Virus record (IMG/VR): IMGVR_UViG_3300024981_000016 | Reading direction: 5' to 3' (one strand) | DNA length: 52,616 nucleotides | Source of the DNA: a virus | Shown here: positions 1 to 52,616 of the stretch, piece after piece | How positions within the stretch are numbered: the first letter of the stretch is position 1 | Layout of the letters: the number at the start of each line of letters is the position of its first letter | The notes under the pieces: generated by a model | Told to the model about the DNA's origin: nothing | Seen by the model: only the letters and a program-made list of their open reading frames with translations | The model's database searches: none | Program-made: the position numbers and the translations under genes

Positions 1-127
1 CGCCTCAGGGGAAACGGTAGACTGGCCGCGATGCTCGCTTTTCAAGTCCAAGCAGCCCGAGCAGTCCGAGCAGTCCGAGCAGTCCGAGCAGTACGAGCAG
101 CGCGAGCAGCCCGAGCAGCCCGAGCAG
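1..127. repeat. Terminal overlap, copy 1 (identical to 52490-52616)
   Basis: Base-by-base identity of the first and last 127 nt of the window. Confidence 0.97.
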
Positions 128-441
128 TACGAGCAGCCCGAGCAGTCCGAGCAGTCCGAGCAGTCCGAGCAGTACGAGCAGCGCGAGCAGCCCGAGCAGC
201 CCGAGCAGTACGAGCAGCCCGAGCAGCCCGAGCAGCGCGAGCAGTCCGAGCAGCCCGAGCAGTCCGAGCAGTACGAGCAGCGCGAGCAGCCCGAGCAGCC
301 CGAGCAGCCCGAGCAGTACGAGCAGTTGGTACAATTGTCGCAGTTCTTGAGGCTATCGAGCGCCTTCTGCGCGGCTTCCTGTGACCCGAAATACTCTACG
401 GAGCACTTGTTGCCTCGGTCGTCGTTCAGCCAGTTCGTCAT
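1..441 (-). CDS. Cys-Ser-X tripeptide-repeat protein, 5' part. The gene wraps the circular junction and continues from 52489 down to 52175; 251 codons in total.
   Basis: ATG at 441-439 with GAGGA 7 nt upstream. The frame stays open through the whole 9-bp array and is in phase with ORF 52175..52540 once the ends are joined. N-terminus MTNWLNDDRGNKCSVEYFGSQEAAQKALDSLKNCDNCTNCSYCSGCS... Confidence 0.75.
   Translation of the reverse strand, partial: MTNWLNDDRGNKCSVEYFGSQEAAQKALDSLKNCDNCTNCSYCSGCSGCSGCSRCSYCSDCSGCSDCSRCSGCSGCSYCSGCSGCSRCSYCSDCSDCSDCSGCSYCSGCSGCSRCSYCSDCSDCSDCSGCLDLKSEHRGQSTVSPEA
50..328. repeat. Tandem array of 31 units of 9 bp, GAGCAGNNC on the plus strand (NN = TC, TA, CG, CC)
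   Basis: Counted units: degenerate first unit 50-58, then 29 perfect-core units 59-319, then degenerate last unit 320-328. Units 2-10 (59-139) and 11-19 (140-220) are an exact 81-bp duplication. Confidence 0.97.
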
Positions 442-465
442 GTTCGTATCCTCGTTGAATTGGTG

Positions 466-810
466 TCAGGCGCAGACCAGAAGGTTACGCGGCCGCTCAA
501 ACTCGATCCCGCGCGCCGCCATGCGCTCCTCAGATTCCGAGATGCGGCGGACCGTGGCGAGATAGCCGGCCAGACGTGCCGGCAGCGTCGCCTTGGCGTT
601 CGCCACGTCACGCGAATATCGGCCCTCGGCGATGGTGCGCTGCTTGACCTGAATGAAGAGGATCGCGTCATCGACTTGGCGCACTGATCCGCGCCATGCG
701 TCGACAAGGCGCTCGTCCGCCGGGACAGAAGGCGGAAGCAGCGGGGGCCGGGACAGGCTCGTGAGAGTGCCGGTCATGTCGGAGAAGGTCTGGTGGAGGG
801 AAGCGTTCAT
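466..810 (-). CDS. Hypothetical early protein
   Basis: ORF track 466..813. ATG at 810 overlaps the upstream stop (TGATG); alternative GTG at 813. Sits in a tight minus-strand operon. Confidence 0.65.
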   Translation of the reverse strand: MNASLHQTFSDMTGTLTSLSRPPLLPPSVPADERLVDAWRGSVRQVDDAILFIQVKQRTIAEGRYSRDVANAKATLPARLAGYLATVRRISESEERMAARGIEFERPRNLLVCA

Positions 811-1148
811 CACGCAGCTTCCTCGACAGGGGCCGCGTCAGCGCTCCAGCTAGCAACGCCGTTGATCCAATCGTCCATTCGGGTCGAGCCGTCCGCGTAT
901 TTCCACTCATGGCGCTGGAACCAGCGAAGGCCGTCGAACTGCTGCCAGATGCGATAGGCAACGAAGCCGCCATGCGGCAGGGACGGATACCAAGGGCCAT
1001 CGGCACACTTGCACCAATCCGTGACCCGCGTTCCTGTCTGCCGTTCCATCTCCCTCTCCATCCTCTCCCGCCTGCCGAGGCTCTGCGGGTGTTTCGCCAC
1101 CTCGGGCAGGCCGATGCGTGGCTGGTGTTCAGTGAGCGGAATATGCAT
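810..1148 (-). CDS. Hypothetical protein, first gene of the early-left operon (start uncertain)
   Basis: ORF track 810..1160. The ATG at 1148 lies inside an operator and upstream of the predicted -10, so the internal ATGs at 1061 or 1049, each preceded by a GGGAG-type purine run, may be the true start. Confidence 0.6.
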   Translation of the reverse strand: MHIPLTEHQPRIGLPEVAKHPQSLGRRERMEREMERQTGTRVTDWCKCADGPWYPSLPHGGFVAYRIWQQFDGLRWFQRHEWKYADGSTRMDDWINGVASWSADAAPVEEAA

Positions 1149-1168
1149 TATGCATACCAAGGTGTCAA
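1140..1168 (-). promoter_or_regulatory. Predicted sigma70-type early-left promoter (-35 TTGACA, 17-bp spacer, -10 CATATT)
   Basis: Minus-strand TTGACA at 1168-1163 and CATATT at 1145-1140. Overlapped by an operator motif. Confidence 0.5.
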
Positions 1169-1191
1169 GCAGTAATGTGCAAAAAGCATAT
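1141..1191. promoter_or_regulatory. Two 17-bp operator-like inverted repeats (ATATGC-N5-GCATAC at 1141-1157; ATGTGC-N5-GCATAT at 1175-1191)
   Basis: Same ATRTGC-N5-GCATAT motif as in the cI/cro intergenic region (3621-3684). Located between divergent genes. Confidence 0.6.
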
Positions 1192-1215
1192 TATTTTTGA
1201 CATCGCCCCCTATCC

Positions 1216-1797
1216 ATGGGAGAAAGGGTCGAATCACCGTTGTGGTTGACGATGAAAATTCAGCGCGACGATTTCCCTGCAATGGCCGCCCTCTATCGGG
1301 AGGGAGCTACCCTTCAACAGATTGGTGAAAGGTACGGGATTTCGCGCGAGCGCGTGCGACAGGTCATTCGCGGAAAGTTTGGGCTAGGACACCGGCTCGA
1401 CGGCCGCTCGGCTCGGTCTCGTCATACGCAGGAGGGCATGGCCGCGACGCGCGACGCGCGACTGCTGGAAAAATACGGCTGCACAAAAGAGCAATATGCC
1501 AGTTTGATTAAAATTGGTCGTCGCATGACGGAAAGCGGCGTTCCATTTTGCAGAACGCCTACTGGTGCCTGGCATTCACAGCGCCGTACCGCCATGAGAA
1601 GAAATATCCCATGGGAGATCAGCCTGTGGGATTGGTGGATGGTCTAGAAGGTTTCTGGAAAGTGGCAACAGCGCGGACGTGGCCGAGGCTATATGATGTG
1701 CCGCATTGGCGACCGGGGGCCATATTCGATTGACAATGTCTATATCGCAACAGGGTCGCATAATGCGGCCTTGAGGCACGATCTGCGTAATTGATGG
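1216..1797 (+). pseudogene. HTH (sigma-70 region 4-like) plus HNH_3-like C-terminal region, interrupted by an in-frame TAG at 1645-1647
   Basis: ORF 1216..1647 ends ...NIPWEISLWDWWMV*. The same frame continues KVSGKWQQRGRGRGYMMCRIGDRGPYSIDNVYIATGSHNAALRHDLRN to a TGA at 1795-1797. The HTH is ATLQQIGERYGISRERVRQV. Confidence 0.6.
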
Positions 1798-1800
1798 CGC

Positions 1801-1828
1801 CGAAAAGCAAGAAGCCCCCGCTGGGGGC
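1801..1828 (-). terminator. Rho-independent terminator for the minus-strand 2638-to-2232 transcript
   Basis: Minus strand reads GCCCCC-AGC-GGGGGC followed by TTCTTGCTTTTCG. Confidence 0.6.
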
Positions 1829-2231
1829 GAGGGCTTCGAGGTCGCGTCAGGGCGTGAAGAATGGCTGCTATACCGAATAGGCACAGGGCCACATTCAGCC
1901 TAACCGTGACGGTCACAGTGGTGCGTTCCCACATAGGGATTGCCCTTTCTGGACCACGCCGGCGCAGCCCATACGGGTTGCGGTCAAGCGCACCATCGAA
2001 GGTCTTAACCCGGCCTTCATGGCAGCATCGGTCCGCCTCTGGCTGAGCGCTCAGCTTTTGGCGGCCCTGTGCGGACCCGGAATGCCGACGCGGTTGGCCA
2101 CGCGGACTCCGTGCCGGTTCCGGCACAGGCTGCGGTCGTCTTCCTGGCGTTCTCCCGATTTCCAGTCGGGCGCTAGGCAGGGGCCGCAGCCTGATACCAT
2201 CATGCCGAGGCGAACCTGTCTATGCTCGTGG

Positions 2232-2456
2232 CTACACCTTAAACCGCTTCCCTTTGAGGCTTCTCGGTTTCAGCGTCTCGGCGGCCTCATGGGCATCCGC
2301 CAGGACCTTGATCCAAGCGCCGGCCTTCACTGGGATTTCCAGTTCGCCATCGAGCCAGCCACCGATCAACGACACGTCGCAGCCGAAACACCGCGCCAGC
2401 GTGTCCGGCGACCAGCGGATGATGGATAGGCATTCGTCAAGCCGTTCGGGGGTCAT
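2232..2456 (-). CDS. Hypothetical small protein, possibly DNA-binding
   Basis: ORF track. ATGA overlap with the upstream RHH gene. Confidence 0.65.
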   Translation of the reverse strand: MTPERLDECLSIIRWSPDTLARCFGCDVSLIGGWLDGELEIPVKAGAWIKVLADAHEAAETLKPRSLKGKRFKV

Positions 2457-2638
2457 GCCTGGCCAACCGTCTCGCTGTCCTCGTCCGCCTCGACAATCTC
2501 GATATGCCCTAGCGAGATCAGCGCATCCCGTAGCATCTCGGCGGCCGTATCCTCCAAGCTTCGCTCCATCTCATTCGCGGCTCGGCGGAGACCGATGGAT
2601 ATGTCAGTAGGGAGGGTGAGGGCGAGTTTCATGCCCAC
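2453..2638 (-). CDS. Ribbon-helix-helix (CopG/Arc-like) protein
   Basis: MKLALTLPTDISIGLRRAANEMERSLEDTAAEMLRDAL fits an RHH beta-alpha-alpha pattern. Start is GTG 2638 or ATG 2632. Confidence 0.6.
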   Translation of the reverse strand: MGMKLALTLPTDISIGLRRAANEMERSLEDTAAEMLRDALISLGHIEIVEADEDSETVGQA

Positions 2639-2791
2639 ATCTTGTCAAGAATCGTGGTCAAAGTCGCCTTCCTCCTGAAGGTACTTGTCAGGAGCCTCGC
2701 CTAGCGGATACCCGTGCCTCTCATTGACTCTCTTGACAAGGAGGATTTTCCTAAGAGCGCGAATAAAACGAGAACGCCACGGGAGGCGAGT

Positions 2792-3043
2792 ATGAGTGCA
2801 ATGTTTGTGGTCCAGTCCTTCACCGCCGGAAAGGGTGGGCGCCTCCAGCCCGACAGCCCTATCCAAGCACAGAATACCAGCCATGCCCGAGCCATTGCTC
2901 AACGGCTAGCCATCCGCAAGGCGCTTGTCGTGGCCTTCCAACGTGAAGGCAACCCGAAGACCGGAGAGTACGAGGACGCGAAGCTGATCGACGCGTTCGG
3001 GGCCGATATCCCGGAGGAACTCCGCGAAATGGATCGGGTCTAG
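2792..3043 (+). CDS. Hypothetical protein
   Basis: ATG 2792 with GGGAGG 5 nt upstream. This is the internal start of ORF 2714..3043. Confidence 0.65.
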   Translation: MSAMFVVQSFTAGKGGRLQPDSPIQAQNTSHARAIAQRLAIRKALVVAFQREGNPKTGEYEDAKLIDAFGADIPEELREMDRV

Positions 3044-3060
3044 CCGGGTGCGGGGCGGAA

Positions 3061-3285
3061 ATGGCTATCAGTCACAGGATCAGGCCGCGTTACGCGAGCA
3101 AGAATGAGGAAATCGTCGCGAAACTGCGGGAGGCGGCCGGAGCTGGGCCGCCGATCGATCCGGTTATGGCAGCGAAAAAGAAGTTTGCCGAGGCGGCTAT
3201 TTTGTTGGCTCTGGCTCACGGCGGGAACTGGCGGGTTCAATTTGAGCCGGAGAACGGTCTGGCTCAAGTAGTTCGGCGTCTTTGA
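3061..3285 (+). CDS. Hypothetical protein
   Basis: ORF track. Its 3' end overlaps the repressor 3' end convergently by 89 nt. Confidence 0.5.
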   Translation: MAISHRIRPRYASKNEEIVAKLREAAGAGPPIDPVMAAKKKFAEAAILLALAHGGNWRVQFEPENGLAQVVRRL

Positions 3286-3619
3286 TATAGCCGTCGATTG
3301 ATCTCCAGAGCGGCTGGAGGGCTGCCTCAGGCAGCTTATCAATGCGGCTCAAAAGTTCCTTGACGGCTTCCTCGCCGGACACTTTCTCGAAAGGTCCGGT
3401 TGGACCCTCCCCGGTAAGAAGCCACGCCTCGCTTACCCTGAAAGCCTTGGCGTATTTTGCGGCGGCGCGAGGGATGCCTCGTATGCCCTGCTCGTGCTGA
3501 ATGTAGGTCTCGTATTTCCAATCAAAAAAGCGGGCAGCATCTTTCGCAGTCCGGAAACCGCGGTCAATACGGGCCCTTTCCAGTCGTTTTGCGAAACTCG
3601 GTCGATCATCAAATGCCAT
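3197..3619 (-). CDS. cI-like XRE-family HTH repressor with no S24 peptidase domain
   Basis: MAFDDRPSFAKRLERARIDRGFRTAKDAARFFDWKYETYIQHEQGIRGI is an XRE-type HTH. Divergent from a cro-like gene across an operator-rich spacer. ATG at 3619. Confidence 0.8.
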   Translation of the reverse strand: MAFDDRPSFAKRLERARIDRGFRTAKDAARFFDWKYETYIQHEQGIRGIPRAAAKYAKAFRVSEAWLLTGEGPTGPFEKVSGEEAVKELLSRIDKLPEAALQPLWRSIDGYIKDAELLEPDRSPAQIEPASSRREPEPTK

Positions 3620-3620
3620 G

Positions 3621-3693
3621 ATATGCATTTTGCATGGTATCGATATGCATTTCGACTTGACTACGTGATGTGCATAACGCATATTACGCGACC
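3621..3693. promoter_or_regulatory. Immunity switch region: three operator-like sites (3621-3637, 3643-3659 half-site only, 3668-3684) and a rightward promoter (-35 TTGACT 3657-3662, -10 CATATT 3680-3685)
   Basis: Repeated ATRTGC-N5-GCAT motif. The 17-bp promoter spacer is overlapped by the third operator. The -10 ends 8 nt before the cro-like ATG. Confidence 0.6.
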
Positions 3694-3888
3694 ATGAGCG
3701 ATATCGACGTCAAGCAAATCCGCGCCGACCGCGGCATCACGCAAAAGGAACTGGCCGATCTTGTCGGCGTGAATCTTTCGACCGTTTGGCGGTGGGAGAA
3801 CGGACATTCTCCGCGCGGCACGGCTCTGCGCCTACTTGAAAATCTGTCGGCATCGGCCACCTCCGGGCCAGATCGGGTAGCCCCATGA
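3694..3888 (+). CDS. Cro-like XRE-family HTH regulator
   Basis: MSDIDVKQIRADRGITQKELADLVGVNLSTVWRWENG. First gene of the rightward operon. Confidence 0.8.
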   Translation: MSDIDVKQIRADRGITQKELADLVGVNLSTVWRWENGHSPRGTALRLLENLSASATSGPDRVAP

Positions 3889-4010
3889 CCATCATCGGCC
3901 TCCCCGGCGACCGCTGGCTCGCTTTCATCCCCGGCATAGGCACGATTCAAGGCAGCGGCCGCGATGAGGTTTTGCGCGAGGCAGCGCGCAGACGGGCGAG
4001 GGCGGCATGA
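3885..4010 (+). CDS. Small hypothetical protein (41 aa)
   Basis: ATGA overlaps at both ends. Hand translation MTIIGLPGDRWLAFIPGIGTIQGSGRDEVLREAARRRARAA. Confidence 0.4.
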   Translation: MTIIGLPGDRWLAFIPGIGTIQGSGRDEVLREAARRRARAA

Positions 4011-4111
4011 GCGTCTGGCTTGCCCAGCCCGTAGACGGTGAGTTCATCGCGATCCTCGCGGCGGTCATGGCCGCGTTTCTCGCCGGCACATGGGCGGGGA
4101 GGCGCTCGTGA
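4007..4111 (+). CDS. Small hydrophobic protein (34 aa)
   Basis: ATGA and GTGA coupling. MSVWLAQPVDGEFIAILAAVMAAFLAGTWAGRRS has one hydrophobic segment. Confidence 0.4.
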   Translation: MSVWLAQPVDGEFIAILAAVMAAFLAGTWAGRRS

Positions 4112-4371
4112 CAATCATCCACTCCATATTCCCCAATCCGCAAGAGCCGACCTCCTCCCCGGCAAATGCGGATAAGGCCGGCGAGGCGCTGGATCCTCCC
4201 CGTAACGCCTCGCCGGCCGCCATTCCTCTGACGCCGAAATATGCGATCTGCCCTTACACGGTTCGCGTCCCCAACCGGCTCTCCATCAATGCGACCTTCC
4301 ACAACGAAGGTTCCGCGTTCCATCCGGTCTCGCTGGCGCATCTCTCAATTCAGCGGAGGGCGATGTCGTGA
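4108..4371 (+). CDS. Hypothetical protein
   Basis: ORF track 4090..4371. The GTG at 4108 overlaps the upstream stop. Confidence 0.5.
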   Translation: MTIIHSIFPNPQEPTSSPANADKAGEALDPPRNASPAAIPLTPKYAICPYTVRVPNRLSINATFHNEGSAFHPVSLAHLSIQRRAMS

Positions 4372-4676
4372 GCATCACCCGCGTCCGCGCTGGCTCATTT
4401 TCGTTCCAATGCGTGAATGGTTGCGGGCCGGCATCTGGCAGGGACACGGCCTGCCGGCCCGCTGTCAGCCGGTACGGTCGGCTGATCTGCAATAGGTTCG
4501 GGCCTCTCGCCCGGGGTCTTTTTCGCGCGTCGAATGCTTTCCAGGGCTCTGCGCGCGGCCTGTCCGATTTGTTCCGGTCCTTTCTGTCTGCGGTTCGTCA
4601 TGAACGAAACCATGACGGAAGGATCATCGGAAATGTCCGAAATTCGAGTGGAGAAATCCGAAATGTTGAGCGTTGA
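4368..4676 (+). CDS. Doubtful hypothetical ORF
   Basis: GTGA coupling and higher third-position GC than the antisense ORF 4395..4820, but the product is Arg-rich and low-complexity. Confidence 0.3.
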   Translation: MSITRVRAGSFSFQCVNGCGPASGRDTACRPAVSRYGRLICNRFGPLARGLFRASNAFQGSARGLSDLFRSFLSAVRHERNHDGRIIGNVRNSSGEIRNVER

Positions 4677-5010
4677 GTTTGCGCAGTACGCTCTACGCGC
4701 CCATGTCGCCCCGGCATCGCTTGGGTCAGTAAAGACACGGCTGCGCCATGCCGCCCGGAGGCTCAAATGGACAGCGAACCGTACCAAGGACACTTGGTAC
4801 GCCGACCCCCGCATCTCCATTAGCGCCGACGAAATCCGTCAAATCGAAGAACTCACGGGACTGCGCTATGGCCGCGAAGAACTCCGCTCCGTCGAGCAAC
4901 TCATCAGCCAAGCCGACGCTCTCCTTATGGGCACGGACGAGGATTTTCATCGGCCGTTCCTTACTGCGCTCCGCGCGGTGGCTCGCCTTGCTGATCGCAC
5001 CAGAACTTAA
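4633..5010 (+). CDS. Hypothetical protein
   Basis: ORF track 4534..5010. ATG 4633 has GGAAGGA upstream; alternative starts at 4600 and 4663. Confidence 0.6.
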   Translation: MSEIRVEKSEMLSVEFAQYALRAHVAPASLGSVKTRLRHAARRLKWTANRTKDTWYADPRISISADEIRQIEELTGLRYGREELRSVEQLISQADALLMGTDEDFHRPFLTALRAVARLADRTRT

Positions 5011-5021
5011 AGGAGGATGAA

Positions 5022-5354
5022 ATGAACACCCACGTCACCGAACGCGAACTAGCCGATGCCGTCGAGGCCGATCTGGCGGGCTACCGCCTGTCGGAACCGG
5101 AGACCTACGCAGACTGGCACCGGAGGGAAATGGCGGAGAAGAAGCAACTCATCGCTCGGCATAAGCGCGATCTCAAGTTGGCAAAGGCTCGCGCCAAGGA
5201 TGGTCGGAAGGCGGCGAGGGAAGCGTGTGCGGCAGAACTCGACCGGATCGCGGCCGAGGAAGCCGCAGCGGAAGAATACACCGCATCCGCCGTCGCTCAC
5301 GCTACCGGACTGCTGACCTACCACCAGACCGCGCTCGACGCGCTGCCGGAGTGA
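5022..5354 (+). CDS. Hypothetical charged/coiled protein
   Basis: AAAGGAGG upstream of the ATG. ORF track. Confidence 0.7.
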   Translation: MNTHVTERELADAVEADLAGYRLSEPETYADWHRREMAEKKQLIARHKRDLKLAKARAKDGRKAAREACAAELDRIAAEEAAAEEYTASAVAHATGLLTYHQTALDALPE

Positions 5355-5363
5355 GGCAGTGCA

Positions 5364-5615
5364 ATGCGGCAGAAGAAGCCCAAGACCATCCCAGTCCGCG
5401 TCCAACGCCTCGCCTCCGCCTGTAGGGGGGGGCAGACGGTCGTTTTGACTTTCGGCCAAGGTGCCTCATCAGAGCCAACCTACTGCCTCAACCCGAGCGG
5501 CAAGCCGGTTGGGCAATGGACGTTTCGGCGCGCGTTGGCGCTAGGGCTTATCTCTCCGGTCGGGGATGGTCTGTTCCCCGGAGCCGAAAGCCAGACGTAC
5601 AGGGCGGCGCTGTAG
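5364..5615 (+). CDS. Hypothetical protein
   Basis: ORF track, same operon. Confidence 0.6.
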   Translation: MRQKKPKTIPVRVQRLASACRGGQTVVLTFGQGASSEPTYCLNPSGKPVGQWTFRRALALGLISPVGDGLFPGAESQTYRAAL

Positions 5616-5616
5616 G

Positions 5617-6162
5617 ATGACTCTTCTCGCTGTCGATCCGGGTATCAGCAATGGCTTGGCGGTCATCAATGACGCGCGGGAGCTGTTGCTCGCTACGGAA
5701 ATTCCAGTGATCGGGGAGGGCGCCCATAGGCGTCTCAACCTCACGTCCTTTGCCGACATCATCACGCAGTTTCATGTGATGCGTGCCGTCATCGAGGACG
5801 TTGCAGCCCGTCCGGGGCAGGGCGTTTCATCCATGTTCCGGTTCGGTCGAGCAACTGGCGCTCTGGAAGGAGCGCTCGCCGCGCTGAAAATCCCGACAAC
5901 CTTTGTCTCGCCCGCCCGCTGGAAAAAGGACCTCGGCGCCAAGGCGAAGCAGGACGAAGACATCCGCGCGCTGGCGATCCAGACCTGGCCGACCATGGCG
6001 CATCGGTTCGCGCGCAAGGCTGATCATAACCGTGCCGAAGCGGCGCTGATCGGGCTGTGGGCGCTTCAACATTCCGGAATTCGTGTGGCGGAGCAAAATA
6101 TCAAGCCAATCCCCTCCGGTTCTCGCGTCTTCGTAGGAGGAGAAGGATGGCGCACGCTGTGA
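5617..6162 (+). CDS. ruvC: RuvC-like Holliday junction resolvase
   Basis: LLAVDPGISNGLAV, AVIEDV and ADHNRAEAALIG match the RuvC acidic catalytic motifs. ATG 5617. Confidence 0.75.
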   Translation: MTLLAVDPGISNGLAVINDARELLLATEIPVIGEGAHRRLNLTSFADIITQFHVMRAVIEDVAARPGQGVSSMFRFGRATGALEGALAALKIPTTFVSPARWKKDLGAKAKQDEDIRALAIQTWPTMAHRFARKADHNRAEAALIGLWALQHSGIRVAEQNIKPIPSGSRVFVGGEGWRTL

Positions 6163-6905
6163 ACAACCCCTTCGAGAAATTCGGCATCGAACATATCAGT
6201 GTGTCCCAGCTCAACACATGGGCGGCCGCGCCTGGGGTGTACGTGCTCGAAAGACTGTTGGGCCATAAAACACCGGTCGGCGCAGCCGCACATCGCGGCA
6301 CGGCTGTGGAGGCTGGCGTAATCGCCGGCTTAATGGGGGCTCCTATCAACGAGGCGATCGATATCGCCAACGCCGCGTTTACCGAGAAAACGGCTCTTTC
6401 GGCCGACCCCCGAAGAGACAAAGAACGCGAGGGCCTCGCCGGCATGGTTGAGCAGGGCATCTCTCTCCTTTCCCCGTGGGGGAAGCCGGATCGTACCCAA
6501 GTCCGCAAGCTGTGGCACATGGAGGGCATAGCGGTTCCGGTGCTGGGGTTCTCCGATGCTGAGTATGACCAGCATGGTCTTCTTATTGATCTGAAGACGA
6601 CGCACGCGCTTCCCACTTCAATAAAGACCGGGCACGCCCGGCAGGTGGCATCCTACCTCGGGTCCGGCGCAAATATCGCGGGCGGAGTCGCCTACGTAAC
6701 CCCGAAAAAAGCCGCGCTCTACCGGCTGGAGAACGCCGGCGCTCATGTCGCGGCGCTCACCCGCATGGCGCATTCGCTCCAGAATTTCCTTGCCCGCGTA
6801 TCCACACCGGACGAAGCGGCAAGCCTCCTTACCGTCGATACGGAAAGCTATTTCCTTGCGGACCCCAGGGCTCGTCAATCGGCATTCGAGGTGTTTGGCG
6901 TATGA
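6147..6905 (+). CDS. PD-(D/E)XK (RecB/Cas4-like) nuclease family protein
   Basis: [18 protein letters not shown] (D...D-x-K) followed by [10 protein letters not shown] (Q-x-x-x-Y). AGGAGGAG upstream of ATG 6147. Confidence 0.6.
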
Positions 6906-7369
6906 AACATATTCCACTCACGCAGGGCCTCCACGCCATTGTTGACGACAGAGACTTCGAAAGTCTGTCTCAACGAAAATGGTTTGCCGCCAGAGATAAG
7001 CGCGGACTCGTTTACGCACGAACCAAGATTGATGGTCGCGCAGTAGGGATGCACCGCTTAATTTTGGGCACACCCAAAGGCATTCAAGTTGATCACAAAA
7101 ACAGAGATACGCTCGATAATAGGCGGAGCAATATTCGCCCAGCAACTTCTCAGCAGAACAACGCAAACAAGAGTTTTCAGTCATCGCGGTGGGGGTATCG
7201 GGGTGTGTTCAAGAACCCCTCCATGCGCTCGTTTGGTGCACAAATCCGAGTTAATCGCAAGCACATCTATTTGGGCACTTTCCCCACAATAGAGGAAGCA
7301 GCACGCGCGTACGACGCAGCGGCGGCTAAGCATTTTGGGGAGTTCGCTTCGCTGAACTTCCCCGTCTGA
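6902..7369 (+). CDS. HNH (HNH_3) plus AP2-domain homing-type endonuclease
   Basis: [24 protein letters not shown], then YRGV...[39 protein letters not shown]. Confidence 0.85.
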
Positions 7370-7435
7370 ATTCCCGAAGGGAATAGCATGCCGGCAGCTA
7401 GATGCCGGCGCGACGCGCAAAGCGCAGAAAGGTAC

Positions 7436-8074
7436 ATGGAAATGGGCTTCGGGCTGAATATCGGAAACGGCGGCGATTTTCTGCCGATCATCAAAATCGA
7501 CGGCAAGGACGGCGGGGTTGAGCGCACGACTTGGGATGGGCAAAACAAGGGAACCGAAACGGTCTCCGACCTTGTCTGCCTCATGGATTTTGCCACGCTC
7601 AAAGTGGGCTGGGTCGAATTCACGGACAAGGGGCCGGACAAGCGTCTTGTCGCCATCGGCGATCCGCTCCCCGAAAAGCCGGGCGAAAAGTTCAAGCAGG
7701 GAATCCAGCTCGTGGTTCTCTTGCCTGGCGGTCTCGGCTGCCATGAGATTTGCACCACCGCCTCGGGGGTACTTGGCGCCCTGGAAAGCGTCTACGACCG
7801 GGCAATTGAGGCCTCAGAATGGAGCAGCGGTAAAGTCCCCGTCATCCGTCTGACCGAATTCAAAAGGGAGAAGACCAAACATGGTGCCCGCGCCATCCCG
7901 GTCTTCGAAATTCTCGACTGGAAAGATCGCCCCTCCGATTTTGAGGCCCACAAAGCCGCCCCAAGACCGCGCGCCGCTATGCCTTCCCAATCGAGACCCG
8001 CCGAAACAGGCTCCACGCAGATGACGCCGCCCCCAGCGAAGCAGCCGGCGCCAGCGAGCCTCGATTTCGGATGA
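7436..8074 (+). CDS. Hypothetical replication-module protein (an SSB-like role is speculative)
   Basis: ORF track 7388..8074 with internal ATG at 7436. Pro-rich linker and short C-terminal LDFG tail. Confidence 0.6.
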   Translation: MEMGFGLNIGNGGDFLPIIKIDGKDGGVERTTWDGQNKGTETVSDLVCLMDFATLKVGWVEFTDKGPDKRLVAIGDPLPEKPGEKFKQGIQLVVLLPGGLGCHEICTTASGVLGALESVYDRAIEASEWSSGKVPVIRLTEFKREKTKHGARAIPVFEILDWKDRPSDFEAHKAAPRPRAAMPSQSRPAETGSTQMTPPPAKQPAPASLDFG

Positions 8075-8141
8075 TCAACGGTGGGGTTGTCGGACTGCCA
8101 TCCGGCAACCCCTCGCAACGACAAAACCCGGATCAGGGATC

Positions 8142-10295
8142 ATGACGAGGCGAACCTTGACGGTACAGGCCCCCGACGATTTTTCAAGCGCAGCCCAATG
8201 GGCTGACGCTTATCGGGCGCTTGGCCTCGCCGTGATTCCGGCAAGAGGGCAAGAAAAAATCCCGCTGGGGAAATGGCAGGAATTTCAAAACGGCATACCG
8301 CAGGCCGTTCATGATCGCTGGTATGGAGAAAGCGGAGATAACCGGTCCAATTACCGAATGGGCTTCCTGACCGGCGCCGCTTCCATTGGCGACGGGTGGA
8401 AACTTCTGCTGATCGACCTCGATGAGAAAGGAGCCGTATCGGGCTCCGGGACCTGGGACCAATGGATTGGTGAAAACGAGCTCGGGTGCGACCCCGAGAC
8501 ATGGCGCGCAAGAACGGGAGGCGGCGGACAGCATATCTATTTCAAATACCCCGCCCATCTCCACATCCGCAATACGCAAGAGACAATCGCTGGGATTGAT
8601 GTGCGTGCTGAGGGCGGCTTCGTCATCACGCCCCCATCACGCCACGTCAGCGGCAAGCAATACGCGTGGCTCTATTCTCCCTTCGAAACCGACCTCGCCG
8701 AAGCGCCTGGCTGGCTGCTGGAAAAGGTTGGAGCTTCGGAAGCACCTTTCAAAACGACTACGGCACCAAAGGACAGGCTGACCCTCCCTGAGCAGGCAAC
8801 CGACGCCTGGGGGCATATCGTCGACGGTCGCGACGCTTACATGCGCGACCTGGTGTGGGCCTCCGTGGTGGACTGGTACCGGGAATGTCCGATCCCGCCG
8901 GGCGATGCCGAAAGCGAACGCAAGATGCTGGAGGCCTTCGCCACCTATGAACGCAAAGTGCGCCCACAGGACCCTTCCCTGACGCTTGAAGGCGAGAGCA
9001 GAGGGATTTCTGCATTCCGCGCCAAATGGGCTTATGCCATGCGGCAATGGGACGGGAAGGTTTCCGAGGCCGCCAAACGGCCGGGGGCGATTAAGCAGCC
9101 GGCATATGATTTCAGCGTCTCGCATGGCGCTCCGTCATCTTCTCTGGATCTTGTGGCAACACCATTCAAATGGATTGACCCGGCGCTGATCCCGCCACGA
9201 CGTTTTATATATGGCCGGCACTATATCCGACAGTTTGTCTCGACAACTGTAGCACCTGGTGGCGTCGGGAAATCATCCCTCGGCATTGTCGAGGCGCTAT
9301 CGATTGCAAGCGGGAAGCCGTTGCTGGGGGTCACCCCGGGCGAACGTGGGCGAGTGTGGTTATTCAACGGCGAAGACCCAGTCGAGGAACTCCAGCGCCG
9401 GATAATGGCCAGTACGTTGCTATACCGATTGTCTGAATCCGACGTATCGGGAAACCTGTTCATGGACAGCGGTCGCGACACTCCAATTGTCATCGCGGAG
9501 CAGACCAGGGATGGCGCAAAAATCCTTACGCCAATCGTTGAAGCGATTACCAAGACCATACGCGATAACCAGATCGACGTTCTCATTGTCGATCCCTTCG
9601 TATCCAGCCACCGGGTTTCAGAAAACGACAACAATGCCATTGAGCGGGTTGCCAAGACGTGGGCGACAATCGCCGGAGCCACCAACTGCTCCATCGATCT
9701 GGTGCACCACAGCAGAAAGACGGGAGGCGGTGAAGTCACCGTCGAAGACGGGCGAGGCGCTTCCGCTCTTTTGTCCGCAGCCCGGTCCGCTCGTGTGCTC
9801 AACCAGATGACACAGGAAGAGGGCGAAAAGGCCGGTGTCGAAAACCATCGACTGTTTTTCCGGGTGGACAACGGGAAAGCGAACCTAGCCCCGCCTACAT
9901 CGGCGGCGGAGTGGTATCATCTTAAATCCGTGCCCCTCGGCAATGGCGAGATGTCGAAATCCTTCGGGGTCAACGTCGGAGAGGGAGATAGCGTCGGCGT
10001 AGTCTCTCCGTGGTCGTGGCCTGATCCTTTTAGCGACATCAGGCTTGAAGACCTTCGCCGTGTCCAGCAGGCCGTTTCTTCTGGAGGCCCGTGGAGAGAG
10101 AACTCCCAAGCTAACAATTGGGTTGGAATACCTGTCGCATCAGCTTTGAAACTGGACCCAAAGAACAAGGCCAACATTAGGAAAATAGTCGCGCTGATGG
10201 ACATGTGGTTGCGGTCCGGAGCCTTCGTCAGAGTTACAGGGAAGGATGCGAAAAGGATGGAAAAAATGTTCATAGAGGTTGGCGAATGGGCATGA
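8142..10295 (+). CDS. Bifunctional primase-polymerase (prim-pol) plus RepA/DnaB-like ATPase (helicase)
   Basis: LLIDLDEKG, GGQHIYFKYP and IDVRAEGGFVITPPSRH are prim-pol motifs. Walker A VAPGGVGKSS and a RecA-like core lie downstream. Confidence 0.85.
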   Translation: MTRRTLTVQAPDDFSSAAQWADAYRALGLAVIPARGQEKIPLGKWQEFQNGIPQAVHDRWYGESGDNRSNYRMGFLTGAASIGDGWKLLLIDLDEKGAVSGSGTWDQWIGENELGCDPETWRARTGGGGQHIYFKYPAHLHIRNTQETIAGIDVRAEGGFVITPPSRHVSGKQYAWLYSPFETDLAEAPGWLLEKVGASEAPFKTTTAPKDRLTLPEQATDAWGHIVDGRDAYMRDLVWASVVDWYRECPIPPGDAESERKMLEAFATYERKVRPQDPSLTLEGESRGISAFRAKWAYAMRQWDGKVSEAAKRPGAIKQPAYDFSVSHGAPSSSLDLVATPFKWIDPALIPPRRFIYGRHYIRQFVSTTVAPGGVGKSSLGIVEALSIASGKPLLGVTPGERGRVWLFNGEDPVEELQRRIMASTLLYRLSESDVSGNLFMDSGRDTPIVIAEQTRDGAKILTPIVEAITKTIRDNQIDVLIVDPFVSSHRVSENDNNAIERVAKTWATIAGATNCSIDLVHHSRKTGGGEVTVEDGRGASALLSAARSARVLNQMTQEEGEKAGVENHRLFFRVDNGKANLAPPTSAAEWYHLKSVPLGNGEMSKSFGVNVGEGDSVGVVSPWSWPDPFSDIRLEDLRRVQQAVSSGGPWRENSQANNWVGIPVASALKLDPKNKANIRKIVALMDMWLRSGAFVRVTGKDAKRMEKMFIEVGEWA

Positions 10296-10304
10296 ACCGA
10301 CAGA

Positions 10305-10435
10305 TTGCCGCACCTGTAAAAAGTGCGGTGCGGCAAGTGCGGCAAGTGCGGCGCGCAGCCCCGCCGCACCACCCCTTTATATGGGGTGTGGGGTGGGGCG
10401 CGGCACGGCAAAGGGCAAAAAGTACGGTGCGGCAA
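10305..10435. promoter_or_regulatory. Putative replication origin: GTGCGGCAA iterons plus an AT-rich core flanked by G/C-rich inverted arms
   Basis: Inverted TTGCCGCAC at 10305-10313. Tandem GTGCGGCAA at 10328-10336 and 10337-10345, a variant at 10346-10354, and a direct copy at 10427-10435. TTTATAT at 10376-10382 sits between CACCACCCC and GGGGTGTGG. Confidence 0.5.
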
Positions 10436-10461
10436 AATCAATCTGGCAGCGGAGTTTCAAA

Positions 10462-11010
10462 ATGAGCAGGAAGCCGATTTCTTCAAAGCTGAGATACGCA
10501 ATCCTGGCAAGGGACGGGTTCGCTTGCCAGTGCTGTGGCGCAAAGGCTCCCGACACAACGCTCCATGTTGACCATATCGTTCCTGTGTCTAGGGGCGGGA
10601 CTGATCGGGAAGACAATCTCAGAGCAGTTTGCGTCACGTGCAATCTTGGCAAAAGCGATGCGGAAACCTCCGTCGTGAGAATCCCGACCTTCAAAGGACC
10701 GATTGTCACTGCGGACAATGAGGTTGTCGTCAGAGGCGAACCACTTAGCGAGCCGATCTTCTGGATTGGCCGTCAGTGGGCTGTAACGGCTTACGGAATT
10801 GAGTGCCGAGACGGAACGTATTTCATCGAAGCTAGTCGTCTTTGGGAAGGGACTGTTCCCGACCAAGATGGGCACACCTGGCCGTGGGAGAGGCACATGG
10901 CCGAGAAGGAATGGGTCGATATGACCGACTTCCGGGCCGCCATTGCTTGGGCACGTGAGCATTTCAACTATCTCCGCAAAAACAGGGCGAGAGCCATCCA
11001 TGGCCTATGA
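10462..11010 (+). CDS. HNH endonuclease with a C-terminal extension
   Basis: CQCCGAKAPDTTLHVDHIVPVSRGGTDREDNLRAVCVTCNLGK. ATG 10462. Confidence 0.8.
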   Translation: MSRKPISSKLRYAILARDGFACQCCGAKAPDTTLHVDHIVPVSRGGTDREDNLRAVCVTCNLGKSDAETSVVRIPTFKGPIVTADNEVVVRGEPLSEPIFWIGRQWAVTAYGIECRDGTYFIEASRLWEGTVPDQDGHTWPWERHMAEKEWVDMTDFRAAIAWAREHFNYLRKNRARAIHGL

Positions 11011-11560
11011 CTTCGACAACGCGACCGTTGTCACTCGGAGCAAGCAGGACATCGTCCGTGAGATGATGGCGGCTCTGAACAACCTCGACGCGCTGGCGAG
11101 AGCGATGGAACGTAAGTGGGGTGCCGCGAGGTTGCCGGCGCTGGTCCCTGACGAACTGTGCCAGCGGTTCTACCGGCAGCGCCAGAAACTGGCAGCGGCA
11201 TCGCACGAACATCGCGACGAAGATACCATCAGTGAGGCCAAGCGGATGGAGGCCGCGTGGCGGTATCTCGATCAGGAGGCTGATCGCTTGGGCGCCGAGC
11301 CGATCCATCCGTGCGTTTGGGAGGTCCCCCTATCGGATGGAACGGTCGTGGCCCTTGTTCGTGATGAGGACGAGGCGGCCGCCGTCGATCCCGTCGACCG
11401 CAAGATGGTCGTCTACACGCTTGCCGAAGTCGCTCGGCTCATCGAGGCGATGCCGGCCGTCATGGCGATCAAGGACAGGTGGCCTGGCGCGACGGTGAAG
11501 GAAACCCGCGTGCCAGCCCCCGACAGCTTTTGGGAACGAGGCGACGAAATACCGTTCTGA
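11000..11560 (+). CDS. Hypothetical protein
   Basis: ORF track 10943..11560. The ATG at 11000 overlaps the upstream gene end. Confidence 0.6.
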   Translation: MAYDFDNATVVTRSKQDIVREMMAALNNLDALARAMERKWGAARLPALVPDELCQRFYRQRQKLAAASHEHRDEDTISEAKRMEAAWRYLDQEADRLGAEPIHPCVWEVPLSDGTVVALVRDEDEAAAVDPVDRKMVVYTLAEVARLIEAMPAVMAIKDRWPGATVKETRVPAPDSFWERGDEIPF

Positions 11561-11569
11561 GGCCGACAG

Positions 11570-11836
11570 ATGACCCGCCTCTCCAACCGCGAGAAATCAG
11601 CGATCATCGCAGCCTACCGATCCGGCGAGACCTCGGCGGAGATCGGCCGGCGATACGGTGTGAACGCTGGATGGGTTCGAAAGCTCGCAGCTCGGGCCGG
11701 GGTGAGGGTGCAGGCGGCACGCAAGGCGGTGCGGAAGGTGAAGCAACCCCGCTCGCCGAAGCGGCGGTTCGTGGTTCTACCCCAGCAAGTCGGCTCCGGT
11801 CGGCAGAGCACGGCCGGGTATCTGAAACTGATGTGA
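11570..11836 (+). CDS. Small HTH DNA-binding protein
   Basis: REKSAIIAAYRSGETSAEIGRRYGVNAGWVRKLA is a resolvase/IS-type HTH. Confidence 0.6.
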   Translation: MTRLSNREKSAIIAAYRSGETSAEIGRRYGVNAGWVRKLAARAGVRVQAARKAVRKVKQPRSPKRRFVVLPQQVGSGRQSTAGYLKLM

Positions 11837-11849
11837 GCGAGGGACATTC

Positions 11850-12530
11850 ATGACCTGGTATGCAATTCGCACGTCGCCCGGCGCTCAGCAGCCAAAGCGC
11901 GAGTATTGGACTGAAAGCGAAAACGAAGACGGACGTCCAGTCGGAGGCAAGAAGGGGTACCGCATCGTGTCTGGCATCGCCTCGGATCATTCGGCGGTAG
12001 AGCTGGCGCTTCGGGACGCCGGGTTCACCTACTACATGCCAGTCGAGTTCGCCGCGGTGCGCAACCGCCAGAAGCCCGGCCTATACGAACTTCGCCGGTT
12101 CGCGCTCCTCAAGGGGTATCTGTTCGTCTCCGAGATCGCAGATGGAGACTGGCCGCGTCTCACTGCGGTTCCGGGTATCCAAGGCGCAGTCGCCAACTGT
12201 GGCAGGCCATTCGCGATCAGCGCGATGGATTTGTTTCGTCTGCGCATGTTCGAGCAGAACAGCCGGGATGAGGCTCAGAAGAGGGCGGAAAGCCTCCGGA
12301 GAGGCGAGGAGCGACAGGTGAGGGAGATCAAGAAGCTGGCGGCACGCGGCGCGCGCAAGAAGCTGTTCCCAGGTCGGGAGGTCAAACTCATCTGGGGCGA
12401 CAAGGTTGGGCGTGAGGCAACTGTGCAGGCTTGGGAGGATCAGGACAACGTCCGAGTGTTGCTGCAAAGCCTCGACGCAGCGGAGGAGACGATTACAGTG
12501 CCGTACGAGTATCTGAAAGCCGCTGGATAG
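11850..12530 (+). CDS. NusG/RfaH-like transcription antitermination factor (NGN with insertion, plus KOW)
   Basis: N-terminal WYAIRTSPG ... LLKGYLFV ... VPGIQGAV fits an NGN domain. C-terminal FPGREVKLIWGDKVGREATVQAW fits a KOW domain. It is the last gene before the late leader. Confidence 0.7.
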   Translation: MTWYAIRTSPGAQQPKREYWTESENEDGRPVGGKKGYRIVSGIASDHSAVELALRDAGFTYYMPVEFAAVRNRQKPGLYELRRFALLKGYLFVSEIADGDWPRLTAVPGIQGAVANCGRPFAISAMDLFRLRMFEQNSRDEAQKRAESLRRGEERQVREIKKLAARGARKKLFPGREVKLIWGDKVGREATVQAWEDQDNVRVLLQSLDAAEETITVPYEYLKAAG

Positions 12531-12685
12531 CTTGAAATAGATGGTTGATTTCGGACTCGAAACGAAATATATCGGACCATGCGATTTGGGCGATCGGGGC
12601 CATAGGCCCGGCCCAGTGCCGGTTTTCGCAACCGGCGTACTGGGAAGTTCTGCCCGAAATTCTCTGACATTCCGATGGAGCGCCG

Positions 12686-12805
12686 ATGCCTCGCGCCTCC
12701 CTTCTTCACGAGATCAGGCGCCTGTTCTATCGCGGAGTCGGTGCGGCCCATATCGTAGCGCTGCTGCGGTGCTCGTATCGCGATGTGAACGAGGCGCTGA
12801 GGTAG
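12686..12805 (+). CDS. Possible small protein (39 aa)
   Basis: ATG with GGAG 6 nt upstream. MPRASLLHEIRRLFYRGVGAAHIVALLRCSYRDVNEALR. Below the ORF-track size cutoff. Confidence 0.35.
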   Translation: MPRASLLHEIRRLFYRGVGAAHIVALLRCSYRDVNEALR

Positions 12806-12837
12806 GGCGCCAGAAGCAGGCGGCATAGAGTTCACAT

Positions 12838-12915
12838 TGCGCGGTGGGGAAGTCTGGCCATCCCGTCCGGCTCATAACCGGGAGATCGTCCGTTCAAATC
12901 GGACCTGCGCAACCA
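12838..12915 (+). tRNA. tRNA with CAU anticodon (elongator Met or Ile2 type), CCA encoded
   Basis: Hand-folded cloverleaf: acceptor TGCGCGG/CTGCGCA (one G-U), D arm GGGA/TCCC, anticodon arm TCCGG-CTCATAA-CCGGG, variable AGATC, T arm GTCCG-TTCAAAT-CGGAC, discriminator A, CCA. Confidence 0.9.
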
Positions 12916-13187
12916 GTTTCCGCGCGAGCGGATAGACGGGACGGAGCGGCGCCCTCGGGCGAAAATGCCCTCCTGTCGATCATGGGCTAGACGGCAGACG
13001 AGGCCCCCACACTTCACGATGCCGAGACGAGCCTGAAGACCCGCACGTCGCATGACCGGGGAACGTCAGGCGCCCATTCAATTCGCCGTCCATGACGGCA
13101 ACATCTGAAAACTAAAACATTACGGGCCGTAGCGGTGTTGGAAGCACCCCTGCGGCCCTGACCATTTCCGAACATTGGAGGTTCGTC

Positions 13188-13715
13188 ATGGCTGACCGTA
13201 GCAATACGGCAAATGCGTACGTTTGTGAATGCGGCAACCATGCGTGGAAGCCGATCACCAAGGGGTATGTGGTTCTTGTCGACCCGGAGGATAGCAGTCT
13301 AATCGAGGGCGGCATTCATGCGCATCTGTCCAAGACGGGACGAAACGTCTATGCGGCCGACTGGGAGCGAAGGTATATTCACACACGAATAGTTCGCGCC
13401 CCGCGTGGCAAGTTCGTGGACCATCGCGATGGAAACGGACTTGATAACCGCCGCGAAAACCTACGCGTGGCTACCTACAGCCAGAACCAACACAACCGGA
13501 AGAAGACGCCAGGTCTTAGCTCTCGGTTTAAAGGCGTATCTTACTGCAAGCGCAGAGATCGTTGGGAGGTGCGGGCGACCGTAAACCGCCAGCACTTCCG
13601 CGCTGGGTATTTCGAGGACGAGATCGAGGCGGCGAAGGCCTACGACAGATTGGCAAGAGAACTTCACGGCGAATTCGCGAGAACGAATGAATCGCTTGGG
13701 CTGCTCGCCGGGTAA
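13188..13715 (+). CDS. HNH (HNH_3) plus AP2-domain homing-type endonuclease
   Basis: VDHRDGNGLDNRRENLRVATYSQNQHN, then FKGVSY...WEVRATVNRQHFRAGYFEDEIEAAKAYDRLARELHGEFA. GGAGG upstream of the ATG. Confidence 0.85.
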   Translation: MADRSNTANAYVCECGNHAWKPITKGYVVLVDPEDSSLIEGGIHAHLSKTGRNVYAADWERRYIHTRIVRAPRGKFVDHRDGNGLDNRRENLRVATYSQNQHNRKKTPGLSSRFKGVSYCKRRDRWEVRATVNRQHFRAGYFEDEIEAAKAYDRLARELHGEFARTNESLGLLAG

Positions 13716-13917
13716 TAGCGCTTCCCGCCTCGCGCCCTATCAGGAACGGCGGACGGACGAGGCTAAGGCCCGTAACGCTCCGGTGCACTGTGGAAGGCTT
13801 AGCGGGCCACGGGCCAGCATCTGCCATAGACCACGGCCGCCGGTGTCAATCGGGGTGGGAAGCGAGCGGTCCAGTCCGTTCCTGGCCGGCGGCTGAAGCG
13901 CCTGAGGATCATTCGTA

Positions 13918-14634
13918 ATGGCGAATCCCAACCAGATCGGCGCGCAGCCGGTGCAGACAAATAGCGGCCAGTCTGGCGACCTCCCATCCTACATGCAGGG
14001 ATGGCCTTCACAGGGTCAGAGCAACGGAGACTGGCTCACCAATGCGTACCAGACCTATTTCGGCCGGACGCCGGATCAGCAGGGTTTCAACTACTGGTTC
14101 GGGCAACTCAACAATGGCGTCCCGCCCAGCGCGATAGCGGAGAGCATGCGCGCTTCGCCCGAGGCGCAGGTGACTGGTCTGTACGGCCAATTTCTTGGTC
14201 GGGCACCGGACCAGGAAGGATACGCCCACTATGCCGACATGATCGGCAACCAAGGCTATGACGCGGCCCGAAACGAGGTCATGAACAGCGTCGAGGCCAG
14301 GAACTATCAGCTCGGGGACGGGTATCGGGACTACGCCCGCGCGGCGACGGCTGGTCTCAACCAGATGCCGTACATCTTCTCCGACTACTCCGCGACTGTG
14401 CCTGGATATCGCAACGTGCCGAAGTCGCCTTTCGAGGCGCTCTTCGGCAGCGGCAGCGCGGGGCAGGATACCATCAACCAGCAAGCCGGGCTGCTCGCCA
14501 AGATATTCGAGGACGCGCCGAAAAAGACGGATGAACCGGCTCCTGACACGAAAGACAAGGTCAAGAAGGCGGAGGACGAAATCGCTGATGCGGTGAAGAA
14601 CCGATTCCTCGGTCGCGTCTGGAATCCGCGCTGA
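13918..14634 (+). CDS. DUF4214-like repeat protein
   Basis: Two copies of the Y-x-x-(F/L)GR-x-PD-x-x-G-(F/Y)-x-(Y/H)(W/Y) pattern: TYFGRTPDQQGFNYWFGQL and QFLGRAPDQEGYAHYADMI. Confidence 0.65.
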   Translation: MANPNQIGAQPVQTNSGQSGDLPSYMQGWPSQGQSNGDWLTNAYQTYFGRTPDQQGFNYWFGQLNNGVPPSAIAESMRASPEAQVTGLYGQFLGRAPDQEGYAHYADMIGNQGYDAARNEVMNSVEARNYQLGDGYRDYARAATAGLNQMPYIFSDYSATVPGYRNVPKSPFEALFGSGSAGQDTINQQAGLLAKIFEDAPKKTDEPAPDTKDKVKKAEDEIADAVKNRFLGRVWNPR

Positions 14635-14826
14635 TGAGGCGAGAATATGTATTCACCCGCCCCGCTCTGGCGACATCGATGAGAATGTAGACGGTGAGGA
14701 CTACCTCGCCAGAACAGTCTTCGAAGACCCCGAGCTTGTAGACATCGGCGTCATGGACAAGGATGGGCATCCGATTATGGCCCGGCGGAAGCTCGACCCT
14801 ATCGGTTTCGTCAGGTGGCGCAGTGA

Positions 14827-15009
14827 ATGACCATGTTGCGTAAAAGCTCGAACTGGAGAATCCGCACTGATCTGGTTTGCGCGGCGAAAACTTGGGAGAG
14901 TTCGCAAGCCGCGATTGACGCTGTGACCCAGCGCTGGGGAGATAGGCGTCGGGTCAATTCGATATGGCGCAAGCACGTCAAGCCTCAGTATCTCGCGCTC
15001 AGGGCATGA
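14827..15009 (+). CDS. Small hypothetical protein
   Basis: ORF track. ATGA overlap with the upstream open frame. Confidence 0.45.
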
Positions 15010-15055
15010 CGGCGCTCACCGTGCATTGCTGCGCATCTACCAGGAAACAATAATC

Positions 15056-15535
15056 ATGGATGACCGTGACCCTGAAACGGGTCGCTTCCTTCCCGGAAAT
15101 AAATTCTGGGAGGCGCGATCCTCCCATGGCCGGGCCCCGATATTCGCAAAGCCCGACCATCTATGGTCAGCTTGTTGCGAGTACTTTGAATGGGTGGAGG
15201 CCAACCCCCTCTACGAGGAAAAGGTCTTCAACGGCAAGGACGGCATAGCTCGAGCGACGATAGCCAAAATGCGCGCCATGACCATCTCGGGTCTGTGTAT
15301 CTTCCTCGATATCGACCGCAAGACGTGGGACGCTTATCGAGAGCGTTCCGACTTTATCCACATCGTCACGCGGGCGGAGGAAATCATCCGGGATCAGAAG
15401 TTCTCGGGCGCGGCGGCGGACCTTCTCAACGCGAATATCATCGCTCGTGATCTTGGCATTGCCGACAAGCAGAACGTCGAACTATCTGGGTCAATCGCGG
15501 TCAATCATGAAGACGCCCTCCGCGAGCTTGAGTGA
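15056..15535 (+). CDS. terS: Terminase small subunit
   Basis: Lies immediately upstream of and overlapping TerL. The segment ...[41 protein letters not shown]... resembles small-terminase HTH regions. Confidence 0.7.
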
Positions 15536-17081
15536 CTATGAGCGGCGTGTTCGGCTGCGCCTCAAGTCAGATCTGCTGCACTACGCTGAAAAGGTGCTCA
15601 GAATCAGGCCGAAGACGGCCGCTATCGAGCCGCTCATATTCAACCGCGCCCAGCGGTATATCCACGCTCAGCTGGAGCGGCAGAAGCAAGAGACGGGCAA
15701 GGTAAGGGCGCTCATCCTGAAAGGGCGTCAGCAAGGATGCAGCACTTACGTTTCGGCACGGTATTACCATCAGACGACGCATCGTCTCGGATGCAGGACC
15801 TTCATCCTCACCCACGAAGACGCGGCGACCCAGAACCTGTTCGAGATGGTTACCCGGTATCATGAGAACTGCAATCCACTTGTGAAGCCGTCGACAAGTG
15901 CGAGTAACGCCAAAGAGCTGTTCTTCGACCGCCTAGATAGCGGGTACAAGGTCGGCACAGCCGGAACTCGCGGGGTGGGGAGATCGAGCACAATCCAACT
16001 TTTCCATGGGTCTGAGGTAGCATTCTGGCCGAACGCCGAGAGCCATGCCGCTGGTGCCTTGCAGGCTGTGCCCGATGCAGATGGGACGGAGATCATTCTG
16101 GAGTCCACGGCCAACGGGGTTGGCAACTTCTTTCATCAGCGCTGGCGGGAAGCCGAGGCCAAGGGTAGCCAGTTTCAGGCCATTTTTGTGCCGTGGTATT
16201 GGCAGGAAGAATACAGGACTGCCGCACCTGAAGGGTTCGAACTCACCGACGAGGAAATTGAGTACGGCGAAGCCTACGATCTTGCCTTGGATCAGTTGGC
16301 TTGGCGCAGGACAAAGATCGCCGAACTCGGAGATACGCTGTTCAAGCAGGAATATCCCGCCAACTCGGCCGAAGCTTTTCAGGCGTCGGGACAGGACAGT
16401 TTCATTTCGCCAGAACTGATCCTCAGGGCTCGCAAGAACGAATGCGAGGCGAGCGGGCCGCTTGTCGTCGGGTACGACCCAGCATGGAAGGGTGCTGACC
16501 GTCATGCGATGGCATGGCGGCGGGGACGTAAACTGATCAAGATCGAGGTTCGCTCCGGCCTCGATACGATGCAGGGCGCCGGCTGGTGCAAGCGTGTTCT
16601 GGATGAGGACAGGCCGGCCCGAATGTTTCTCGATGTCGGCGGAGTTGGGGCTGGCGTTTACGACAGGCTCTGCGAAATGGGTTACTCCCGCAAGGTGGAG
16701 GCCATCAATTTCGGCGCGTCTCCCATGGAAAGCAGCGGTAAGGAAGCGGGCGGTCCGTTGAACCGCAGGGCCGAAATCTGGCTTCGATCCAAGGAATGGC
16801 TGTCTGAGCCGGCCGGCGTGGATATCCCGGACGAAGACGCGATCCAGGCTGACGCCTGCGGCCCCTCCTATCACTACGACAGCCTATCGCGGCTGGCTCT
16901 GGAAAAGAAGGATGATATGCGCAGGCGAGGCCTTCCCAGCCCCGACATCTGGGATGCCGTTGCGCTGACATTCTCGGAATACATCCGGCCGGAAGACGTG
17001 GAAGAGCGCGAGCGGGATTCATATCGTCGCGCGGAACAGCGCAGCCGGGCACGGAGGATCAACAGTTGGATGGTGGCATGA
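15507..17081 (+). CDS. terL: Terminase large subunit
   Basis: Walker A-like [13 protein letters not shown], an ATPase core, then a nuclease-like C-terminal half. Position between TerS and portal. Confidence 0.85.
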
Positions 17082-17500
17082 TGGTTGAAGACGAGATGCT
17101 GGCCCTCATCATCGAGGATCAGGACAAGGCAGCCCTTGACGACTATGCCGACGCGCGCGGGATTAAACTGGACCGACGCAAGGGCTTCGACAAGATGCTG
17201 GCCGATTTTCGGGCGGAAATTGGCGAGGAACCGGTCAAACCGGAGATGGCGCAGCCGGGCACGGAGGATCAACGAACCTCTCCATCTGTCGATGGTGAAG
17301 TCCTGGATGCCTATGCGTCGAAATGGGCCATGACGGTGGCGAAAGACGTGCATCGCGTCAGCGCGGAGATCGACGGGACAGAATTGAGGGTGACCATCGT
17401 TACTCGGCATGGGGTAACGTCGCGATGCGCCTTCCTGCTTGGCGGCGATGCAGCATCGATGCGATCTGCTTTCCAAGATATCGCGCGCCAGATCGGCTAA
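17078..17500 (+). CDS. Hypothetical protein between terminase and portal
   Basis: ORF track 17066..17500. ATG 17078 forms an ATGA overlap with the TerL stop. Confidence 0.6.
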   Translation: MMVEDEMLALIIEDQDKAALDDYADARGIKLDRRKGFDKMLADFRAEIGEEPVKPEMAQPGTEDQRTSPSVDGEVLDAYASKWAMTVAKDVHRVSAEIDGTELRVTIVTRHGVTSRCAFLLGGDAASMRSAFQDIARQIG

Positions 17501-17515
17501 CGGCGGGTTTTCTCC

Positions 17516-19642
17516 ATGGCTGACCGGACTGCATCCACATCGGATGCGGATGCGCCGTCTCGTCTTCTGGATGATGAGGCGCTCTTCGCTCGCATCAAAG
17601 GGTGGTACCGCGAGGATTGGGACCATCATCACGAGTGGATGAAGGGCGACGGTCAATTCGACGGCGGGGCTGAAGAAGATTTCAATTTCGTCGCCGGCCA
17701 CCAGTGGTCCGATGAGGAGCTCAGGAAGCTGGAAGCTGATGGGCGGCCCGCAAGTGTGTTCAACCGTATCACGCCGATGGTCGACAGCGTAGTTGGCTTC
17801 GAAGTTTCCAATAGGCAGGAAGTCCGGTTTCTCCCGCGCCAGATGGGGGCTTCAGGCATCAACGAACTGCTGACGGCGGCGGGTGATTGGTTCCGTGACC
17901 AGACCGATGGAGAGGACGAGGATTCTGACGCATTCAGGGACGCTGTAATTTGCGGCAAGGGATGGACTGAAACCCGTATTGACTACGAGACCAATCCTGA
18001 CGGCGATCCCAGCATCGAGCGTATCGATCCGATGGAAATATTCCCGGACAAGTATGCTCGCAAAGCTAATCTCGTGGATGCAAGGCGCATCTGGCGTATC
18101 CGCCGTATGACGTTGGAAGAGGCGGTTTCCATGTTCCCGGACGTGGATGAGAGCGCGCTTTCTGCCGGATGGGCGGATGCCAGCGCCACGTCGCCCGGCG
18201 AACGCGGACAGGAGCGCTACGAGAACGAAGATATCCCGCATATCGATGACAATAACACCATCGTGGAATGTCAGTGGTGGGAACTCGAACCGTTCGTCCG
18301 CTATGTCGATGGTGTTACCGGAACCGTCGAGGAGGTTCCTTTTGATGATTTCCAGCTTCTTATGGATAGGCTGGGGCAGCTTTCGCCGGAACAGATGGTG
18401 CTGATGGGTATTGCCCCCCCCAATCAAATGGTGGTGCAGAAGCGCCGCATTTACCGCAGGGCTTATCTTGGATCGATCATCCTCGGCAAACCTGAACTGC
18501 CTGTGGAGGGGCATTTCACCTATAAGTGCATCACCGGCAAGCGAGACCAGACCAAGGGGCAATTCTACGGCCTGGTACGGCCCATGAAAGACCCGCAGCG
18601 ATGGCTGAACAAGCTCTTTAGCCAGATCATGCACATCGTCAATTCCAACGCCAAGGGAGGCATTCTTGCTGAGCGCGGCGCCTTCGAGGATGACAGAGAG
18701 GCCGCTGCCAATTGGTCGCGCGCCGATGGCATCGTGTGGATGAACAAGGGCGCCATAGCCAAGCAGCAAATCATGCCAAAGCCTGTCGCCGCCTTCCCGG
18801 ATGGGCAGGCCAACATGCTTCAGTTCGCTATGGGTGCGATGCCAATGGTTACTGGCGTCAATCTCGAAATGCTGGGCATGAGCGAACGCCAGCAGGCCGG
18901 TGTTCTTGAATTCCAGCGCAGGCAGTCTGCGGTCACCATCCTCGCCACCTTGTTCGATAGCCTACGCCGTTATCGCAAGGAGCATGGCCGGTTGATGCTG
19001 CGCCTGATCCAGAAGTTTCTGTCCGATGGTCGGCTGGTCAAGATTGCTGGAGGCGATTATCCGCAGTTCGAGAGGCTGGATCGATCCAAGACGCTCGGCG
19101 AATATGAGGTCATCGTTGACGAGGCTCCGAACTCTCCGAATGCCAAGGAGCGGAACTGGTCCATCATACAGTCGATGATGCCCATGATCGGACAGGCGAT
19201 GACGCCGCAGATCGCGGCCGGGTTGTTGCGGTACTCACCACTCCCTGAAGGGGTGGTCAGTCAGATCGCTGAAAGTCTCACCCGTCCGCCACCTCCACCT
19301 CCTCCGGAGGCAGAGGTGCTGAAGCGGATCGATTTGGCGAAGCGGCTGGCCGAGGTGGACAAGGATGCGGCCGCGGCTGAAAAGTCGCGGGCCGACAGCA
19401 TGGCAAGACAGGCGGCCACATTTGCCGAATTGGCACCGTTTGTCGCGATGACCTCACCGGAATTGCCTCAGGCGCCGGTGCCGTCAGGGCCAATTCCGGG
19501 CCTCGATATACCGGTGGGGGCGGCAACGCCACCTCCCATGCCATCGATACCAACTCCTCCCAGCGATAGCGGTCCGGGGATGCCGCAACCGCCGATGGCG
19601 CCGATGCCGTTTGCCGTTCAGCCTGGTGGCATGGCGCAATAA
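17516..19642 (+). CDS. Portal protein with a Pro-rich C-terminal tail
   Basis: 708 aa. Lies downstream of terminase and upstream of scaffold and capsid. Contains FVAGHQWSDEELRKLEADGRPASVFNRI. Confidence 0.8.
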   Translation: MADRTASTSDADAPSRLLDDEALFARIKGWYREDWDHHHEWMKGDGQFDGGAEEDFNFVAGHQWSDEELRKLEADGRPASVFNRITPMVDSVVGFEVSNRQEVRFLPRQMGASGINELLTAAGDWFRDQTDGEDEDSDAFRDAVICGKGWTETRIDYETNPDGDPSIERIDPMEIFPDKYARKANLVDARRIWRIRRMTLEEAVSMFPDVDESALSAGWADASATSPGERGQERYENEDIPHIDDNNTIVECQWWELEPFVRYVDGVTGTVEEVPFDDFQLLMDRLGQLSPEQMVLMGIAPPNQMVVQKRRIYRRAYLGSIILGKPELPVEGHFTYKCITGKRDQTKGQFYGLVRPMKDPQRWLNKLFSQIMHIVNSNAKGGILAERGAFEDDREAAANWSRADGIVWMNKGAIAKQQIMPKPVAAFPDGQANMLQFAMGAMPMVTGVNLEMLGMSERQQAGVLEFQRRQSAVTILATLFDSLRRYRKEHGRLMLRLIQKFLSDGRLVKIAGGDYPQFERLDRSKTLGEYEVIVDEAPNSPNAKERNWSIIQSMMPMIGQAMTPQIAAGLLRYSPLPEGVVSQIAESLTRPPPPPPPEAEVLKRIDLAKRLAEVDKDAAAAEKSRADSMARQAATFAELAPFVAMTSPELPQAPVPSGPIPGLDIPVGAATPPPMPSIPTPPSDSGPGMPQPPMAPMPFAVQPGGMAQ

Positions 19643-19730
19643 TTCGTATCCGCCCACGGAACGGCGGGATCGCACGCGCCCCGCGATAGAGGCGCATTAC
19701 GTTGGCCAACGATACGGCCGGAGAAAAGAC

Positions 19731-20699
19731 ATGTCAGACCAAGAAATTTCCGATGACGTCCTGTCGCCGGAAGAAAAGGCCTATTTTGACAATCGTGGAG
19801 AAGCGAGCGACGCCGGTGGCGCTCCCGTAGTAGGGGCCGACCAGCCGAAGAATGCCGAAGAAGAAATATCGCCCCAGCACGGAGAAGATGGCGCTCAGGC
19901 ACCCTCAGATGGGGCGCAGAAACCTGCCGAAAAAGGTTCCGATGAAAGCCGGAAGGTTGACTATCGAGCCCTTCGGGAGGAGCGAGAGCGCCGCTATGCG
20001 CTAGAGGGCCAGTTGGCCCAGATGCAGCGTCAGTTTCAGGTCGTGGATCAGCGTCTTGCAATGATGCAGCAGGCCAATGTCGCTCAGCAGCAGAGGCCGG
20101 CCGACCCTCCCAGCCCGGAAGCCGACGTATTTGCATCTCTCCAATGGACGCAGAACGAATTGGCGGAGATGAAGCGCGCCGAAGCTGAGCGTAGGAGGGC
20201 AGAGTTCGAGCGAGAGCAGACAAGCCAATACGTAAACAACCTTGTGCAGGCGTGGAGCAATATCGCGGCTGATACTGCAAAATCTGAACCTGACCTCCCT
20301 GACGCATACAATTACCTCATCAATCAGCGGAAGCAGGAACTCGCCGCGTCTGGCCTCCCGCCGACACAGATCGAGGCTCAAGTTCGCCAAGACGAGTTGA
20401 TCTTTGTCGAACAGCAGATGCGAGCCAATCGTCATCCTGCCTACGCCATGATGGATATCGCCCGCGCTCGCGGATGGTCGCCAAAGCAGAGGGAAGCCGG
20501 ACAGGTTCCTGCTGCTGAGCGCCTAGAAACTGTCGCTCGGGGGCAGGAGGCGAACCGTTCCATGTCGGGCCTTGGAACGAGCGGCGCAAGTCGCGGCAGG
20601 GTCGACACCAAGGCTCTCGCTGAAATGACCGAGGATGAATTTCAGGCCTTTCTTTCGAAGAACGGAGAAAAGGGCTTCAAGGCGGCGCTGAGCCGCTAG
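19731..20699 (+). CDS. Scaffolding protein
   Basis: Acidic N-terminus, long coiled-coil-like Q/E/R-rich core, position between portal and capsid. GGAGAAAAG upstream of ATG 19731. Confidence 0.65.
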   Translation: MSDQEISDDVLSPEEKAYFDNRGEASDAGGAPVVGADQPKNAEEEISPQHGEDGAQAPSDGAQKPAEKGSDESRKVDYRALREERERRYALEGQLAQMQRQFQVVDQRLAMMQQANVAQQQRPADPPSPEADVFASLQWTQNELAEMKRAEAERRRAEFEREQTSQYVNNLVQAWSNIAADTAKSEPDLPDAYNYLINQRKQELAASGLPPTQIEAQVRQDELIFVEQQMRANRHPAYAMMDIARARGWSPKQREAGQVPAAERLETVARGQEANRSMSGLGTSGASRGRVDTKALAEMTEDEFQAFLSKNGEKGFKAALSR

Positions 20700-20887
20700 C
20701 CCGGCATAGCCGGAGACTTCGTCTCGCCCAACGTTACGGGCGGGCGGCATAGGGGCCGCCTCAAAATTCCCTCTCGGTAGCTCCCCGATACGAGCATGTT
20801 CGCAGGCCCAGAGCGTCACTGGTGTCCCGTTGGCTGCACGACACGCGCGTCTCAACCCACCCGCAATTTCCAGAAGGAAACAAGACC

Positions 20888-21961
20888 ATGGCTGTCACCA
20901 GCTTTGGCGTCAACGACGCCTTGGCTGTGAAAGTGTGGGCTAGGCGGCTCGATGTTGAAGCGCTCAAAGAGACCCATTTCGCTTCGTACATCGGTTCGTC
21001 TGCGTCCTCGCTTGCACAGGAAATGACTGAACTGAAGAAGGGCCCCGGCGATCAAATCACTTGGGGCCTGCGCATGCTCGCCAGCGGCGAGGGCGTGTCG
21101 GAAGGCGAAGTTCTCGAAGGAAACGAGGAGAACATCACCCGCTATTCCGATACGATGATCATCAACGAACTTCGTCACGCGATCCGCGTGAAGAACGAGG
21201 GCTCGATTGACCGTCAGCGTGTTCCTTACGAACTGCGCGAGGAGGCATACGAGACGCTGAAGGATTGGTGGGCCGACAGGCTGGACACCTCCTTCTTCAA
21301 CGTTCTCGCCGGCAACACCGCTCAGAACAACAAGAAGTATACCGGCTTCAACGATCCGCTGGCGCCGTCCAGCAATCGCGTAATCCGGCCTGGAGCGAAG
21401 ACCGACGACCAGTCCCTCACCAATTCGGAGCCGTTTAAGCTCAGCTTGATCGATGATGCCCGTAACAAGGCGTCGACGGCGGCCCCCCCGCTGCGATCAA
21501 TCAAGGGGCTCGGCCGCGACGTGGATTATGTCTGCTTCGTGCATCCCGATCAGGTACTTTCTCTGCGCAAGGACACTGCGTCGGCCGGCAATTGGTTCGA
21601 CCTCCAGAAGTCTCGCTTGCAGGGCGGCGAGCGGGATTCTTCCGCGTTCTATACCGGCGCGGTGGGGATCTACAACCGCACGCTCCTGGTGGAGGCGCAC
21701 CGTATTCCGCAGGGGGTAAATTCCTCCAGCGGCGTTTCGGTAAGCAGCACTCGCCGCGCCGTATTCTGCGGCGCCCAGGCGATTTCCGTGGCTTTCGGCA
21801 AGAACGGTGGCCCGACGAAGTTCAAGTGGGTCGAAGATGTCTTCGACTACGAAAATGAACTCGGCGTGGCTGGCTCCCTTATCTTCGGAATGAAGAAGGG
21901 GCGCTACAATGGCGAGGACTTCGGGTCCATCGTCATCTCCACCTACGCCGTCCCGGCATAA
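20888..21961 (+). CDS. Major capsid protein
   Basis: 357 aa directly after the scaffold gene. Strong hairpin two genes downstream. GAAGGAAAC upstream of ATG 20888. Confidence 0.8.
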   Translation: MAVTSFGVNDALAVKVWARRLDVEALKETHFASYIGSSASSLAQEMTELKKGPGDQITWGLRMLASGEGVSEGEVLEGNEENITRYSDTMIINELRHAIRVKNEGSIDRQRVPYELREEAYETLKDWWADRLDTSFFNVLAGNTAQNNKKYTGFNDPLAPSSNRVIRPGAKTDDQSLTNSEPFKLSLIDDARNKASTAAPPLRSIKGLGRDVDYVCFVHPDQVLSLRKDTASAGNWFDLQKSRLQGGERDSSAFYTGAVGIYNRTLLVEAHRIPQGVNSSSGVSVSSTRRAVFCGAQAISVAFGKNGGPTKFKWVEDVFDYENELGVAGSLIFGMKKGRYNGEDFGSIVISTYAVPA

Positions 21962-21973
21962 GGAGATACGAAT

Positions 21974-22369
21974 ATGCCCACCAACACTCCCGGAAGCACC
22001 GCGCGACGCAATACCACGCAGCAGATTCACTATCTGCGCCGAGATATTGTGTTCGGGGATACGGGTGCGCTGACGGTCGGGATTTTGCCGGCCGGAGCGG
22101 TCATTCACAAGGCAATGTCGGGCGTTGACGTTCAGGTCGCGTTCAACAACGGATCGACCAATACGCTCAATATCGGCACGCCCGCCAATGACGACCTGTA
22201 TGCGACGGCGCTGGCAACTGGCGCTATCGCCTTTGTGGCTCTTGATGAAGCGGTCTCCATGAAGGTGGCCGCCGACACCAAGATCATCGCCACGCAGGCG
22301 GTAAGCGGCGGGGCCGCTACGGCCGGACAGGCCAGTGTCGTCATCGCCTACACGCTGCCCGACCGCTGA
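21974..22369 (+). CDS. Putative capsid decoration or accessory head protein
   Basis: 131 aa, Ala/Gly/Thr-rich beta-type sequence immediately after the capsid gene. Confidence 0.4.
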   Translation: MPTNTPGSTARRNTTQQIHYLRRDIVFGDTGALTVGILPAGAVIHKAMSGVDVQVAFNNGSTNTLNIGTPANDDLYATALATGAIAFVALDEAVSMKVAADTKIIATQAVSGGAATAGQASVVIAYTLPDR

Positions 22370-22376
22370 CGGTCAT

Positions 22377-22403
22377 AGCCGGGGCCGAAGCTTGGCCCCG
22401 GCT
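22377..22403 (+). terminator. Perfect 10-bp GC hairpin after the head genes (attenuator or terminator; no U-tract)
   Basis: AGCCGGGGCC-GAAGCTT-GGCCCCGGCT. Confidence 0.45.
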
Positions 22404-22425
22404 ACCATCCAGTCGAGGATCGTTC

Positions 22426-23064
22426 ATGGCAAAGCTGTACGATATGCTTGATCGCGTAACCGCTGAAACAAAGCGATACGATCTACGCCAAGCTGCGGCT
22501 CAAGAGGCCTATTCCGCCATCAGATTTTACAGCGGGCGGCGGTTTTGGTTTAACGAACGGCGAAGCCGCGTGGCTTTTGATACCGTATCCGGTCAGTCCG
22601 ATTATACGGGCGCAGCCCATGCGGACATCCCGAATCTGATCAGCATCGATTTCGTCTCTCTCGCCCACGGAGGGCGATCGAGGCACCTTTCGCCAGTTGC
22701 GCCAAAAGAGATGGATCGCATGATCGATCTGGGCGCCGCTCCAGAGAGTGTGCCTGCGAAATACGCCTACTATGGGCAGGAACTGCGCGTCTATCCCGTC
22801 CCAAACGCCGCCTACCCTGTGAAAATCGCAGGAGTGACGCGGTGGCCGGCGCCAGCCAACGCATATGAGGACGGCAATCCATGGATGAATGAAGCGGAAG
22901 AACTCATCCGGTTCAGGGTCGAGTCCAAACTATGGGCAAATTGGATGGGCGATAGTGAAACCGGCGAGGTTCTGGCCGCACAAGAACAGGCTACGCTCGA
23001 CGACCTTCTTGAAGAGACCAGTCGAAGGATGCAGGTCTCCCGGCTCCGCTCTACGGCAGCTTAA
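22426..23064 (+). CDS. Head-tail adaptor or tail tubular protein A-like
   Basis: 212 aa in the position held by gp11 in T7-like gene order. Confidence 0.4.
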   Translation: MAKLYDMLDRVTAETKRYDLRQAAAQEAYSAIRFYSGRRFWFNERRSRVAFDTVSGQSDYTGAAHADIPNLISIDFVSLAHGGRSRHLSPVAPKEMDRMIDLGAAPESVPAKYAYYGQELRVYPVPNAAYPVKIAGVTRWPAPANAYEDGNPWMNEAEELIRFRVESKLWANWMGDSETGEVLAAQEQATLDDLLEETSRRMQVSRLRSTAA

Positions 23065-23066
23065 CA

Positions 23067-23255
23067 ATGCCTCCCGCTCAATCCCGACGCGCCGTTGTCG
23101 ACGCGACCGCCCCATCGTGGGGCAAGCGACTGGCCGACGATCTCAACTCGATCATCGCGCAGCTCAGTGCGCAGGTCTCCGAGGCTCAGGGAACGATCGA
23201 GAGCCAGAAGGCCGAGATCGAAGACCTTAAGACCCGCGTGACCGCGCTGGAGTAG
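23067..23255 (+). CDS. Small coiled-coil virion-module protein
   Basis: ORF track. Heptad-like LNSIIAQLSAQVSEAQGTIESQKAEIEDLKTRVTALE. Confidence 0.55.
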   Translation: MPPAQSRRAVVDATAPSWGKRLADDLNSIIAQLSAQVSEAQGTIESQKAEIEDLKTRVTALE

Positions 23256-23258
23256 CTC

Positions 23259-24341
23259 ATGTACGGCAATCCGAATTTCACGCCGCTGGCGCCGACCAAA
23301 AGCGAGGTCATCCGCACACCGCAGGAGATGATGGCGCGTGCGCGCGCCGCCTATGATCGGCAGGCCGAAAACGCACAGGCGCGGCAGGAGAAGGATGCGC
23401 AGGCGAGGCTCGCGGCGCAGGATCAGGCGGCGCAAAACCTCCTCGACTATTTCAAGGACAACCCGGCCAGCTATACGGGGCAGCAGTACATCTACGATCC
23501 CCTCTATGGGGTAAACGTTGCAAAACAGTTCGACCCGAATGATTTCACCGCGACGCCGATGTATTACCAGGGCGCCGGAAACGGCCGGAGCACTCTGGCA
23601 GACGGGACGTTCAACCCGACACTGGACGACGCCAAAGCGCTTCTGGCGGGGACGGCGGGCTACAACTACACGGCCTTCCAGAAGGGCGATACGCCCATCG
23701 ACACGATCAAGCGTGCCTTCGGAGGAGGGATATCCGACGACGCGGCCAATTATCTGCTGTCGCTTGGGTTGAAAGACCAGGGCGACAGGACCGTTGGCGA
23801 CATTCGGGACAATGGCATCGTCTACAGCAATCGCTTCGCGGACACGGACAAGCCTCTGGCTGCATGGACGGGGCCTGATCAGGTCGGTCTCAAGAACCTC
23901 TTCAAGGATGCCGGCGCCGACTGGACGTCTTTCAATCCTCTGCCAACCGGCCAGAGCGCGGCCGACTGGAATTCCATCGTTGGAGGTGTGAACAACAAGA
24001 TCGCCCAACAGGACGAGCGCAACCGCTACGCCAACCTCGCCTACAACAATTACACGCTAGGCGGAGGCTACGGCGGGGGCATGATCAACGACAGCTATTC
24101 CGCTCCCTTCGCTGGTTCGATGGATGTCGGCCAGAACTGGTACGGCTGGGGAGGCAGTTCCGGTGCGACGATGCCGGAAGCCGCGCAGTCGTGGAACACA
24201 CCGAGCTATGGGCAGCCCAATTCGCCCCTCAGCGGCTCCTACGGTGGCCTTGGCGGGCTCGGCGGCTTCGGTGGCCGTGGACGCGGGAACGGCTGGGGCG
24301 GCGGCCCTTGGGGCTCTCAAAACCCATGGAGCCCCAGCTGA
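23259..24341 (+). CDS. Virion-module protein with a Gly-rich C-terminus
   Basis: ORF track. C-terminal GGLGGLGGFGGRGRGNGWGGGPWG. Confidence 0.65.
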   Translation: MYGNPNFTPLAPTKSEVIRTPQEMMARARAAYDRQAENAQARQEKDAQARLAAQDQAAQNLLDYFKDNPASYTGQQYIYDPLYGVNVAKQFDPNDFTATPMYYQGAGNGRSTLADGTFNPTLDDAKALLAGTAGYNYTAFQKGDTPIDTIKRAFGGGISDDAANYLLSLGLKDQGDRTVGDIRDNGIVYSNRFADTDKPLAAWTGPDQVGLKNLFKDAGADWTSFNPLPTGQSAADWNSIVGGVNNKIAQQDERNRYANLAYNNYTLGGGYGGGMINDSYSAPFAGSMDVGQNWYGWGGSSGATMPEAAQSWNTPSYGQPNSPLSGSYGGLGGLGGFGGRGRGNGWGGGPWGSQNPWSPS

Positions 24342-26467
24342 TGTGGACGACCGTCAAGCTTGAGTTCAAGCCTGGGATCGTCATCGACAGTTCTGAACTG
24401 GCATCCGAGGGCGGTTATGTCCAAGGCGATAAGGTGCGCTGGCGGCGTGGCTATGCCGAGACGATCGGCGGATGGCAGCGCTATTCCAATGTGACCTTCG
24501 ATGGGATCGTTCGGGGCGCGAAGTCGTGGGCGACACTGGATGGCGCCGCACGCATCGCCTACGGGACGCAGGATAAGCTCTACTCGGGCACGACGCCGAG
24601 GGCGATCACGCCGCTCCTGACCGAGGTCGTGCTTGGCGCGAACCCGTTTTCGCGGACCGCGGGCCTGAAGGCGGTCGTCGTCACGCACCCCGGCCATGGG
24701 CTTCGTGTCGGGGATAGCGTCACATTCGTGGAGAAGGGCGAGAACGTCCGGACGGAAATCGTCACGGGCGTAATCGACGTAAACCACTACACGTACGATC
24801 TGCCGAGCCCTGCGGGCAGCACGTTGACGTGGGGCGGTGCTGGGCTGGCGGGCGGTTCCAATAAGGAAGATTTCTCACGGGCCTATGCGAGCCTGCCAGC
24901 CGGTGTTCTGGACGCGTCCACCAGCCCGCCAGCGGTGCCTACCACGTGGTCTATCGACAATTTCGGAGAGCAAATCGTCACCGTTCGCGATGGCGGCACA
25001 CTTTGCGCCGGGTACATTCTGGACGCAGCCGCGCCCGAGCTTGTCGTCAACGGCGATTTCACGACGAACAGCGATTGGGCGAAGGGAACGGGCTGGTCGA
25101 TCTCAGGCGGTCTCGCGCATCAGTCCGCTGGCAATACCAGCAATCTGTCCCAAACGATGAAGGGCAAACTCAAGCCTGGGCATGCATATCGGCTGTCGTT
25201 CAAGTCGAAGCGGGGCGCGAACGTCGATTCCAACACCATGACGGTGAGCCTGAACACGGGCGATCCTCCCGCGATGGTCGACATCTTTCCGGGCTATTAT
25301 CCGCAGTTTGGCACTGATCCGGGCTATTCGGTTGTCTTCGTGGCGCCGGCCGGGCCCATCCTTGATCTTGTGTTCCGGGGCGTCACGAGGATAGGTGTCG
25401 GGCAGGATATCGACAAGGTTTCCGTGAAGGAAGTCGAGTGCGCGCCGATCTCCAATGCGCCGACATACATCAATTCGATGTTCGTCGATCCGAATGGCTT
25501 CGTGGTGCTGCTCGGCACGACGGAGGCGGATGGCGACTTCAACCCAATGCTGGTGCGATGGTCGGATCAGGGGAATGCGCGGTCATGGGTTCCAGACAAC
25601 AACAGTCTGGCGGGTGAGAATTCACTCCGCGTTGGTAGTCGGATCGTGGCCGGAAAGGCGACACGCCAGCAGAACCTTCTCTTCACCGACACATCGCTCT
25701 ATTCGATGCAGTTTGTCGGCGGGACGGAGGTGTTTTCCTTTGCCCTGATCGCGTCCGGCTGCGGGCTGATCGCGCGGTTCGCTGCTGCGGAAATCAACGG
25801 CATCTCGTTCTGGATGAGCGGCGACGGGAATTTTTACATCTTCCAGGGCGCCATCCCTCAGATCATCGACTGCCCGCTCAGGGATGATGTCTACAACAAC
25901 CTCAACGCCGCGCAGAAGTCCAAAATCTACGCCGGGGTGAACTCGAAATACTCGGAAATCTGGTGGTTTTACCCGCGTGGCGAGAACACCGAGTGCTCGC
26001 ACTATGTGGCCTACAACTGGGTCGAAAATTATTGGACCCAAGGCGAGTTGCCCCGCACCACATGGGTGCGCGACGGTGTGTTTTCGAACCCTATCGGCTT
26101 CGGCGTCGATCACATCGTCTACAAGCACGAGCTTGGCCACCTTGCCGACGGCATGACGATGAGCTGGAGCCTCGAAACTGGATACGCCGACATCGAGGAC
26201 GGCAACAATCTGACGGCGATCTCCGAATTTCGGTGCGATCACGCCTATCAGGTCGGGGACATCAAGATCAGCTTCGAGTTTCGAGAAAACGCCATCGGCC
26301 CGGTGGCGACGGAAGGACCGCATTCGGTCAAGCCGACAACGAAGCGTCTGCAATTCCGGCGCATGGGCCGGCAGGTGAAAATCCGCTGGGAAAACGGCCC
26401 CGACAACGAGGGCTGGCGGGACGGCGTGAAGGCCGTCGTGATCCAGAAGAGCGGCGCCCAACGCTGA
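24341..26467 (+). CDS. Tail tubular protein B-like or large tail protein
   Basis: 708 aa, by size and position in T7-like order. ATG 24341 overlaps the upstream TGA. Confidence 0.5.
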   Translation: MWTTVKLEFKPGIVIDSSELASEGGYVQGDKVRWRRGYAETIGGWQRYSNVTFDGIVRGAKSWATLDGAARIAYGTQDKLYSGTTPRAITPLLTEVVLGANPFSRTAGLKAVVVTHPGHGLRVGDSVTFVEKGENVRTEIVTGVIDVNHYTYDLPSPAGSTLTWGGAGLAGGSNKEDFSRAYASLPAGVLDASTSPPAVPTTWSIDNFGEQIVTVRDGGTLCAGYILDAAAPELVVNGDFTTNSDWAKGTGWSISGGLAHQSAGNTSNLSQTMKGKLKPGHAYRLSFKSKRGANVDSNTMTVSLNTGDPPAMVDIFPGYYPQFGTDPGYSVVFVAPAGPILDLVFRGVTRIGVGQDIDKVSVKEVECAPISNAPTYINSMFVDPNGFVVLLGTTEADGDFNPMLVRWSDQGNARSWVPDNNSLAGENSLRVGSRIVAGKATRQQNLLFTDTSLYSMQFVGGTEVFSFALIASGCGLIARFAAAEINGISFWMSGDGNFYIFQGAIPQIIDCPLRDDVYNNLNAAQKSKIYAGVNSKYSEIWWFYPRGENTECSHYVAYNWVENYWTQGELPRTTWVRDGVFSNPIGFGVDHIVYKHELGHLADGMTMSWSLETGYADIEDGNNLTAISEFRCDHAYQVGDIKISFEFRENAIGPVATEGPHSVKPTTKRLQFRRMGRQVKIRWENGPDNEGWRDGVKAVVIQKSGAQR

Positions 26468-26835
26468 TGATCTCGGAGTTTTGTCGCGTTTGGCCTTGGC
26501 TGGAAAAGGCGGCCAAGCGCTACGGCGATACGCACACAAGGGAATCCGTCCTGCAACGGCTTCTGGACGGTCGCGCGCAACTCTGGACCGAGCGCAACGC
26601 CGCCCTGATCACGTCGATAGAGCGGTACGATACGGGCATGGTCGAGGTTCGCGGCTGGCTCGGGGCCGGAAAGCCCGGCCGGTCTCTCACTGATCTTCGC
26701 AAGATCGAAAAGCGCGTCGAGGCGTGGGCCAAATCCATCGGCGCCCAGCGTCTCACCATTCTCGGCCGGCGCGGCTGGCTTAGGGCATTGACCGGCTGGC
26801 GAGAGCTGGCCGTGCTGATCGTAAGGGATTTCTGA
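26467..26835 (+). CDS. Small internal virion protein (gp13-like position)
   Basis: 122 aa. ATG 26467 abuts the upstream stop. Confidence 0.5.
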   Translation: MISEFCRVWPWLEKAAKRYGDTHTRESVLQRLLDGRAQLWTERNAALITSIERYDTGMVEVRGWLGAGKPGRSLTDLRKIEKRVEAWAKSIGAQRLTILGRRGWLRALTGWRELAVLIVRDF

Positions 26836-26836
26836 C

Positions 26837-27766
26837 ATGGGCGGTGGCGACACTCAAACCACGACGCAGAACACCAATCAGACCGGCGGCACGAACTACG
26901 CTCCGTGGACGCAGGACATTCAAAAGTACCTTGCCGGGGTTGGACTCGGCTTGGGGCAGAATTTCCTCGGCAATGCGTCGGAATACGGTCTGGCTGGTCT
27001 GAACCCTGACCAGATGAAGGGCTATGACATGCTGCGTGGCTCGGCCTTGCAGTATGGGCAGAGCGACGGCGCGCCAACGGCCGACGACATCATGGGCCGC
27101 AGCAAGATGACGGCGGCCCAGCTCGGGAGCGATGACTACCGGCAGTTCATGAATCCGTTCGTGCAGTCGGTCATCGACCCTGCGCTGGCTAATATGCGAA
27201 GGGAACGCGATAAGTCGGCTGCGGAGATCGGTGCGAGGTCGGCGGCGGCCGGTTCGTTCGGCGGCTCGCGCGAGGCCATCCAGCGCGGCCAGCTTGATCG
27301 CAGCCTGGCTGAGACGACCGCCCAGATGGTGCCGTCCCTGCTGTCCTCGGCCTATGATCGGGCGACAGGCCTTGCCTCGCAGAATACGGACCGCCAGCAG
27401 CAGGCGAATGCGACGAACGCCGGCAATGCTCTTTCGGCCTTCGGGATGCAGAGCAATCTCGCTTCGGCCGATCTCAGCCGGCAGCTTTCCGCGATCAATG
27501 CGCTGCTTGGCGCCGGGCAGTCTCAGCAGGACTTTTCGCAGAAGAGCATCGATCTTCCGTGGACGACCTTGGGTCGGCTCGCCAGCCTCATTCCGGGCGT
27601 CTACGACTCGAATTCGTGGGGCAAGAGCTCGTCCACATCGACGCAGCCCGACAATTCGACCGGCACGGGGCAGGGGCTTCTTGGCCTTGGGACGACCTTG
27701 CTTGGCGCCGGGACCGGTGGTGGCGGAACCATTGCCGGCTCCATCTTCAGCAAGCTTTTCGGTTGA
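26837..27766 (+). CDS. Internal virion/ejection protein
   Basis: Q/S/G/A-rich composition, Gly-rich hydrophobic C-terminus, position. Confidence 0.55.
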   Translation: MGGGDTQTTTQNTNQTGGTNYAPWTQDIQKYLAGVGLGLGQNFLGNASEYGLAGLNPDQMKGYDMLRGSALQYGQSDGAPTADDIMGRSKMTAAQLGSDDYRQFMNPFVQSVIDPALANMRRERDKSAAEIGARSAAAGSFGGSREAIQRGQLDRSLAETTAQMVPSLLSSAYDRATGLASQNTDRQQQANATNAGNALSAFGMQSNLASADLSRQLSAINALLGAGQSQQDFSQKSIDLPWTTLGRLASLIPGVYDSNSWGKSSSTSTQPDNSTGTGQGLLGLGTTLLGAGTGGGGTIAGSIFSKLFG

Positions 27767-27774
27767 GGTGAACC

Positions 27775-29652
27775 ATGGCAGGCGGTCTTGGCGGCCTCGG
27801 CGGCTATCTGGATTCCCCGGCAGGCGGGAACATGCTCCAGGCAATCGGCATGTCTCTCATGTCGAGCCCGCGCAATGCGCCGTTGCAGAATTTCGGCCAG
27901 TTCTACGGCGGCTTGCAGGCGCAGCAGATGCGGATGGACGAGCGGGATCAGGAGAGGGCGGCGATTGCGGCTGTCCTCAAGCAGTTCGGCGCGCCAGATG
28001 ATCAGGCTGCAATGCTTTCGGCCAACCCTGACGCGGCAAAGCTCTGGATTGAGCAGCGGCAACGGGAGGCTCAGAAGGCGGCGAACGAGAGCTTCAACTC
28101 CAACCTGCTCGGCGCGCTTGGCAGCGGAGGTGGAGCATCCGGCGGTCTCGGAGACCTTGGCGGCATCCCCGGCGCCGCCGGCCCGGGCGCAGACAGCGGC
28201 TCCGGCTATCCGGCCGTTGACGCACTGGAAAATCCGCCAATTGGCGGAATTACCGCGCCGACGCAGACGCAGTTCGGCCTTCGCGGTGCGGCAATGGGTG
28301 ATCTCTACCACCTGAATACCGGTCAGACACCGCCGGACACGGACAATCTGGAGCCTGTGACCAACCTGCCTGAAGTCGTGGTGCAGTCCACGCAGACCGG
28401 CGATGGCTCCTACGAAGGCAACAAGACGCTGGACTGGCTGAAAGCCAACGATCCAGAGGCAGCCGCGCTCGTTACCGCTGATAGCGGTATCTCGCCGCGT
28501 GACGCCTTTGAAATCGCGAATATTCGCCGCCAGGGGCAGGCCAGTGGTGCGGCATCTCCGCAGCAGGACGCCCCGCCGGCCCAGCCGGCGCAGGCGAGCC
28601 CGCCCTCGAAGCTGCAAAACCTCTTGGCGCAGCGTGAGCAGCTGTACCGTCTCGGCATGACCACGGATGGCGCCGACAATCGCCGCAAGTTGGATTCGGC
28701 CATAAGATACAAAGAAGACCAGATCGCCGAAGAGCAGAACGCTCTTCTGCGCAATCAGACCTTCAAGGCCATCCATGAGGAAGATCCAGAACTGGCCCAA
28801 AATGTTTGGGACGGCCTTGTTCCTGTCAAGGATGCCTACAAGCAGCTTCTGGAAAATCGCAAACTCCGTTTTGAGCAGGACAATGCCGATCGCACCAGCG
28901 GGACGAAGGAATACGACGCCTACGCCCGCGATGAGGTCGCGGCCGGGCGCCAGCCTCTCGGAAGGCTCCAGTACGAGCAGGCGGTGCGCAGTTCTGGCGC
29001 GACCAACGTCAACGTAGGAGCCGGCGAAAAGGCGTGGGATCAGGAGAGCGCAAAGCTGTTCGCCAAGCGCTACGACGATATCACGTCCGCAGCCGGCAAT
29101 GCTCAACAGATGATGGGCATGTACGATCTCGCTGAACAGGCATTGAACAGCGGCGTCCGTACTGGCCTTGGAGCCGATGCCGAACTGACGCTGCGCCAGC
29201 TTGGCTCTGCGATGGGCATGGATACCGATCCGCAGAAGCTGGCCGGTGGCGAGCTTATCCGTGCGGTGCAAAACAGGATGGCGCTTACTATGCGCTCGCC
29301 GGACGGTGGGATGGGCATGCCTGGCGCCCTCTCCGACAGGGATATCAAGTTCCTCAAGGATTCTCAGGTCGGCATCGATCGGTCCCCCGAGGGCAATCGG
29401 CGCATGCTCGAAGCGTTCCGGGCGATGGAGCGCCGGAAGATTGAAATCGCTCAACTGGCCGATCAATACGTCCAGCAGAACGGCCGGCTCGATGCAGGGT
29501 TCAATCAAGCCATCCGGCAGTGGGCGGAAGCCAATCCGCTGTTCACAGGAGAGCCTTCAGTGGGCGGTCTCCAGCCGGGGGCTGTAGAAGACGGCTACCG
29601 GTTCAAAGGGGGCGATCCAAGCGACCCGAATAGTTGGGAACCTGTCCAATGA
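27775..29652 (+). CDS. Internal virion/ejection protein
   Basis: 625 aa. N-terminal GGLGGLGG motif, Q/A-rich helical composition, position. Confidence 0.55.
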   Translation: MAGGLGGLGGYLDSPAGGNMLQAIGMSLMSSPRNAPLQNFGQFYGGLQAQQMRMDERDQERAAIAAVLKQFGAPDDQAAMLSANPDAAKLWIEQRQREAQKAANESFNSNLLGALGSGGGASGGLGDLGGIPGAAGPGADSGSGYPAVDALENPPIGGITAPTQTQFGLRGAAMGDLYHLNTGQTPPDTDNLEPVTNLPEVVVQSTQTGDGSYEGNKTLDWLKANDPEAAALVTADSGISPRDAFEIANIRRQGQASGAASPQQDAPPAQPAQASPPSKLQNLLAQREQLYRLGMTTDGADNRRKLDSAIRYKEDQIAEEQNALLRNQTFKAIHEEDPELAQNVWDGLVPVKDAYKQLLENRKLRFEQDNADRTSGTKEYDAYARDEVAAGRQPLGRLQYEQAVRSSGATNVNVGAGEKAWDQESAKLFAKRYDDITSAAGNAQQMMGMYDLAEQALNSGVRTGLGADAELTLRQLGSAMGMDTDPQKLAGGELIRAVQNRMALTMRSPDGGMGMPGALSDRDIKFLKDSQVGIDRSPEGNRRMLEAFRAMERRKIEIAQLADQYVQQNGRLDAGFNQAIRQWAEANPLFTGEPSVGGLQPGAVEDGYRFKGGDPSDPNSWEPVQ

Positions 29653-31301
29653 CGCAATCCGGTCCTTGGGAAAAATATCAGCGTCAGCAGCCCGCAAGCG
29701 GTCCGTGGTCAAAGTACCAGAAGGCGCGGCAGGAGGATGATGGAGCGGTCGCGCAACCCAGCACGGCTGTTGATATCTTGAAATCCGGTCTTTCCGGTGT
29801 TCGCCAAGGTATCGAGGCCGGTATTGGGGCCTTTGGTGACGTGGGTGAGGCTCAACGCGGCATAACCGAGTGGGCGGCGCAGAAGATGGGGGCTTCTCCA
29901 GAAGCTGCGCGCAGCTACGGCCAAGTCGCTCGGCGTCTCACCGGCATGCCTTGGGCTCTGCCTACGTCGGAGATTCGTGGCGTAACGGAACCAGTTCTAG
30001 GGAAGCCCTACGAGCCCGAGACGACAGCGGGAAAGTATGCGCGGACGGTGGGGGAATTTGTGCCCGCCGCCGCGCTACCGAGCGGGAAGGCGGGGATTGC
30101 GGAGCGGCTAGTCACTCAGGCCCTTCTTCCCGGCCTTGGAAGCGAGGCGGCAGGGCAGTTGACGGAAGGATCGTCCTTGGAGCCATTCGCGCGGATCGCG
30201 GGGGCTATTGCCGGCGGCTCGGTGCCGATGCTCGCGCGCAAGGTAATCACTCCGTTCCCGTCATCGGTGGATCGCACTGCTGCGGCTGATTTTCTGGCGC
30301 AGGAGGGCGTGCCGCTCACCGCCGGCCAGCGCACCGGAAGTAGGGGACTGCGCTACGCCGAGAGCGAACTTGGAGGCATAAAGGCCTCCGATCTGATGGA
30401 AAGGCAGGGTGAGGCGTTTACAGATGCCGCCATGCGCAAGGCCGGGGGCTCGGGATTGGCGACCCCTGACAATCTGGCGGCGCTCAAGGGCGGTTTGGGG
30501 AAGCAGTTCGAGGATATCGCCGGGCGCAACACGGTTTTTGCCGATCAGCAGCTCGGGCGAGACATTGGAACCACGCTCAACCGTTACGACAAACTTCTGG
30601 AGGCACAGCAAAAGCCGATCATCGCGGAACTCGCTGATGATATGATCTCCCGCTTCACGGCGAACAACGGCAAACTGTCTGGAGCCGAGTATCAGACGAT
30701 CCGAAGCGATCTTACGCAGGCGGCAAGTTCGACAAACAATCGCACCTTGGGCGCCGCCCTCCGAGGGCTGCGGGACGCGCTCGACAATGCCATGGATCGC
30801 TCCATCAATCCGCAGGACGCGGGGAAATGGGCCGCCTTGCGGCGCCAGTATGGAAACTACAAGGTCTTGAACAAGGCATCGGTCGGCGCCGGGGAAGAGG
30901 CCGGGCGAGGGGTGATCTCTCCTGCGCGTCTGCGCTCGGCCGCTGCGGCGGGGAACCAGGATGGGTTCGCGACCGGCGTCAGTGATTTTACGAAGCTGGC
31001 GAAGGCAGGGCAGACGGTCATGTCGCCACTGCCGAACTCTGGGACAGCGGCCAGAACAGCCGTGCGAAACCTCGGAAGCCCGTTGCTGGCCGGCGGCGGC
31101 GCATTGGCGGGCGGTGTTCCGGGGCTGCTCGCCGGCCTCTTGGCGCCGGCCGTAGCCGGGAAGGCTCTCATGTCCTCTCCCGTACAGAGCTACCTCAGCA
31201 ACCAACTGCTAGGGCCCGGCGGCAGCGACACGCTCAAGAGGTTGGCTCTGCAAGCCCTGATGGGTTCTGATCTTGCCCGTCAGAAGCTCATTGGCCCTTG
31301 A
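29649..31301 (+). CDS. Internal virion/ejection protein
   Basis: ATGA overlap at 29649. Ala/Gly-rich 550-aa product. Confidence 0.55.
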   Translation: MTQSGPWEKYQRQQPASGPWSKYQKARQEDDGAVAQPSTAVDILKSGLSGVRQGIEAGIGAFGDVGEAQRGITEWAAQKMGASPEAARSYGQVARRLTGMPWALPTSEIRGVTEPVLGKPYEPETTAGKYARTVGEFVPAAALPSGKAGIAERLVTQALLPGLGSEAAGQLTEGSSLEPFARIAGAIAGGSVPMLARKVITPFPSSVDRTAAADFLAQEGVPLTAGQRTGSRGLRYAESELGGIKASDLMERQGEAFTDAAMRKAGGSGLATPDNLAALKGGLGKQFEDIAGRNTVFADQQLGRDIGTTLNRYDKLLEAQQKPIIAELADDMISRFTANNGKLSGAEYQTIRSDLTQAASSTNNRTLGAALRGLRDALDNAMDRSINPQDAGKWAALRRQYGNYKVLNKASVGAGEEAGRGVISPARLRSAAAAGNQDGFATGVSDFTKLAKAGQTVMSPLPNSGTAARTAVRNLGSPLLAGGGALAGGVPGLLAGLLAPAVAGKALMSSPVQSYLSNQLLGPGGSDTLKRLALQALMGSDLARQKLIGP

Positions 31302-31623
31302 GCCACATGAGGAACTGCCCGCCGAGGATGATGAGCACGATAAACCCGGCAACGGCCAGAACAATCGCCCGTCCCACGACAAAGGCAGCACGCTTTTCGG
31401 GCAGGACGGCTCGAATGCCATATCGTTTGGCATCTAGGGCCTTTGCGATCAGCCACGTTACCGCGAGGGCGAGGAAGCCGGCGTTGATCGCAGCCATGTA
31501 GCCGTTGCTGATCCAGCCGCCATAAGCGTTGGCGGTGAGGACGACCAAAGCGATCGCGATCTGGAGAAAATGCCACAGGCCGCCAAACCTACGGGACGTG
31601 ACGGCAGTCTCGTCAATCTGCAT
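31288..31623 (-). CDS. Integral membrane protein (3-4 predicted TM segments) encoded antisense to the late operon
   Basis: FLQIAIALVVLTANAYGGW, AAINAGFLALAVTWLIA and VVGRAIVLAVAGFIVLIILGG are hydrophobic segments. It is the only minus-strand ORF in the virion module with protein-like composition. Confidence 0.65.
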   Translation of the reverse strand: MQIDETAVTSRRFGGLWHFLQIAIALVVLTANAYGGWISNGYMAAINAGFLALAVTWLIAKALDAKRYGIRAVLPEKRAAFVVGRAIVLAVAGFIVLIILGGQFLMWLKGQ

Positions 31624-31668
31624 AAGCGAGAGATAGCACTTCCTCGCCGTAAATTCCAGAATTGCAGA

Positions 31669-31694
31669 CGATCACGCCATCTCCAGCGTGATCG
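31669..31694. promoter_or_regulatory. Perfect 9-bp inverted repeat CGATCACGC-N8-GCGTGATCG upstream of the antisense membrane gene
   Basis: Read directly. Lies in the 97-nt gap between 31623 and 31721. Confidence 0.45.
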
Positions 31695-31720
31695 CTGCCG
31701 GCCTATCTCATGGAGCCTCC

Positions 31721-33919
31721 ATGGCAAAAATCGCACGAGATGCGGTCGGCGTCCTGCTTGGGGAGGCCGGCGGCCGAACCATCAGCCAGCGCTACAACGA
31801 CATGGTCCACATCGCGAGCGTGATGGCGAACCGCGCGGCGCTGACCGGTCAGTCGCTTCAGAGCGTGATCTCAGCGCGGAACCAGTTCAGCGCCTACGGG
31901 AAGCGGCTTCCTCCTGGCACAGAACGACTGCGCGCTCTCGCGGAGATGGCTCTCAATCAGGTCATGACCAAAGGGCCTGTGACGAGCGCGACCTACTACG
32001 CGACGCCGGCATCGGTCGACAATCTCCCGAGCAATCTGGAAACGGCTGCACAGACGGCCGCCCACGTCTACAAGGACGACCCGGAGAACCGGGCCATCGC
32101 GACGGCGGCGGGATACATCGCGCCATCGCCGACCAATGCCGTCGCCGCCTCGCCGGCAATGTCCTCATACGCATCTGCCGACGACGGCGCTTCCTCGAAG
32201 CGCGGGCTTGGCATGGCGGCGCTGGCACCGAACGGTTTGAGGGCTGGGTTGATAAACAACCTATCGCCTGGGAAATTTCGGCCGAATATGCCCAGTTCCG
32301 TGATCACGGATGCGATCAGAGATAGTGTCGCGAAAACGTTTGGCCCCGACTACTCAGTCGCTGTTCAGTCGGGCATGGAGAACCCTGGGCGGCAGCACGG
32401 CTCCACGAGACACAAGACAGGGCTGGCGGCGGATATCCATGTTGTCGATCCGCAAGGAAGGATAGTGACCAATCCGAACCGCATGATGGATATGGTCAGC
32501 CGCTTTGCATACGACAATCGGCAAGAAGTCTCTGGCGTGCAGCCTGGTATCGGGTTCGGGCCGGGATACATGGCGGCCGGCGAGGCGCATCTTGACCTTA
32601 CCGGACAAGGCAAGAGCTGGGGCAAGGGCAAGACCATCCGAGGCATGAATCCCGTCTTGGCGCAGACTATCGAGGCAGCCAGACAGGGCTTCCAGCCGAC
32701 GCCATTCAGCAACCCGCCGACACCATCGGAAGCCGGGACGGCGCCTGCGATCAATCCGAACGCGCCGACCCTTACGGCATCCCTATCGGATAAGATCGGG
32801 AAGATTGAGGCGGGCACAGGCGTCCCCGCTCAGAGCGTCCAGACCAGTTCGTTCAGCCCGCCTGCCGGCCAGACCCCGAGCGCGCCGGATACGGATAGCG
32901 TGGGCTTCTTCGGCGGCACGGCCGGCCAGTTCGCTGGCATCCCGGCTCAATCGGTCAAGACGACATCGGTGGCGCCGGATATCGACAACGCGCCCGACTA
33001 TAGCAGGATGTCCTATACCTCTCCGCAGGACGCCCCCGCTGCCCGGGCTATCGCTGCGATGGCACAGGATACCGACAATGGGTCGATCTCGGAGGTGGCG
33101 AACAATCCGATTGGCAAGCCTGCTCCGGCTTACAGCACGACGAACTTGCCGGGATATGGCTATGAACCGCCAGCAGTGACGCAAGCGCCCGCGCCGGTAT
33201 CCATTGCCCAGCCCGAGCCGGTCGAGATGGCCCCGCCGACCTATGTGGCCCCGGCACCGGTCTATGCGCCCCAACCGGTTGCCGCGCCGGCCTATTCGCC
33301 GCCGGCGCCGTCTGTTCCGACTGGTTCTCAGGCGTCCTACGATTTCCACAACGGCCTGACCGACATGGCCGTTGCCACGAATGGCAACACGCTATCCCGA
33401 GACAGCCTCGGCTTCAGCTACAACTATTCGCCGGCATTCAACACAACGACGATTTCCGACCCTTCTGGCCGGACGGTCGGCGTGAGAAAGGGCTTCGTTT
33501 CGGGTGATAGCGCGGACGATGGGGGCTCGTCTGGCGGCGGCCTGTTCGGCGGCATTGGCAAGGCATTCAGCGGCATAGGCGACGCGATCGGCTCGGCTTT
33601 TTCGGGAGACAATGTCAGCGATACGGTCATGGGCGGCCTCGGGGGACTTGGCGGCTCAGTGGTCGGCGGCATGATCGGCGGTCCTATCGGCGGTCTTATT
33701 GGTTCGGCGCTCGGACAGAACTTCGCGGTCAACCACAACCCGTTTGCAGGACCTACGGTCGCCACCTTCGCCGGCCCGATGCACATGGCGCGTGCTGTCG
33801 GCGGTCTCGGGTTTCCGTCCGCGCCAAGCCTGTCCGGCGTCTCCAAGGGCGGTGGCGGGCGCAGCATATCAGCCGCTGCCCGCGCGTCCGTGAACGCCGG
33901 GAAGGGCGGTCTTTATTGA
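31721..33919 (+). CDS. Virion-associated peptidoglycan hydrolase/ejection protein (SleB-like hydrolase domain plus M15-like peptidase motif)
   Basis: VLLGEAGG...VMANRAALTGQSLQSVISARNQFSAY is SleB/CwlJ-like. GSTRHKTGLAADIHV fits the S-x-H-x-x-G-x-A-x-D M15-type motif. Gly-zipper-rich C-terminus. GGAG upstream of ATG 31721. Confidence 0.7.
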   Translation: MAKIARDAVGVLLGEAGGRTISQRYNDMVHIASVMANRAALTGQSLQSVISARNQFSAYGKRLPPGTERLRALAEMALNQVMTKGPVTSATYYATPASVDNLPSNLETAAQTAAHVYKDDPENRAIATAAGYIAPSPTNAVAASPAMSSYASADDGASSKRGLGMAALAPNGLRAGLINNLSPGKFRPNMPSSVITDAIRDSVAKTFGPDYSVAVQSGMENPGRQHGSTRHKTGLAADIHVVDPQGRIVTNPNRMMDMVSRFAYDNRQEVSGVQPGIGFGPGYMAAGEAHLDLTGQGKSWGKGKTIRGMNPVLAQTIEAARQGFQPTPFSNPPTPSEAGTAPAINPNAPTLTASLSDKIGKIEAGTGVPAQSVQTSSFSPPAGQTPSAPDTDSVGFFGGTAGQFAGIPAQSVKTTSVAPDIDNAPDYSRMSYTSPQDAPAARAIAAMAQDTDNGSISEVANNPIGKPAPAYSTTNLPGYGYEPPAVTQAPAPVSIAQPEPVEMAPPTYVAPAPVYAPQPVAAPAYSPPAPSVPTGSQASYDFHNGLTDMAVATNGNTLSRDSLGFSYNYSPAFNTTTISDPSGRTVGVRKGFVSGDSADDGGSSGGGLFGGIGKAFSGIGDAIGSAFSGDNVSDTVMGGLGGLGGSVVGGMIGGPIGGLIGSALGQNFAVNHNPFAGPTVATFAGPMHMARAVGGLGFPSAPSLSGVSKGGGGRSISAAARASVNAGKGGLY

Positions 33920-33942
33920 ACCTATGAACATCGGGAGCGCGC

Positions 33943-34278
33943 ATGTCCGTGCCGACCTATGACCTTTGCCTAAGACAAGGGAACGACAAGTCTTTGGAAT
34001 TTCACCTGATTTCCGATGATGGGACGCCGTTCGACCTGACTGGCTCGACGCTGATCTTCACCGCTCAAAAGAGCGACGGGACGGAGATGGAGAAGACCAT
34101 TGTCCCGACCGATGTGGCCGGCGGCGTCTTCGTCTTGTCCTTCACCACCGCTGAGACCCGTGAGTTCACGCCAGGACGGTTCAATCAGTGGGAAATCGAA
34201 CGGCAGATTGGCGGATCGGAAGAGACGCTTATTGCCGGGTACATGAACGTACGGGAAGGGATGAACACCGATGTCTAA
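33943..34278 (+). CDS. Small tail-associated protein
   Basis: ORF track. All-beta-like 111-aa product immediately upstream of the tailspike. Confidence 0.5.
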   Translation: MSVPTYDLCLRQGNDKSLEFHLISDDGTPFDLTGSTLIFTAQKSDGTEMEKTIVPTDVAGGVFVLSFTTAETREFTPGRFNQWEIERQIGGSEETLIAGYMNVREGMNTDV

Positions 34279-36037
34279 CATTGAAATCATCGAGATCAGA
34301 ATTCCCGGCCCCATGCCGCCGATTGTCGACAATCCCGATCTTTCGGTGGAGCCGACGAAGTTGGCCCTGCGCGGCAACGTCGAGGCGAATTTCGTCGCGC
34401 GAACGCCGAAAAGGCGCTTCAAGACCATCCCCCTCATGCTGGCCGACACCGCGACCACATACGCGGTGGTCAGCGAGGGCGACGAATTTGAGGCTGGCGT
34501 CTTTTCATATCAGGTTGCCGCATCGGACGCCTCTGACCATCATGTCGAGACGGCCGGCGGCGTGAAGCTCTATGTGCTGCCGATCGACGGAGCTTACCAC
34601 CTCGAAGCTTTTGGATCTGTGGCGGGGGATTATTTGACCGATGCCCCCGAGGACATAGTTGACAGCACTATAGCCTTCCAGAAAGCCATTGATGTAACGC
34701 CGTCTGGCGGGTCTCTTGTGCTGCCCTCCGGCACGGTCTACGTGGGTAACCTCACGATTCCTTACGGCAAGATCAACACCACGATCACGGGTGAGGGGCA
34801 GTATTCTCCAACCTCCGCCATCCAGTTCTTAGACGGGGCCACGGATGGGTTCCGTCTTGAGCAAGAAGCTTACAATTTCAAAAATCTTATCTTCCGGGGT
34901 ATTGGAAACGTAGAAGCTGCCGCACTGTTCACGTCGGCAAGAGACGACGGCAGAGCTGATCAAGACTGGGCGTTCTTCAATTGCCTGTTTGCGAACACCC
35001 GACACATCGGAAAACTGAAAGGCAGAGGTCTGACGGTGGACAACTGCGTGCTTTCCTCCGCTCTCTATGATGATGCCTTCGTCCTGGACTTCCCAGCAGA
35101 AGAAGATTTTGTCCCTGGACCTGCCGGAAATTTAGGCTCTTGGGAGGGCGGTTTCCGTGGGTTCACGGTAAGAAATTCTCGCATTCATGGACTTTCGAAA
35201 TATCTTTTCAGGGTAAATTCCAACAACGCCGAGAATGCTCGCGGTTTCACTATTACGGGAAACCAGTGCGACAGCTACGCCAAGATCATCAAGGGTTACG
35301 CGAAGGAAGTCGAGTTTTCCGCCAACAATTGGTATATGGGGTGGAACGATATAAACGCATGTTTCTTTGATCTTGTGTCCGGTCACACAATTAATATCTC
35401 TGGAAATGTCATATCCAATTCCAACAATGGGAGGCAGGGCGGAGACAACCCGTTAATCAGGTTTATTTCCTCGTTTTATGGGCTGATCGTAGCAAATAAC
35501 ACGTTTGTTCGCCGCGATGTGCCGGTTCTCTCCGCTGAACTGCCTTCCGGTGCCGCTGTTACTGGTGTTACGATCGCCAACAACACATACTACGACTGCT
35601 TTATAGCGTCTCCATATCTAGCGAAGATCACTGGTGGGAGCAATGGGGTGCGATCTGTCAAGATTGACGAGGCGATCCACTCCGTACCAGCCAACTGGCA
35701 GGCAGTCTATGGCGATGGGTACTGGCTGGGGTGTAGTGTCAGGGTAATAATGCTTACCGGGGACGCCGTCCAGCACAATCTTTCGGGCGCCTCCTCCCGG
35801 GGGAATGACCCGCGTTCTGGCGCCTATCAAGGTGACGGGACTTCCTCGCGAGCAGTCTTTGTTGGCTATCCACCGAGCCGGGTGAGAGTCTACAAGAACG
35901 ACGGAACGCTTGTTGCGGCAAAAGTCGCGAATGGCATTTCCAGTCAGCCTACGATTATCGCGTTCACCACAACCGGTTTCACCGTCAACGGCGCGGCGAA
36001 CACGAACGCCGTTGTGTATTATTGGGAGGCCGGGTAG
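34271..36037 (+). CDS. Tailspike/depolymerase with pectate-lyase-like beta-helix
   Basis: HLEAFGSVAGDY...IAFQKAIDVTPSGGSLVLPSGTVYVGNLTIP resembles the start of a Pectate_lyase_3 domain. It is the last virion gene, and its 3' two-thirds is visibly more AT-rich than the rest of the genome. Confidence 0.7.
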   Translation: MSNIEIIEIRIPGPMPPIVDNPDLSVEPTKLALRGNVEANFVARTPKRRFKTIPLMLADTATTYAVVSEGDEFEAGVFSYQVAASDASDHHVETAGGVKLYVLPIDGAYHLEAFGSVAGDYLTDAPEDIVDSTIAFQKAIDVTPSGGSLVLPSGTVYVGNLTIPYGKINTTITGEGQYSPTSAIQFLDGATDGFRLEQEAYNFKNLIFRGIGNVEAAALFTSARDDGRADQDWAFFNCLFANTRHIGKLKGRGLTVDNCVLSSALYDDAFVLDFPAEEDFVPGPAGNLGSWEGGFRGFTVRNSRIHGLSKYLFRVNSNNAENARGFTITGNQCDSYAKIIKGYAKEVEFSANNWYMGWNDINACFFDLVSGHTINISGNVISNSNNGRQGGDNPLIRFISSFYGLIVANNTFVRRDVPVLSAELPSGAAVTGVTIANNTYYDCFIASPYLAKITGGSNGVRSVKIDEAIHSVPANWQAVYGDGYWLGCSVRVIMLTGDAVQHNLSGASSRGNDPRSGAYQGDGTSSRAVFVGYPPSRVRVYKNDGTLVAAKVANGISSQPTIIAFTTTGFTVNGAANTNAVVYYWEAG

Positions 36038-36058
36038 GTGCAGCGGGCAATGAACCGA

Positions 36059-36196
36059 TCATGCAATGTGGCTGTCCAATTGCGGCGGCTCCGGATTGAC
36101 GGAGTTTCCCCGTGCGACGGGGACGTTTCGCCAGTCGAAGAGATCATTGGTATCTTCGATCTTAGCGAGCCTCAATAAAATTGGGTGAGTAGGCAT
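36059..36196 (-). pseudogene. 45-codon remnant resembling the N-terminus of a GNAT acetyltransferase
   Basis: MPTHPILLRLAKIEDTNDLFDWRNVPVARGNS... matches the lr..a...D...lf.WRN.p pattern of GNAT N-termini. The frame stops after 45 codons. Confidence 0.35.
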
Positions 36197-36218
36197 AATA
36201 TTTCTCGCTTTCAGGAAA

Positions 36219-36335
36219 TCACCCTGACCAGATCGCCCAGCCCGCAATAGCCGCGATCACCGCCACCAAGCCGGCCCATGCCACCCAAGTGACAGGGCGA
36301 CCTCCGTATTCGGGCGATTTATCGTAGCCGGTCAT
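36219..36335 (-). CDS. Possible 38-aa single-TM protein
   Basis: Hand translation MTGYDKSPEYGGRPVTWVAWAGLVAVIAAIAGWAIWSG. Weak RBS. Confidence 0.3.
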   Translation of the reverse strand: MTGYDKSPEYGGRPVTWVAWAGLVAVIAAIAGWAIWSG

Positions 36336-36364
36336 GCCGGCAATCCAACCACATTTGAAAGGAT

Positions 36365-37168
36365 ATGACCATGGACCGCAACTTTTCGCGGGCGCTTTCG
36401 CTCGTCCTGAAGCATGAGGGCGGATGGTCGGATCATCCGGCCGATCCGGGTGGCGCCACGATGAAGGGCGTTACCCTCGCCAATTTTCGCCGCTTCGTGA
36501 AGCCGGGCGCCACCAAGGACGATCTGCGCAAGATCACCGACGAACAGGTGGCCACTGTCTATCGCCGCCACTATTGGGACGCGGTTGCGGGCGCCGAACT
36601 CCCCGGCGGCATCGACTTCGCCGTCTTCGACTTCGCCGTGAACAGTGGTCCGGATCGAGCGGCGAAGTTCCTCCAGCAGGCGGTTGGCGCGAAAGTCGAC
36701 GGCAAGATTGGCCCGTCCACGCTTGCCGCAACGAAGAAGCTCATGCGCGCCACGGTCATCAACGACCTGTGCGACAAGCGCATGACGTTTCTCAAGGGCC
36801 TGAAGACGTGGCCGACGTTCGGCAAGGGCTGGACCTCCCGCGTCTCGGCGGTGCGCGCCGACGCGCTCAAGATGTCCGTCGAGCCGGATGCGCCGCCGCC
36901 GGTCAAGATCGAAGTTCCCGTCGAGGTGCCGAAGCCGGTCGTTCCTGGGGCGGTCGAAGATCAGGTCAAGAGCAAGACGAGCCTTTGGGGCTGGATCACC
37001 GGCATCTTCGGCTCGGGCGGCGTCGGCCTGGCGGGCTTCCTCGGTGCCGACTGGCAGACCGTGCTGGCGATCGGCGGCCTGGCGCTTGGCTGCCTGATTG
37101 TCGTGCTCCTGCTGCGCCGGCAGATCATCGCCGCCGTGCAGGATATCCGCGGTGCGGTGGAGGGTTGA
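36365..37168 (+). CDS. GH108 lysozyme-type endolysin with PG_binding_3 domain and two C-terminal hydrophobic segments
   Basis: LKHEGGWSDHPADPGGATMKGVT is the GH108 signature and VDGKIGPSTLAA is PG_binding_3-like. C-terminal WGWITGIFGSGGVGLAGFLGA and VLAIGGLALGCLIVVLLL. Confidence 0.85.
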   Translation: MTMDRNFSRALSLVLKHEGGWSDHPADPGGATMKGVTLANFRRFVKPGATKDDLRKITDEQVATVYRRHYWDAVAGAELPGGIDFAVFDFAVNSGPDRAAKFLQQAVGAKVDGKIGPSTLAATKKLMRATVINDLCDKRMTFLKGLKTWPTFGKGWTSRVSAVRADALKMSVEPDAPPPVKIEVPVEVPKPVVPGAVEDQVKSKTSLWGWITGIFGSGGVGLAGFLGADWQTVLAIGGLALGCLIVVLLLRRQIIAAVQDIRGAVEG

Positions 37169-37172
37169 GGCG

Positions 37173-37469
37173 ATGGGCGAGGTCAAGACCGATCCGGTTG
37201 CGGCGCAACGGGTTGACAGCATCATCGATGCTCCCGCCGGGAGCATCAAGTTCTATGACGCTGAGGGCAATTCGCCCTCGGGTTTCCATTTCCAATGTCC
37301 GTGCGGGTGCGGCGATATTGGCGCGGTGAAGGTGGCTGGCGCTGGCGCTTGGACCTTCTGGAACGGATCTCGCGATAAACCGACGGTCCGGGAATCGGTA
37401 GCGCTCAAGACGAATGGCGGGCCGCATTGGCATGGCTATCTGACCGATGGCGTCTGGAGATCATGCTGA
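37173..37469 (+). CDS. Cys-rich small protein in the lysis cassette
   Basis: FQCPCGCGDIG...WTFWNGSRDKPTVRESV. ATG 37173. Confidence 0.6.
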   Translation: MGEVKTDPVAAQRVDSIIDAPAGSIKFYDAEGNSPSGFHFQCPCGCGDIGAVKVAGAGAWTFWNGSRDKPTVRESVALKTNGGPHWHGYLTDGVWRSC

Positions 37470-37744
37470 TGTTCGGACTCCTCGACTGGCTCAAGCTCGG
37501 GGCGGGCGCGGTCGCTGGCGTGCTGCTGGCCGCCGGGCCGCTCTATCTCATCGGCAGGCATGACGGGCATCAACAGGCCGCTGTGGAACGACTGGAGGCC
37601 GATGTCGCCGCATTCGTGAAACGGGAAGGGATCGACCATGAAGTGGACGGCATGGATCGCTATCGCATCTGCCTTGACCTTGGCGGGCTGCCAGACCAGT
37701 GCGAGCAATTGCGCCGGCTGGCGACAGCCGCCGAAGGCGAATGA
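37463..37744 (+). CDS. i-spanin (Rz-like)
   Basis: N-terminal TM segment GAGAVAGVLLAAGPLYLI followed by a charged periplasmic region. Contains the start of a lipoprotein ORF in another frame. Confidence 0.6.
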   Translation: MLMFGLLDWLKLGAGAVAGVLLAAGPLYLIGRHDGHQQAAVERLEADVAAFVKREGIDHEVDGMDRYRICLDLGGLPDQCEQLRRLATAAEGE

Positions 37745-37835
37745 TCCCGTGAGCCTCGTGCAGCGTGAGGAGACGATCTCCCGCTACCTCGTCGCCACCG
37801 ATCGCTTCGGCCGAGCACGGGGGTGCTGGAAATGA
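37638..37835 (+). CDS. o-spanin (Rz1-like lipoprotein), overlapping architecture
   Basis: Signal peptide plus lipobox MKWTAWIAIASALTLAGC. Starts inside the i-spanin gene in the +1 frame. Confidence 0.65.
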   Translation: MKWTAWIAIASALTLAGCQTSASNCAGWRQPPKANDPVSLVQREETISRYLVATDRFGRARGCWK

Positions 37836-38194
37836 CCCGCGAATCCATGGCCGAACGGCAAGTGCGCCTTGAAGAACAGATCAAGGCTATGGTCGCATCG
37901 CTGGCCGTGCTCACTCAGCAGGGCCATGAGGCCGCCGAAAGCCGGCGCCGCGGCTATGAGGCGGCCGAGGCGATGCGGCTTGAAATCCTCGGTATCAAGC
38001 ACCGGCTCGATGGGCTCGAAAAGTCGGTTGACGGCATCCGGCCTACCACGGCCGAGCTGGAGCGCGTCAGAGATCGCGTGATGTTCGCCGGCAGGCTGGG
38101 ACAGATGATGTGGGGTGTCGGCAAAGCGCTTCTGGCAGCGGCCGCCGGCGCGGCCGGATACTGGTATGCGATGACGGGTCGGCCGCCGCCGTGA
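37832..38194 (+). CDS. Coiled-coil protein with C-terminal TM anchor
   Basis: ATGA overlap at 37832. C-terminal MMWGVGKALLAAAAGAAGYWYAM. Confidence 0.6.
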   Translation: MTRESMAERQVRLEEQIKAMVASLAVLTQQGHEAAESRRRGYEAAEAMRLEILGIKHRLDGLEKSVDGIRPTTAELERVRDRVMFAGRLGQMMWGVGKALLAAAAGAAGYWYAMTGRPPP

Positions 38195-38299
38195 AGTCGT
38201 CCGTCTGGCCCTCTACATGATCAGCCCTGGCCGAGGCGCCCGCCCGCTCCCATGGTAGCGTGATCGCGCGGCGGACCTTACGGCCGCATCTTAGGCAAC

Positions 38300-38339
38300 G
38301 GCCCGCTCCGGTTCGCCGGGGTGGGCTTCTTTGCGTTTT
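38300..38339 (+). terminator. Rho-independent terminator ending the late/lysis operon
   Basis: 12-bp stem GGCCCGCTCCGG / CCGGGGTGGGCT (three G-U pairs), TTCG tetraloop, then TCTTTGCGTTTT. Confidence 0.8.
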
Positions 38340-38405
38340 CGGACTCCCCTTCGGCGCGTCGAATCCTAGAATCGCTCCCATCAGGTAGCGTCTCAGGAGT
38401 GCGTC

Positions 38406-38666
38406 ATGGTCGCGGATCGAGGATGGTGGGACAGGCCGGTGCGTGTCCTGGTCGACGGGGTATCGACCGTCTCCAATGTCAGCAATACGGTGCAGGCGGC
38501 ACGGTTGTTGGCCGAAGGCTGGCCCGGCGCCAGCGGGCCGAAGCTCCGGGCAGCGCGCAGGGCGGTCCTCAAGGCGATGCAGAGCCACATGGATGCCAAG
38601 GCGCGCGCTCGGGCGCGAGATGCCTTCGAGGCTGCGGCGAGGGAGGCCGGGATATCGGTCGATTGA
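38406..38666 (+). CDS. DUF982-like small protein
   Basis: VSNTVQAARLLAEGWPGASGPKLRAARRAVLKAM...ARDAFEAAAREAGI matches the DUF982 pattern common in Rhizobiales. GGAG upstream of the ATG. Confidence 0.6.
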   Translation: MVADRGWWDRPVRVLVDGVSTVSNVSNTVQAARLLAEGWPGASGPKLRAARRAVLKAMQSHMDAKARARARDAFEAAAREAGISVD

Positions 38667-38675
38667 GGCGGCGGC

Positions 38676-39053
38676 TCATAGTAGCGCAGCGTCTCTCAGC
38701 GTCTTCCAGATTGGCCAGTCGACCGCCTTTGCATTGCGGGCCAGTAGATCGCGGCCGCGATTGGGATTGATGCCGATGGACCGCCATGCGGCTGCGTGGC
38801 CGACACCTCCGAGGCGTTGCGATAGGGTCTCCAGCAGGATCGCAACCAAGTCGGTCGGTGGTGGCATGTCCGCCATGACAATGGCGTAAATCTGATCGCG
38901 CACCGTTGCGGCGTCATGGATGGCGGGATGGTCTGCGTGATCACCGGTCAGCACATCTGATCGTAGTGCTGCAAGCGCGGCTCCATTTATCGACGTGTGC
39001 TCATCGCCGCGAAGCTCACGGATGACAAGCGCCTGCGCCAAAAGGGAGGTCAT
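38676..39053 (-). CDS. Accessory operon gene 4: hypothetical, possible C-terminal HTH
   Basis: ORF track. ATGA overlap with gene 3. Contains ...AAWRSIGINPNRGRDLLARNAKAVDW... Confidence 0.6.
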   Translation of the reverse strand: MTSLLAQALVIRELRGDEHTSINGAALAALRSDVLTGDHADHPAIHDAATVRDQIYAIVMADMPPPTDLVAILLETLSQRLGGVGHAAAWRSIGINPNRGRDLLARNAKAVDWPIWKTLRDAALL

Positions 39054-39670
39054 ATTATTCTCTCCTTTTTGAGTGCGTCGCGGACCATCGTCTGCATTGT
39101 CACGCCTCGCTTAGCGGCCGATGCCTTGAGCCTGGCATGCTCCTCGGCTGCCATCTTTATCATGACGACTGACTGCCTTGAGCTACCGCCGCCATTTTTC
39201 GACAGGCACTTTTGCTCCGTAGGCAGTCGGATACGCCCGTCATCAAAAACTAGATCCACCTGCTCCATAGTCAGCGCAGCGACTGGCATCTCCCGCTCCA
39301 TGGGAGAGCCGTCATCATCGTGATCGATGACAAGGACTCGCTCCCCGTGCGCGAGCGAAAGCTGACGATCCACCGGAAGCTGCATGATCTTGGCAAGCAG
39401 TCGCTTGCGGCCTGCGAAAGCCACCACCGCTTCGGCGGCAAGGTGTCCGGCCGCGATCAGCGGCACGTATACGCCCAGCCCGGTGCGAAGGTCAGACAGG
39501 TCTTCGCCGCGTTGCTCCAGTTCTTTCCAGACGGCCGCGAGATACATCAGCGAATCCGCCGTGATGGTGAGAGCGCGCGCCAGTTCTTCCCGCAAGTCCG
39601 GTGTCGGCATGGCCACGAGCTTTTCGTAGGCGGCGGACATGACGTTGACCTTGGACACGATTTCACTCAT
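39050..39670 (-). CDS. Accessory operon gene 3: hypothetical with an RHH-like C-terminus
   Basis: C-terminal VVMIKMAAEEHARLKASAAKRGVTMQTMVRDAL. Confidence 0.6.
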   Translation of the reverse strand: MSEIVSKVNVMSAAYEKLVAMPTPDLREELARALTITADSLMYLAAVWKELEQRGEDLSDLRTGLGVYVPLIAAGHLAAEAVVAFAGRKRLLAKIMQLPVDRQLSLAHGERVLVIDHDDDGSPMEREMPVAALTMEQVDLVFDDGRIRLPTEQKCLSKNGGGSSRQSVVMIKMAAEEHARLKASAAKRGVTMQTMVRDALKKERII

Positions 39671-40382
39671 TCTTCAGCCTCTCTTTCAGCCTCTCTCCCA
39701 GGGCGACAAGATCGGAAAGGCTACGCAGGCGCTCCCACTCCCTGCGCCTTTCCTTTAGCTGCGTCCTGTCTGCATCATCCATCGATGCGCGGTGCTGCCT
39801 GGCCCACTCCGCCTGGTAGCCCCGCTGCCTTTCCCGCCGCATCGCCAGCCATTCTGCATAAGCAACTGGGTCGGCCCGGAGGGCTTGGCGCCGCGCCCGT
39901 TGATACTCACGATCATAGGTCCGACGCGCCTCAGTGGCATCGGCATCTGTCCTGACCTTTTCCCGCAGGCGAGTATTGGCCTCCCGCCGCCTCGCCCTTA
40001 CTGCGTCCGGGTTGCGCTCGAAATCGGCATGGGCGCGGCGCTGGTTAAAGCCCGGAATCGTCGCGACTTTCTTATAGTAGCTTTCACGATACATCCGGCG
40101 CTTGGCCTCCAGGCTGCATTCGCCATCATGTCGCCTCTGATTGGGGTTGGTCCGCTCGAAAGGCTTGCCGCAGATATCGCAGATCGGCCGCGAGCACAGG
40201 GAGCAGGCGCGCACCCCTCTTTTCCCGCTTAGCGCTTTTTGGGGATAGGTTTCCTCACGCCCGCAGTCGCAGCGAGCGCGCCACGACCACATGTAGCGAC
40301 CGGCGAAACGAATACGCTCCGCCCGCTCAATCACCGTCAGGCCGCCAAAACGGCGGCCCGTAATGTCGCTTGCGGTGGCCAT
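39663..40382 (-). CDS. Accessory operon gene 2: Cys-cluster (zinc-ribbon-like) N-domain plus long Arg/Glu-rich helical tail
   Basis: ITGRRFGGLTVIERA...WRARCDCG...CSLCSRPICDICG, then R/E/A-rich repeats. Confidence 0.6.
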   Translation of the reverse strand: MATASDITGRRFGGLTVIERAERIRFAGRYMWSWRARCDCGREETYPQKALSGKRGVRACSLCSRPICDICGKPFERTNPNQRRHDGECSLEAKRRMYRESYYKKVATIPGFNQRRAHADFERNPDAVRARRREANTRLREKVRTDADATEARRTYDREYQRARRQALRADPVAYAEWLAMRRERQRGYQAEWARQHRASMDDADRTQLKERRREWERLRSLSDLVALGERLKERLKNE

Positions 40383-40579
40383 CAGGAGACGACTGGATCG
40401 ATGATCCAGATGCCCCTGCCATCGGGCTCATAGCCCTGGACGCTAGGGCCGTCCTCTGCATCGTAAAAGTCGATGTTATGGGCCTCGGTCGCGCCGATCA
40501 GCGCCAAAGCCTCGGCTTCGGTGGCGGCCTCGCCAATGATCTCACCGGCGAACAGGGCTACATAATGGGAAGTGGTCAT
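40382..40579 (-). CDS. Accessory operon gene 1: small acidic protein (65 aa)
   Basis: ATG 40579 with GAGGAG 7 nt upstream (ORF track 40382..40597). Confidence 0.6.
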   Translation of the reverse strand: MTTSHYVALFAGEIIGEAATEAEALALIGATEAHNIDFYDAEDGPSVQGYEPDGRGIWIIDPVVS

Positions 40580-40629
40580 TTCTGTCTCCTCTGACAATCG
40601 GCCTGCGATTTCCTCGCCGCCATGTTGAA

Positions 40630-40681
40630 AATTTAGTGCGGTATTACCGCATAGTCAAGAGGGAAATGCGGTATTATCGCA
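40630..40681 (-). promoter_or_regulatory. Promoter of the accessory operon with twin 15-bp palindromic operators
   Basis: Minus strand: -35 TTGACT (40658-40653), 17-bp spacer, -10 TAAATT (40635-40630). Perfect palindrome TGCGGTA-T-TACCGCA (40637-40651) fills the spacer. A second copy with one mismatch is at 40667-40681. Confidence 0.6.
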
Positions 40682-40797
40682 TTGAGTTTAAGCTTCAGGG
40701 CATCACAGATGCCGCTCGCCCTCCCTCTGCGCGGTGCTCGGCCAAGGCAAACCTTTTGCGTTTCAGCGGTCAGCCCCCGCTCTATCGATCAGCGTCA

Positions 40798-41136
40798 TCA
40801 GCCGCCTCGACCGCCAGTGTGGACCAATGTCGAATGCCGGCTCCCAACATTCGAATGCGGATATGAGCAGCATCCCAGCCGAAACGAGATGTTTCGATCT
40901 GGCCGACCGGCTTTTCGGCACTCCGAGCAGTGGAAGTAGCCGACGATATCATCGTGCATGCTCGAATGATCCCGGCCGATTCGTTGCGCTAGCCGGTACA
41001 GGTTCACCTCGGACCGGTGGTGACAGCCGAGCGTGTCGCAATAGGCGGTCATTCCGTAGCCAAGTGCCAGCAGCTTCCCGACCGTGTTGAGGCGGAGAGG
41101 ATAGGTGATCTCGGGGAGGGGGAAGACTGGATGCAT
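40798..41136 (-). CDS. Cys/His-rich hypothetical protein next to attP
   Basis: ORF track 40798..41199 with internal ATG 41136. Contains CDTLGCHH...HCSECRKAG. Confidence 0.5.
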   Translation of the reverse strand: MHPVFPLPEITYPLRLNTVGKLLALGYGMTAYCDTLGCHHRSEVNLYRLAQRIGRDHSSMHDDIVGYFHCSECRKAGRPDRNISFRLGCCSYPHSNVGSRHSTLVHTGGRGG

Positions 41137-41159
41137 GGCCTGTGTACGTAGTTCCCTAT

Positions 41160-41174
41160 AGGTTCGCTGAACCT
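41160..41174. repeat. Palindrome AGGTTCGCTGAACCT, left of the attP core
   Basis: Exact reverse complement of 41388-41402. Confidence 0.8.
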
Positions 41175-41280
41175 GCGATTCGGAACACAAAGAGAACATA
41201 ATGCCGGAAACGACGTCATATACAATTTTGCGTAGTGCCCAGTTCCCGGAATTCTACGGTGTTCGGGCAGGGGAGCAATG

Positions 41281-41325
41281 TTGACATCGTAGGGGTCACA
41301 GGTTCAATCCCTGTCACGCCCACCA
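41281..41325 (+). other. attP core: 3' 45 nt of a tRNA-Val(GAC)-like gene, from anticodon loop to CCA
   Basis: TTGACAT (loop, anticodon GAC), CGTAG, GGGTC, T arm ACAGG-TTCAATC-CCTGT, acceptor CACGCCC, A, CCA. The 5' half (expected GGGCGTG...) is absent upstream. Confidence 0.65.
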
Positions 41326-41387
41326 TTCGGTCCTCTGATATCGTTATATAATTTCCGATTTCTGCGAACTTTCACATATTTCCCATG

Positions 41388-41402
41388 AGGTTCAGCGAAC
41401 CT
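41388..41402. repeat. Palindrome AGGTTCAGCGAACCT, right of the attP core, abutting the integrase stop
   Basis: Exact reverse complement of 41160-41174. Confidence 0.8.
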
Positions 41403-42385
41403 CAGACGTTCAAACTGTCGGCCAGCTTGCGCAGATGAGTAGGCGAAAACCGAGCGTAGATGCGCGTCGTCGTCTTAACGTCATCGTGGCCGAGATACTG
41501 AGAAATCTCCCACATGGAATGGCCGTCTTCCGCCAGCCAAACGGCCGCAGAGTGTCGCAGCATGTGCGGGGAGGCATCGTCTCTGCCGATGGCGGCGCCG
41601 GCAGCTTTGAGGCCGCGCTTGATCGACTTTACCGGCCGCCCAGCCCATTCGATGACGAACGGTGTCATCGCTCCGTCCTTAGCCGTCTTGAGCGCATCAT
41701 GGAGGCTGTCGTTCATCGGGACGGTGGCGCGCCCTTTCCGCCGACTGCGATCGAATGGGTTTCGAAGTTGGATTGTCCGCCGCTCGAAATCCACCCGATC
41801 CCACGTCAATTGCATCGCGGCCTCATTCCGCGCCCCGGTCGCAATCATGAGATTGATGGCGAGACGGACGTGCGGAGCATTGGCCGCGTTCAGTAGCCCG
41901 GCCACTTCGCCTCGTGTCAAGTGATCCGATCTCGCTTCAGGCTTCGCAGGACGCTCGATGTCAGGCGCGACATCAATAAGGCCATGTTTTTTTGCCCAAA
42001 GCACTACCATACGAAGGTGCCCCAATTCGGTGTGAATCGTGCCATCCTTGATTCCAGCGGCTCTGCGCTGCTCGATATGAGCCCGGCAATCCGCTATGGA
42101 GACGGCCACGGCCTCGACAGGCCCGAACCGATCCCTCAATGCCTTCCATGTGTGCTTCATAGTGCCAACGACGGCACGGCCGGCCATGTCGGCCTCGTAG
42201 CCTGACCACAGATCGGCTACTGTCTTGCCGCGGGGACGTGTGAGTTCCGCGTATCGAGCCGGGGCGCGGAGGGCTGCTTCCTTTGGATCCGCTGTTCCAA
42301 GGCTATAACGTCGGCGGATTCCGCTGGCGTCGTCCCATGTGACGCAGAATTCTCCCCTGAGCCTTGTGAGCCGCCATTCTGGCAT
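41402..42385 (-). CDS. int: Tyrosine integrase
   Basis: ATGARNEAAMQLTWDRVD, HMLRHSAAVW and LGHDDVKTTTRIYARF fit the R...H-x-x-R...Y catalytic pattern. Start MPEWRLTRLRGEFCVTW at 42385. Confidence 0.9.
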   Translation of the reverse strand: MPEWRLTRLRGEFCVTWDDASGIRRRYSLGTADPKEAALRAPARYAELTRPRGKTVADLWSGYEADMAGRAVVGTMKHTWKALRDRFGPVEAVAVSIADCRAHIEQRRAAGIKDGTIHTELGHLRMVVLWAKKHGLIDVAPDIERPAKPEARSDHLTRGEVAGLLNAANAPHVRLAINLMIATGARNEAAMQLTWDRVDFERRTIQLRNPFDRSRRKGRATVPMNDSLHDALKTAKDGAMTPFVIEWAGRPVKSIKRGLKAAGAAIGRDDASPHMLRHSAAVWLAEDGHSMWEISQYLGHDDVKTTTRIYARFSPTHLRKLADSLNV

Positions 42386-42555
42386 TCGAAAGCCTCCACG
42401 TCCTCGGCACGGATGCGCAACAGCTTCCCGCCTAACCGGAAGGACGGAAGCTCGCCGGACGCTATCATATTGCGCACATGCCGTTCCGAACACTGCCAGC
42501 GCTCGGCAATCTGCGCTGGTGTGTATACGCTGGGGATAAAGGCCGCCCTCGTCAT
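42217..42555 (-). CDS. xis: Excisionase-family (MerR-like) HTH protein
   Basis: YTPAQIAERWQCSERHVRNMIASGELPSFRLGGKLLRIRAEDVEAFE. Its 3' 169 nt overlap int in another frame. Confidence 0.7.
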   Translation of the reverse strand: MTRAAFIPSVYTPAQIAERWQCSERHVRNMIASGELPSFRLGGKLLRIRAEDVEAFECQNGGSQGSGENSASHGTTPAESADVIALEQRIQRKQPSAPRLDTRNSHVPAARQ

Positions 42556-42770
42556 TCGCCATCTCCGAGAGGGCGGGGGCCGACGAGTAATATTCCGCGG
42601 TCATCGTCCCATAGGACGCAGACATCCTCGCCGGCCGCAATACGGCGGTCGCGCTCGGCCAGTGCACGTTCGGCCGCCGAGGCCGAACCGATGATGCGTG
42701 CCACGGCCTTGAGAAAATCGTCGGACACGGGCTGTGCCCTCACCGCCTCCGTGCGCTCACCTTCCATCAT
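42552..42770 (-). CDS. Hypothetical protein
   Basis: ORF track, ATGA coupling. Confidence 0.55.
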   Translation of the reverse strand: MMEGERTEAVRAQPVSDDFLKAVARIIGSASAAERALAERDRRIAAGEDVCVLWDDDRGILLVGPRPLGDGE

Positions 42771-42972
42771 CGCGCCCCTGTGCGGAGAGGGATGATTGCG
42801 CTATAGATTGACAATCCGGGCATTGCTCGAAATCAACAATCCCATGCTCGCACCGTGCCGTCATGCCACGAACCCATGATGCTCGTTGCGCATCGTCGTG
42901 CGCCTTCTTCTCTTGCGGCGTCATATCGGCATAAGCCCGCTTCGCGCGCTCCATCATTTCTGAGAGGGTCAA
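42757..42972 (-). CDS. Hypothetical protein
   Basis: ORF track, operon context. Confidence 0.55.
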   Translation of the reverse strand: MTLSEMMERAKRAYADMTPQEKKAHDDAQRASWVRGMTARCEHGIVDFEQCPDCQSIAQSSLSAQGRDDGR

Positions 42973-43316
42973 GGCTGCGGCTCCTTCTGGAGGGCGGCAC
43001 GGCCAGCCTTGATGGCCTCTCTACCGGAAGCGTCGTTGTATAAATCGACACCACATCCTGCCGCATTCAGAATGCGCTCCAGAGCCGCCCGCAGTCTGTC
43101 CCGCTCGGCTTCGGCTGCTTCGGCGCGCCTGAACTCGCGAATCTTTTCGTTGGCTTTGTCGGAAACGCGGTTGATCAGATGATCCCGCTCCTTCGTCAGC
43201 GCCTCTACCTGCTCTTGGAGGCGGGCGTAGTCGGAGTAGCGGACCCATGGGCCTTTTGTTGTCGGCACCATACGCGGGTCTTCGTCGGTGCCGATGGCCT
43301 GGAACCGTTCAACCAT
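42969..43316 (-). CDS. Hypothetical coiled-coil protein
   Basis: ORF track, ATGA coupling. Confidence 0.6.
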   Translation of the reverse strand: MVERFQAIGTDEDPRMVPTTKGPWVRYSDYARLQEQVEALTKERDHLINRVSDKANEKIREFRRAEAAEAERDRLRAALERILNAAGCGVDLYNDASGREAIKAGRAALQKEPQP

Positions 43317-43557
43317 CCCGCCCTCCTATCGTCGCATCGATGGCTGCGGCGATTGCCGTGCCAAGTTCAAAGTGCAAGGCATCCTTGGCGTAGGTGCGCC
43401 GCGCGATCTCCGCACACTCTTTCCGGGCGGCTGTATCGCGGGCCAGGAGAGCGCTGGCGACCAATCCAAGTTCATCCTTGCCATAGTCTGTGAGGTAGAA
43501 GCGGCACATCAGCAAGTGCGCCTCCCGCATGATCTCGTCGGGAATCACCTCAACCAT
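43309..43557 (-). CDS. Hypothetical protein
   Basis: ORF track 43309..43641. The internal ATG at 43557 is preceded by GGAGGGAG. Confidence 0.55.
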   Translation of the reverse strand: MVEVIPDEIMREAHLLMCRFYLTDYGKDELGLVASALLARDTAARKECAEIARRTYAKDALHFELGTAIAAAIDATIGGRDG

Positions 43558-43759
43558 CGCTCCCTCCATCGGCAAGAGAGCGATGCTGCCGGCCAGCCTG
43601 AGTGATGTAGAATCCAGCAGGGTAGCTGGCAGCCAAGCCAAGTCTGACGAACTTGTTCCCTATGGTCTTCAGCTTGCGCTTCCATCGGACTGGGGACGTG
43701 GCCTTTGCCAATTCGCCCAGCCAGAACAGTTCATTCTTTGTCAGCTTCGCCTCACTCAT
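43550..43759 (-). CDS. Hypothetical protein
   Basis: ORF track. Confidence 0.55.
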   Translation of the reverse strand: MSEAKLTKNELFWLGELAKATSPVRWKRKLKTIGNKFVRLGLAASYPAGFYITQAGRQHRSLADGGSDG

Positions 43760-43760
43760 C

Positions 43761-44108
43761 TCACGCTCCCTTCGGCTGGGGTGCGGCGGGGAGGGCGTCG
43801 AGCGGAAGCCAGCCCGTAGGTGCTACGGCAAGGTCAGTGTCACCGTTAAACCAAGCGAACCACCAGCCGGGCACCCAATATCCCGAGCCATATTCGTCTG
43901 TGTTTTCGTGCCGACCGGGCACCCACACCGCGATGCAAACGCCTTTACCGTCGAGGAAGTCGCCGCCGTCAGCATGCGCGCCGTATTTGGTCAGCTTGCC
44001 TTCATCTTCGGAATAATACGGGTCGCTCTCGCTATCGTAGCAGACAAGGATTTTCGTCCCGTCCCTCGGCGCGCTCTCCATCGATTTCCATTCACCGCAC
44101 ATCGGCAT
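43761..44108 (-). CDS. Trp-rich hypothetical phage protein
   Basis: ORF track. Contains WKSMESAPRDGTKILV... Confidence 0.6.
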   Translation of the reverse strand: MPMCGEWKSMESAPRDGTKILVCYDSESDPYYSEDEGKLTKYGAHADGGDFLDGKGVCIAVWVPGRHENTDEYGSGYWVPGWWFAWFNGDTDLAVAPTGWLPLDALPAAPQPKGA

Positions 44109-44643
44109 AAGCCCTATCGTTTAGAATTCGGCCGATTGAGCGCTTGCTGACGCCGAATTTGGTTGCGATTGACTGATGGGATGAGCCGCCGCGTAGGTAT
44201 TCGGCGCGGATTTCCCTAACCTCATCGTCTGTGAGTTTAGCTACTGGCGGCCGTTTCCCTTTTGGGCTGCGCTGTCGGCCTAAAAGCCGCATGTAATCAA
44301 GATTTTCCTGCTGGGTGCACCATTCTAGGTTGTCCGCAGCAGGGTTGGATGGGTTGCAGTCCAGATGATTGACATTCGGCTTCATCAATGGATTCGGAAC
44401 AAACGCCTCTGCCACCAGCCTGTGCACCATTGGCGTCGATCTCGTGCCTATGCCAGCGCGAAGCGTGACGACGAGATAGCCGTTGTGGCCTATCCTTGGC
44501 GTGAGAAGGCGGCCTGGGACTGAATAAAACCTGCCGCCGCCATTCGGAGCCAGACGGTCTATGCTCCGGACCCTGCCCATGTTGCTGACCTCGTAAGCTG
44601 GCCAGCCGCGTATTGGTTTCCACTGCTCGGTCATTTGCGCCAT
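44092..44643 (-). CDS. NUMOD4/HNH_3 homing-type endonuclease with C-terminal HTH
   Basis: WKPIRGWPAYEVSNMGRVRS (NUMOD4-like), VNHLDCNPSNPAADNLEWCTQQEN (HNH_3) and LTDDEVREIRAEY...SHQSIATKFGVSKRSIGRI (HTH). Confidence 0.85.
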   Translation of the reverse strand: MAQMTEQWKPIRGWPAYEVSNMGRVRSIDRLAPNGGGRFYSVPGRLLTPRIGHNGYLVVTLRAGIGTRSTPMVHRLVAEAFVPNPLMKPNVNHLDCNPSNPAADNLEWCTQQENLDYMRLLGRQRSPKGKRPPVAKLTDDEVREIRAEYLRGGSSHQSIATKFGVSKRSIGRILNDRAYADVR

Positions 44644-44813
44644 CCCGGCTGGACTGGATGGGCGAGGGCGGAGAGGATGCGGCGCTCGTAGTCGGCTTGG
44701 GCGGCGGCTTTGGCTCCATCCAGCGCAAGAAATTCTTGCGTGCTGTCGTCATCGTCAGATGATGGTGGCTTTGCGATTTCTGAGGTTGATGGGCATTTCT
44801 GGGCTCCGACCAT
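44631..44813 (-). CDS. Small hypothetical protein
   Basis: ORF track. Confidence 0.45.
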   Translation of the reverse strand: MVGAQKCPSTSEIAKPPSSDDDDSTQEFLALDGAKAAAQADYERRILSALAHPVQPGWRK

Positions 44814-44843
44814 GTTTCGTCATCCGAGGTTGAAGTTTGGGGG

Positions 44844-45779
44844 TTATTGAGGGGCACGACGGAAGCCCTCCCGGAGCGCGGAGACCTCAATATCGCAGCG
44901 TGGAGGGAGGGCGACTTCAGGAGCGGCGCACTGCCCGGGCAGGGCTGGCGAGGCATCGATGTAGGCAGCTATGACTTCCGCCGCGACTTGCGGGACGATG
45001 GCATTGCCGTAGGCGCACAATCTTCCCACGCGGCCGGGAACCCCATTAGCCAGCAGACCCAAGCCGGGTTTAGTGCGCCATTGAGCACGGTACTTCCGAC
45101 CGCCGCGCGAAGTTTCTCCCTCGATCGCGTTCCACCCCACTTGCAGAGGGCCGCTCCGCCAGTGTCCGTTATCGCTGTCGGGGTTGGCCAAAGCTCCGCC
45201 ACGCGCTGAGGGAGAGATTTCCCGGTGTCGTGAGGCCGCGGGGGCTTGTTGCCCTTGTTCCCGTCCATCGCCTGAGGTGTCGGCCACAATCCAGATACGG
45301 TCTCTTCGATGAGGCGCATCGACGGCACAAGCCGGAACAATGGCCGCCCGCCCGGAGTAGTTGATGCTCTCCAAGTCAGAGAGCACTCCGTCGAGCCAAT
45401 ACTTTCCAACCGCTGCGCTAACCTGCTCTCCCATCCAGGCGGGAGGACGGCGTGCTTCGATGAGGCGGAACTGCTCCGGCCAGAGGTGTCGCTCGTCTTC
45501 CTCTCCTTCGCCTTTCCCCGCGACGGAGAAGGGCTGGCAGGGACATGAACCTGTCCAAAGAGGTCGATCGTCTGGCCATCCTGCCAGGCGCGCTGCAAGG
45601 CTCCATCCGCCGATTCCGGCAAAGAAATGGCATTGCGTGTAGCCTCGGAGGTCGTCAGGCTGGACATCCACTATGCTCCTTTCGTCTACGTCGCCAGGAG
45701 CTATCTCCCCTGCCGCAATGAGATTGCGCAGCCACGCTGCGGCATATGGGTTGAACTCGTTGTAGTAAGCCCCACTCAT
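44844..45779 (-). CDS. dcm: DNA (cytosine-5) methyltransferase, orphan
   Basis: FAGIGG (motif I), SCPCQPFS (motif IV), HRRDRIW (motif VIII-like) and YGNAIVPQVA (motif X). No adjacent restriction endonuclease. Confidence 0.85.
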   Translation of the reverse strand: MSGAYYNEFNPYAAAWLRNLIAAGEIAPGDVDERSIVDVQPDDLRGYTQCHFFAGIGGWSLAARLAGWPDDRPLWTGSCPCQPFSVAGKGEGEEDERHLWPEQFRLIEARRPPAWMGEQVSAAVGKYWLDGVLSDLESINYSGRAAIVPACAVDAPHRRDRIWIVADTSGDGREQGQQAPAASRHREISPSARGGALANPDSDNGHWRSGPLQVGWNAIEGETSRGGRKYRAQWRTKPGLGLLANGVPGRVGRLCAYGNAIVPQVAAEVIAAYIDASPALPGQCAAPEVALPPRCDIEVSALREGFRRAPQ

Positions 45780-46015
45780 GCCGCCACCCTCATTTGACGA
45801 ATCAGGTTGAGCCCGCCAGGGTTCGCACCGGGTTTTGGGGAGGGGACATGTTTAACGGCGAACTTGGCGGCGGTGAGGGTGTCATGCAGGATGTCGTAAG
45901 CGCGGCCAGTGTGTTCCATGCGCAGCGCGTTGATGGCCTCGACAACTGCCTTGTCGATAGGGTCGCTCGTAACCCCCTGCGCCGGGTTGGCGGGGGTGGT
46001 GGGGGAGTGGGTCAT
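45776..46015 (-). CDS. Hypothetical protein
   Basis: ORF track 45776..46072. ATG 46015 forms an ATGA overlap with the upstream stop. Confidence 0.55.
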   Translation of the reverse strand: MTHSPTTPANPAQGVTSDPIDKAVVEAINALRMEHTGRAYDILHDTLTAAKFAVKHVPSPKPGANPGGLNLIRQMRVAA

Positions 46016-46536
46016 GCTGCTGCCCTCCGATTGCGCAAAGCCAAAATCGCGAAGGCGGCGAGGCTCGCCCATGCTTTGCCAAGCACCTGGCCCTCAATGA
46101 AAGAAAGAGAGCCGAACGCGAGCCAAAGAAAGGCAGCGCTGTCGATGATCGATCCGACCATGCCGCTCGCCAGAACTGCCAAGCCAAGACGCTTTTCTCG
46201 GAGCGGCGTGTAGACGGCGAGATCGGCCAGCTCCGCAAGGACGAAAGCGGCTACCGATGCCAGCACGAGCGCCGGCGGTGCGACCAGCCATGAAGCTGCT
46301 GCGCCAATGGCAATGGCCGCCAGCGCCGAACGGAGACCGCCGGCCTCATGAACCATATCCCGCAATACCATCGCCGCCCCGATCATTAGGACACCGGAAG
46401 GAGCGGAGAAGCCGAAGCCGACCGGAATGACGCATGGCCCAGATGGCACGCATGATCCTATGTGGCCGATCATCCAGTTGGCGGCCGGTACGGTGGCGGC
46501 AAAGGCGGCGATGAGAGCAGGCGTCTTAGGCTGCAT
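46012..46536 (-). CDS. yhhQ: YhhQ/VUT (DUF165)-family membrane transporter, candidate preQ0/preQ1 importer
   Basis: Multi-TM protein. Segments line up by eye with E. coli YhhQ: ANW vs SNY, MVLRDMVHEAGG vs LATDLTVRIFG, AAFVLAELADLAVYTPLRE vs MAYALGQILDVHVFNRLRQ, GSIIDSAAFLWLAF vs GNVSDTLAFFFIAF. Confidence 0.65.
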   Translation of the reverse strand: MQPKTPALIAAFAATVPAANWMIGHIGSCVPSGPCVIPVGFGFSAPSGVLMIGAAMVLRDMVHEAGGLRSALAAIAIGAAASWLVAPPALVLASVAAFVLAELADLAVYTPLREKRLGLAVLASGMVGSIIDSAAFLWLAFGSLSFIEGQVLGKAWASLAAFAILALRNRRAAA

Positions 46537-47218
46537 TGAACAGGTCTCCTAAATCGTAACGGCCGGCAGGCTTCGGCGGTGCGTTTACCCGATCGAGACG
46601 TTCGGCCATGCGGCCAGGCATGTCCTCTCGGTCTTTGAAATTTCGGGCCACGTTGATGCTGTCCACGCGCGACAAAAACCACCAATTTCCGGCCTCGTTC
46701 ATCATCCGAAGGCCATGGATTTCAGCCGGGTCCGGTGTGGCGGCGACCACTTCGCCGACTTCGCGCATTCGCGCTTTCCAAGCAGCCGATCCCACTTGCC
46801 AATATGCCCCGCTCGATCCGAGGCAGACTACGTGCCATTCACGCAGAAGCTCGGCGAGGTATTCAAGCGGGAGGCCAAGATGCCAGACCGGTGCGCCGCG
46901 CTTTCGAGAGAAAGGCCATGTGGCAACTAAGGCGCGCTGCTGCTCTACCGTGCCGTCGATAACGTCGGGAATAATGGCGAGATGCGGCGCAACCAGCATC
47001 GGTTCAAGCCACGCGTAGTATGCATCGACATCGAGTTCGCCGCCCTGCTGATGGATGGTGAAAGCGCCATTGTCGAAAAGAATCGACTGCATCGCACGCA
47101 GGCAATATTCAACCTGCCGATCCCGCTTCGTCGCGTATGAGATGCAGACGTGCTTGCCGGCAAGGTCCAATAACATGATCTCTGGCGTCAGTGGCAGTCC
47201 ATGATAGTGGATCGTCAC
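46526..47218 (-). CDS. dpdA: Candidate DpdA-like (TGT-fold) DNA transglycosylase
   Basis: SILFDNGAFT, AIIPDVIDG, VVCLGSSG and EIHGLRMM are spaced like strand-end motifs of the tRNA-guanine transglycosylase barrel. GTG start 47218 overlaps the upstream stop. Adjacent to the YhhQ-like gene. Confidence 0.5.
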   Translation of the reverse strand: MTIHYHGLPLTPEIMLLDLAGKHVCISYATKRDRQVEYCLRAMQSILFDNGAFTIHQQGGELDVDAYYAWLEPMLVAPHLAIIPDVIDGTVEQQRALVATWPFSRKRGAPVWHLGLPLEYLAELLREWHVVCLGSSGAYWQVGSAAWKARMREVGEVVAATPDPAEIHGLRMMNEAGNWWFLSRVDSINVARNFKDREDMPGRMAERLDRVNAPPKPAGRYDLGDLFNAA

Positions 47219-47421
47219 TTCTCACCCCCATCCCCGCCCTGCGCGAGGGAGGCGAGGGCGGCCTCGTGGACCGCTTCAAGCGCCGCAACAAGCTTTCGGA
47301 CGTGGTTGCGCAGGTCCTCCACGCCGCTGATGGTCGGCCGCTTACCAGCCCGCAGCCGCGCCGACACTTCGTTGGCTACCCGTAGAGAGGATTCAATAAG
47401 CAGCTTGTTGTAGTCCATCAC
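47215..47421 (-). CDS. Hypothetical protein ending ...LAQGGDGGEK
   Basis: ORF track. Confidence 0.55.
   Translation of the reverse strand: MMDYNKLLIESSLRVANEVSARLRAGKRPTISGVEDLRNHVRKLVAALEAVHEAALASLAQGGDGGEK
47225..47253. repeat. 29-bp gene-junction repeat, copy 1
   Basis: CCCCCATCCCCGCCCTGCGCGAGGGAGGC. Differs at one base from 47767-47795. Confidence 0.9.
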
Positions 47422-47475
47422 TTCACTGCCTCCAGCGCCGGATTGGCGGGGATGGCGTCTTGGGGGTGGGTCATA

Positions 47476-47760
47476 TCAATTTACCTCCCGCAGGATGGCG
47501 GCAATCTCGCTGATTTTTTCGCGCACGAGAGCAACGGCGCGAGCCTGTGCTTCGTCGCGGTTTTCAGGAGTGCCGGGAAGTTTAAGAGGAAACGTGTCGA
47601 ACCACGGACGGCAATGAAATACCCACTCGTCCGGGTAGTAGATGTGCTTGCTGACGATGGTGATAACCACGTCTCGCGACAAGGATAGTCGCCAAGCAGT
47701 TGGCGTCCGGTCCCCATTGCGAGAATATGAGGTCGCGTCCTTCCAAACGGGCCGGCTCAT
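47476..47760 (-). CDS. Hypothetical protein
   Basis: ORF track 47476..47835. ATG 47760 forms an ATGA overlap with the upstream stop. Confidence 0.55.
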   Translation of the reverse strand: MSRPVWKDATSYSRNGDRTPTAWRLSLSRDVVITIVSKHIYYPDEWVFHCRPWFDTFPLKLPGTPENRDEAQARAVALVREKISEIAAILREVN

Positions 47761-48092
47761 TCCACGCCCCCATCCCCGCCCTGCGCGTGGGAGGCAATAA
47801 TGCGCTGTACATTTTCGTCGCGGCGATGAGACCACGACGGATCGCCCTCGAAGTCGCCGTCAAACGGATACTCGGCATTGTAGCCTTCGGCGCTATTTGC
47901 GAAGCCGGCCGCGTATGCCGCCTCCGGCGTCTCCACCACCCCGGGAGCAGGGCTTGGGGATGGGGCGATTTCGAGATAGGTGAGGATGGCGTGTTCCGCC
48001 ACCTCGGCAAACGCTAACTGGAGCGCCCTATTCCCTCCAAGGGACGAACAGTATTGGCGCGCCGCTTCCAACCCCTTCGGATCAAGCTGCAT
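47757..48092 (-). CDS. Hypothetical protein ending ...HAQGGDGGVE
   Basis: ORF track. Confidence 0.55.
   Translation of the reverse strand: MQLDPKGLEAARQYCSSLGGNRALQLAFAEVAEHAILTYLEIAPSPSPAPGVVETPEAAYAAGFANSAEGYNAEYPFDGDFEGDPSWSHRRDENVQRIIASHAQGGDGGVE
47767..47795. repeat. 29-bp gene-junction repeat, copy 2
   Basis: CCCCCATCCCCGCCCTGCGCGTGGGAGGC. Confidence 0.9.
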
Positions 48093-48474
48093 CGCCCGTC
48101 TCCTTCTGGCTGAGGGCGGCGTTGGCCTTGTCGAGAATGTCGGAGACGCAATGCTTGCCGAGATGCGCCCATTCGCCAGTAAAGGCGATTTGTGGAGCCA
48201 TCGTCCTGGCGCCAGCCTGTAGCGCTCCTGCGGTCAGTAGCAGCGCTGCCCGCAGTCCTTCGCACTCTGCGCGGGAGACGTCTCGCTCGACCGTCAGTCT
48301 AGATATGTCGCGGGCGCGCTGTTCGTCGGCCTCAAGCAACTCCGCGATCCGCTTGTCGCGCTCGGATAGGTTTGACGCCAGGACGTATTCCACTCCCTCC
48401 TCGAAGGGCCCCCGCTGCCATTTTCGGATGTTGCCGTTCTCGGCGAACTGTATCCAAATGCGGTCATGCGTCAT
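48082..48474 (-). CDS. Hypothetical protein
   Basis: ORF track. Confidence 0.6.
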   Translation of the reverse strand: MTHDRIWIQFAENGNIRKWQRGPFEEGVEYVLASNLSERDKRIAELLEADEQRARDISRLTVERDVSRAECEGLRAALLLTAGALQAGARTMAPQIAFTGEWAHLGKHCVSDILDKANAALSQKETGDAA

Positions 48475-48862
48475 GGCGAGCCTCGAATAGCGGCTTCGGC
48501 GCGAGCGGTTTGCGCTCTGCGCGGGGTTTCGGTGATTTTGGGCGGGCGGCGATCTTGGCCTTTGGTCGCGTTTTCATGCCCATGAACTGCTGCCGAACGG
48601 TCTTGGCCGCTGTCGGCGTGTCACGGTTCGCCGTTTTCCACGCATGGCATTTCGGACACACGGCCCGGCAGTTTTCGAGGCTGCTATCCTTGGAATTGGC
48701 ATCCAGGATCAGGTGATCGTACTCGACGCCGGCTCCAAGGCTGCGGGTGCAGCGCTGGCCTTCGGGAAGGCCGTACCAAGGGCCAGCCGCCTCACAGATG
48801 AGGCCCGAGCGCTTGAGCGCCTGCTTCCGTGTCTTTGTGGCGAACTCTCGGCGGTCGGCCAT
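48464..48862 (-). CDS. HNH endonuclease
   Basis: CEAAG...VEYDHLILDANSKDSSLENCRAVCPKCHAWKT. ATG 48862. Confidence 0.8.
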   Translation of the reverse strand: MADRREFATKTRKQALKRSGLICEAAGPWYGLPEGQRCTRSLGAGVEYDHLILDANSKDSSLENCRAVCPKCHAWKTANRDTPTAAKTVRQQFMGMKTRPKAKIAARPKSPKPRAERKPLAPKPLFEARHDA

Positions 48863-49263
48863 TATGCAGCCCTCGCCAGCGAGAATGGCAGCCGCGAAGA
48901 CAGAACCCACAGGTGATACATGTCGGCCGCATCAACGAGTTCGGAAGCGGGCGGCATCACCGAGACGGCGGTGCTTTCCGCGCCGCAAATCTCGTTCTTG
49001 ATCCGCTGCATGTCGCGCCATGGCGGCTCAAGGTTTGAGGCTGTCCGGATCGCGAGGTGGATGATTTCCTCACCGTTGGCGTCCTCAAATGGCCTGATCA
49101 AGACGGCATAGAGATCATTCGCCCAAGCCTCACGCACCTGTTTCAGCCAGCCGAGGCCCGGGCCGCCGTTTGGCAATGGCGTCTTGCGCCACTCGCCCCA
49201 ATTGCCTTTCAAGGCGCGCCGCTCGAATGCCTTGGCAGCGCGCATGTCGCGACGGTTCGCCAT
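48862..49263 (-). CDS. Hypothetical phage protein
   Basis: ORF track 48862..49287. ATG 49263 forms a TGATG overlap. Confidence 0.6.
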   Translation of the reverse strand: MANRRDMRAAKAFERRALKGNWGEWRKTPLPNGGPGLGWLKQVREAWANDLYAVLIRPFEDANGEEIIHLAIRTASNLEPPWRDMQRIKNEICGAESTAVSVMPPASELVDAADMYHLWVLSSRLPFSLARAA

Positions 49264-50162
49264 CACGGCACCTCTCTCGGATCGCACCCGGCAATGCCGG
49301 CGATCAGGTCGCGGTCCAGCTCTTCGGACTGTTCACAAACCGCGACGAGGCGCTTGCAAATTGAAACCGCCTTGGCGATGGCGGCATCAGAAATCGTGCG
49401 CGGCGTCTCCGCCTTGATCAGCCCGGCATACTGAGCCCGCACCACACCGGGATCGCCACCGGGTGCGGCGCTCGGCACCAGCATCTTGACGGCCTTGACC
49501 AGCCAGGCGCGGTCTTCGGGAGACAATCCGGAGGAAGGAGCCGACTGGCCACCATGGCCAGCCTTCGAAGCGGTTTCGGACGCTATGGCTCCTTCCTCCG
49601 CAGACCCGCCGCCAGCGGGCTCTGATAGGTCGGCGGCGACGGAGCTTTCGGGGGGCGGGGGCGCTCCGTCGCTGCCATTCTCGTCGGACGGAGAGGGGGT
49701 GTCCGACGATCGGGAATTGTAATTGTGTGAAAGTGCTTCTGGATCGGTGAGGACAATGCCCTGTTCCGAAAAGTGCTTGTGGATGGCGTCGAGATAGCTG
49801 GAGTGCTGCTTCGTCGTCATCAAGCGGGTGACGGGAAGGTCAAGCGGCTCCGTCATAATCGCGAGTTTCTGCTCATATGGCAGCGGCTTGACAGCCTTGT
49901 CGTATTTCTCCCGGAACACCTCGTCTTGGTCGCGAAGGATCGGGACGCCGAAATGCAGCTTACAATAGCCACGGATTTCCTCGGGCGTTCTGTCGCCCAT
50001 CTGTTCGGAGATTTCGTTCAACCAAAGTCGCTGTAGGCGGTTTTGCTCAAGGGAGCGCTTGCCGCCCCGCGTGATGGACGCGGCAAAGGGAAGAGGCTGG
50101 CTCTCGATGAAGCGGACCAGCATGGCCTTGTCGCCGTTGGTTTCGACAAATCGCGTCGGCAT
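49263..50162 (-). CDS. ninB: NinB/Orf-like recombination mediator with a long C-terminal extension
   Basis: KRSLEQNRLQRLWLNEISEQ parallels lambda Orf RSLDQNRKLWACLGDVSRQ. Confidence 0.6.
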   Translation of the reverse strand: MPTRFVETNGDKAMLVRFIESQPLPFAASITRGGKRSLEQNRLQRLWLNEISEQMGDRTPEEIRGYCKLHFGVPILRDQDEVFREKYDKAVKPLPYEQKLAIMTEPLDLPVTRLMTTKQHSSYLDAIHKHFSEQGIVLTDPEALSHNYNSRSSDTPSPSDENGSDGAPPPPESSVAADLSEPAGGGSAEEGAIASETASKAGHGGQSAPSSGLSPEDRAWLVKAVKMLVPSAAPGGDPGVVRAQYAGLIKAETPRTISDAAIAKAVSICKRLVAVCEQSEELDRDLIAGIAGCDPREVP

Positions 50163-50164
50163 GG

Positions 50165-50869
50165 CTAGGCCGCGTCCTGCTTGTCATCTGCCGCGACTGT
50201 ATCGCGCCGAGCCTGGAATTTCTTGGCCGCTTCGGCGATGTAGTCTCTCGTCCAGCCATCTCGCTTGGCAATGTGCTTCCAGACGTCAGCGCACTTGTCG
50301 ACCGCCAAGATCGTGCGGCAGTCGGCAAGGTCTTGGTCGATGGCGGCAAGGCCGCGTTTCATTTCGGCAGCGCTGACTTGCCCGCCTTGGCCCTTGTCGT
50401 TCGCCGGCTTGCCGCCTTCCTTTTCGCGAAACTCGCTATTCAGGTCGGAGACGTATTTCTGATCGTCCCACCGGCCAAGGAAGATGTTGGCCGCGATGCC
50501 GATGTGAGAAGCCGCTTTGACGATGGCGTCGGTAAGCGACTTCTTCGGCGCGTCCTCATCGGACATGAGACCATTGCGCGTTTTCATCAGCGCCTTGGTC
50601 TGGCCGTAGCTCTCGAACCAGTCGTCGCGGGTTCCATGCCAAAACCGGATACGACACCAGTGAAGCACTTCCTCTCCGAGCGGCACGAACCCCTCGTCCA
50701 GCACTTCCCAGCCGAAGCCCTTGCCGACCGGGCCGAAAAGCTCAGTGAGGCAGCGGATCACAAACTGGGGGTTCGGCGATGTGCCCTTGTAGCTCTTGCC
50801 GGTGATCGGCTTCGTCATGGCCGGATCGATGTCGGCGAAGCGATCCCATAGTGCGAGATTGTCAGCCAT
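50165..50869 (-). CDS. Rad52-like single-strand annealing protein (Sak type)
   Basis: PQFVIRCLTELFGPVGKGFGWEV and KKSLTDAIVKAASHIGIAANIFLGRWDDQKY fit Rad52/22-family motifs. Confidence 0.7.
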   Translation of the reverse strand: MADNLALWDRFADIDPAMTKPITGKSYKGTSPNPQFVIRCLTELFGPVGKGFGWEVLDEGFVPLGEEVLHWCRIRFWHGTRDDWFESYGQTKALMKTRNGLMSDEDAPKKSLTDAIVKAASHIGIAANIFLGRWDDQKYVSDLNSEFREKEGGKPANDKGQGGQVSAAEMKRGLAAIDQDLADCRTILAVDKCADVWKHIAKRDGWTRDYIAEAAKKFQARRDTVAADDKQDAA

Positions 50870-51375
50870 CAGCGCGACCTCACCATCAGCCCTTCCTCGG
50901 ACAAGCCGAGAACAGCGCCGGGGATTTCCTCACCGGCTTCGAGGGCCTTCTTGATCTCGGCTTTCCTCGGGACGCGCTTGACCTCCACAAAGCCCTGCGG
51001 CAACGACGCTTCATCGGTGATCTCCACCGTCACGCGCGGCTTGGTGACACTCACCGTCGCGTCGGGAAGCGTTACCTTGTCCAGATCGGCGGCAATCATG
51101 ACGCTCTTGATAAGCGCCCGGTAGCCATCCGACTGGCGCTCATAGCGAACCTGTCTCTCGGCGATATCGGCCTTGCGCTCTTTAATGGCGGACACCATGG
51201 TGTCGGCGTCCAGCTTGCGTCGCAAAAGCCGCTCGATGAGCGGGACCATATCCGTCTCGCCGGCTATCATGTCCTCGCGAAGTTCGTCATCTTCGGCAAG
51301 CTCGGGATAGGCCGCAAGCAGCGCGGCCACATGGGCCTTGAAATCGGCGATATCGACTTGGATGAAGCCGCTCAT
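50869..51375 (-). CDS. Gp157-like protein (Sipho_Gp157 family)
   Basis: Coiled N-half, then KVTLPDATVSVTKPRVTVEITDEASLPQGFVEVKRVPRKAEIKKALEAGEEIPGAVL. ATG 51375. Confidence 0.6.
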   Translation of the reverse strand: MSGFIQVDIADFKAHVAALLAAYPELAEDDELREDMIAGETDMVPLIERLLRRKLDADTMVSAIKERKADIAERQVRYERQSDGYRALIKSVMIAADLDKVTLPDATVSVTKPRVTVEITDEASLPQGFVEVKRVPRKAEIKKALEAGEEIPGAVLGLSEEGLMVRSR

Positions 51376-51542
51376 TGTCCCGCCCTCACGATCTCTGAAT
51401 ACTGGCGCCATTTCCGGATCGCCCGGCGCATGGCGAGCTTGAAGTAGATCACCCGGCCAGGAAGGCCGCTGTGCAGCGTCGATCGCGCATCCTTGCGGGC
51501 CTGGATCGCGTCGAAGTAGAAGCGAACCGCATCGATGCTCAT
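51372..51542 (-). CDS. Small hypothetical protein
   Basis: ORF track 51372..51581. ATG 51542 forms an ATGA overlap. Confidence 0.5.
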   Translation of the reverse strand: MSIDAVRFYFDAIQARKDARSTLHSGLPGRVIYFKLAMRRAIRKWRQYSEIVRAGQ

Positions 51543-51817
51543 GCGACCCTCCTGTAGATTTCCGAATAGAGATCGAGCCACTTGCGCCGAGCGACGGTCA
51601 GATCGCTTTGCGGCGGCCCGTAGCCGGCGAGCTTGTCGGCCTCGGCTTCGTCGATGAGCTTCCGGAGCGCATCGAGCGCAGCCTCACCGGCAAGCGCGAG
51701 GCAGGCATCGACCTTCTCGGAGAACCAGCGGAAGGGCTCTGGTCGAGCGGCATGCTCGTCGCCAAGCACGGCAACAGCCTGTTCCAGTGCTGCGCGTTCG
51801 GGGCAGGGCGGGTTCAT
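51539..51817 (-). CDS. Hypothetical protein
   Basis: ORF track. Confidence 0.55.
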   Translation of the reverse strand: MNPPCPERAALEQAVAVLGDEHAARPEPFRWFSEKVDACLALAGEAALDALRKLIDEAEADKLAGYGPPQSDLTVARRKWLDLYSEIYRRVA

Positions 51818-52053
51818 GGGGTGGCGCCCTCCCGAGCCTTGAGCATGGCGTCGGCTACCAGATAAGCGGCCTTGGAAATCTCTGCGCAGATGTCGTCAAG
51901 ATTGGCACCTGGAGGAGCAGCAACGCTTCCTCCGACAGCAGTAAGCGCCTGACCCGCAAACCAGTCGCGCAGGCTCATGCCGCCTTCGGCGTACTGGAAA
52001 TCTGGCTGGACACTATTCGGGAACGCCGCGCCACCATCGTTGATCTTGGTCAC
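51814..52053 (-). CDS. Hypothetical phage protein (DGGAAFP...GMSLRDWFAGQAL type)
   Basis: ORF track 51814..52197. GTG 52053 has GGAGGG upstream and forms a GTGA overlap with the preceding small ORF. Confidence 0.55.
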   Translation of the reverse strand: MTKINDGGAAFPNSVQPDFQYAEGGMSLRDWFAGQALTAVGGSVAAPPGANLDDICAEISKAAYLVADAMLKAREGATP

Positions 52054-52175
52054 AGCATCCCTCCATCGACCGCCGCCCCAATCAGGATGCAGACGACAAT
52101 GATCGCGGTGAGCATCCAGGGACGCTCGACGGAGAACTCGCAGAAGGCGTTGAGAAGGATGTCGGCGGTACGCAT
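52050..52175 (-). CDS. Possible 41-aa single-TM protein
   Basis: Hand translation MRTADILLNAFCEFSVERPWMLTAIIVVCILIGAAVDGGML. TGATG coupling to the repeat-protein stop. Confidence 0.4.
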   Translation of the reverse strand: MRTADILLNAFCEFSVERPWMLTAIIVVCILIGAAVDGGML

Positions 52176-52616
52176 CACTCTGCCACCTCGACTTCAACGC
52201 CAGCGAGCTTCGCCATGTCGGCGAGCGCGTCCTTGTCGCTGTCGTAAAACCGGGCCGGATTGATGGGCGATCCGCTTTCGCGATAGATCAGCATCGCCGC
52301 CAGTTCGGTGTTGAAGAACCGTTCGAGCTTCTGGCCGGCTTCGCCGGCAAGCGTGACGACCCAGCCGGCGCGGCAATGCGTCGTTCCGCAGGTATGCCAG
52401 GCGTCCATCCTGAGCGCGCCGGGTTGAATGGCCGCCTCATAGACCTTCCGGTTGATATCCTCGATCTTCGGGATGATCGGCGCTCCGAGCGCCTCAGGGG
52501 AAACGGTAGACTGGCCGCGATGCTCGCTTTTCAAGTCCAAGCAGCCCGAGCAGTCCGAGCAGTCCGAGCAGTCCGAGCAGTACGAGCAGCGCGAGCAGCC
52601 CGAGCAGCCCGAGCAG
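52175..52616 (-). CDS. Cys-Ser-X tripeptide-repeat protein, 3' part (C-terminal globular domain; 52490-52616 duplicates 1-127)
   Basis: ORF 52175..52540 has no ATG. Its frame is continuous with the frame opened by ATG 441 after circularisation. C-domain ...LRMDAWHTCGTTHCRAGWVVTLAGEAGQKLERFFNTELAAMLIYRES... Confidence 0.75.
   Translation of the reverse strand, partial: CSGCSGCSRCSYCSDCSDCSDCSGCLDLKSEHRGQSTVSPEALGAPIIPKIEDINRKVYEAAIQPGALRMDAWHTCGTTHCRAGWVVTLAGEAGQKLERFFNTELAAMLIYRESGSPINPARFYDSDKDALADMAKLAGVEVEVAE
52490..52616. repeat. Terminal overlap, copy 2 (identical to 1-127); includes the first units of the 9-bp array
   Basis: Base-by-base identity with 1-127. Confidence 0.97.

Follow-up and report, generated by a model that had tools for sequence, protein, structure and literature searches.

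What might a 9-bp tandem repeat that sets cysteine at every third codon be doing in the early region of a phage genome? The repeat lies at one end of the window, the 52,616-nucleotide stretch of viral DNA analyzed here (IMG/VR record IMGVR_UViG_3300024981_000016). It could be a product of assembly, a site that acts as DNA, or part of a gene. We therefore asked whether the repeat is translated, whether its length is real, to which proteins its product is related, and what the product may do.

A junction-spanning gene with an array of Cys-x-x units

The first 127 bp of the window are repeated exactly at 52490-52616, a terminal overlap of the kind that marks an assembly as circular or permuted. 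A preliminary description of the sequence had proposed joining the contig ends. Trimming one copy of the overlap yielded a single ORF on the minus strand, 441..1 followed by 52489..52175 (756 nt, 251 codons). The contig break point falls inside the Cys array, yet the entire array is internal to the contig, and end-joining contributes the C-terminal domain only. The ATG at 441 with GAGGA 7 nt upstream, the junction-crossing frame and the coupled stop at 52177-52175 were all found as described, and the product is exactly the one quoted. The A of the TGA stop doubles as the A of the start codon of a 41-aa ORF, the two overlapping as TGATG; this ORF is called as a gene in two related loci (L004 and L008) and is not conserved beside homologs elsewhere.

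The array is open in all six frames, as had been pointed out. The reading frame is proven by the relatives because these hold Cys-Ser-x with differing Ser codons: TCG in the window, AGC in a prophage of Granulicella, and TCC or TCT in other relatives. Since different Ser codons encode the same protein, a purely DNA-level role is ruled out, and on this codon comparison selection acts at the protein level on Cys-Ser-x. In the low-GC lineages L026 and L029, the repeat has decayed at the DNA level and Cys is still present at every third residue. At least 961 full-length relatives were found, and hundreds of homologs join the same N-terminus, a Cys-x-x array and the same C-terminal domain (C-domain) in one protein, bearing out both the frame and the single gene originally chosen. 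The gene, of 251 aa, is real, and the region covers its 5' two-thirds (Table 1). Gene callers can split it, and the C-terminal part from the window is listed as a separate protein of 119-121 aa in a protein collection.

Table 1. Features of the gene and its surroundings (window coordinates)
Feature	Coordinates	Strand	Basis or remark
Gene, 5' part (codons 1-147): N-cap, Cys array, start of linker	1..441	-	ORF reconstruction, full-length homologs
Gene, 3' part (codons 148-251 and stop TGA 52177-52175): short linker, all-helical C-domain	52175..52489	-	
Shine-Dalgarno-like GAGGA	449..453	-	Read directly; 7 nt 5' of ATG 441-439
N-cap (codons 1-33): two short strands and a helix, W..D..GN(K/R)CSVEYFGS.EAAQ.ALDSLK	343..441	-	AF2, conserved columns
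Cys-every-third run, C34 to C130: lead-in CDN-CTN, then 31 x-Cys-Ser units (327-49)	49..342	-	
Exact 81-bp period stretch, units 14-22 repeated as 23-31	51..226	-	
Signature motif W178-H-T-C-G-T-T-H-C-R-A-G-W190	52361..52399	-	Invariant columns
Terminal overlap	1..127	.	Exact 127-bp identity with 52490-52616
Downstream 41-aa ORF, TGATG overlap with the stop; product with a hydrophobic segment	52050..52175	-	
Upstream 115-aa ORF, same block	466..813	-	

The gene shares its strand with cI and precedes Gam/Gp157-like, exonuclease-like and NinB/Orf genes, which puts it in the early-left operon, where it had been placed initially; the phage is temperate and P22-like. Among homologs, one follows cI/cro in an early operon (L005) and another lies near a PD-(D/E)XK nuclease gene and a weak Acb2/Tad1-hairpin gene (L007). 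No conserved partner gene was found across 58 loci.

The array consists of 31 nine-bp units at 327-49 (TRF score 382), the 279 bp first reported, and its pattern gave 42 matches against 3.9 expected. Together with the two lead-in triplets (CDN and CTN), it places Cys at every third residue 33 times in a row. TGC-TCG had been considered invariant and x restricted to G, D, Y or R. The former holds for units 1-30, the final unit being TGC-TTG, and the latter holds after unit 1, which has N. An 81-bp duplication does exist, although at gene-order units 14-22 and 23-31 (130-210 and 49-129) rather than at units 2-10 and 11-19 as proposed; the longest exact repeat within the array measures 95 bp, its copies being offset by 81 bp (51-145 = 132-226). 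The array is mildly acidic, with a net charge of -4 over 93 aa.

In 120 full-length homologs the periodic position is Cys in 99% of cases, and C34, C37, C40 and C43 are invariant among relatives. The x residues are D, G, R, N, Y, H, S or C in 96% and never hydrophobic, with no higher-order periodicity (flat autocorrelation). The Ser (+1) position may instead hold T, H, A, R, I or V. Arrays in the family range from 3 to 56 units. Across 192 arrays, unit number favors even values (117 versus 75) and multiples of 4 (p ~0.003); the alleles of the window phage, with 33, 24, 13 and 12 Cys, break this trend, and we therefore give it little weight.

Array length among near-identical phages

The same phage occurs elsewhere with 10 (P0126), 11 (P0001) or 22 units (P0121 and P0125), against 31 here, and the flanks of these alleles are 99.5-100% identical to the window. 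Because genomes with near-identical flanks differ in unit number, the array is an in-frame coding VNTR. The indels, of 81 bp and 180 bp, are confined to the array, and all four lengths are in frame. The early proposal of a length-variable protein rather than an on/off switch thus stands: a phase-variable locus was rejected since the 9-bp unit is divisible by 3 and no allele shifts the frame. Length may change by slippage or by unequal recombination between units. A diversity-generating retroelement as the origin of the NNC-type variable codon was not supported, as the window holds no second array copy beyond the terminal overlap that could be a template, and no reverse transcriptase was found among the subset of ORFs scanned.

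Could the repeat or its length be an assembly artefact? Cys arrays do break short-read assemblies, as the window and about 10% of the homolog-bearing contigs end inside them. Moreover, the 10- and 11-unit alleles are what deletion between direct repeats of at least 45 bp would leave, a change that short-k assembly could generate, and some of these shorter alleles could be assembly collapses. Against this explanation, the complete 31-unit array is contig-internal and every exact repeat inside it is at most 95 bp, below k=127. The change from 22 to 31 units is an insertion with a novel junction: the 22-unit allele lacks one 81-bp block (P0121, L008), and the 31-unit allele holds a junction not present in it. 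P0125 is an independent 22-unit allele with point differences, including one Cys-to-Ser change. An artefact, or a cis-acting DNA site in place of a protein, is very improbable, the latter being opposed by the conservation of the protein across different Ser codons.

The C-terminal domain and its repeat modules

The C-domain matches phrog_31265 (E=1.9e-25), and the N-cap with the array matches phrog_15341 (E=5.7e-20). Both are clusters of unknown function and convey membership only, not biology. Searches of Pfam, NCBIfam and PADLOC with the whole protein and the C-domain gave nothing above threshold, and the whole protein had no Pfam match at E<=1. Three profiles searched against PDB sequences returned chance-level hits only (RING and CXXC fingers by Cys composition, RbfA at E=0.035, and designed Pizza proteins). 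Megablast of positions 1-8000 against a phage collection gave no match, and a full-text literature search found no description of the family. Thus, the preliminary statement that no named family fits is right for Pfam and NCBIfam, whereas two PHROGs do match and the protein, with more than 1,000 relatives, is not unique. The repeat type, absent from Pfam, NCBIfam and the PDB and not found in the literature search, is yet common in phages and prophages of many phyla, among them Alpha- and Gammaproteobacteria, Acidobacteriota, Bacteroidota, Nitrospira, Planctomycetes and Cyanobacteria.

A C-domain profile gathered at least 1,850 clusters at 50% identity (E<=1e-3). Sorted by N-terminus, the top 150 of the 1,850 clusters carry pentapeptide, Cys-x-x, short or LRR-like modules; a GTDB scan gave the same mix plus a 12-aa repeat. 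The motif W178-W190 served as the scan pattern for relatives, and its H, C, H, C, G and W are invariant in an alignment of 23 C-domain sequences (A4). The domain, about 95 aa and helical, is recognized by PxIP..IH, WHxC(x3)HCRAGW, LAGxxG..LE, LAA..IY and RF..(D/S)N..AL.DMK. The protein belongs to this HCRAGW C-domain family (phrog_31265) and, with its phrog_15341 match and the 99% Cys of its 120 homologs, to a Cys-x-x subfamily. The signature of the subfamily is W..D..GN(K/R)(C/A)S.E(Y/F/W)(F/W)GS.E.A...L.SL, with Cys in every third position thereafter.

These comparisons define, at the level of sequence, a very large unnamed phage and prophage family in which a constant C-domain is joined to interchangeable tandem-repeat N-terminal modules: the Cys-x-x array exchanges with pentapeptide, LRR-like and other solenoid repeats. 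A search for homologs with other repeat types or copy numbers had been suggested at the outset, and both were found (pentapeptide, LRR-like, 12-aa, and Cys-x-x of 3-56 units). The likeness to pentapeptide-repeat proteins drawn there received unexpected support, as many relatives carry true pentapeptide arrays ahead of the same C-domain. The protein itself is not a pentapeptide-repeat protein, since its period is 3 residues and not 5 (A(D/N)LXX) and Pfam gives no match. No homology was detectable between Cys-type and pentapeptide-type N-caps (hhalign probability 0.1%).

Pfam and structure-prediction searches had also been suggested; they returned no Pfam or PDB fold match, and the family matches were the two PHROGs. 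AF2 assigned pLDDT of 94-96 to residues 1-40 and modeled the N-cap and about the first five units confidently, with a bridge at every third residue. Over most of the array pLDDT is below 50, and in mid-array 33-50, in both models. The C-domain is predicted as an all-helical unit of about 100 aa (pLDDT about 84-97). Foldseek found nothing in the PDB at E<1 with either model, and in BFVD only two small uncharacterised phage proteins, equal to the C-domain core. As to whether the array is a right-handed quadrilateral beta-helix, the models beyond about five units are of low confidence and no PDB fold matches.

Possible roles and comparison with known systems

With a probability of about one half, we favor an early host-directed protein in which the C-domain would be the working or anchoring part and the Cys array a length-tunable, probably metal-thiolate scaffold in place of a pentapeptide beta-helix. 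The C-domain may oligomerise or interact with a conserved partner in the host, and its H/C/H/C cluster, which adjoins the N-terminus of a helix, could serve as a metal or redox site. The array would be nucleated by the N-cap and extend from it as an elongated scaffold that tolerates changes in length. Metal-thiolate coordination, and not a hydrophobic core, would hold this scaffold together in the reducing cytoplasm, and the x residues, variable and hydrophilic (D, G, R, N, Y and H), would be exposed on its surface. Standing in the position of a pentapeptide beta-helix, it most likely would play the same role, engaging a macromolecule of the host or of a rival element early in infection (takeover or anti-defence). 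The argument for a same role draws on the shared C-domain and position, the N-caps not being detectably homologous. Points against a defined metal-held scaffold are the low mid-array pLDDT, the aperiodic x residues and the sub-threshold RecQ_Zn_bind matches described below.

A possible but clearly less probable alternative is that the array is a flexible, low-complexity, thiol-rich segment whose effect scales with length, either as a sponge for metals (Zn, Cu or Fe), electrophiles or oxidants, or as a tolerant spacer between N-cap and C-domain. The mid-array pLDDT of 33-50 in both models, the lack of hydrophobic residues and of periodicity in x, and the persistence of a Cys-to-Ser allele (P0125) would fit such a segment, and so would the tolerance of 3-56 units in the family and 10-31 within a single phage. 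The family range could indeed suit a sponge or a linker as well as a rod. On the other hand, the 99% Cys spacing is kept even where the DNA repeat has decayed (L026 and L029), four invariant Cys lie directly against the conserved N-cap, roughly the first five units are modeled on it with confidence, and the alternative modules in the same position are all true solenoid repeats. A pure spacer, moreover, would not need Cys.

Two further explanations are about as improbable as an assembly artefact. The array could be a disulfide ladder in an exported or virion protein, as in the beetle antifreeze protein, a 12-residue disulfide-braced beta-helix. The regular Cys periodicity and the weak excess of even unit numbers (117 versus 75) would agree with this. 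However, a ladder is unlikely because the N-terminus (MTNWLNDDRGNK) shows no hydrophobic signal peptide or membrane segment and because the context, among early regulatory and recombination genes and not structural ones, points to a cytoplasmic protein; such a location disfavors disulfides, and no PDB fold matches. The preliminary description had listed a disulfide ladder among its possibilities.

The other explanation, equally improbable, is that Cys-Ser is heterocyclised to thiazole or oxazole as in microcin B17, GCS being a bis-heterocycle site and the product a gyrase-directed moiety that parallels gyrase-binding pentapeptide proteins. In microcin B17, the bis-heterocycle sites are G-C-S and G-S-C and the immunity protein is a pentapeptide-repeat protein (PMC10886550), and Cys-Ser and pentapeptide arrays substitute for each other on the same C-domain. 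Yet neither the large ORFs of the window nor conserved neighbours at the 58 loci include a cyclodehydratase, YcaO or other modifying enzyme, the array is internal and not a C-terminal core behind a leader peptide, and relatives may carry T, H, A, R, I or V at the +1 position.

A bolder form of the favored scaffold reading is tentative, and we consider it doubtful. It would make (Cys-x-x)n an undescribed tandem-repeat class, a metal-thiolate-cored rod or solenoid with possibly four Cys per 12-residue turn, nucleated by the N-cap, that took the place of the pentapeptide beta-helix on an effector domain common to these phage proteins. The 9-bp VNTR would then rapidly retune length and surface against a host target or defence. 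The Cys array may in this way yield a new metal-organised protein scaffold.

Among known metal sites, the CxxCxxC spacing after a helix and an FG motif recalls the RecQ Zn-binding subdomain, ferredoxin CxxCxxC and metallothionein. The N-caps gave sub-threshold Pfam matches to RecQ_Zn_bind (7 of 54; 13.9-16.6 bits versus a cut-off of 25) and Fer4_2 (2 of 54). A RecQ-like four-Cys site through C13 was not supported, as C13 is not conserved (Cys in 83 of 120 relatives, 69%) and varies in concert with residue 18, as a core residue would. No known zinc Cys motif (RecQ_Zn_bind, zinc ribbon or knuckle, metallothionein) was matched above its threshold with all four ligands conserved. We know of no described metal-binding motif with contiguous CxxC repeated 30-56 times, and our Pfam and PDB searches found none.

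The repeat rods of Qnr, MfpA and McbG, which bind gyrase in a DNA-like manner, are a known precedent (PMC10886550). They resemble this protein in combining an elongated repeat scaffold with a helical C-terminal element; they differ in that Pfam and Foldseek show no sequence or fold relationship and in that the array here is only mildly acidic. A positional analogue is orf232 of the Salmonella P22-like phages ST64T and L, an early-left pentapeptide-repeat gene between ral and 17 that differs between these near-identical phages by one in-frame 15-bp unit (bioRxiv 10.1101/2020.10.05.325894). Its C-terminal domain differs and lacks the HCRAGW motif, and tblastn with this protein did not find it.

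Another close likeness is to the "putative pentapeptide repeat proteins" of Ralstonia phages, RSK1 ORF34 (BAO04699.1) and RpY1_018 (QMP18230.1). Their C-domains are homologous to that of this protein (49-57% identity over ~80-95 aa), and they share with it the motif PxI..IH...WH..C...HCRAGWVVTLAGEAG. They too are early genes by position, the one in RpY1 coming immediately behind a cI-like regulator. They repeat a 5-residue A(D/N)LxG unit, in contrast to the 3-residue Cys-Ser-x here, and their N-caps have no detectable homology to this one. Nevertheless, they and their metagenomic relatives have the same layout of short N-cap, tandem repeat of varying number and C-domain. This natural module-swap experiment offers a way to ask what phage pentapeptide-repeat proteins do.

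Structure and length alleles of the Cys-repeat gene

Window positions 1-127 and 52490-52616 match exactly, and a 127-bp terminal overlap of this sort is what a k=127 assembly typically leaves when the genome is circular or circularly permuted. With one copy of the overlap trimmed, the minus-strand frame runs from ATG 441-439 to position 1 and then from 52489 to TGA 52177-52175, giving a 251-codon product identical to that read across the junction in the preliminary description. Direct reading of the sequence also found the reported GAGGA 7 nt 5' of the ATG. The TGATG coupling is likewise present: a 41-aa open reading frame (ORF) begins with an ATG whose A also closes the stop codon. This ORF is called as a gene in other assemblies, is conserved within this phage alone, and is absent beside homologs elsewhere. 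The 279-bp array consists of 31 nine-bp units at window 327-49, is open in all six frames, and encodes Cys at every third residue 33 consecutive times if the lead-in CDN-CTN is counted. TGC-TCG is invariant in units 1-30, and the last unit reads TGC-TTG; the variable codon encodes N once and, after that, only G, D, Y, or R. The finding is genuine and the structural description was essentially right, with one detail to correct. The exact 81-bp duplication had been misplaced at units 2-10 and 11-19; it really comprises units 14-22 and 23-31 in gene order (window 130-210 and 49-129). The longest exact higher-order repeat in the array is 95 bp, at offset 81. The full array is internal to the contig, and end-joining is needed for the C-terminal domain only.

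That the 9-bp unit yields a length-variable protein is borne out by in-frame alleles of 10, 11, 22, and 31 units. Versions of 188, 191, and 224 aa (10, 11, and 22 units, respectively) fall in a 90%-identity cluster, together with 119- to 121-aa C-terminal fragments (P0122-P0124; contigs of 52,616 and 52,625 bp) that are called separately because the contig breaks inside the array. Outside the array, the 11- and 22-unit loci match the window at 99.5-100% identity; inside it, they differ from the window by 180-bp and 81-bp indels, respectively. The 22-unit allele, which occurs on more contigs than any other, corresponds to the window allele with one 81-bp block removed. In the 31-unit allele, the junction between …DDDG and YGGR… has no counterpart in the 22-unit allele, and the 95-bp repeat is shorter than the assembly k; therefore, the 31 units did not arise from a mis-threaded 22-unit genome. 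The 10- and 11-unit alleles correspond to deletions between direct repeats of at least 45 bp, and collapse during assembly may explain them in part. About 10% of homolog-bearing contigs start or end in or beside the Cys array (L102, L113, L117, L127, L134, L135, and L139 from IMG/VR; L024, L025, L029, and L031 from GTDB), which suggests that short-read assemblies are regularly broken by these arrays or that the arrays vary within populations. P0125, another 22-unit allele found in this phage, has GSS in place of GCS in one unit and YCS in place of DCS in a second; thus, loss of a single Cys is tolerated in a circulating allele.

Homologs and their N-terminal modules

Among 5.8 billion proteins searched, the 251-aa protein has at least 961 relatives, with query coverage of 95-100% in nearly all of the best 120. 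The layout common to these 120 starts with a conserved N terminus, W..D..GN(K/R)CSVEYFGS.EAAQ.ALDSLK.C, continues with a Cys-x-x array, and closes with a C-terminal domain (C-domain) that is likewise conserved. Among the homologs, no different frame is conserved and the N- and C-terminal parts are not separate genes, in agreement with the single gene and the frame first proposed. The 120 homologs contribute 2,229 units. Cys fills 99.3% of their periodic positions, and Ser follows in 76%; at the third position, D, G, R, N, Y, H, S, or C account for 96%, and hydrophobic residues are all but absent. Which codon is used for Ser depends on lineage (TCG in the window; AGC in a prophage of Granulicella; TCC, TCT, or TCA elsewhere). 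In the low-GC lineages L026 and L029, the repeat has broken down at the DNA level and any residue may stand at +1 (e.g., CLGCMMCVDCTSCMDCRSC), yet every third residue is still Cys. Both patterns argue for a constraint at the protein level that holds for this frame and, in particular, for the spacing of Cys. We regard it as highly improbable that the array is an artefact or serves a role at the DNA level.

The protein has no Pfam, NCBIfam, or PADLOC match. Two phage families without annotated function match it, phrog_31265 over the C-domain (E=1.9e-25) and phrog_15341 over the N-cap and array (E=5.7e-20). Within the phage collection, Ralstonia phage proteins annotated as "putative pentapeptide repeat protein" share 49-57% identity with the C-domain; they differ from the window protein in placing a short N-terminal cap and 8-13 A(D/N)LxG pentapeptides before the same C-domain. 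A C-domain profile retrieved 1,850 clusters at E<=1e-3 (1,254 at E<=1e-10) from 1.84 billion representatives. We sorted 146 newly returned top matches by N terminus: at least 46 carry pentapeptide arrays, with further ones among variants such as GSNLR and GANMR; 34 carry Cys-x-x arrays; 39 are short or stand-alone proteins, some truncated; and a few have LRR-like repeats. LRR-like repeats (LPDGLTVGGxLDLSGTPITSLP) are fused to the same C-domain in P0199, P0240, P0243, and L037, and in one lineage (L052, a Burkholderiaceae MAG) a 12-aa repeat, SIASDGTVDRVL, is fused to it, roughly 110 aa ahead of the HCRAGW motif. The GTDB scan that yielded this 12-aa repeat also found prophages from many phyla to carry Cys arrays, of 4-56 units. 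Such a mixture of N termini on one C-domain shows that the C-domain is the constant part and the tandem-repeat module a swappable one. Furthermore, the Cys-type and pentapeptide-type N-caps have no detectable homology (hhalign probability, 0.1%); entire N-terminal modules, beyond the repeats alone, have been exchanged. The Cys-repeat protein is not an orphan but one subfamily of a very common, unstudied phage protein family, huge in extent, in which a constant C-domain is combined with swappable repeat modules.

Position in the phage genome

The window is a temperate P22-like phage. Megablast with window 1-8000 gave no match in the GenBank phage collection, which holds no near relative.

Coordinates of features in the window and in two other loci
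Feature	Sequence	Position	Strand	Remark
Promoter-like site, TTGACA-17-CATATT	window	1168-1140	minus	consensus match only
Terminator-like hairpin, strong, 11-bp stem and T tail	window	1837-1811	minus	consensus match only
PrimPol/AAA_25 replicase	window	8142-10295		
tRNA-Met (one)	window	12838-12915		
P22-type portal	window	17516-19642		
Capsid protein	window	20822-21961		
Tyrosine integrase	window	41402-42667		
C5 cytosine methylase	window	44844-45779		
41-aa ORF with hydrophobic stretch MLTAIIVVCILIGAAV	window	52050-52175	minus	coupled to Cys-repeat gene by TGATG
Small gene, weak Acb2/Tad1-hairpin Pfam match	L007	3929-4135		
orf-232 of Salmonella phage ST64T	L143	11086-11784	minus	

The window also holds a divergent cI-like/cro-like gene pair. 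The Cys-repeat gene lies on the cI strand, preceded by two small unannotated ORFs and followed by the 41-aa ORF, several small ORFs, and then Gp157/Mu Gam-like, exonuclease-like, NinB/Orf, DUF7694, and HNH genes. This is the layout of the lambda/P22 early-left region, as the preliminary description had it, and the relatives' genes occupy comparable early blocks. The hairpin lies upstream of the promoter-like site, and the pair brackets the beginning of a block of three ORFs, of which the Cys-repeat gene is the last. Across 58 loci there is no conserved neighbor gene; thus, the partners of the protein are probably host components and not phage-encoded. At locus L007, the region immediately upstream of the Cys-repeat gene holds the small gene in the table and a PD-(D/E)XK nuclease, surroundings that hint at an anti-defence neighborhood. 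Overall, the gene encodes a real, selected, length-variable protein of three modules in an early-operon position.

Predicted structure and comparison with known repeat proteins

AlphaFold2, run on two alignments (120 and 80 sequences), was confident (pLDDT 86-97) for the N-cap with roughly the first five Cys units and for the all-helical C-domain. The N-cap is modeled as two short strands and a helix, and DSSP assigns a bridge at every third residue, one after Cys, in about the first five modeled units; pLDDT is 33-50 over the remaining array. Foldseek found no relative of either model in the PDB and, in BFVD, only two uncharacterised phage proteins (69-74 aa) matching the C-domain core. Within the close family, H179, C181, H185, and C186 are invariant, the last (in the HCRAGW motif) directly preceding a helix in the model; the H-to-C spacing varies in distant members. 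Also invariant are C34, C37, C40, and C43, contiguous in the Cys series after the N-cap helix. A resemblance to the RecQ zinc-binding subdomain is sub-threshold (7 of 54 N-caps), and the upstream position that a RecQ-like site requires to be Cys is Cys in just 69% of relatives and co-varies with residue 18, as a core residue would; we treat it as a lead, not as evidence. Among 192 distinct arrays, even unit numbers outnumber odd ones (117 versus 75; p=0.002) and there is an excess of multiples of four (67; p~0.003), the samples being non-independent. This pattern is not seen in the alleles of the window phage itself, and the x residues have no periodicity.

We infer that the C-domain would be the working or anchoring part and that the Cys array would form an elongated scaffold, nucleated on the N-cap and exposing the variable D/G/R/N/Y/H positions. 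Since there is no hydrophobic core and the cytoplasm is reducing, metal-thiolate coordination would probably hold the scaffold together. To the reading that the array is a genuinely new metal-organised repeat fold we give a probability of about 0.2. The main rival, a flexible thiol-rich sponge or spacer, is a serious though still doubtful alternative: it fits the low AlphaFold2 confidence and the wide tolerance of array length, yet the Cys register is strict, the N-cap is dedicated to the array, and the alternative modules are solenoids. A disulfide ladder, raised in the preliminary description, seems very unlikely, and RiPP-type modification hardly more credible.

The array would take the role of the relatives' pentapeptide beta-helix, for which the only mechanistic precedent is the DNA-like binding of Qnr and MfpA to topoisomerases (PMC10886550). 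A positional and behavioral analogue is orf232 of Salmonella phages L and ST64T, an early-left pentapeptide-repeat gene between ral and gene 17 that differs by one in-frame 15-bp unit between these near-identical phages (bioRxiv 10.1101/2020.10.05.325894); its C terminus differs from that of the window protein and is not the HCRAGW domain. The Cys-x-x tripeptide array has no Pfam or NCBIfam family, no sequence or fold relative in the PDB, and no description in the literature searched. Pentapeptide-type repeat proteins encoded in phage early operons are the known kind to which this protein belongs, and the Cys-x-x array is new within that kind.

Follow-up and report, generated by a model that had tools for sequence, protein, structure and literature searches.

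The question raised by this locus is whether a phage that encodes a putative DNA guanine transglycosylase and a putative precursor transporter, and none of the enzymes that make the precursor, could modify its DNA with a base obtained from elsewhere. 7-Deazaguanine in DNA shields phages from restriction enzymes and Cas9, and DpdA-encoding phages lacking a precursor pathway are the largest DpdA class. The window, i.e. the whole stretch of 52,616 nucleotides analysed here (IMG/VR record IMGVR_UViG_3300024981_000016), has ends that overlap exactly by 127 bp. It thus represents a closed, complete circular genome of ~52.49 kb, and the absence of preQ0 genes described below is therefore valid genome-wide.

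Gene organization and the C5-methyltransferase

A first-pass annotation of the window had described three ORFs in this region with one small ORF between the last two, and all four are present. They belong to a string of five genes on the minus strand. The string begins with a 68-aa ORF (47215-47421) lying directly upstream of the gene of the short DpdA-like DNA guanine transglycosylase candidate (46526-47218, 230 aa), continues with the gene of a short VUT/QPTR (YhhQ, DUF165) membrane protein (46012-46536, 174 aa) and a 79-aa ORF (45776-46015), and ends with the gene of a C5 cytosine DNA methyltransferase (44844-45779, 311 aa). The small ORF had been assigned a start at 46072 and a length of 98 aa; most likely it starts at the ATG at 46015, which makes an ATGA overlap with the stop codon of the Vut gene and shortens the product to 79 aa. 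The successive junctions are a GTGA overlap (68-aa ORF/DpdA-like), an 11-nt overlap (DpdA-like/Vut) and two ATGA overlaps (Vut/79-aa ORF and 79-aa ORF/methyltransferase), therefore the five genes are translationally coupled. The same genes, of 230, 174, 79 and 311 aa, were called independently on near-identical metagenomic contigs, and on independent contigs the 68-aa ORF was predicted as a 67-aa gene. Neither small ORF had any match in Pfam or PHROG, and the 79-aa ORF was absent from related loci except in near-identical genomes.

The identification of the last gene product as a C5-methyltransferase with motifs I, IV, VIII and X proved to be right. The 311-aa protein matches Pfam DNA_methylase (PF00145; 68 bits, cutoff 22, 1.3e-18) and, over its full length, PHROG 363 (1.1e-80), its best PDB sequence match is M.HhaI (5.5e-7, motifs IV-VIII), and its translation shows FFAGIGG, SCPCQPFS, HRRDR and GNAIVP. 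It scores 43 bits with TIGR00675 (dcm), under the cutoff of 100.65, and has an atypical N-terminal motif order, with an E-x-N-P-type segment preceding FAGIGG. The gene is flanked by the 79-aa ORF and by a NUMOD4/HNH_3 homing-type endonuclease gene. Pfam scans of the window detected no type II restriction endonuclease family, though such enzymes are often invisible to profiles. The proposal that 7-deazaguanine modification is stacked with 5mC methylation in a two-layer design is not supported as a conserved arrangement: a homolog of the C5-methyltransferase is found near the DpdA-like gene in just 10 of 162 related loci, and the corresponding enzyme of phage phiLM21 is an unrelated m6A GANTC methyltransferase. 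The C5-methyltransferase is a neighbour, outside the conserved DpdA-like/Vut cassette.

The DpdA-like protein and its partner

PHROG 887, named 'queuine tRNA-ribosyltransferase', is matched by the 230-aa protein (1.4e-37) and by the genetically validated DpdA of phage CAjan (8.2e-96). Profile alignment to CAjan DpdA with hhalign gave 91% for a 46-sequence family and 96.1% probability (E 3.5e-9) for an alignment of 158 sequences, and paired the motifs FDNGAF with LDSGAFS, WHLG with FHFG, GSSG with IGGM and VDS with CDS. In the 158 sequences D49, D85, H113 and G134 are conserved in 100% and D186 in 99%. D49, H113, G134 and D186 align to the LDSGAF, FHFG, IGG and CDS motifs of CAjan DpdA, while the invariant D85 was aligned three residues off the Asp of VLDG. 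On the basis of motifs and spacing only, this Asp/Asp/His/Gly/Asp set resembles the key residues D95, D130, H181, G206-207 and D256 of the bacterial enzyme bDpdA (PMC10164549).

Searches for more distant relatives gave a mixed picture. No Pfam or NCBIfam family, PF01702 (TGT) included, matched the protein at E<=1, the profile of the DpdA-like family found no match among PDB sequences, and the hhalign comparison with E. coli Tgt was not significant (E 0.07-0.15). Since the validated CAjan DpdA has no Pfam match either, the failure of Pfam is typical of phage DpdA proteins. The structural Zn site (Cys cluster and His), which bDpdA and TGTs retain (PMC10164549), was not found: the 44 residues after D186 contain no Cys, and the only conserved Cys residues of the family are C25 and C132. 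CAjan DpdA is also without a Cys cluster. Compared with CAjan DpdA the protein is ~75 aa shorter and misses the C-terminal ~70 profile positions, thus DNA binding should not be assumed. Taken together, the expected similarity to the Pfam TGT family was not seen, but PHROG 887, the hhalign results and the conserved residues bear out the DpdA-like identity. We conclude that the 230-aa protein is a homolog of the DpdA1-type phage enzymes, for which guanine exchange on DNA can be predicted from homology.

The AlphaFold2 model (pLDDT 89, pTM 0.85) is a TIM barrel of eight alternating strands and helices without a C-terminal extension. A Foldseek search of BFVD returned 23 matches at E<=1e-3 (best E 4e-7), many of them named queuine tRNA-ribosyltransferase. 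In the PDB the best match was Cap10 (9ntn), a TGT-family enzyme of type IV CBASS remodelled for protein deazaguanylation (bioRxiv 10.1101/2025.04.06.647259), and it was weak (E 4.7e-3, TMq 0.54-0.56, ~10% identity); the other matches were generic TIM barrels with similar scores, and the top 50 contained no TGT or bDpdA chain. Structure comparison thus linked the protein to viral DpdA-type models and weakly to Cap10 and, within the top 50 PDB matches, not to TGT or bDpdA.

The 174-aa protein falls within the VUT family, as had been proposed. It matches Pfam Vut_1 above the cutoff (44 bits against 27.2, E 3.9e-11), the match being partial (residues 87-159, profile positions 65-130 of 152), and PF02592 was present in all 120 of its homologs among the matches listed. 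It belongs, like CAjan YhhQ, to PHROG 4899 (7e-41), it is 37% identical to CAjan YhhQ (gp41; E 1e-15) and 64% identical to phiLM21 gp26, and the family HMM matches the core of E. coli YhhQ (6e-9). Its scores are under the equivalog cutoffs of TIGR00697, 'queuosine precursor transporter' (44 bits against 50.95), and PRK11212 (24.6 against 252). Several hydrophobic 19-mers across residues 35-147 (Kyte-Doolittle, a crude method) point to a polytopic inner-membrane protein. Queuosine precursors are the sole substrates characterised for the VUT family, the specificity differs by member (preQ0/preQ1 in some, queuine in others), and in bacteria QPTR proteins function in the salvage of Q for tRNA (PMC11130926). 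The protein is thus a candidate importer of 7-deazaguanine precursors, with transport substrate and direction inferred from its relatives.

The pairing of the two genes is genuine and recurs in many loci. Of 82 viral loci, 72 contain a Vut ORF, which in 71 cases lies on the same strand and within ~520 bp of the DpdA-like gene. Of 80 loci from bacterial genomes, 35 contain one, always adjacent and on the same strand. Because in phiLM21 a member of the same Vut clade pairs with a very divergent DpdA, the association seems to reflect functional linkage rather than shared inheritance.

Two alternatives concern the identity of the enzyme itself. It would be very unlikely, in our estimate, that the 230-aa protein is a generic TIM-barrel protein lumped with DpdA by PHROG clustering, and that the Vut protein imports an unrelated vitamin-like compound. 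The lack of Pfam/NCBIfam TGT matches and of PDB sequence matches, the insignificant alignment with E. coli Tgt and the mostly unrelated TIM barrels among the PDB fold matches would all fit such a protein, but a validated DpdA is missed by Pfam in the same way, hhalign aligns the family significantly with CAjan DpdA and brings every catalytic motif into register, the catalytic residues are invariant in 158 sequences, and the known VUT substrates point to queuosine precursors. The top PDB fold match brings up another idea, namely that the protein, a compact TGT-like barrel as is Cap10, is a Cap10-like nucleobase-protein conjugator putting the base on a protein, or a decoy or antagonist acting e.g. 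against type IV CBASS. We consider this extremely improbable: generic TIM barrels score as well as the weakly matching Cap10, both sequence and profile comparisons tie the protein far more strongly to phage DpdA, Pfam scans of the genome revealed no QueC-like Cap9 partner or CD-NTase, and the protein has as its conserved partner a base transporter instead of a protein substrate.

Likely source of the base and proposed function of the cassette

The reported absence of FolE, QueD, QueE and QueC was confirmed for the complete genome. A Pfam scan of the ~93 ORFs of the window detected no GTP_cyclohydroI, PTPS, QueC, Radical_SAM or QueF domain, and tblastn with the four CAjan enzymes had a best E of 0.36. 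That the base would have to come from the host queuosine pathway or from salvage is an obvious inference, and the same hypothesis was put forward by Hutinet et al. in 2019 (PMC6884629). There is experimental precedent for host supply: the DpdA of phage 9g alone puts host-derived preQ0 into DNA in E. coli (PMC6884629), and in CAjan folE and queC deletion mutants modification is ~12-fold lower, the remainder deriving from host preQ0 (PMC7544227). CAjan modifies ~32% of G, as dPreQ0 (PMC6884629); dPreQ0 is lost upon deletion of dpdA (PMC7544227; PMC6884629), and modification is unaffected by deletion of yhhQ (PMC7544227). A complete Q pathway is present in Rhizobium etli genomes (Supplementary Data 3, PMC6884629). 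When two DpdA-only phages were analysed by LC-MS/MS, Orion was unmodified and 7-11 contained dADG at ~0.02% of G (PMC6884629).

Our preferred reading, to which we assign a probability of about 0.6 as a whole, is that in this temperate phage, whose host would be of the Hyphomicrobiales type, the DpdA-like and Vut/QPTR genes are expressed along with the early leftward genes and form a salvage-type cassette for modifying DNA with 7-deazaguanine. It is based on the homology, the conservation of the catalytic residues, the fold, the coupling of the genes, their recurrent adjacency and the lack of biosynthesis genes. The short TIM-barrel enzyme would take guanine out of duplex phage DNA after replication, with D186 as the presumed nucleophile, D49 as general acid/base, and D85 and H113 reading the edge of the base, and would put a 7-deazaguanine base, most likely preQ0, in its place. 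With no preQ0 synthesis of its own, the phage would draw on the queuosine-pathway pool of the host and supplement it with base imported by its transporter, which is co-translated with the enzyme. The downstream C5-methyltransferase would add 5mC independently. Any benefit against restriction is presumed, and the strong avoidance of CTGCAG and GANTC in the phage genome speaks against it, suggesting that the phage DNA is not broadly protected.

The low modification found in DpdA-only phages (0-0.02% of G) and the avoidance of restriction-type palindromes would also be compatible with a cassette that steers the 7-deazaguanine/queuosine economy of the host, with tRNA or the pool of free bases as the target of the TGT-like enzyme and DNA modification being nil or incidental; a conceivable use would be the tuning of phage-gene translation, with the Q precursor brought in by the transporter. 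Bacterial QPTR members do serve tRNA-Q salvage (PMC11130926), and phages with preQ0 genes and no DpdA may raise tRNA Q (Hutinet et al. 2019, PMC6884629). We find this unlikely: homology of the enzyme is detectable with the DpdA of phages, which acts on DNA, and not with tRNA TGT, the enzyme has no extra domain for tRNA recognition, the likely hosts have their own Tgt and a full Q pathway (PMC6884629), and every phage with known 7-deazaguanine in its DNA encodes DpdA (PMC10516641). It is also improbable, in our judgement, that the transglycosylase inserts a different base (preQ1, queuine, CDG/ADG or a non-7-deazaguanine) set by the transporter, which would make the system salvage-only and chemically unlike the DpdA1 products. 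The inserted base does vary across DpdA subfamilies (PMC10516641), QPTR specificity varies as well (PMC11130926), phage 7-11 had dADG, not dPreQ0 (PMC6884629), and the short Vut clade forms a separate PHROG without assigned function and is under the YhhQ equivalog cutoff. There is, however, no positive evidence for a different substrate, the base-reading Asp, Asp, His and Gly residues are the same as in the preQ0-inserting DpdA, and CAjan, which shares the Vut PHROG, contains dPreQ0.

A further-reaching version of the salvage-type modification cassette is that the short (~226-230 aa) DpdA clade, together with the short QPTR abutting it, makes up a cassette of its own kind that is widespread and relies on salvage only. 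The transporter would then be required, and the base put into the phage DNA would be scavenged from the surroundings or from other microbes nearby. We put this forward as a tentative and rather doubtful possibility. Relatives of the cassette number at least 580 in IMG/VR, and prophage copies range from Rhizobiales to Solirubrobacterales and Acidobacteriota. If the transporter does supply the base, DpdA-only phages would rely on queuosine precursors from the host or the environment, a micronutrient exchange in soil and rhizosphere would be tied to phage-host arms races, and the little or no modification of two DpdA-only phages from rich laboratory culture would be accounted for. The value of the window lies mainly in a corrected, evidence-backed annotation and in a compact two-gene candidate cassette in a complete genome.

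Comparison with known systems

The first-pass annotation considered such a gene combination to be at most sparsely described, which was an overstatement. Hutinet et al. 2019 described a group of 76 phages with DpdA only, suggested that the base is supplied by the host or taken up, and noted phage YhhQ homologs (PMC6884629). In their Supplementary Data 1 adjacent DpdA and YhhQ are the sole 7-deazaguanine genes of phiLM21, CDKM15 and eHP-6, and the order in phiLM21 is DpdA, Vut, DNA methyltransferase. The three are a Sinorhizobium phage, a Clostridium phage and a halophage, respectively. The annotation of the window is correct, and its cassette joins an already catalogued DpdA-YhhQ layout, the function being predicted from sequence.

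One of the systems considered here is that of the Salmonella Montevideo bDpdA (PMC10164549), which has the same TIM-barrel transglycosylase logic and equivalents of the key residues with similar spacing, including F99, four residues on from D95, which also has an equivalent in the window protein. bDpdA depends on the DpdB ATPase, contains four insertions and retains the structural Zn site, whereas the window has no DpdB, DpdC, restriction module or Zn motif, and its protein is much smaller. On the transporter side E. coli YhhQ/QPTR (COG1738, PF02592), a preQ0/preQ1 importer of 221 aa, is a member of the same Pfam family as the shorter Vut protein of the window, which stays under the TIGR00697 and PRK11212 equivalog cutoffs.

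CAjan resembles the window in that its DpdA and YhhQ belong to PHROGs 887 and 4899, and in that neither DpdA has a Pfam TGT match or a Cys-cluster Zn motif. It differs in having the full preQ0 pathway (FolE, QueD, QueE, QueC), its DpdA (gp35) is 306 aa long with a C-terminal extension that the window protein lacks, and its dispensable yhhQ is several genes away from dpdA. The DpdA-only group (SfI, BTP1, SPN3UB, SEN1, 7-11, Orion) shares with the window the absence of biosynthesis genes, and identities between the window protein and the DpdA proteins of SfI, BTP1, SPN3UB and SEN1 are 33-40%. The enterobacterial members of this group have no Vut neighbour, the adjacent genes being annotated as DUF1317 or Ead/Ea22, unlike the clade of the window, where 71 of 82 viral loci have the Vut gene next to the DpdA-like gene.

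In gene layout the counterpart of the window is gp25-gp26-gp27 of phiLM21 (NC_029046). The phiLM21 DpdA, with 274 aa, is very divergent: BLAST from the window protein gave an E of 0.16, and hhalign just 0.006-0.035. Like the window, phiLM21 is a temperate rhizobial phage without preQ0 genes, and in both the DpdA gene is followed directly by Vut and then by a DNA methyltransferase gene, all upstream of the replication genes.

Genome and gene organization

The first 127 bases of the window are identical to bases 52490-52616, and several independent metagenomes yielded assemblies of this phage of 52.3-52.6 kb, thus the window represents a complete, circularly closed genome of ~52.49 kb. Pfam scans of the genome identified genes for a P22-type portal and a capsid, together with a GH108 lysin, an integrase and a primase-helicase of the Prim-Pol/AAA_25 type, a set indicating a temperate tailed phage. 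As the nucleotide search of the phage collection returned only 54-78-nt fragments, all within the methyltransferase (MTase) gene, the phage is without a close deposited relative.

The genes of interest lie on the minus strand. They code for a 230-aa DpdA-like protein (46526-47218, GTG start), a 174-aa Vut-type membrane protein (46012-46536) and a 311-aa C5-MTase (44844-45779); a small ORF separates the last two. Our ORF list agrees in this respect with the first-pass annotation, and in near-identical metagenomic contigs independent gene calling likewise gave 230, 174, 79 and 311 aa. In minus-strand reading the end of a 68-aa ORF and the start codon of the 230-aa gene overlap as GTGA, the 230-aa and 174-aa genes share 11 nt, the TGA of the latter overlaps the ATG at 46015 as ATGA, and the stop codon of the small ORF overlaps the MTase ATG, also as ATGA. 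By these junctions the five genes form a translationally coupled string. Because of the ATGA overlap with the ATG at 46015 the small ORF is best read as a 79-aa protein; the 98-aa version was dropped on account of this junction and the independent gene calls.

Some other features of the genome deserve mention. Window positions 51-325, at the assembly junction, hold 30.6 copies of a 9-bp unit (AGCAGCCCG) repeated in tandem with 89% matches, inside an ORF (5-334, minus strand) with 94% G+C at first codon positions; if coding, the repeat would specify a tripeptide-repeat protein, otherwise it would be a non-coding array. The 52-kb genome contains at least four HNH-type endonuclease genes, 10279-11010(+), 44092-44643(-), 48464-48910(-) and an HNH_3+AP2 ORF between 13 and 38 kb. 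A 158-aa ORF at 4534-5010(+) was considered as a second barrel enzyme and rejected: its PF05114 (MbnB/TglH/ChrH) match of 19.7 bits is below the cutoff of 25. It also has a sub-threshold YdaS_toxin match; a small HTH protein is its likeliest identity, the MbnB match being probably spurious.

The DpdA-like protein and the putative transporter

Pfam and NCBIfam searches found no family match for the 230-aa protein, and searches of all PDB sequences by phmmer and with the family HMM gave chance matches only (FRIGIDA, a TetR regulator, a helicase). Alignment by hhalign to the single sequence of E. coli Tgt was non-significant with both the 46- and the 158-sequence alignment. The lack of a Pfam match is uninformative, since gp35, the DpdA of Escherichia phage CAjan, is equally invisible to Pfam. 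CAjan gp35 has no Cys-cluster zinc motif either, and its deletion abolishes dPreQ0 (PMC7544227; PMC6884629). Silence in profile and PDB searches is thus characteristic of phage DpdA, and is not counter-evidence.

Other comparisons were more revealing. PHROG 887, 'queuine tRNA-ribosyltransferase', matched the 230-aa protein at 1.4e-37 and CAjan gp35 at 8e-96; the 230-aa protein lacks the C-terminal part of this profile, and CAjan DpdA is longer by ~75 residues. In hhalign the match to CAjan DpdA had 91% probability with the 46-homolog profile, and 96.1% (E 3.5e-9) with a 158-sequence alignment assembled from the fetched related loci. The motifs FDNGAF/LDSGAFS, WHLG/FHFG, GSSG/IGGM and VDS/CDS (230-aa family/CAjan) are in register. 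All 158 sequences have D49, D85, H113 and G134, and 99% have D186. Mutagenesis and structure of the DpdA of Salmonella Montevideo (bDpdA) have identified as essential D95 with F99, D130, H181, G206-207 and D256 (PMC10164549); the order and spacing of these residues are mirrored by the five conserved positions, with the caveat that D85 is offset by three residues from the CAjan VLDG aspartate in the hhalign alignment.

The AlphaFold model of the protein is confident (pLDDT 89, pTM 0.85) and has eight alternating strands and helices. Foldseek found 23 matches among viral models at E<=1e-3, many of them labelled queuine tRNA-ribosyltransferase. The best PDB match, a weak one (E 4.7e-3, TMq 0.54), was Cap10, which is a TGT-family enzyme (bioRxiv 10.1101/2025.04.06.647259); the rest were generic TIM barrels, and neither a TGT nor a bDpdA chain was among the top 50, hence the protein was not placed in the canonical TGT group. 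It is the Cap10 match that brings up protein conjugation of the Cap10 kind as a rival function, and the absence of canonical TGT similarity could be taken to mean that the protein is no transglycosylase at all; set against these are the PHROG 887 and CAjan matches and the conserved residues. Of the TGT-fold/DpdA-like identity proposed earlier, the DpdA part stood, whereas membership in canonical TGT found no sequence match in Pfam, E. coli Tgt or PDB. We thus assign the 230-aa protein to the phage DpdA family, without calling it a demonstrated canonical TGT.

The assignment of the 174-aa protein to the YhhQ/DUF165 type held. The sequence is hydrophobic throughout, scores 44 bits with Pfam Vut_1 (gathering score 27.2) and 44 bits, slightly below the cutoff of 50.95, with the NCBIfam 'queuosine precursor transporter' equivalog. 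It shares PHROG 4899 and 37% identity (E 1e-15) with CAjan gp41, 'putative preQ0 transporter', and its family HMM matches E. coli YhhQ in the core region (6e-9). The sole characterised substrates of the VUT/QPTR family are preQ0/preQ1 or queuine (PMC11130926).

Conservation of the gene pair and the neighbouring methyltransferase

Scanning IMG/VR with the alignment of the 230-aa protein family identified at least 580 relatives. In the 82 viral loci analysed (the best 80 of these relatives and two deposited phages) a Vut-family ORF was present in 72, and in 71, as determined from ORF coordinates, it was on the same strand within ~520 bp, usually abutting; of the ten Vut-less loci, at least one is cut at a contig end. 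GTDB genomes carry the short DpdA-like gene in prophages of Rhizobiales, Burkholderiales, Pseudomonas, Solirubrobacterales, Acidobacteriota and other groups, and 35 of 80 such loci have a Vut gene, in all 35 adjacent and on the same strand. The pairing is thus meaningful. Copies extend far beyond Proteobacteria, to Solirubrobacterales (MAGs), Acidobacteriota, Planctomycetota and Patescibacteria contigs; in the Solirubrobacterales loci the Vut gene is consistently upstream of the DpdA-like gene, not downstream.

Sinorhizobium phage phiLM21 (NC_029046, 3123-5300) carries DpdA, Vut and DNA MTase genes in the order seen in the window. Its Vut protein, encoded directly downstream of DpdA, is 64% identical to the 174-aa protein, whereas its DpdA is so divergent that BLAST does not link it to the 230-aa protein. 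The association of one transporter clade with divergent DpdA clades points to functional linkage. Vut homologs (~39-41% identity) are also found at ~36.1-36.8 kb in Mycobacterium phages StevieRay, GreaseLightnin, Ksquared, Bunnies and Bhagsy, whose host, M. smegmatis, lacks genes for queuosine or preQ0 (PMC6884629). Should these phages also carry DpdA, they could obtain the precursor only by uptake.

By sequence criteria the 311-aa protein is a C5 cytosine MTase, as annotated: it scores 68 bits with Pfam (cutoff 22), matches PHROG 363 at 1e-80, has M.HhaI as best PDB sequence match, and FAGIGG, PCQPFS, HRRDR and GNAIVP are readable in its translation. Its N-terminus is atypical, with an E-x-N-P...N segment resembling motifs II/III ahead of FFAGIGG, and only ~25 residues separate FFAGIGG from PCQPFS; since PHROG 363 matches the whole length, the layout is a common one in phage enzymes. 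Downstream of the MTase gene Pfam and PHROG identify a homing-type endonuclease (NUMOD4/HNH_3) rather than a restriction enzyme. This gene varies among otherwise near-identical genomes (162 vs. 180 aa, and one additional 60-aa ORF), the expected behaviour of a mobile homing endonuclease.

The proposal that 5mC methylation forms a second layer of protection with base exchange was not supported by the comparison. C5-MTase homologs are close to the DpdA-Vut pair in only 10 of the 162 loci (82 viral and 80 GTDB), which rules out the MTase as a conserved third component, and the neighbouring MTase of phiLM21 is an unrelated m6A enzyme specific for GANTC. In these phages MTases of this sort are generally found upstream of the replication genes (PMC5537653). 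The C5-MTase is a neighbour, outside any conserved 'two-layer' design.

Proposed function and relation to known phages

Pfam scans of ~93 ORFs covering the genome detected no GTP cyclohydrolase I, PTPS/QueD, QueC, radical-SAM QueE or QueF, and tblastn with the four CAjan enzymes (FolE, QueD, QueE, QueC) gave a best E of 0.36. As the genome is complete, the reported absence of preQ0 biosynthesis genes stands. In the flanks of the related loci the queries for Que genes were single CAjan sequences, with limited sensitivity.

The best-supported reading, to which we assign a probability of about 0.6, is that the DpdA-like enzyme would exchange guanine in the phage DNA after replication for a 7-deazaguanine base, probably preQ0, and that this base would be a host-made precursor, supplemented through import by the co-translated transporter. 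The DpdA of phage 9g alone puts host preQ0 into E. coli DNA (0.03-0.3% of G; PMC6884629), CAjan folE and queC deletion mutants have ~12-fold lower modification, retained from host preQ0 (PMC7544227), and the Q pathway is complete in Rhizobium etli genomes (PMC6884629). Caution is advised by the DpdA-only phages (those with DpdA but no preQ0 biosynthesis genes) Orion, which is unmodified, and 7-11, which has only 0.02% dADG (PMC6884629), and by the lack of a phenotype of the yhhQ deletion in CAjan (PMC7544227). In less likely readings the pair would manipulate tRNA or the precursor pool, or the enzyme would insert some different base.

Across the whole window CTGCAG is absent (16.5 +/- 4.4 expected) and GANTC, the alphaproteobacterial CcrM site, is present in 63 copies (267 +/- 16 expected). 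By mononucleotide expectation GGATCC is also rare (2 vs. 17), and GGWCC, CCWGG and GTAC are at ~0.4 of expected. This avoidance is consistent with a host among the Alphaproteobacteria and with ongoing restriction pressure, and from the strong avoidance of CTGCAG and GANTC the genome evidently does not depend on blanket protection, a further caution for the DNA-modification reading.

The cassette had been regarded as at most sparsely described, which was an overstatement. Hutinet et al. 2019 defined a DpdA-only group of 76 phages, noted YhhQ homologs in phages, and tabulated phiLM21, Clostridium phage CDKM15 and halophage eHP-6 as having DpdA next to YhhQ and no other 7-deazaguanine gene (PMC6884629). 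The literature searched, a scope that left aside the 2024 MMBR 7-deazaguanine review (PMC10966956), contained no later paper on the DpdA-Vut pairing. What we add to the 2019 study is modest and quantitative. SfI, BTP1, SPN3UB and SEN1 are listed there as DpdA-only (PMC6884629); enterobacterial relatives such as SfI and BTP1 are 33-40% identical to the 230-aa protein and lack Vut. The window cassette, of a type already described, is a sound annotation and a neat candidate for experiment, but no surprise.
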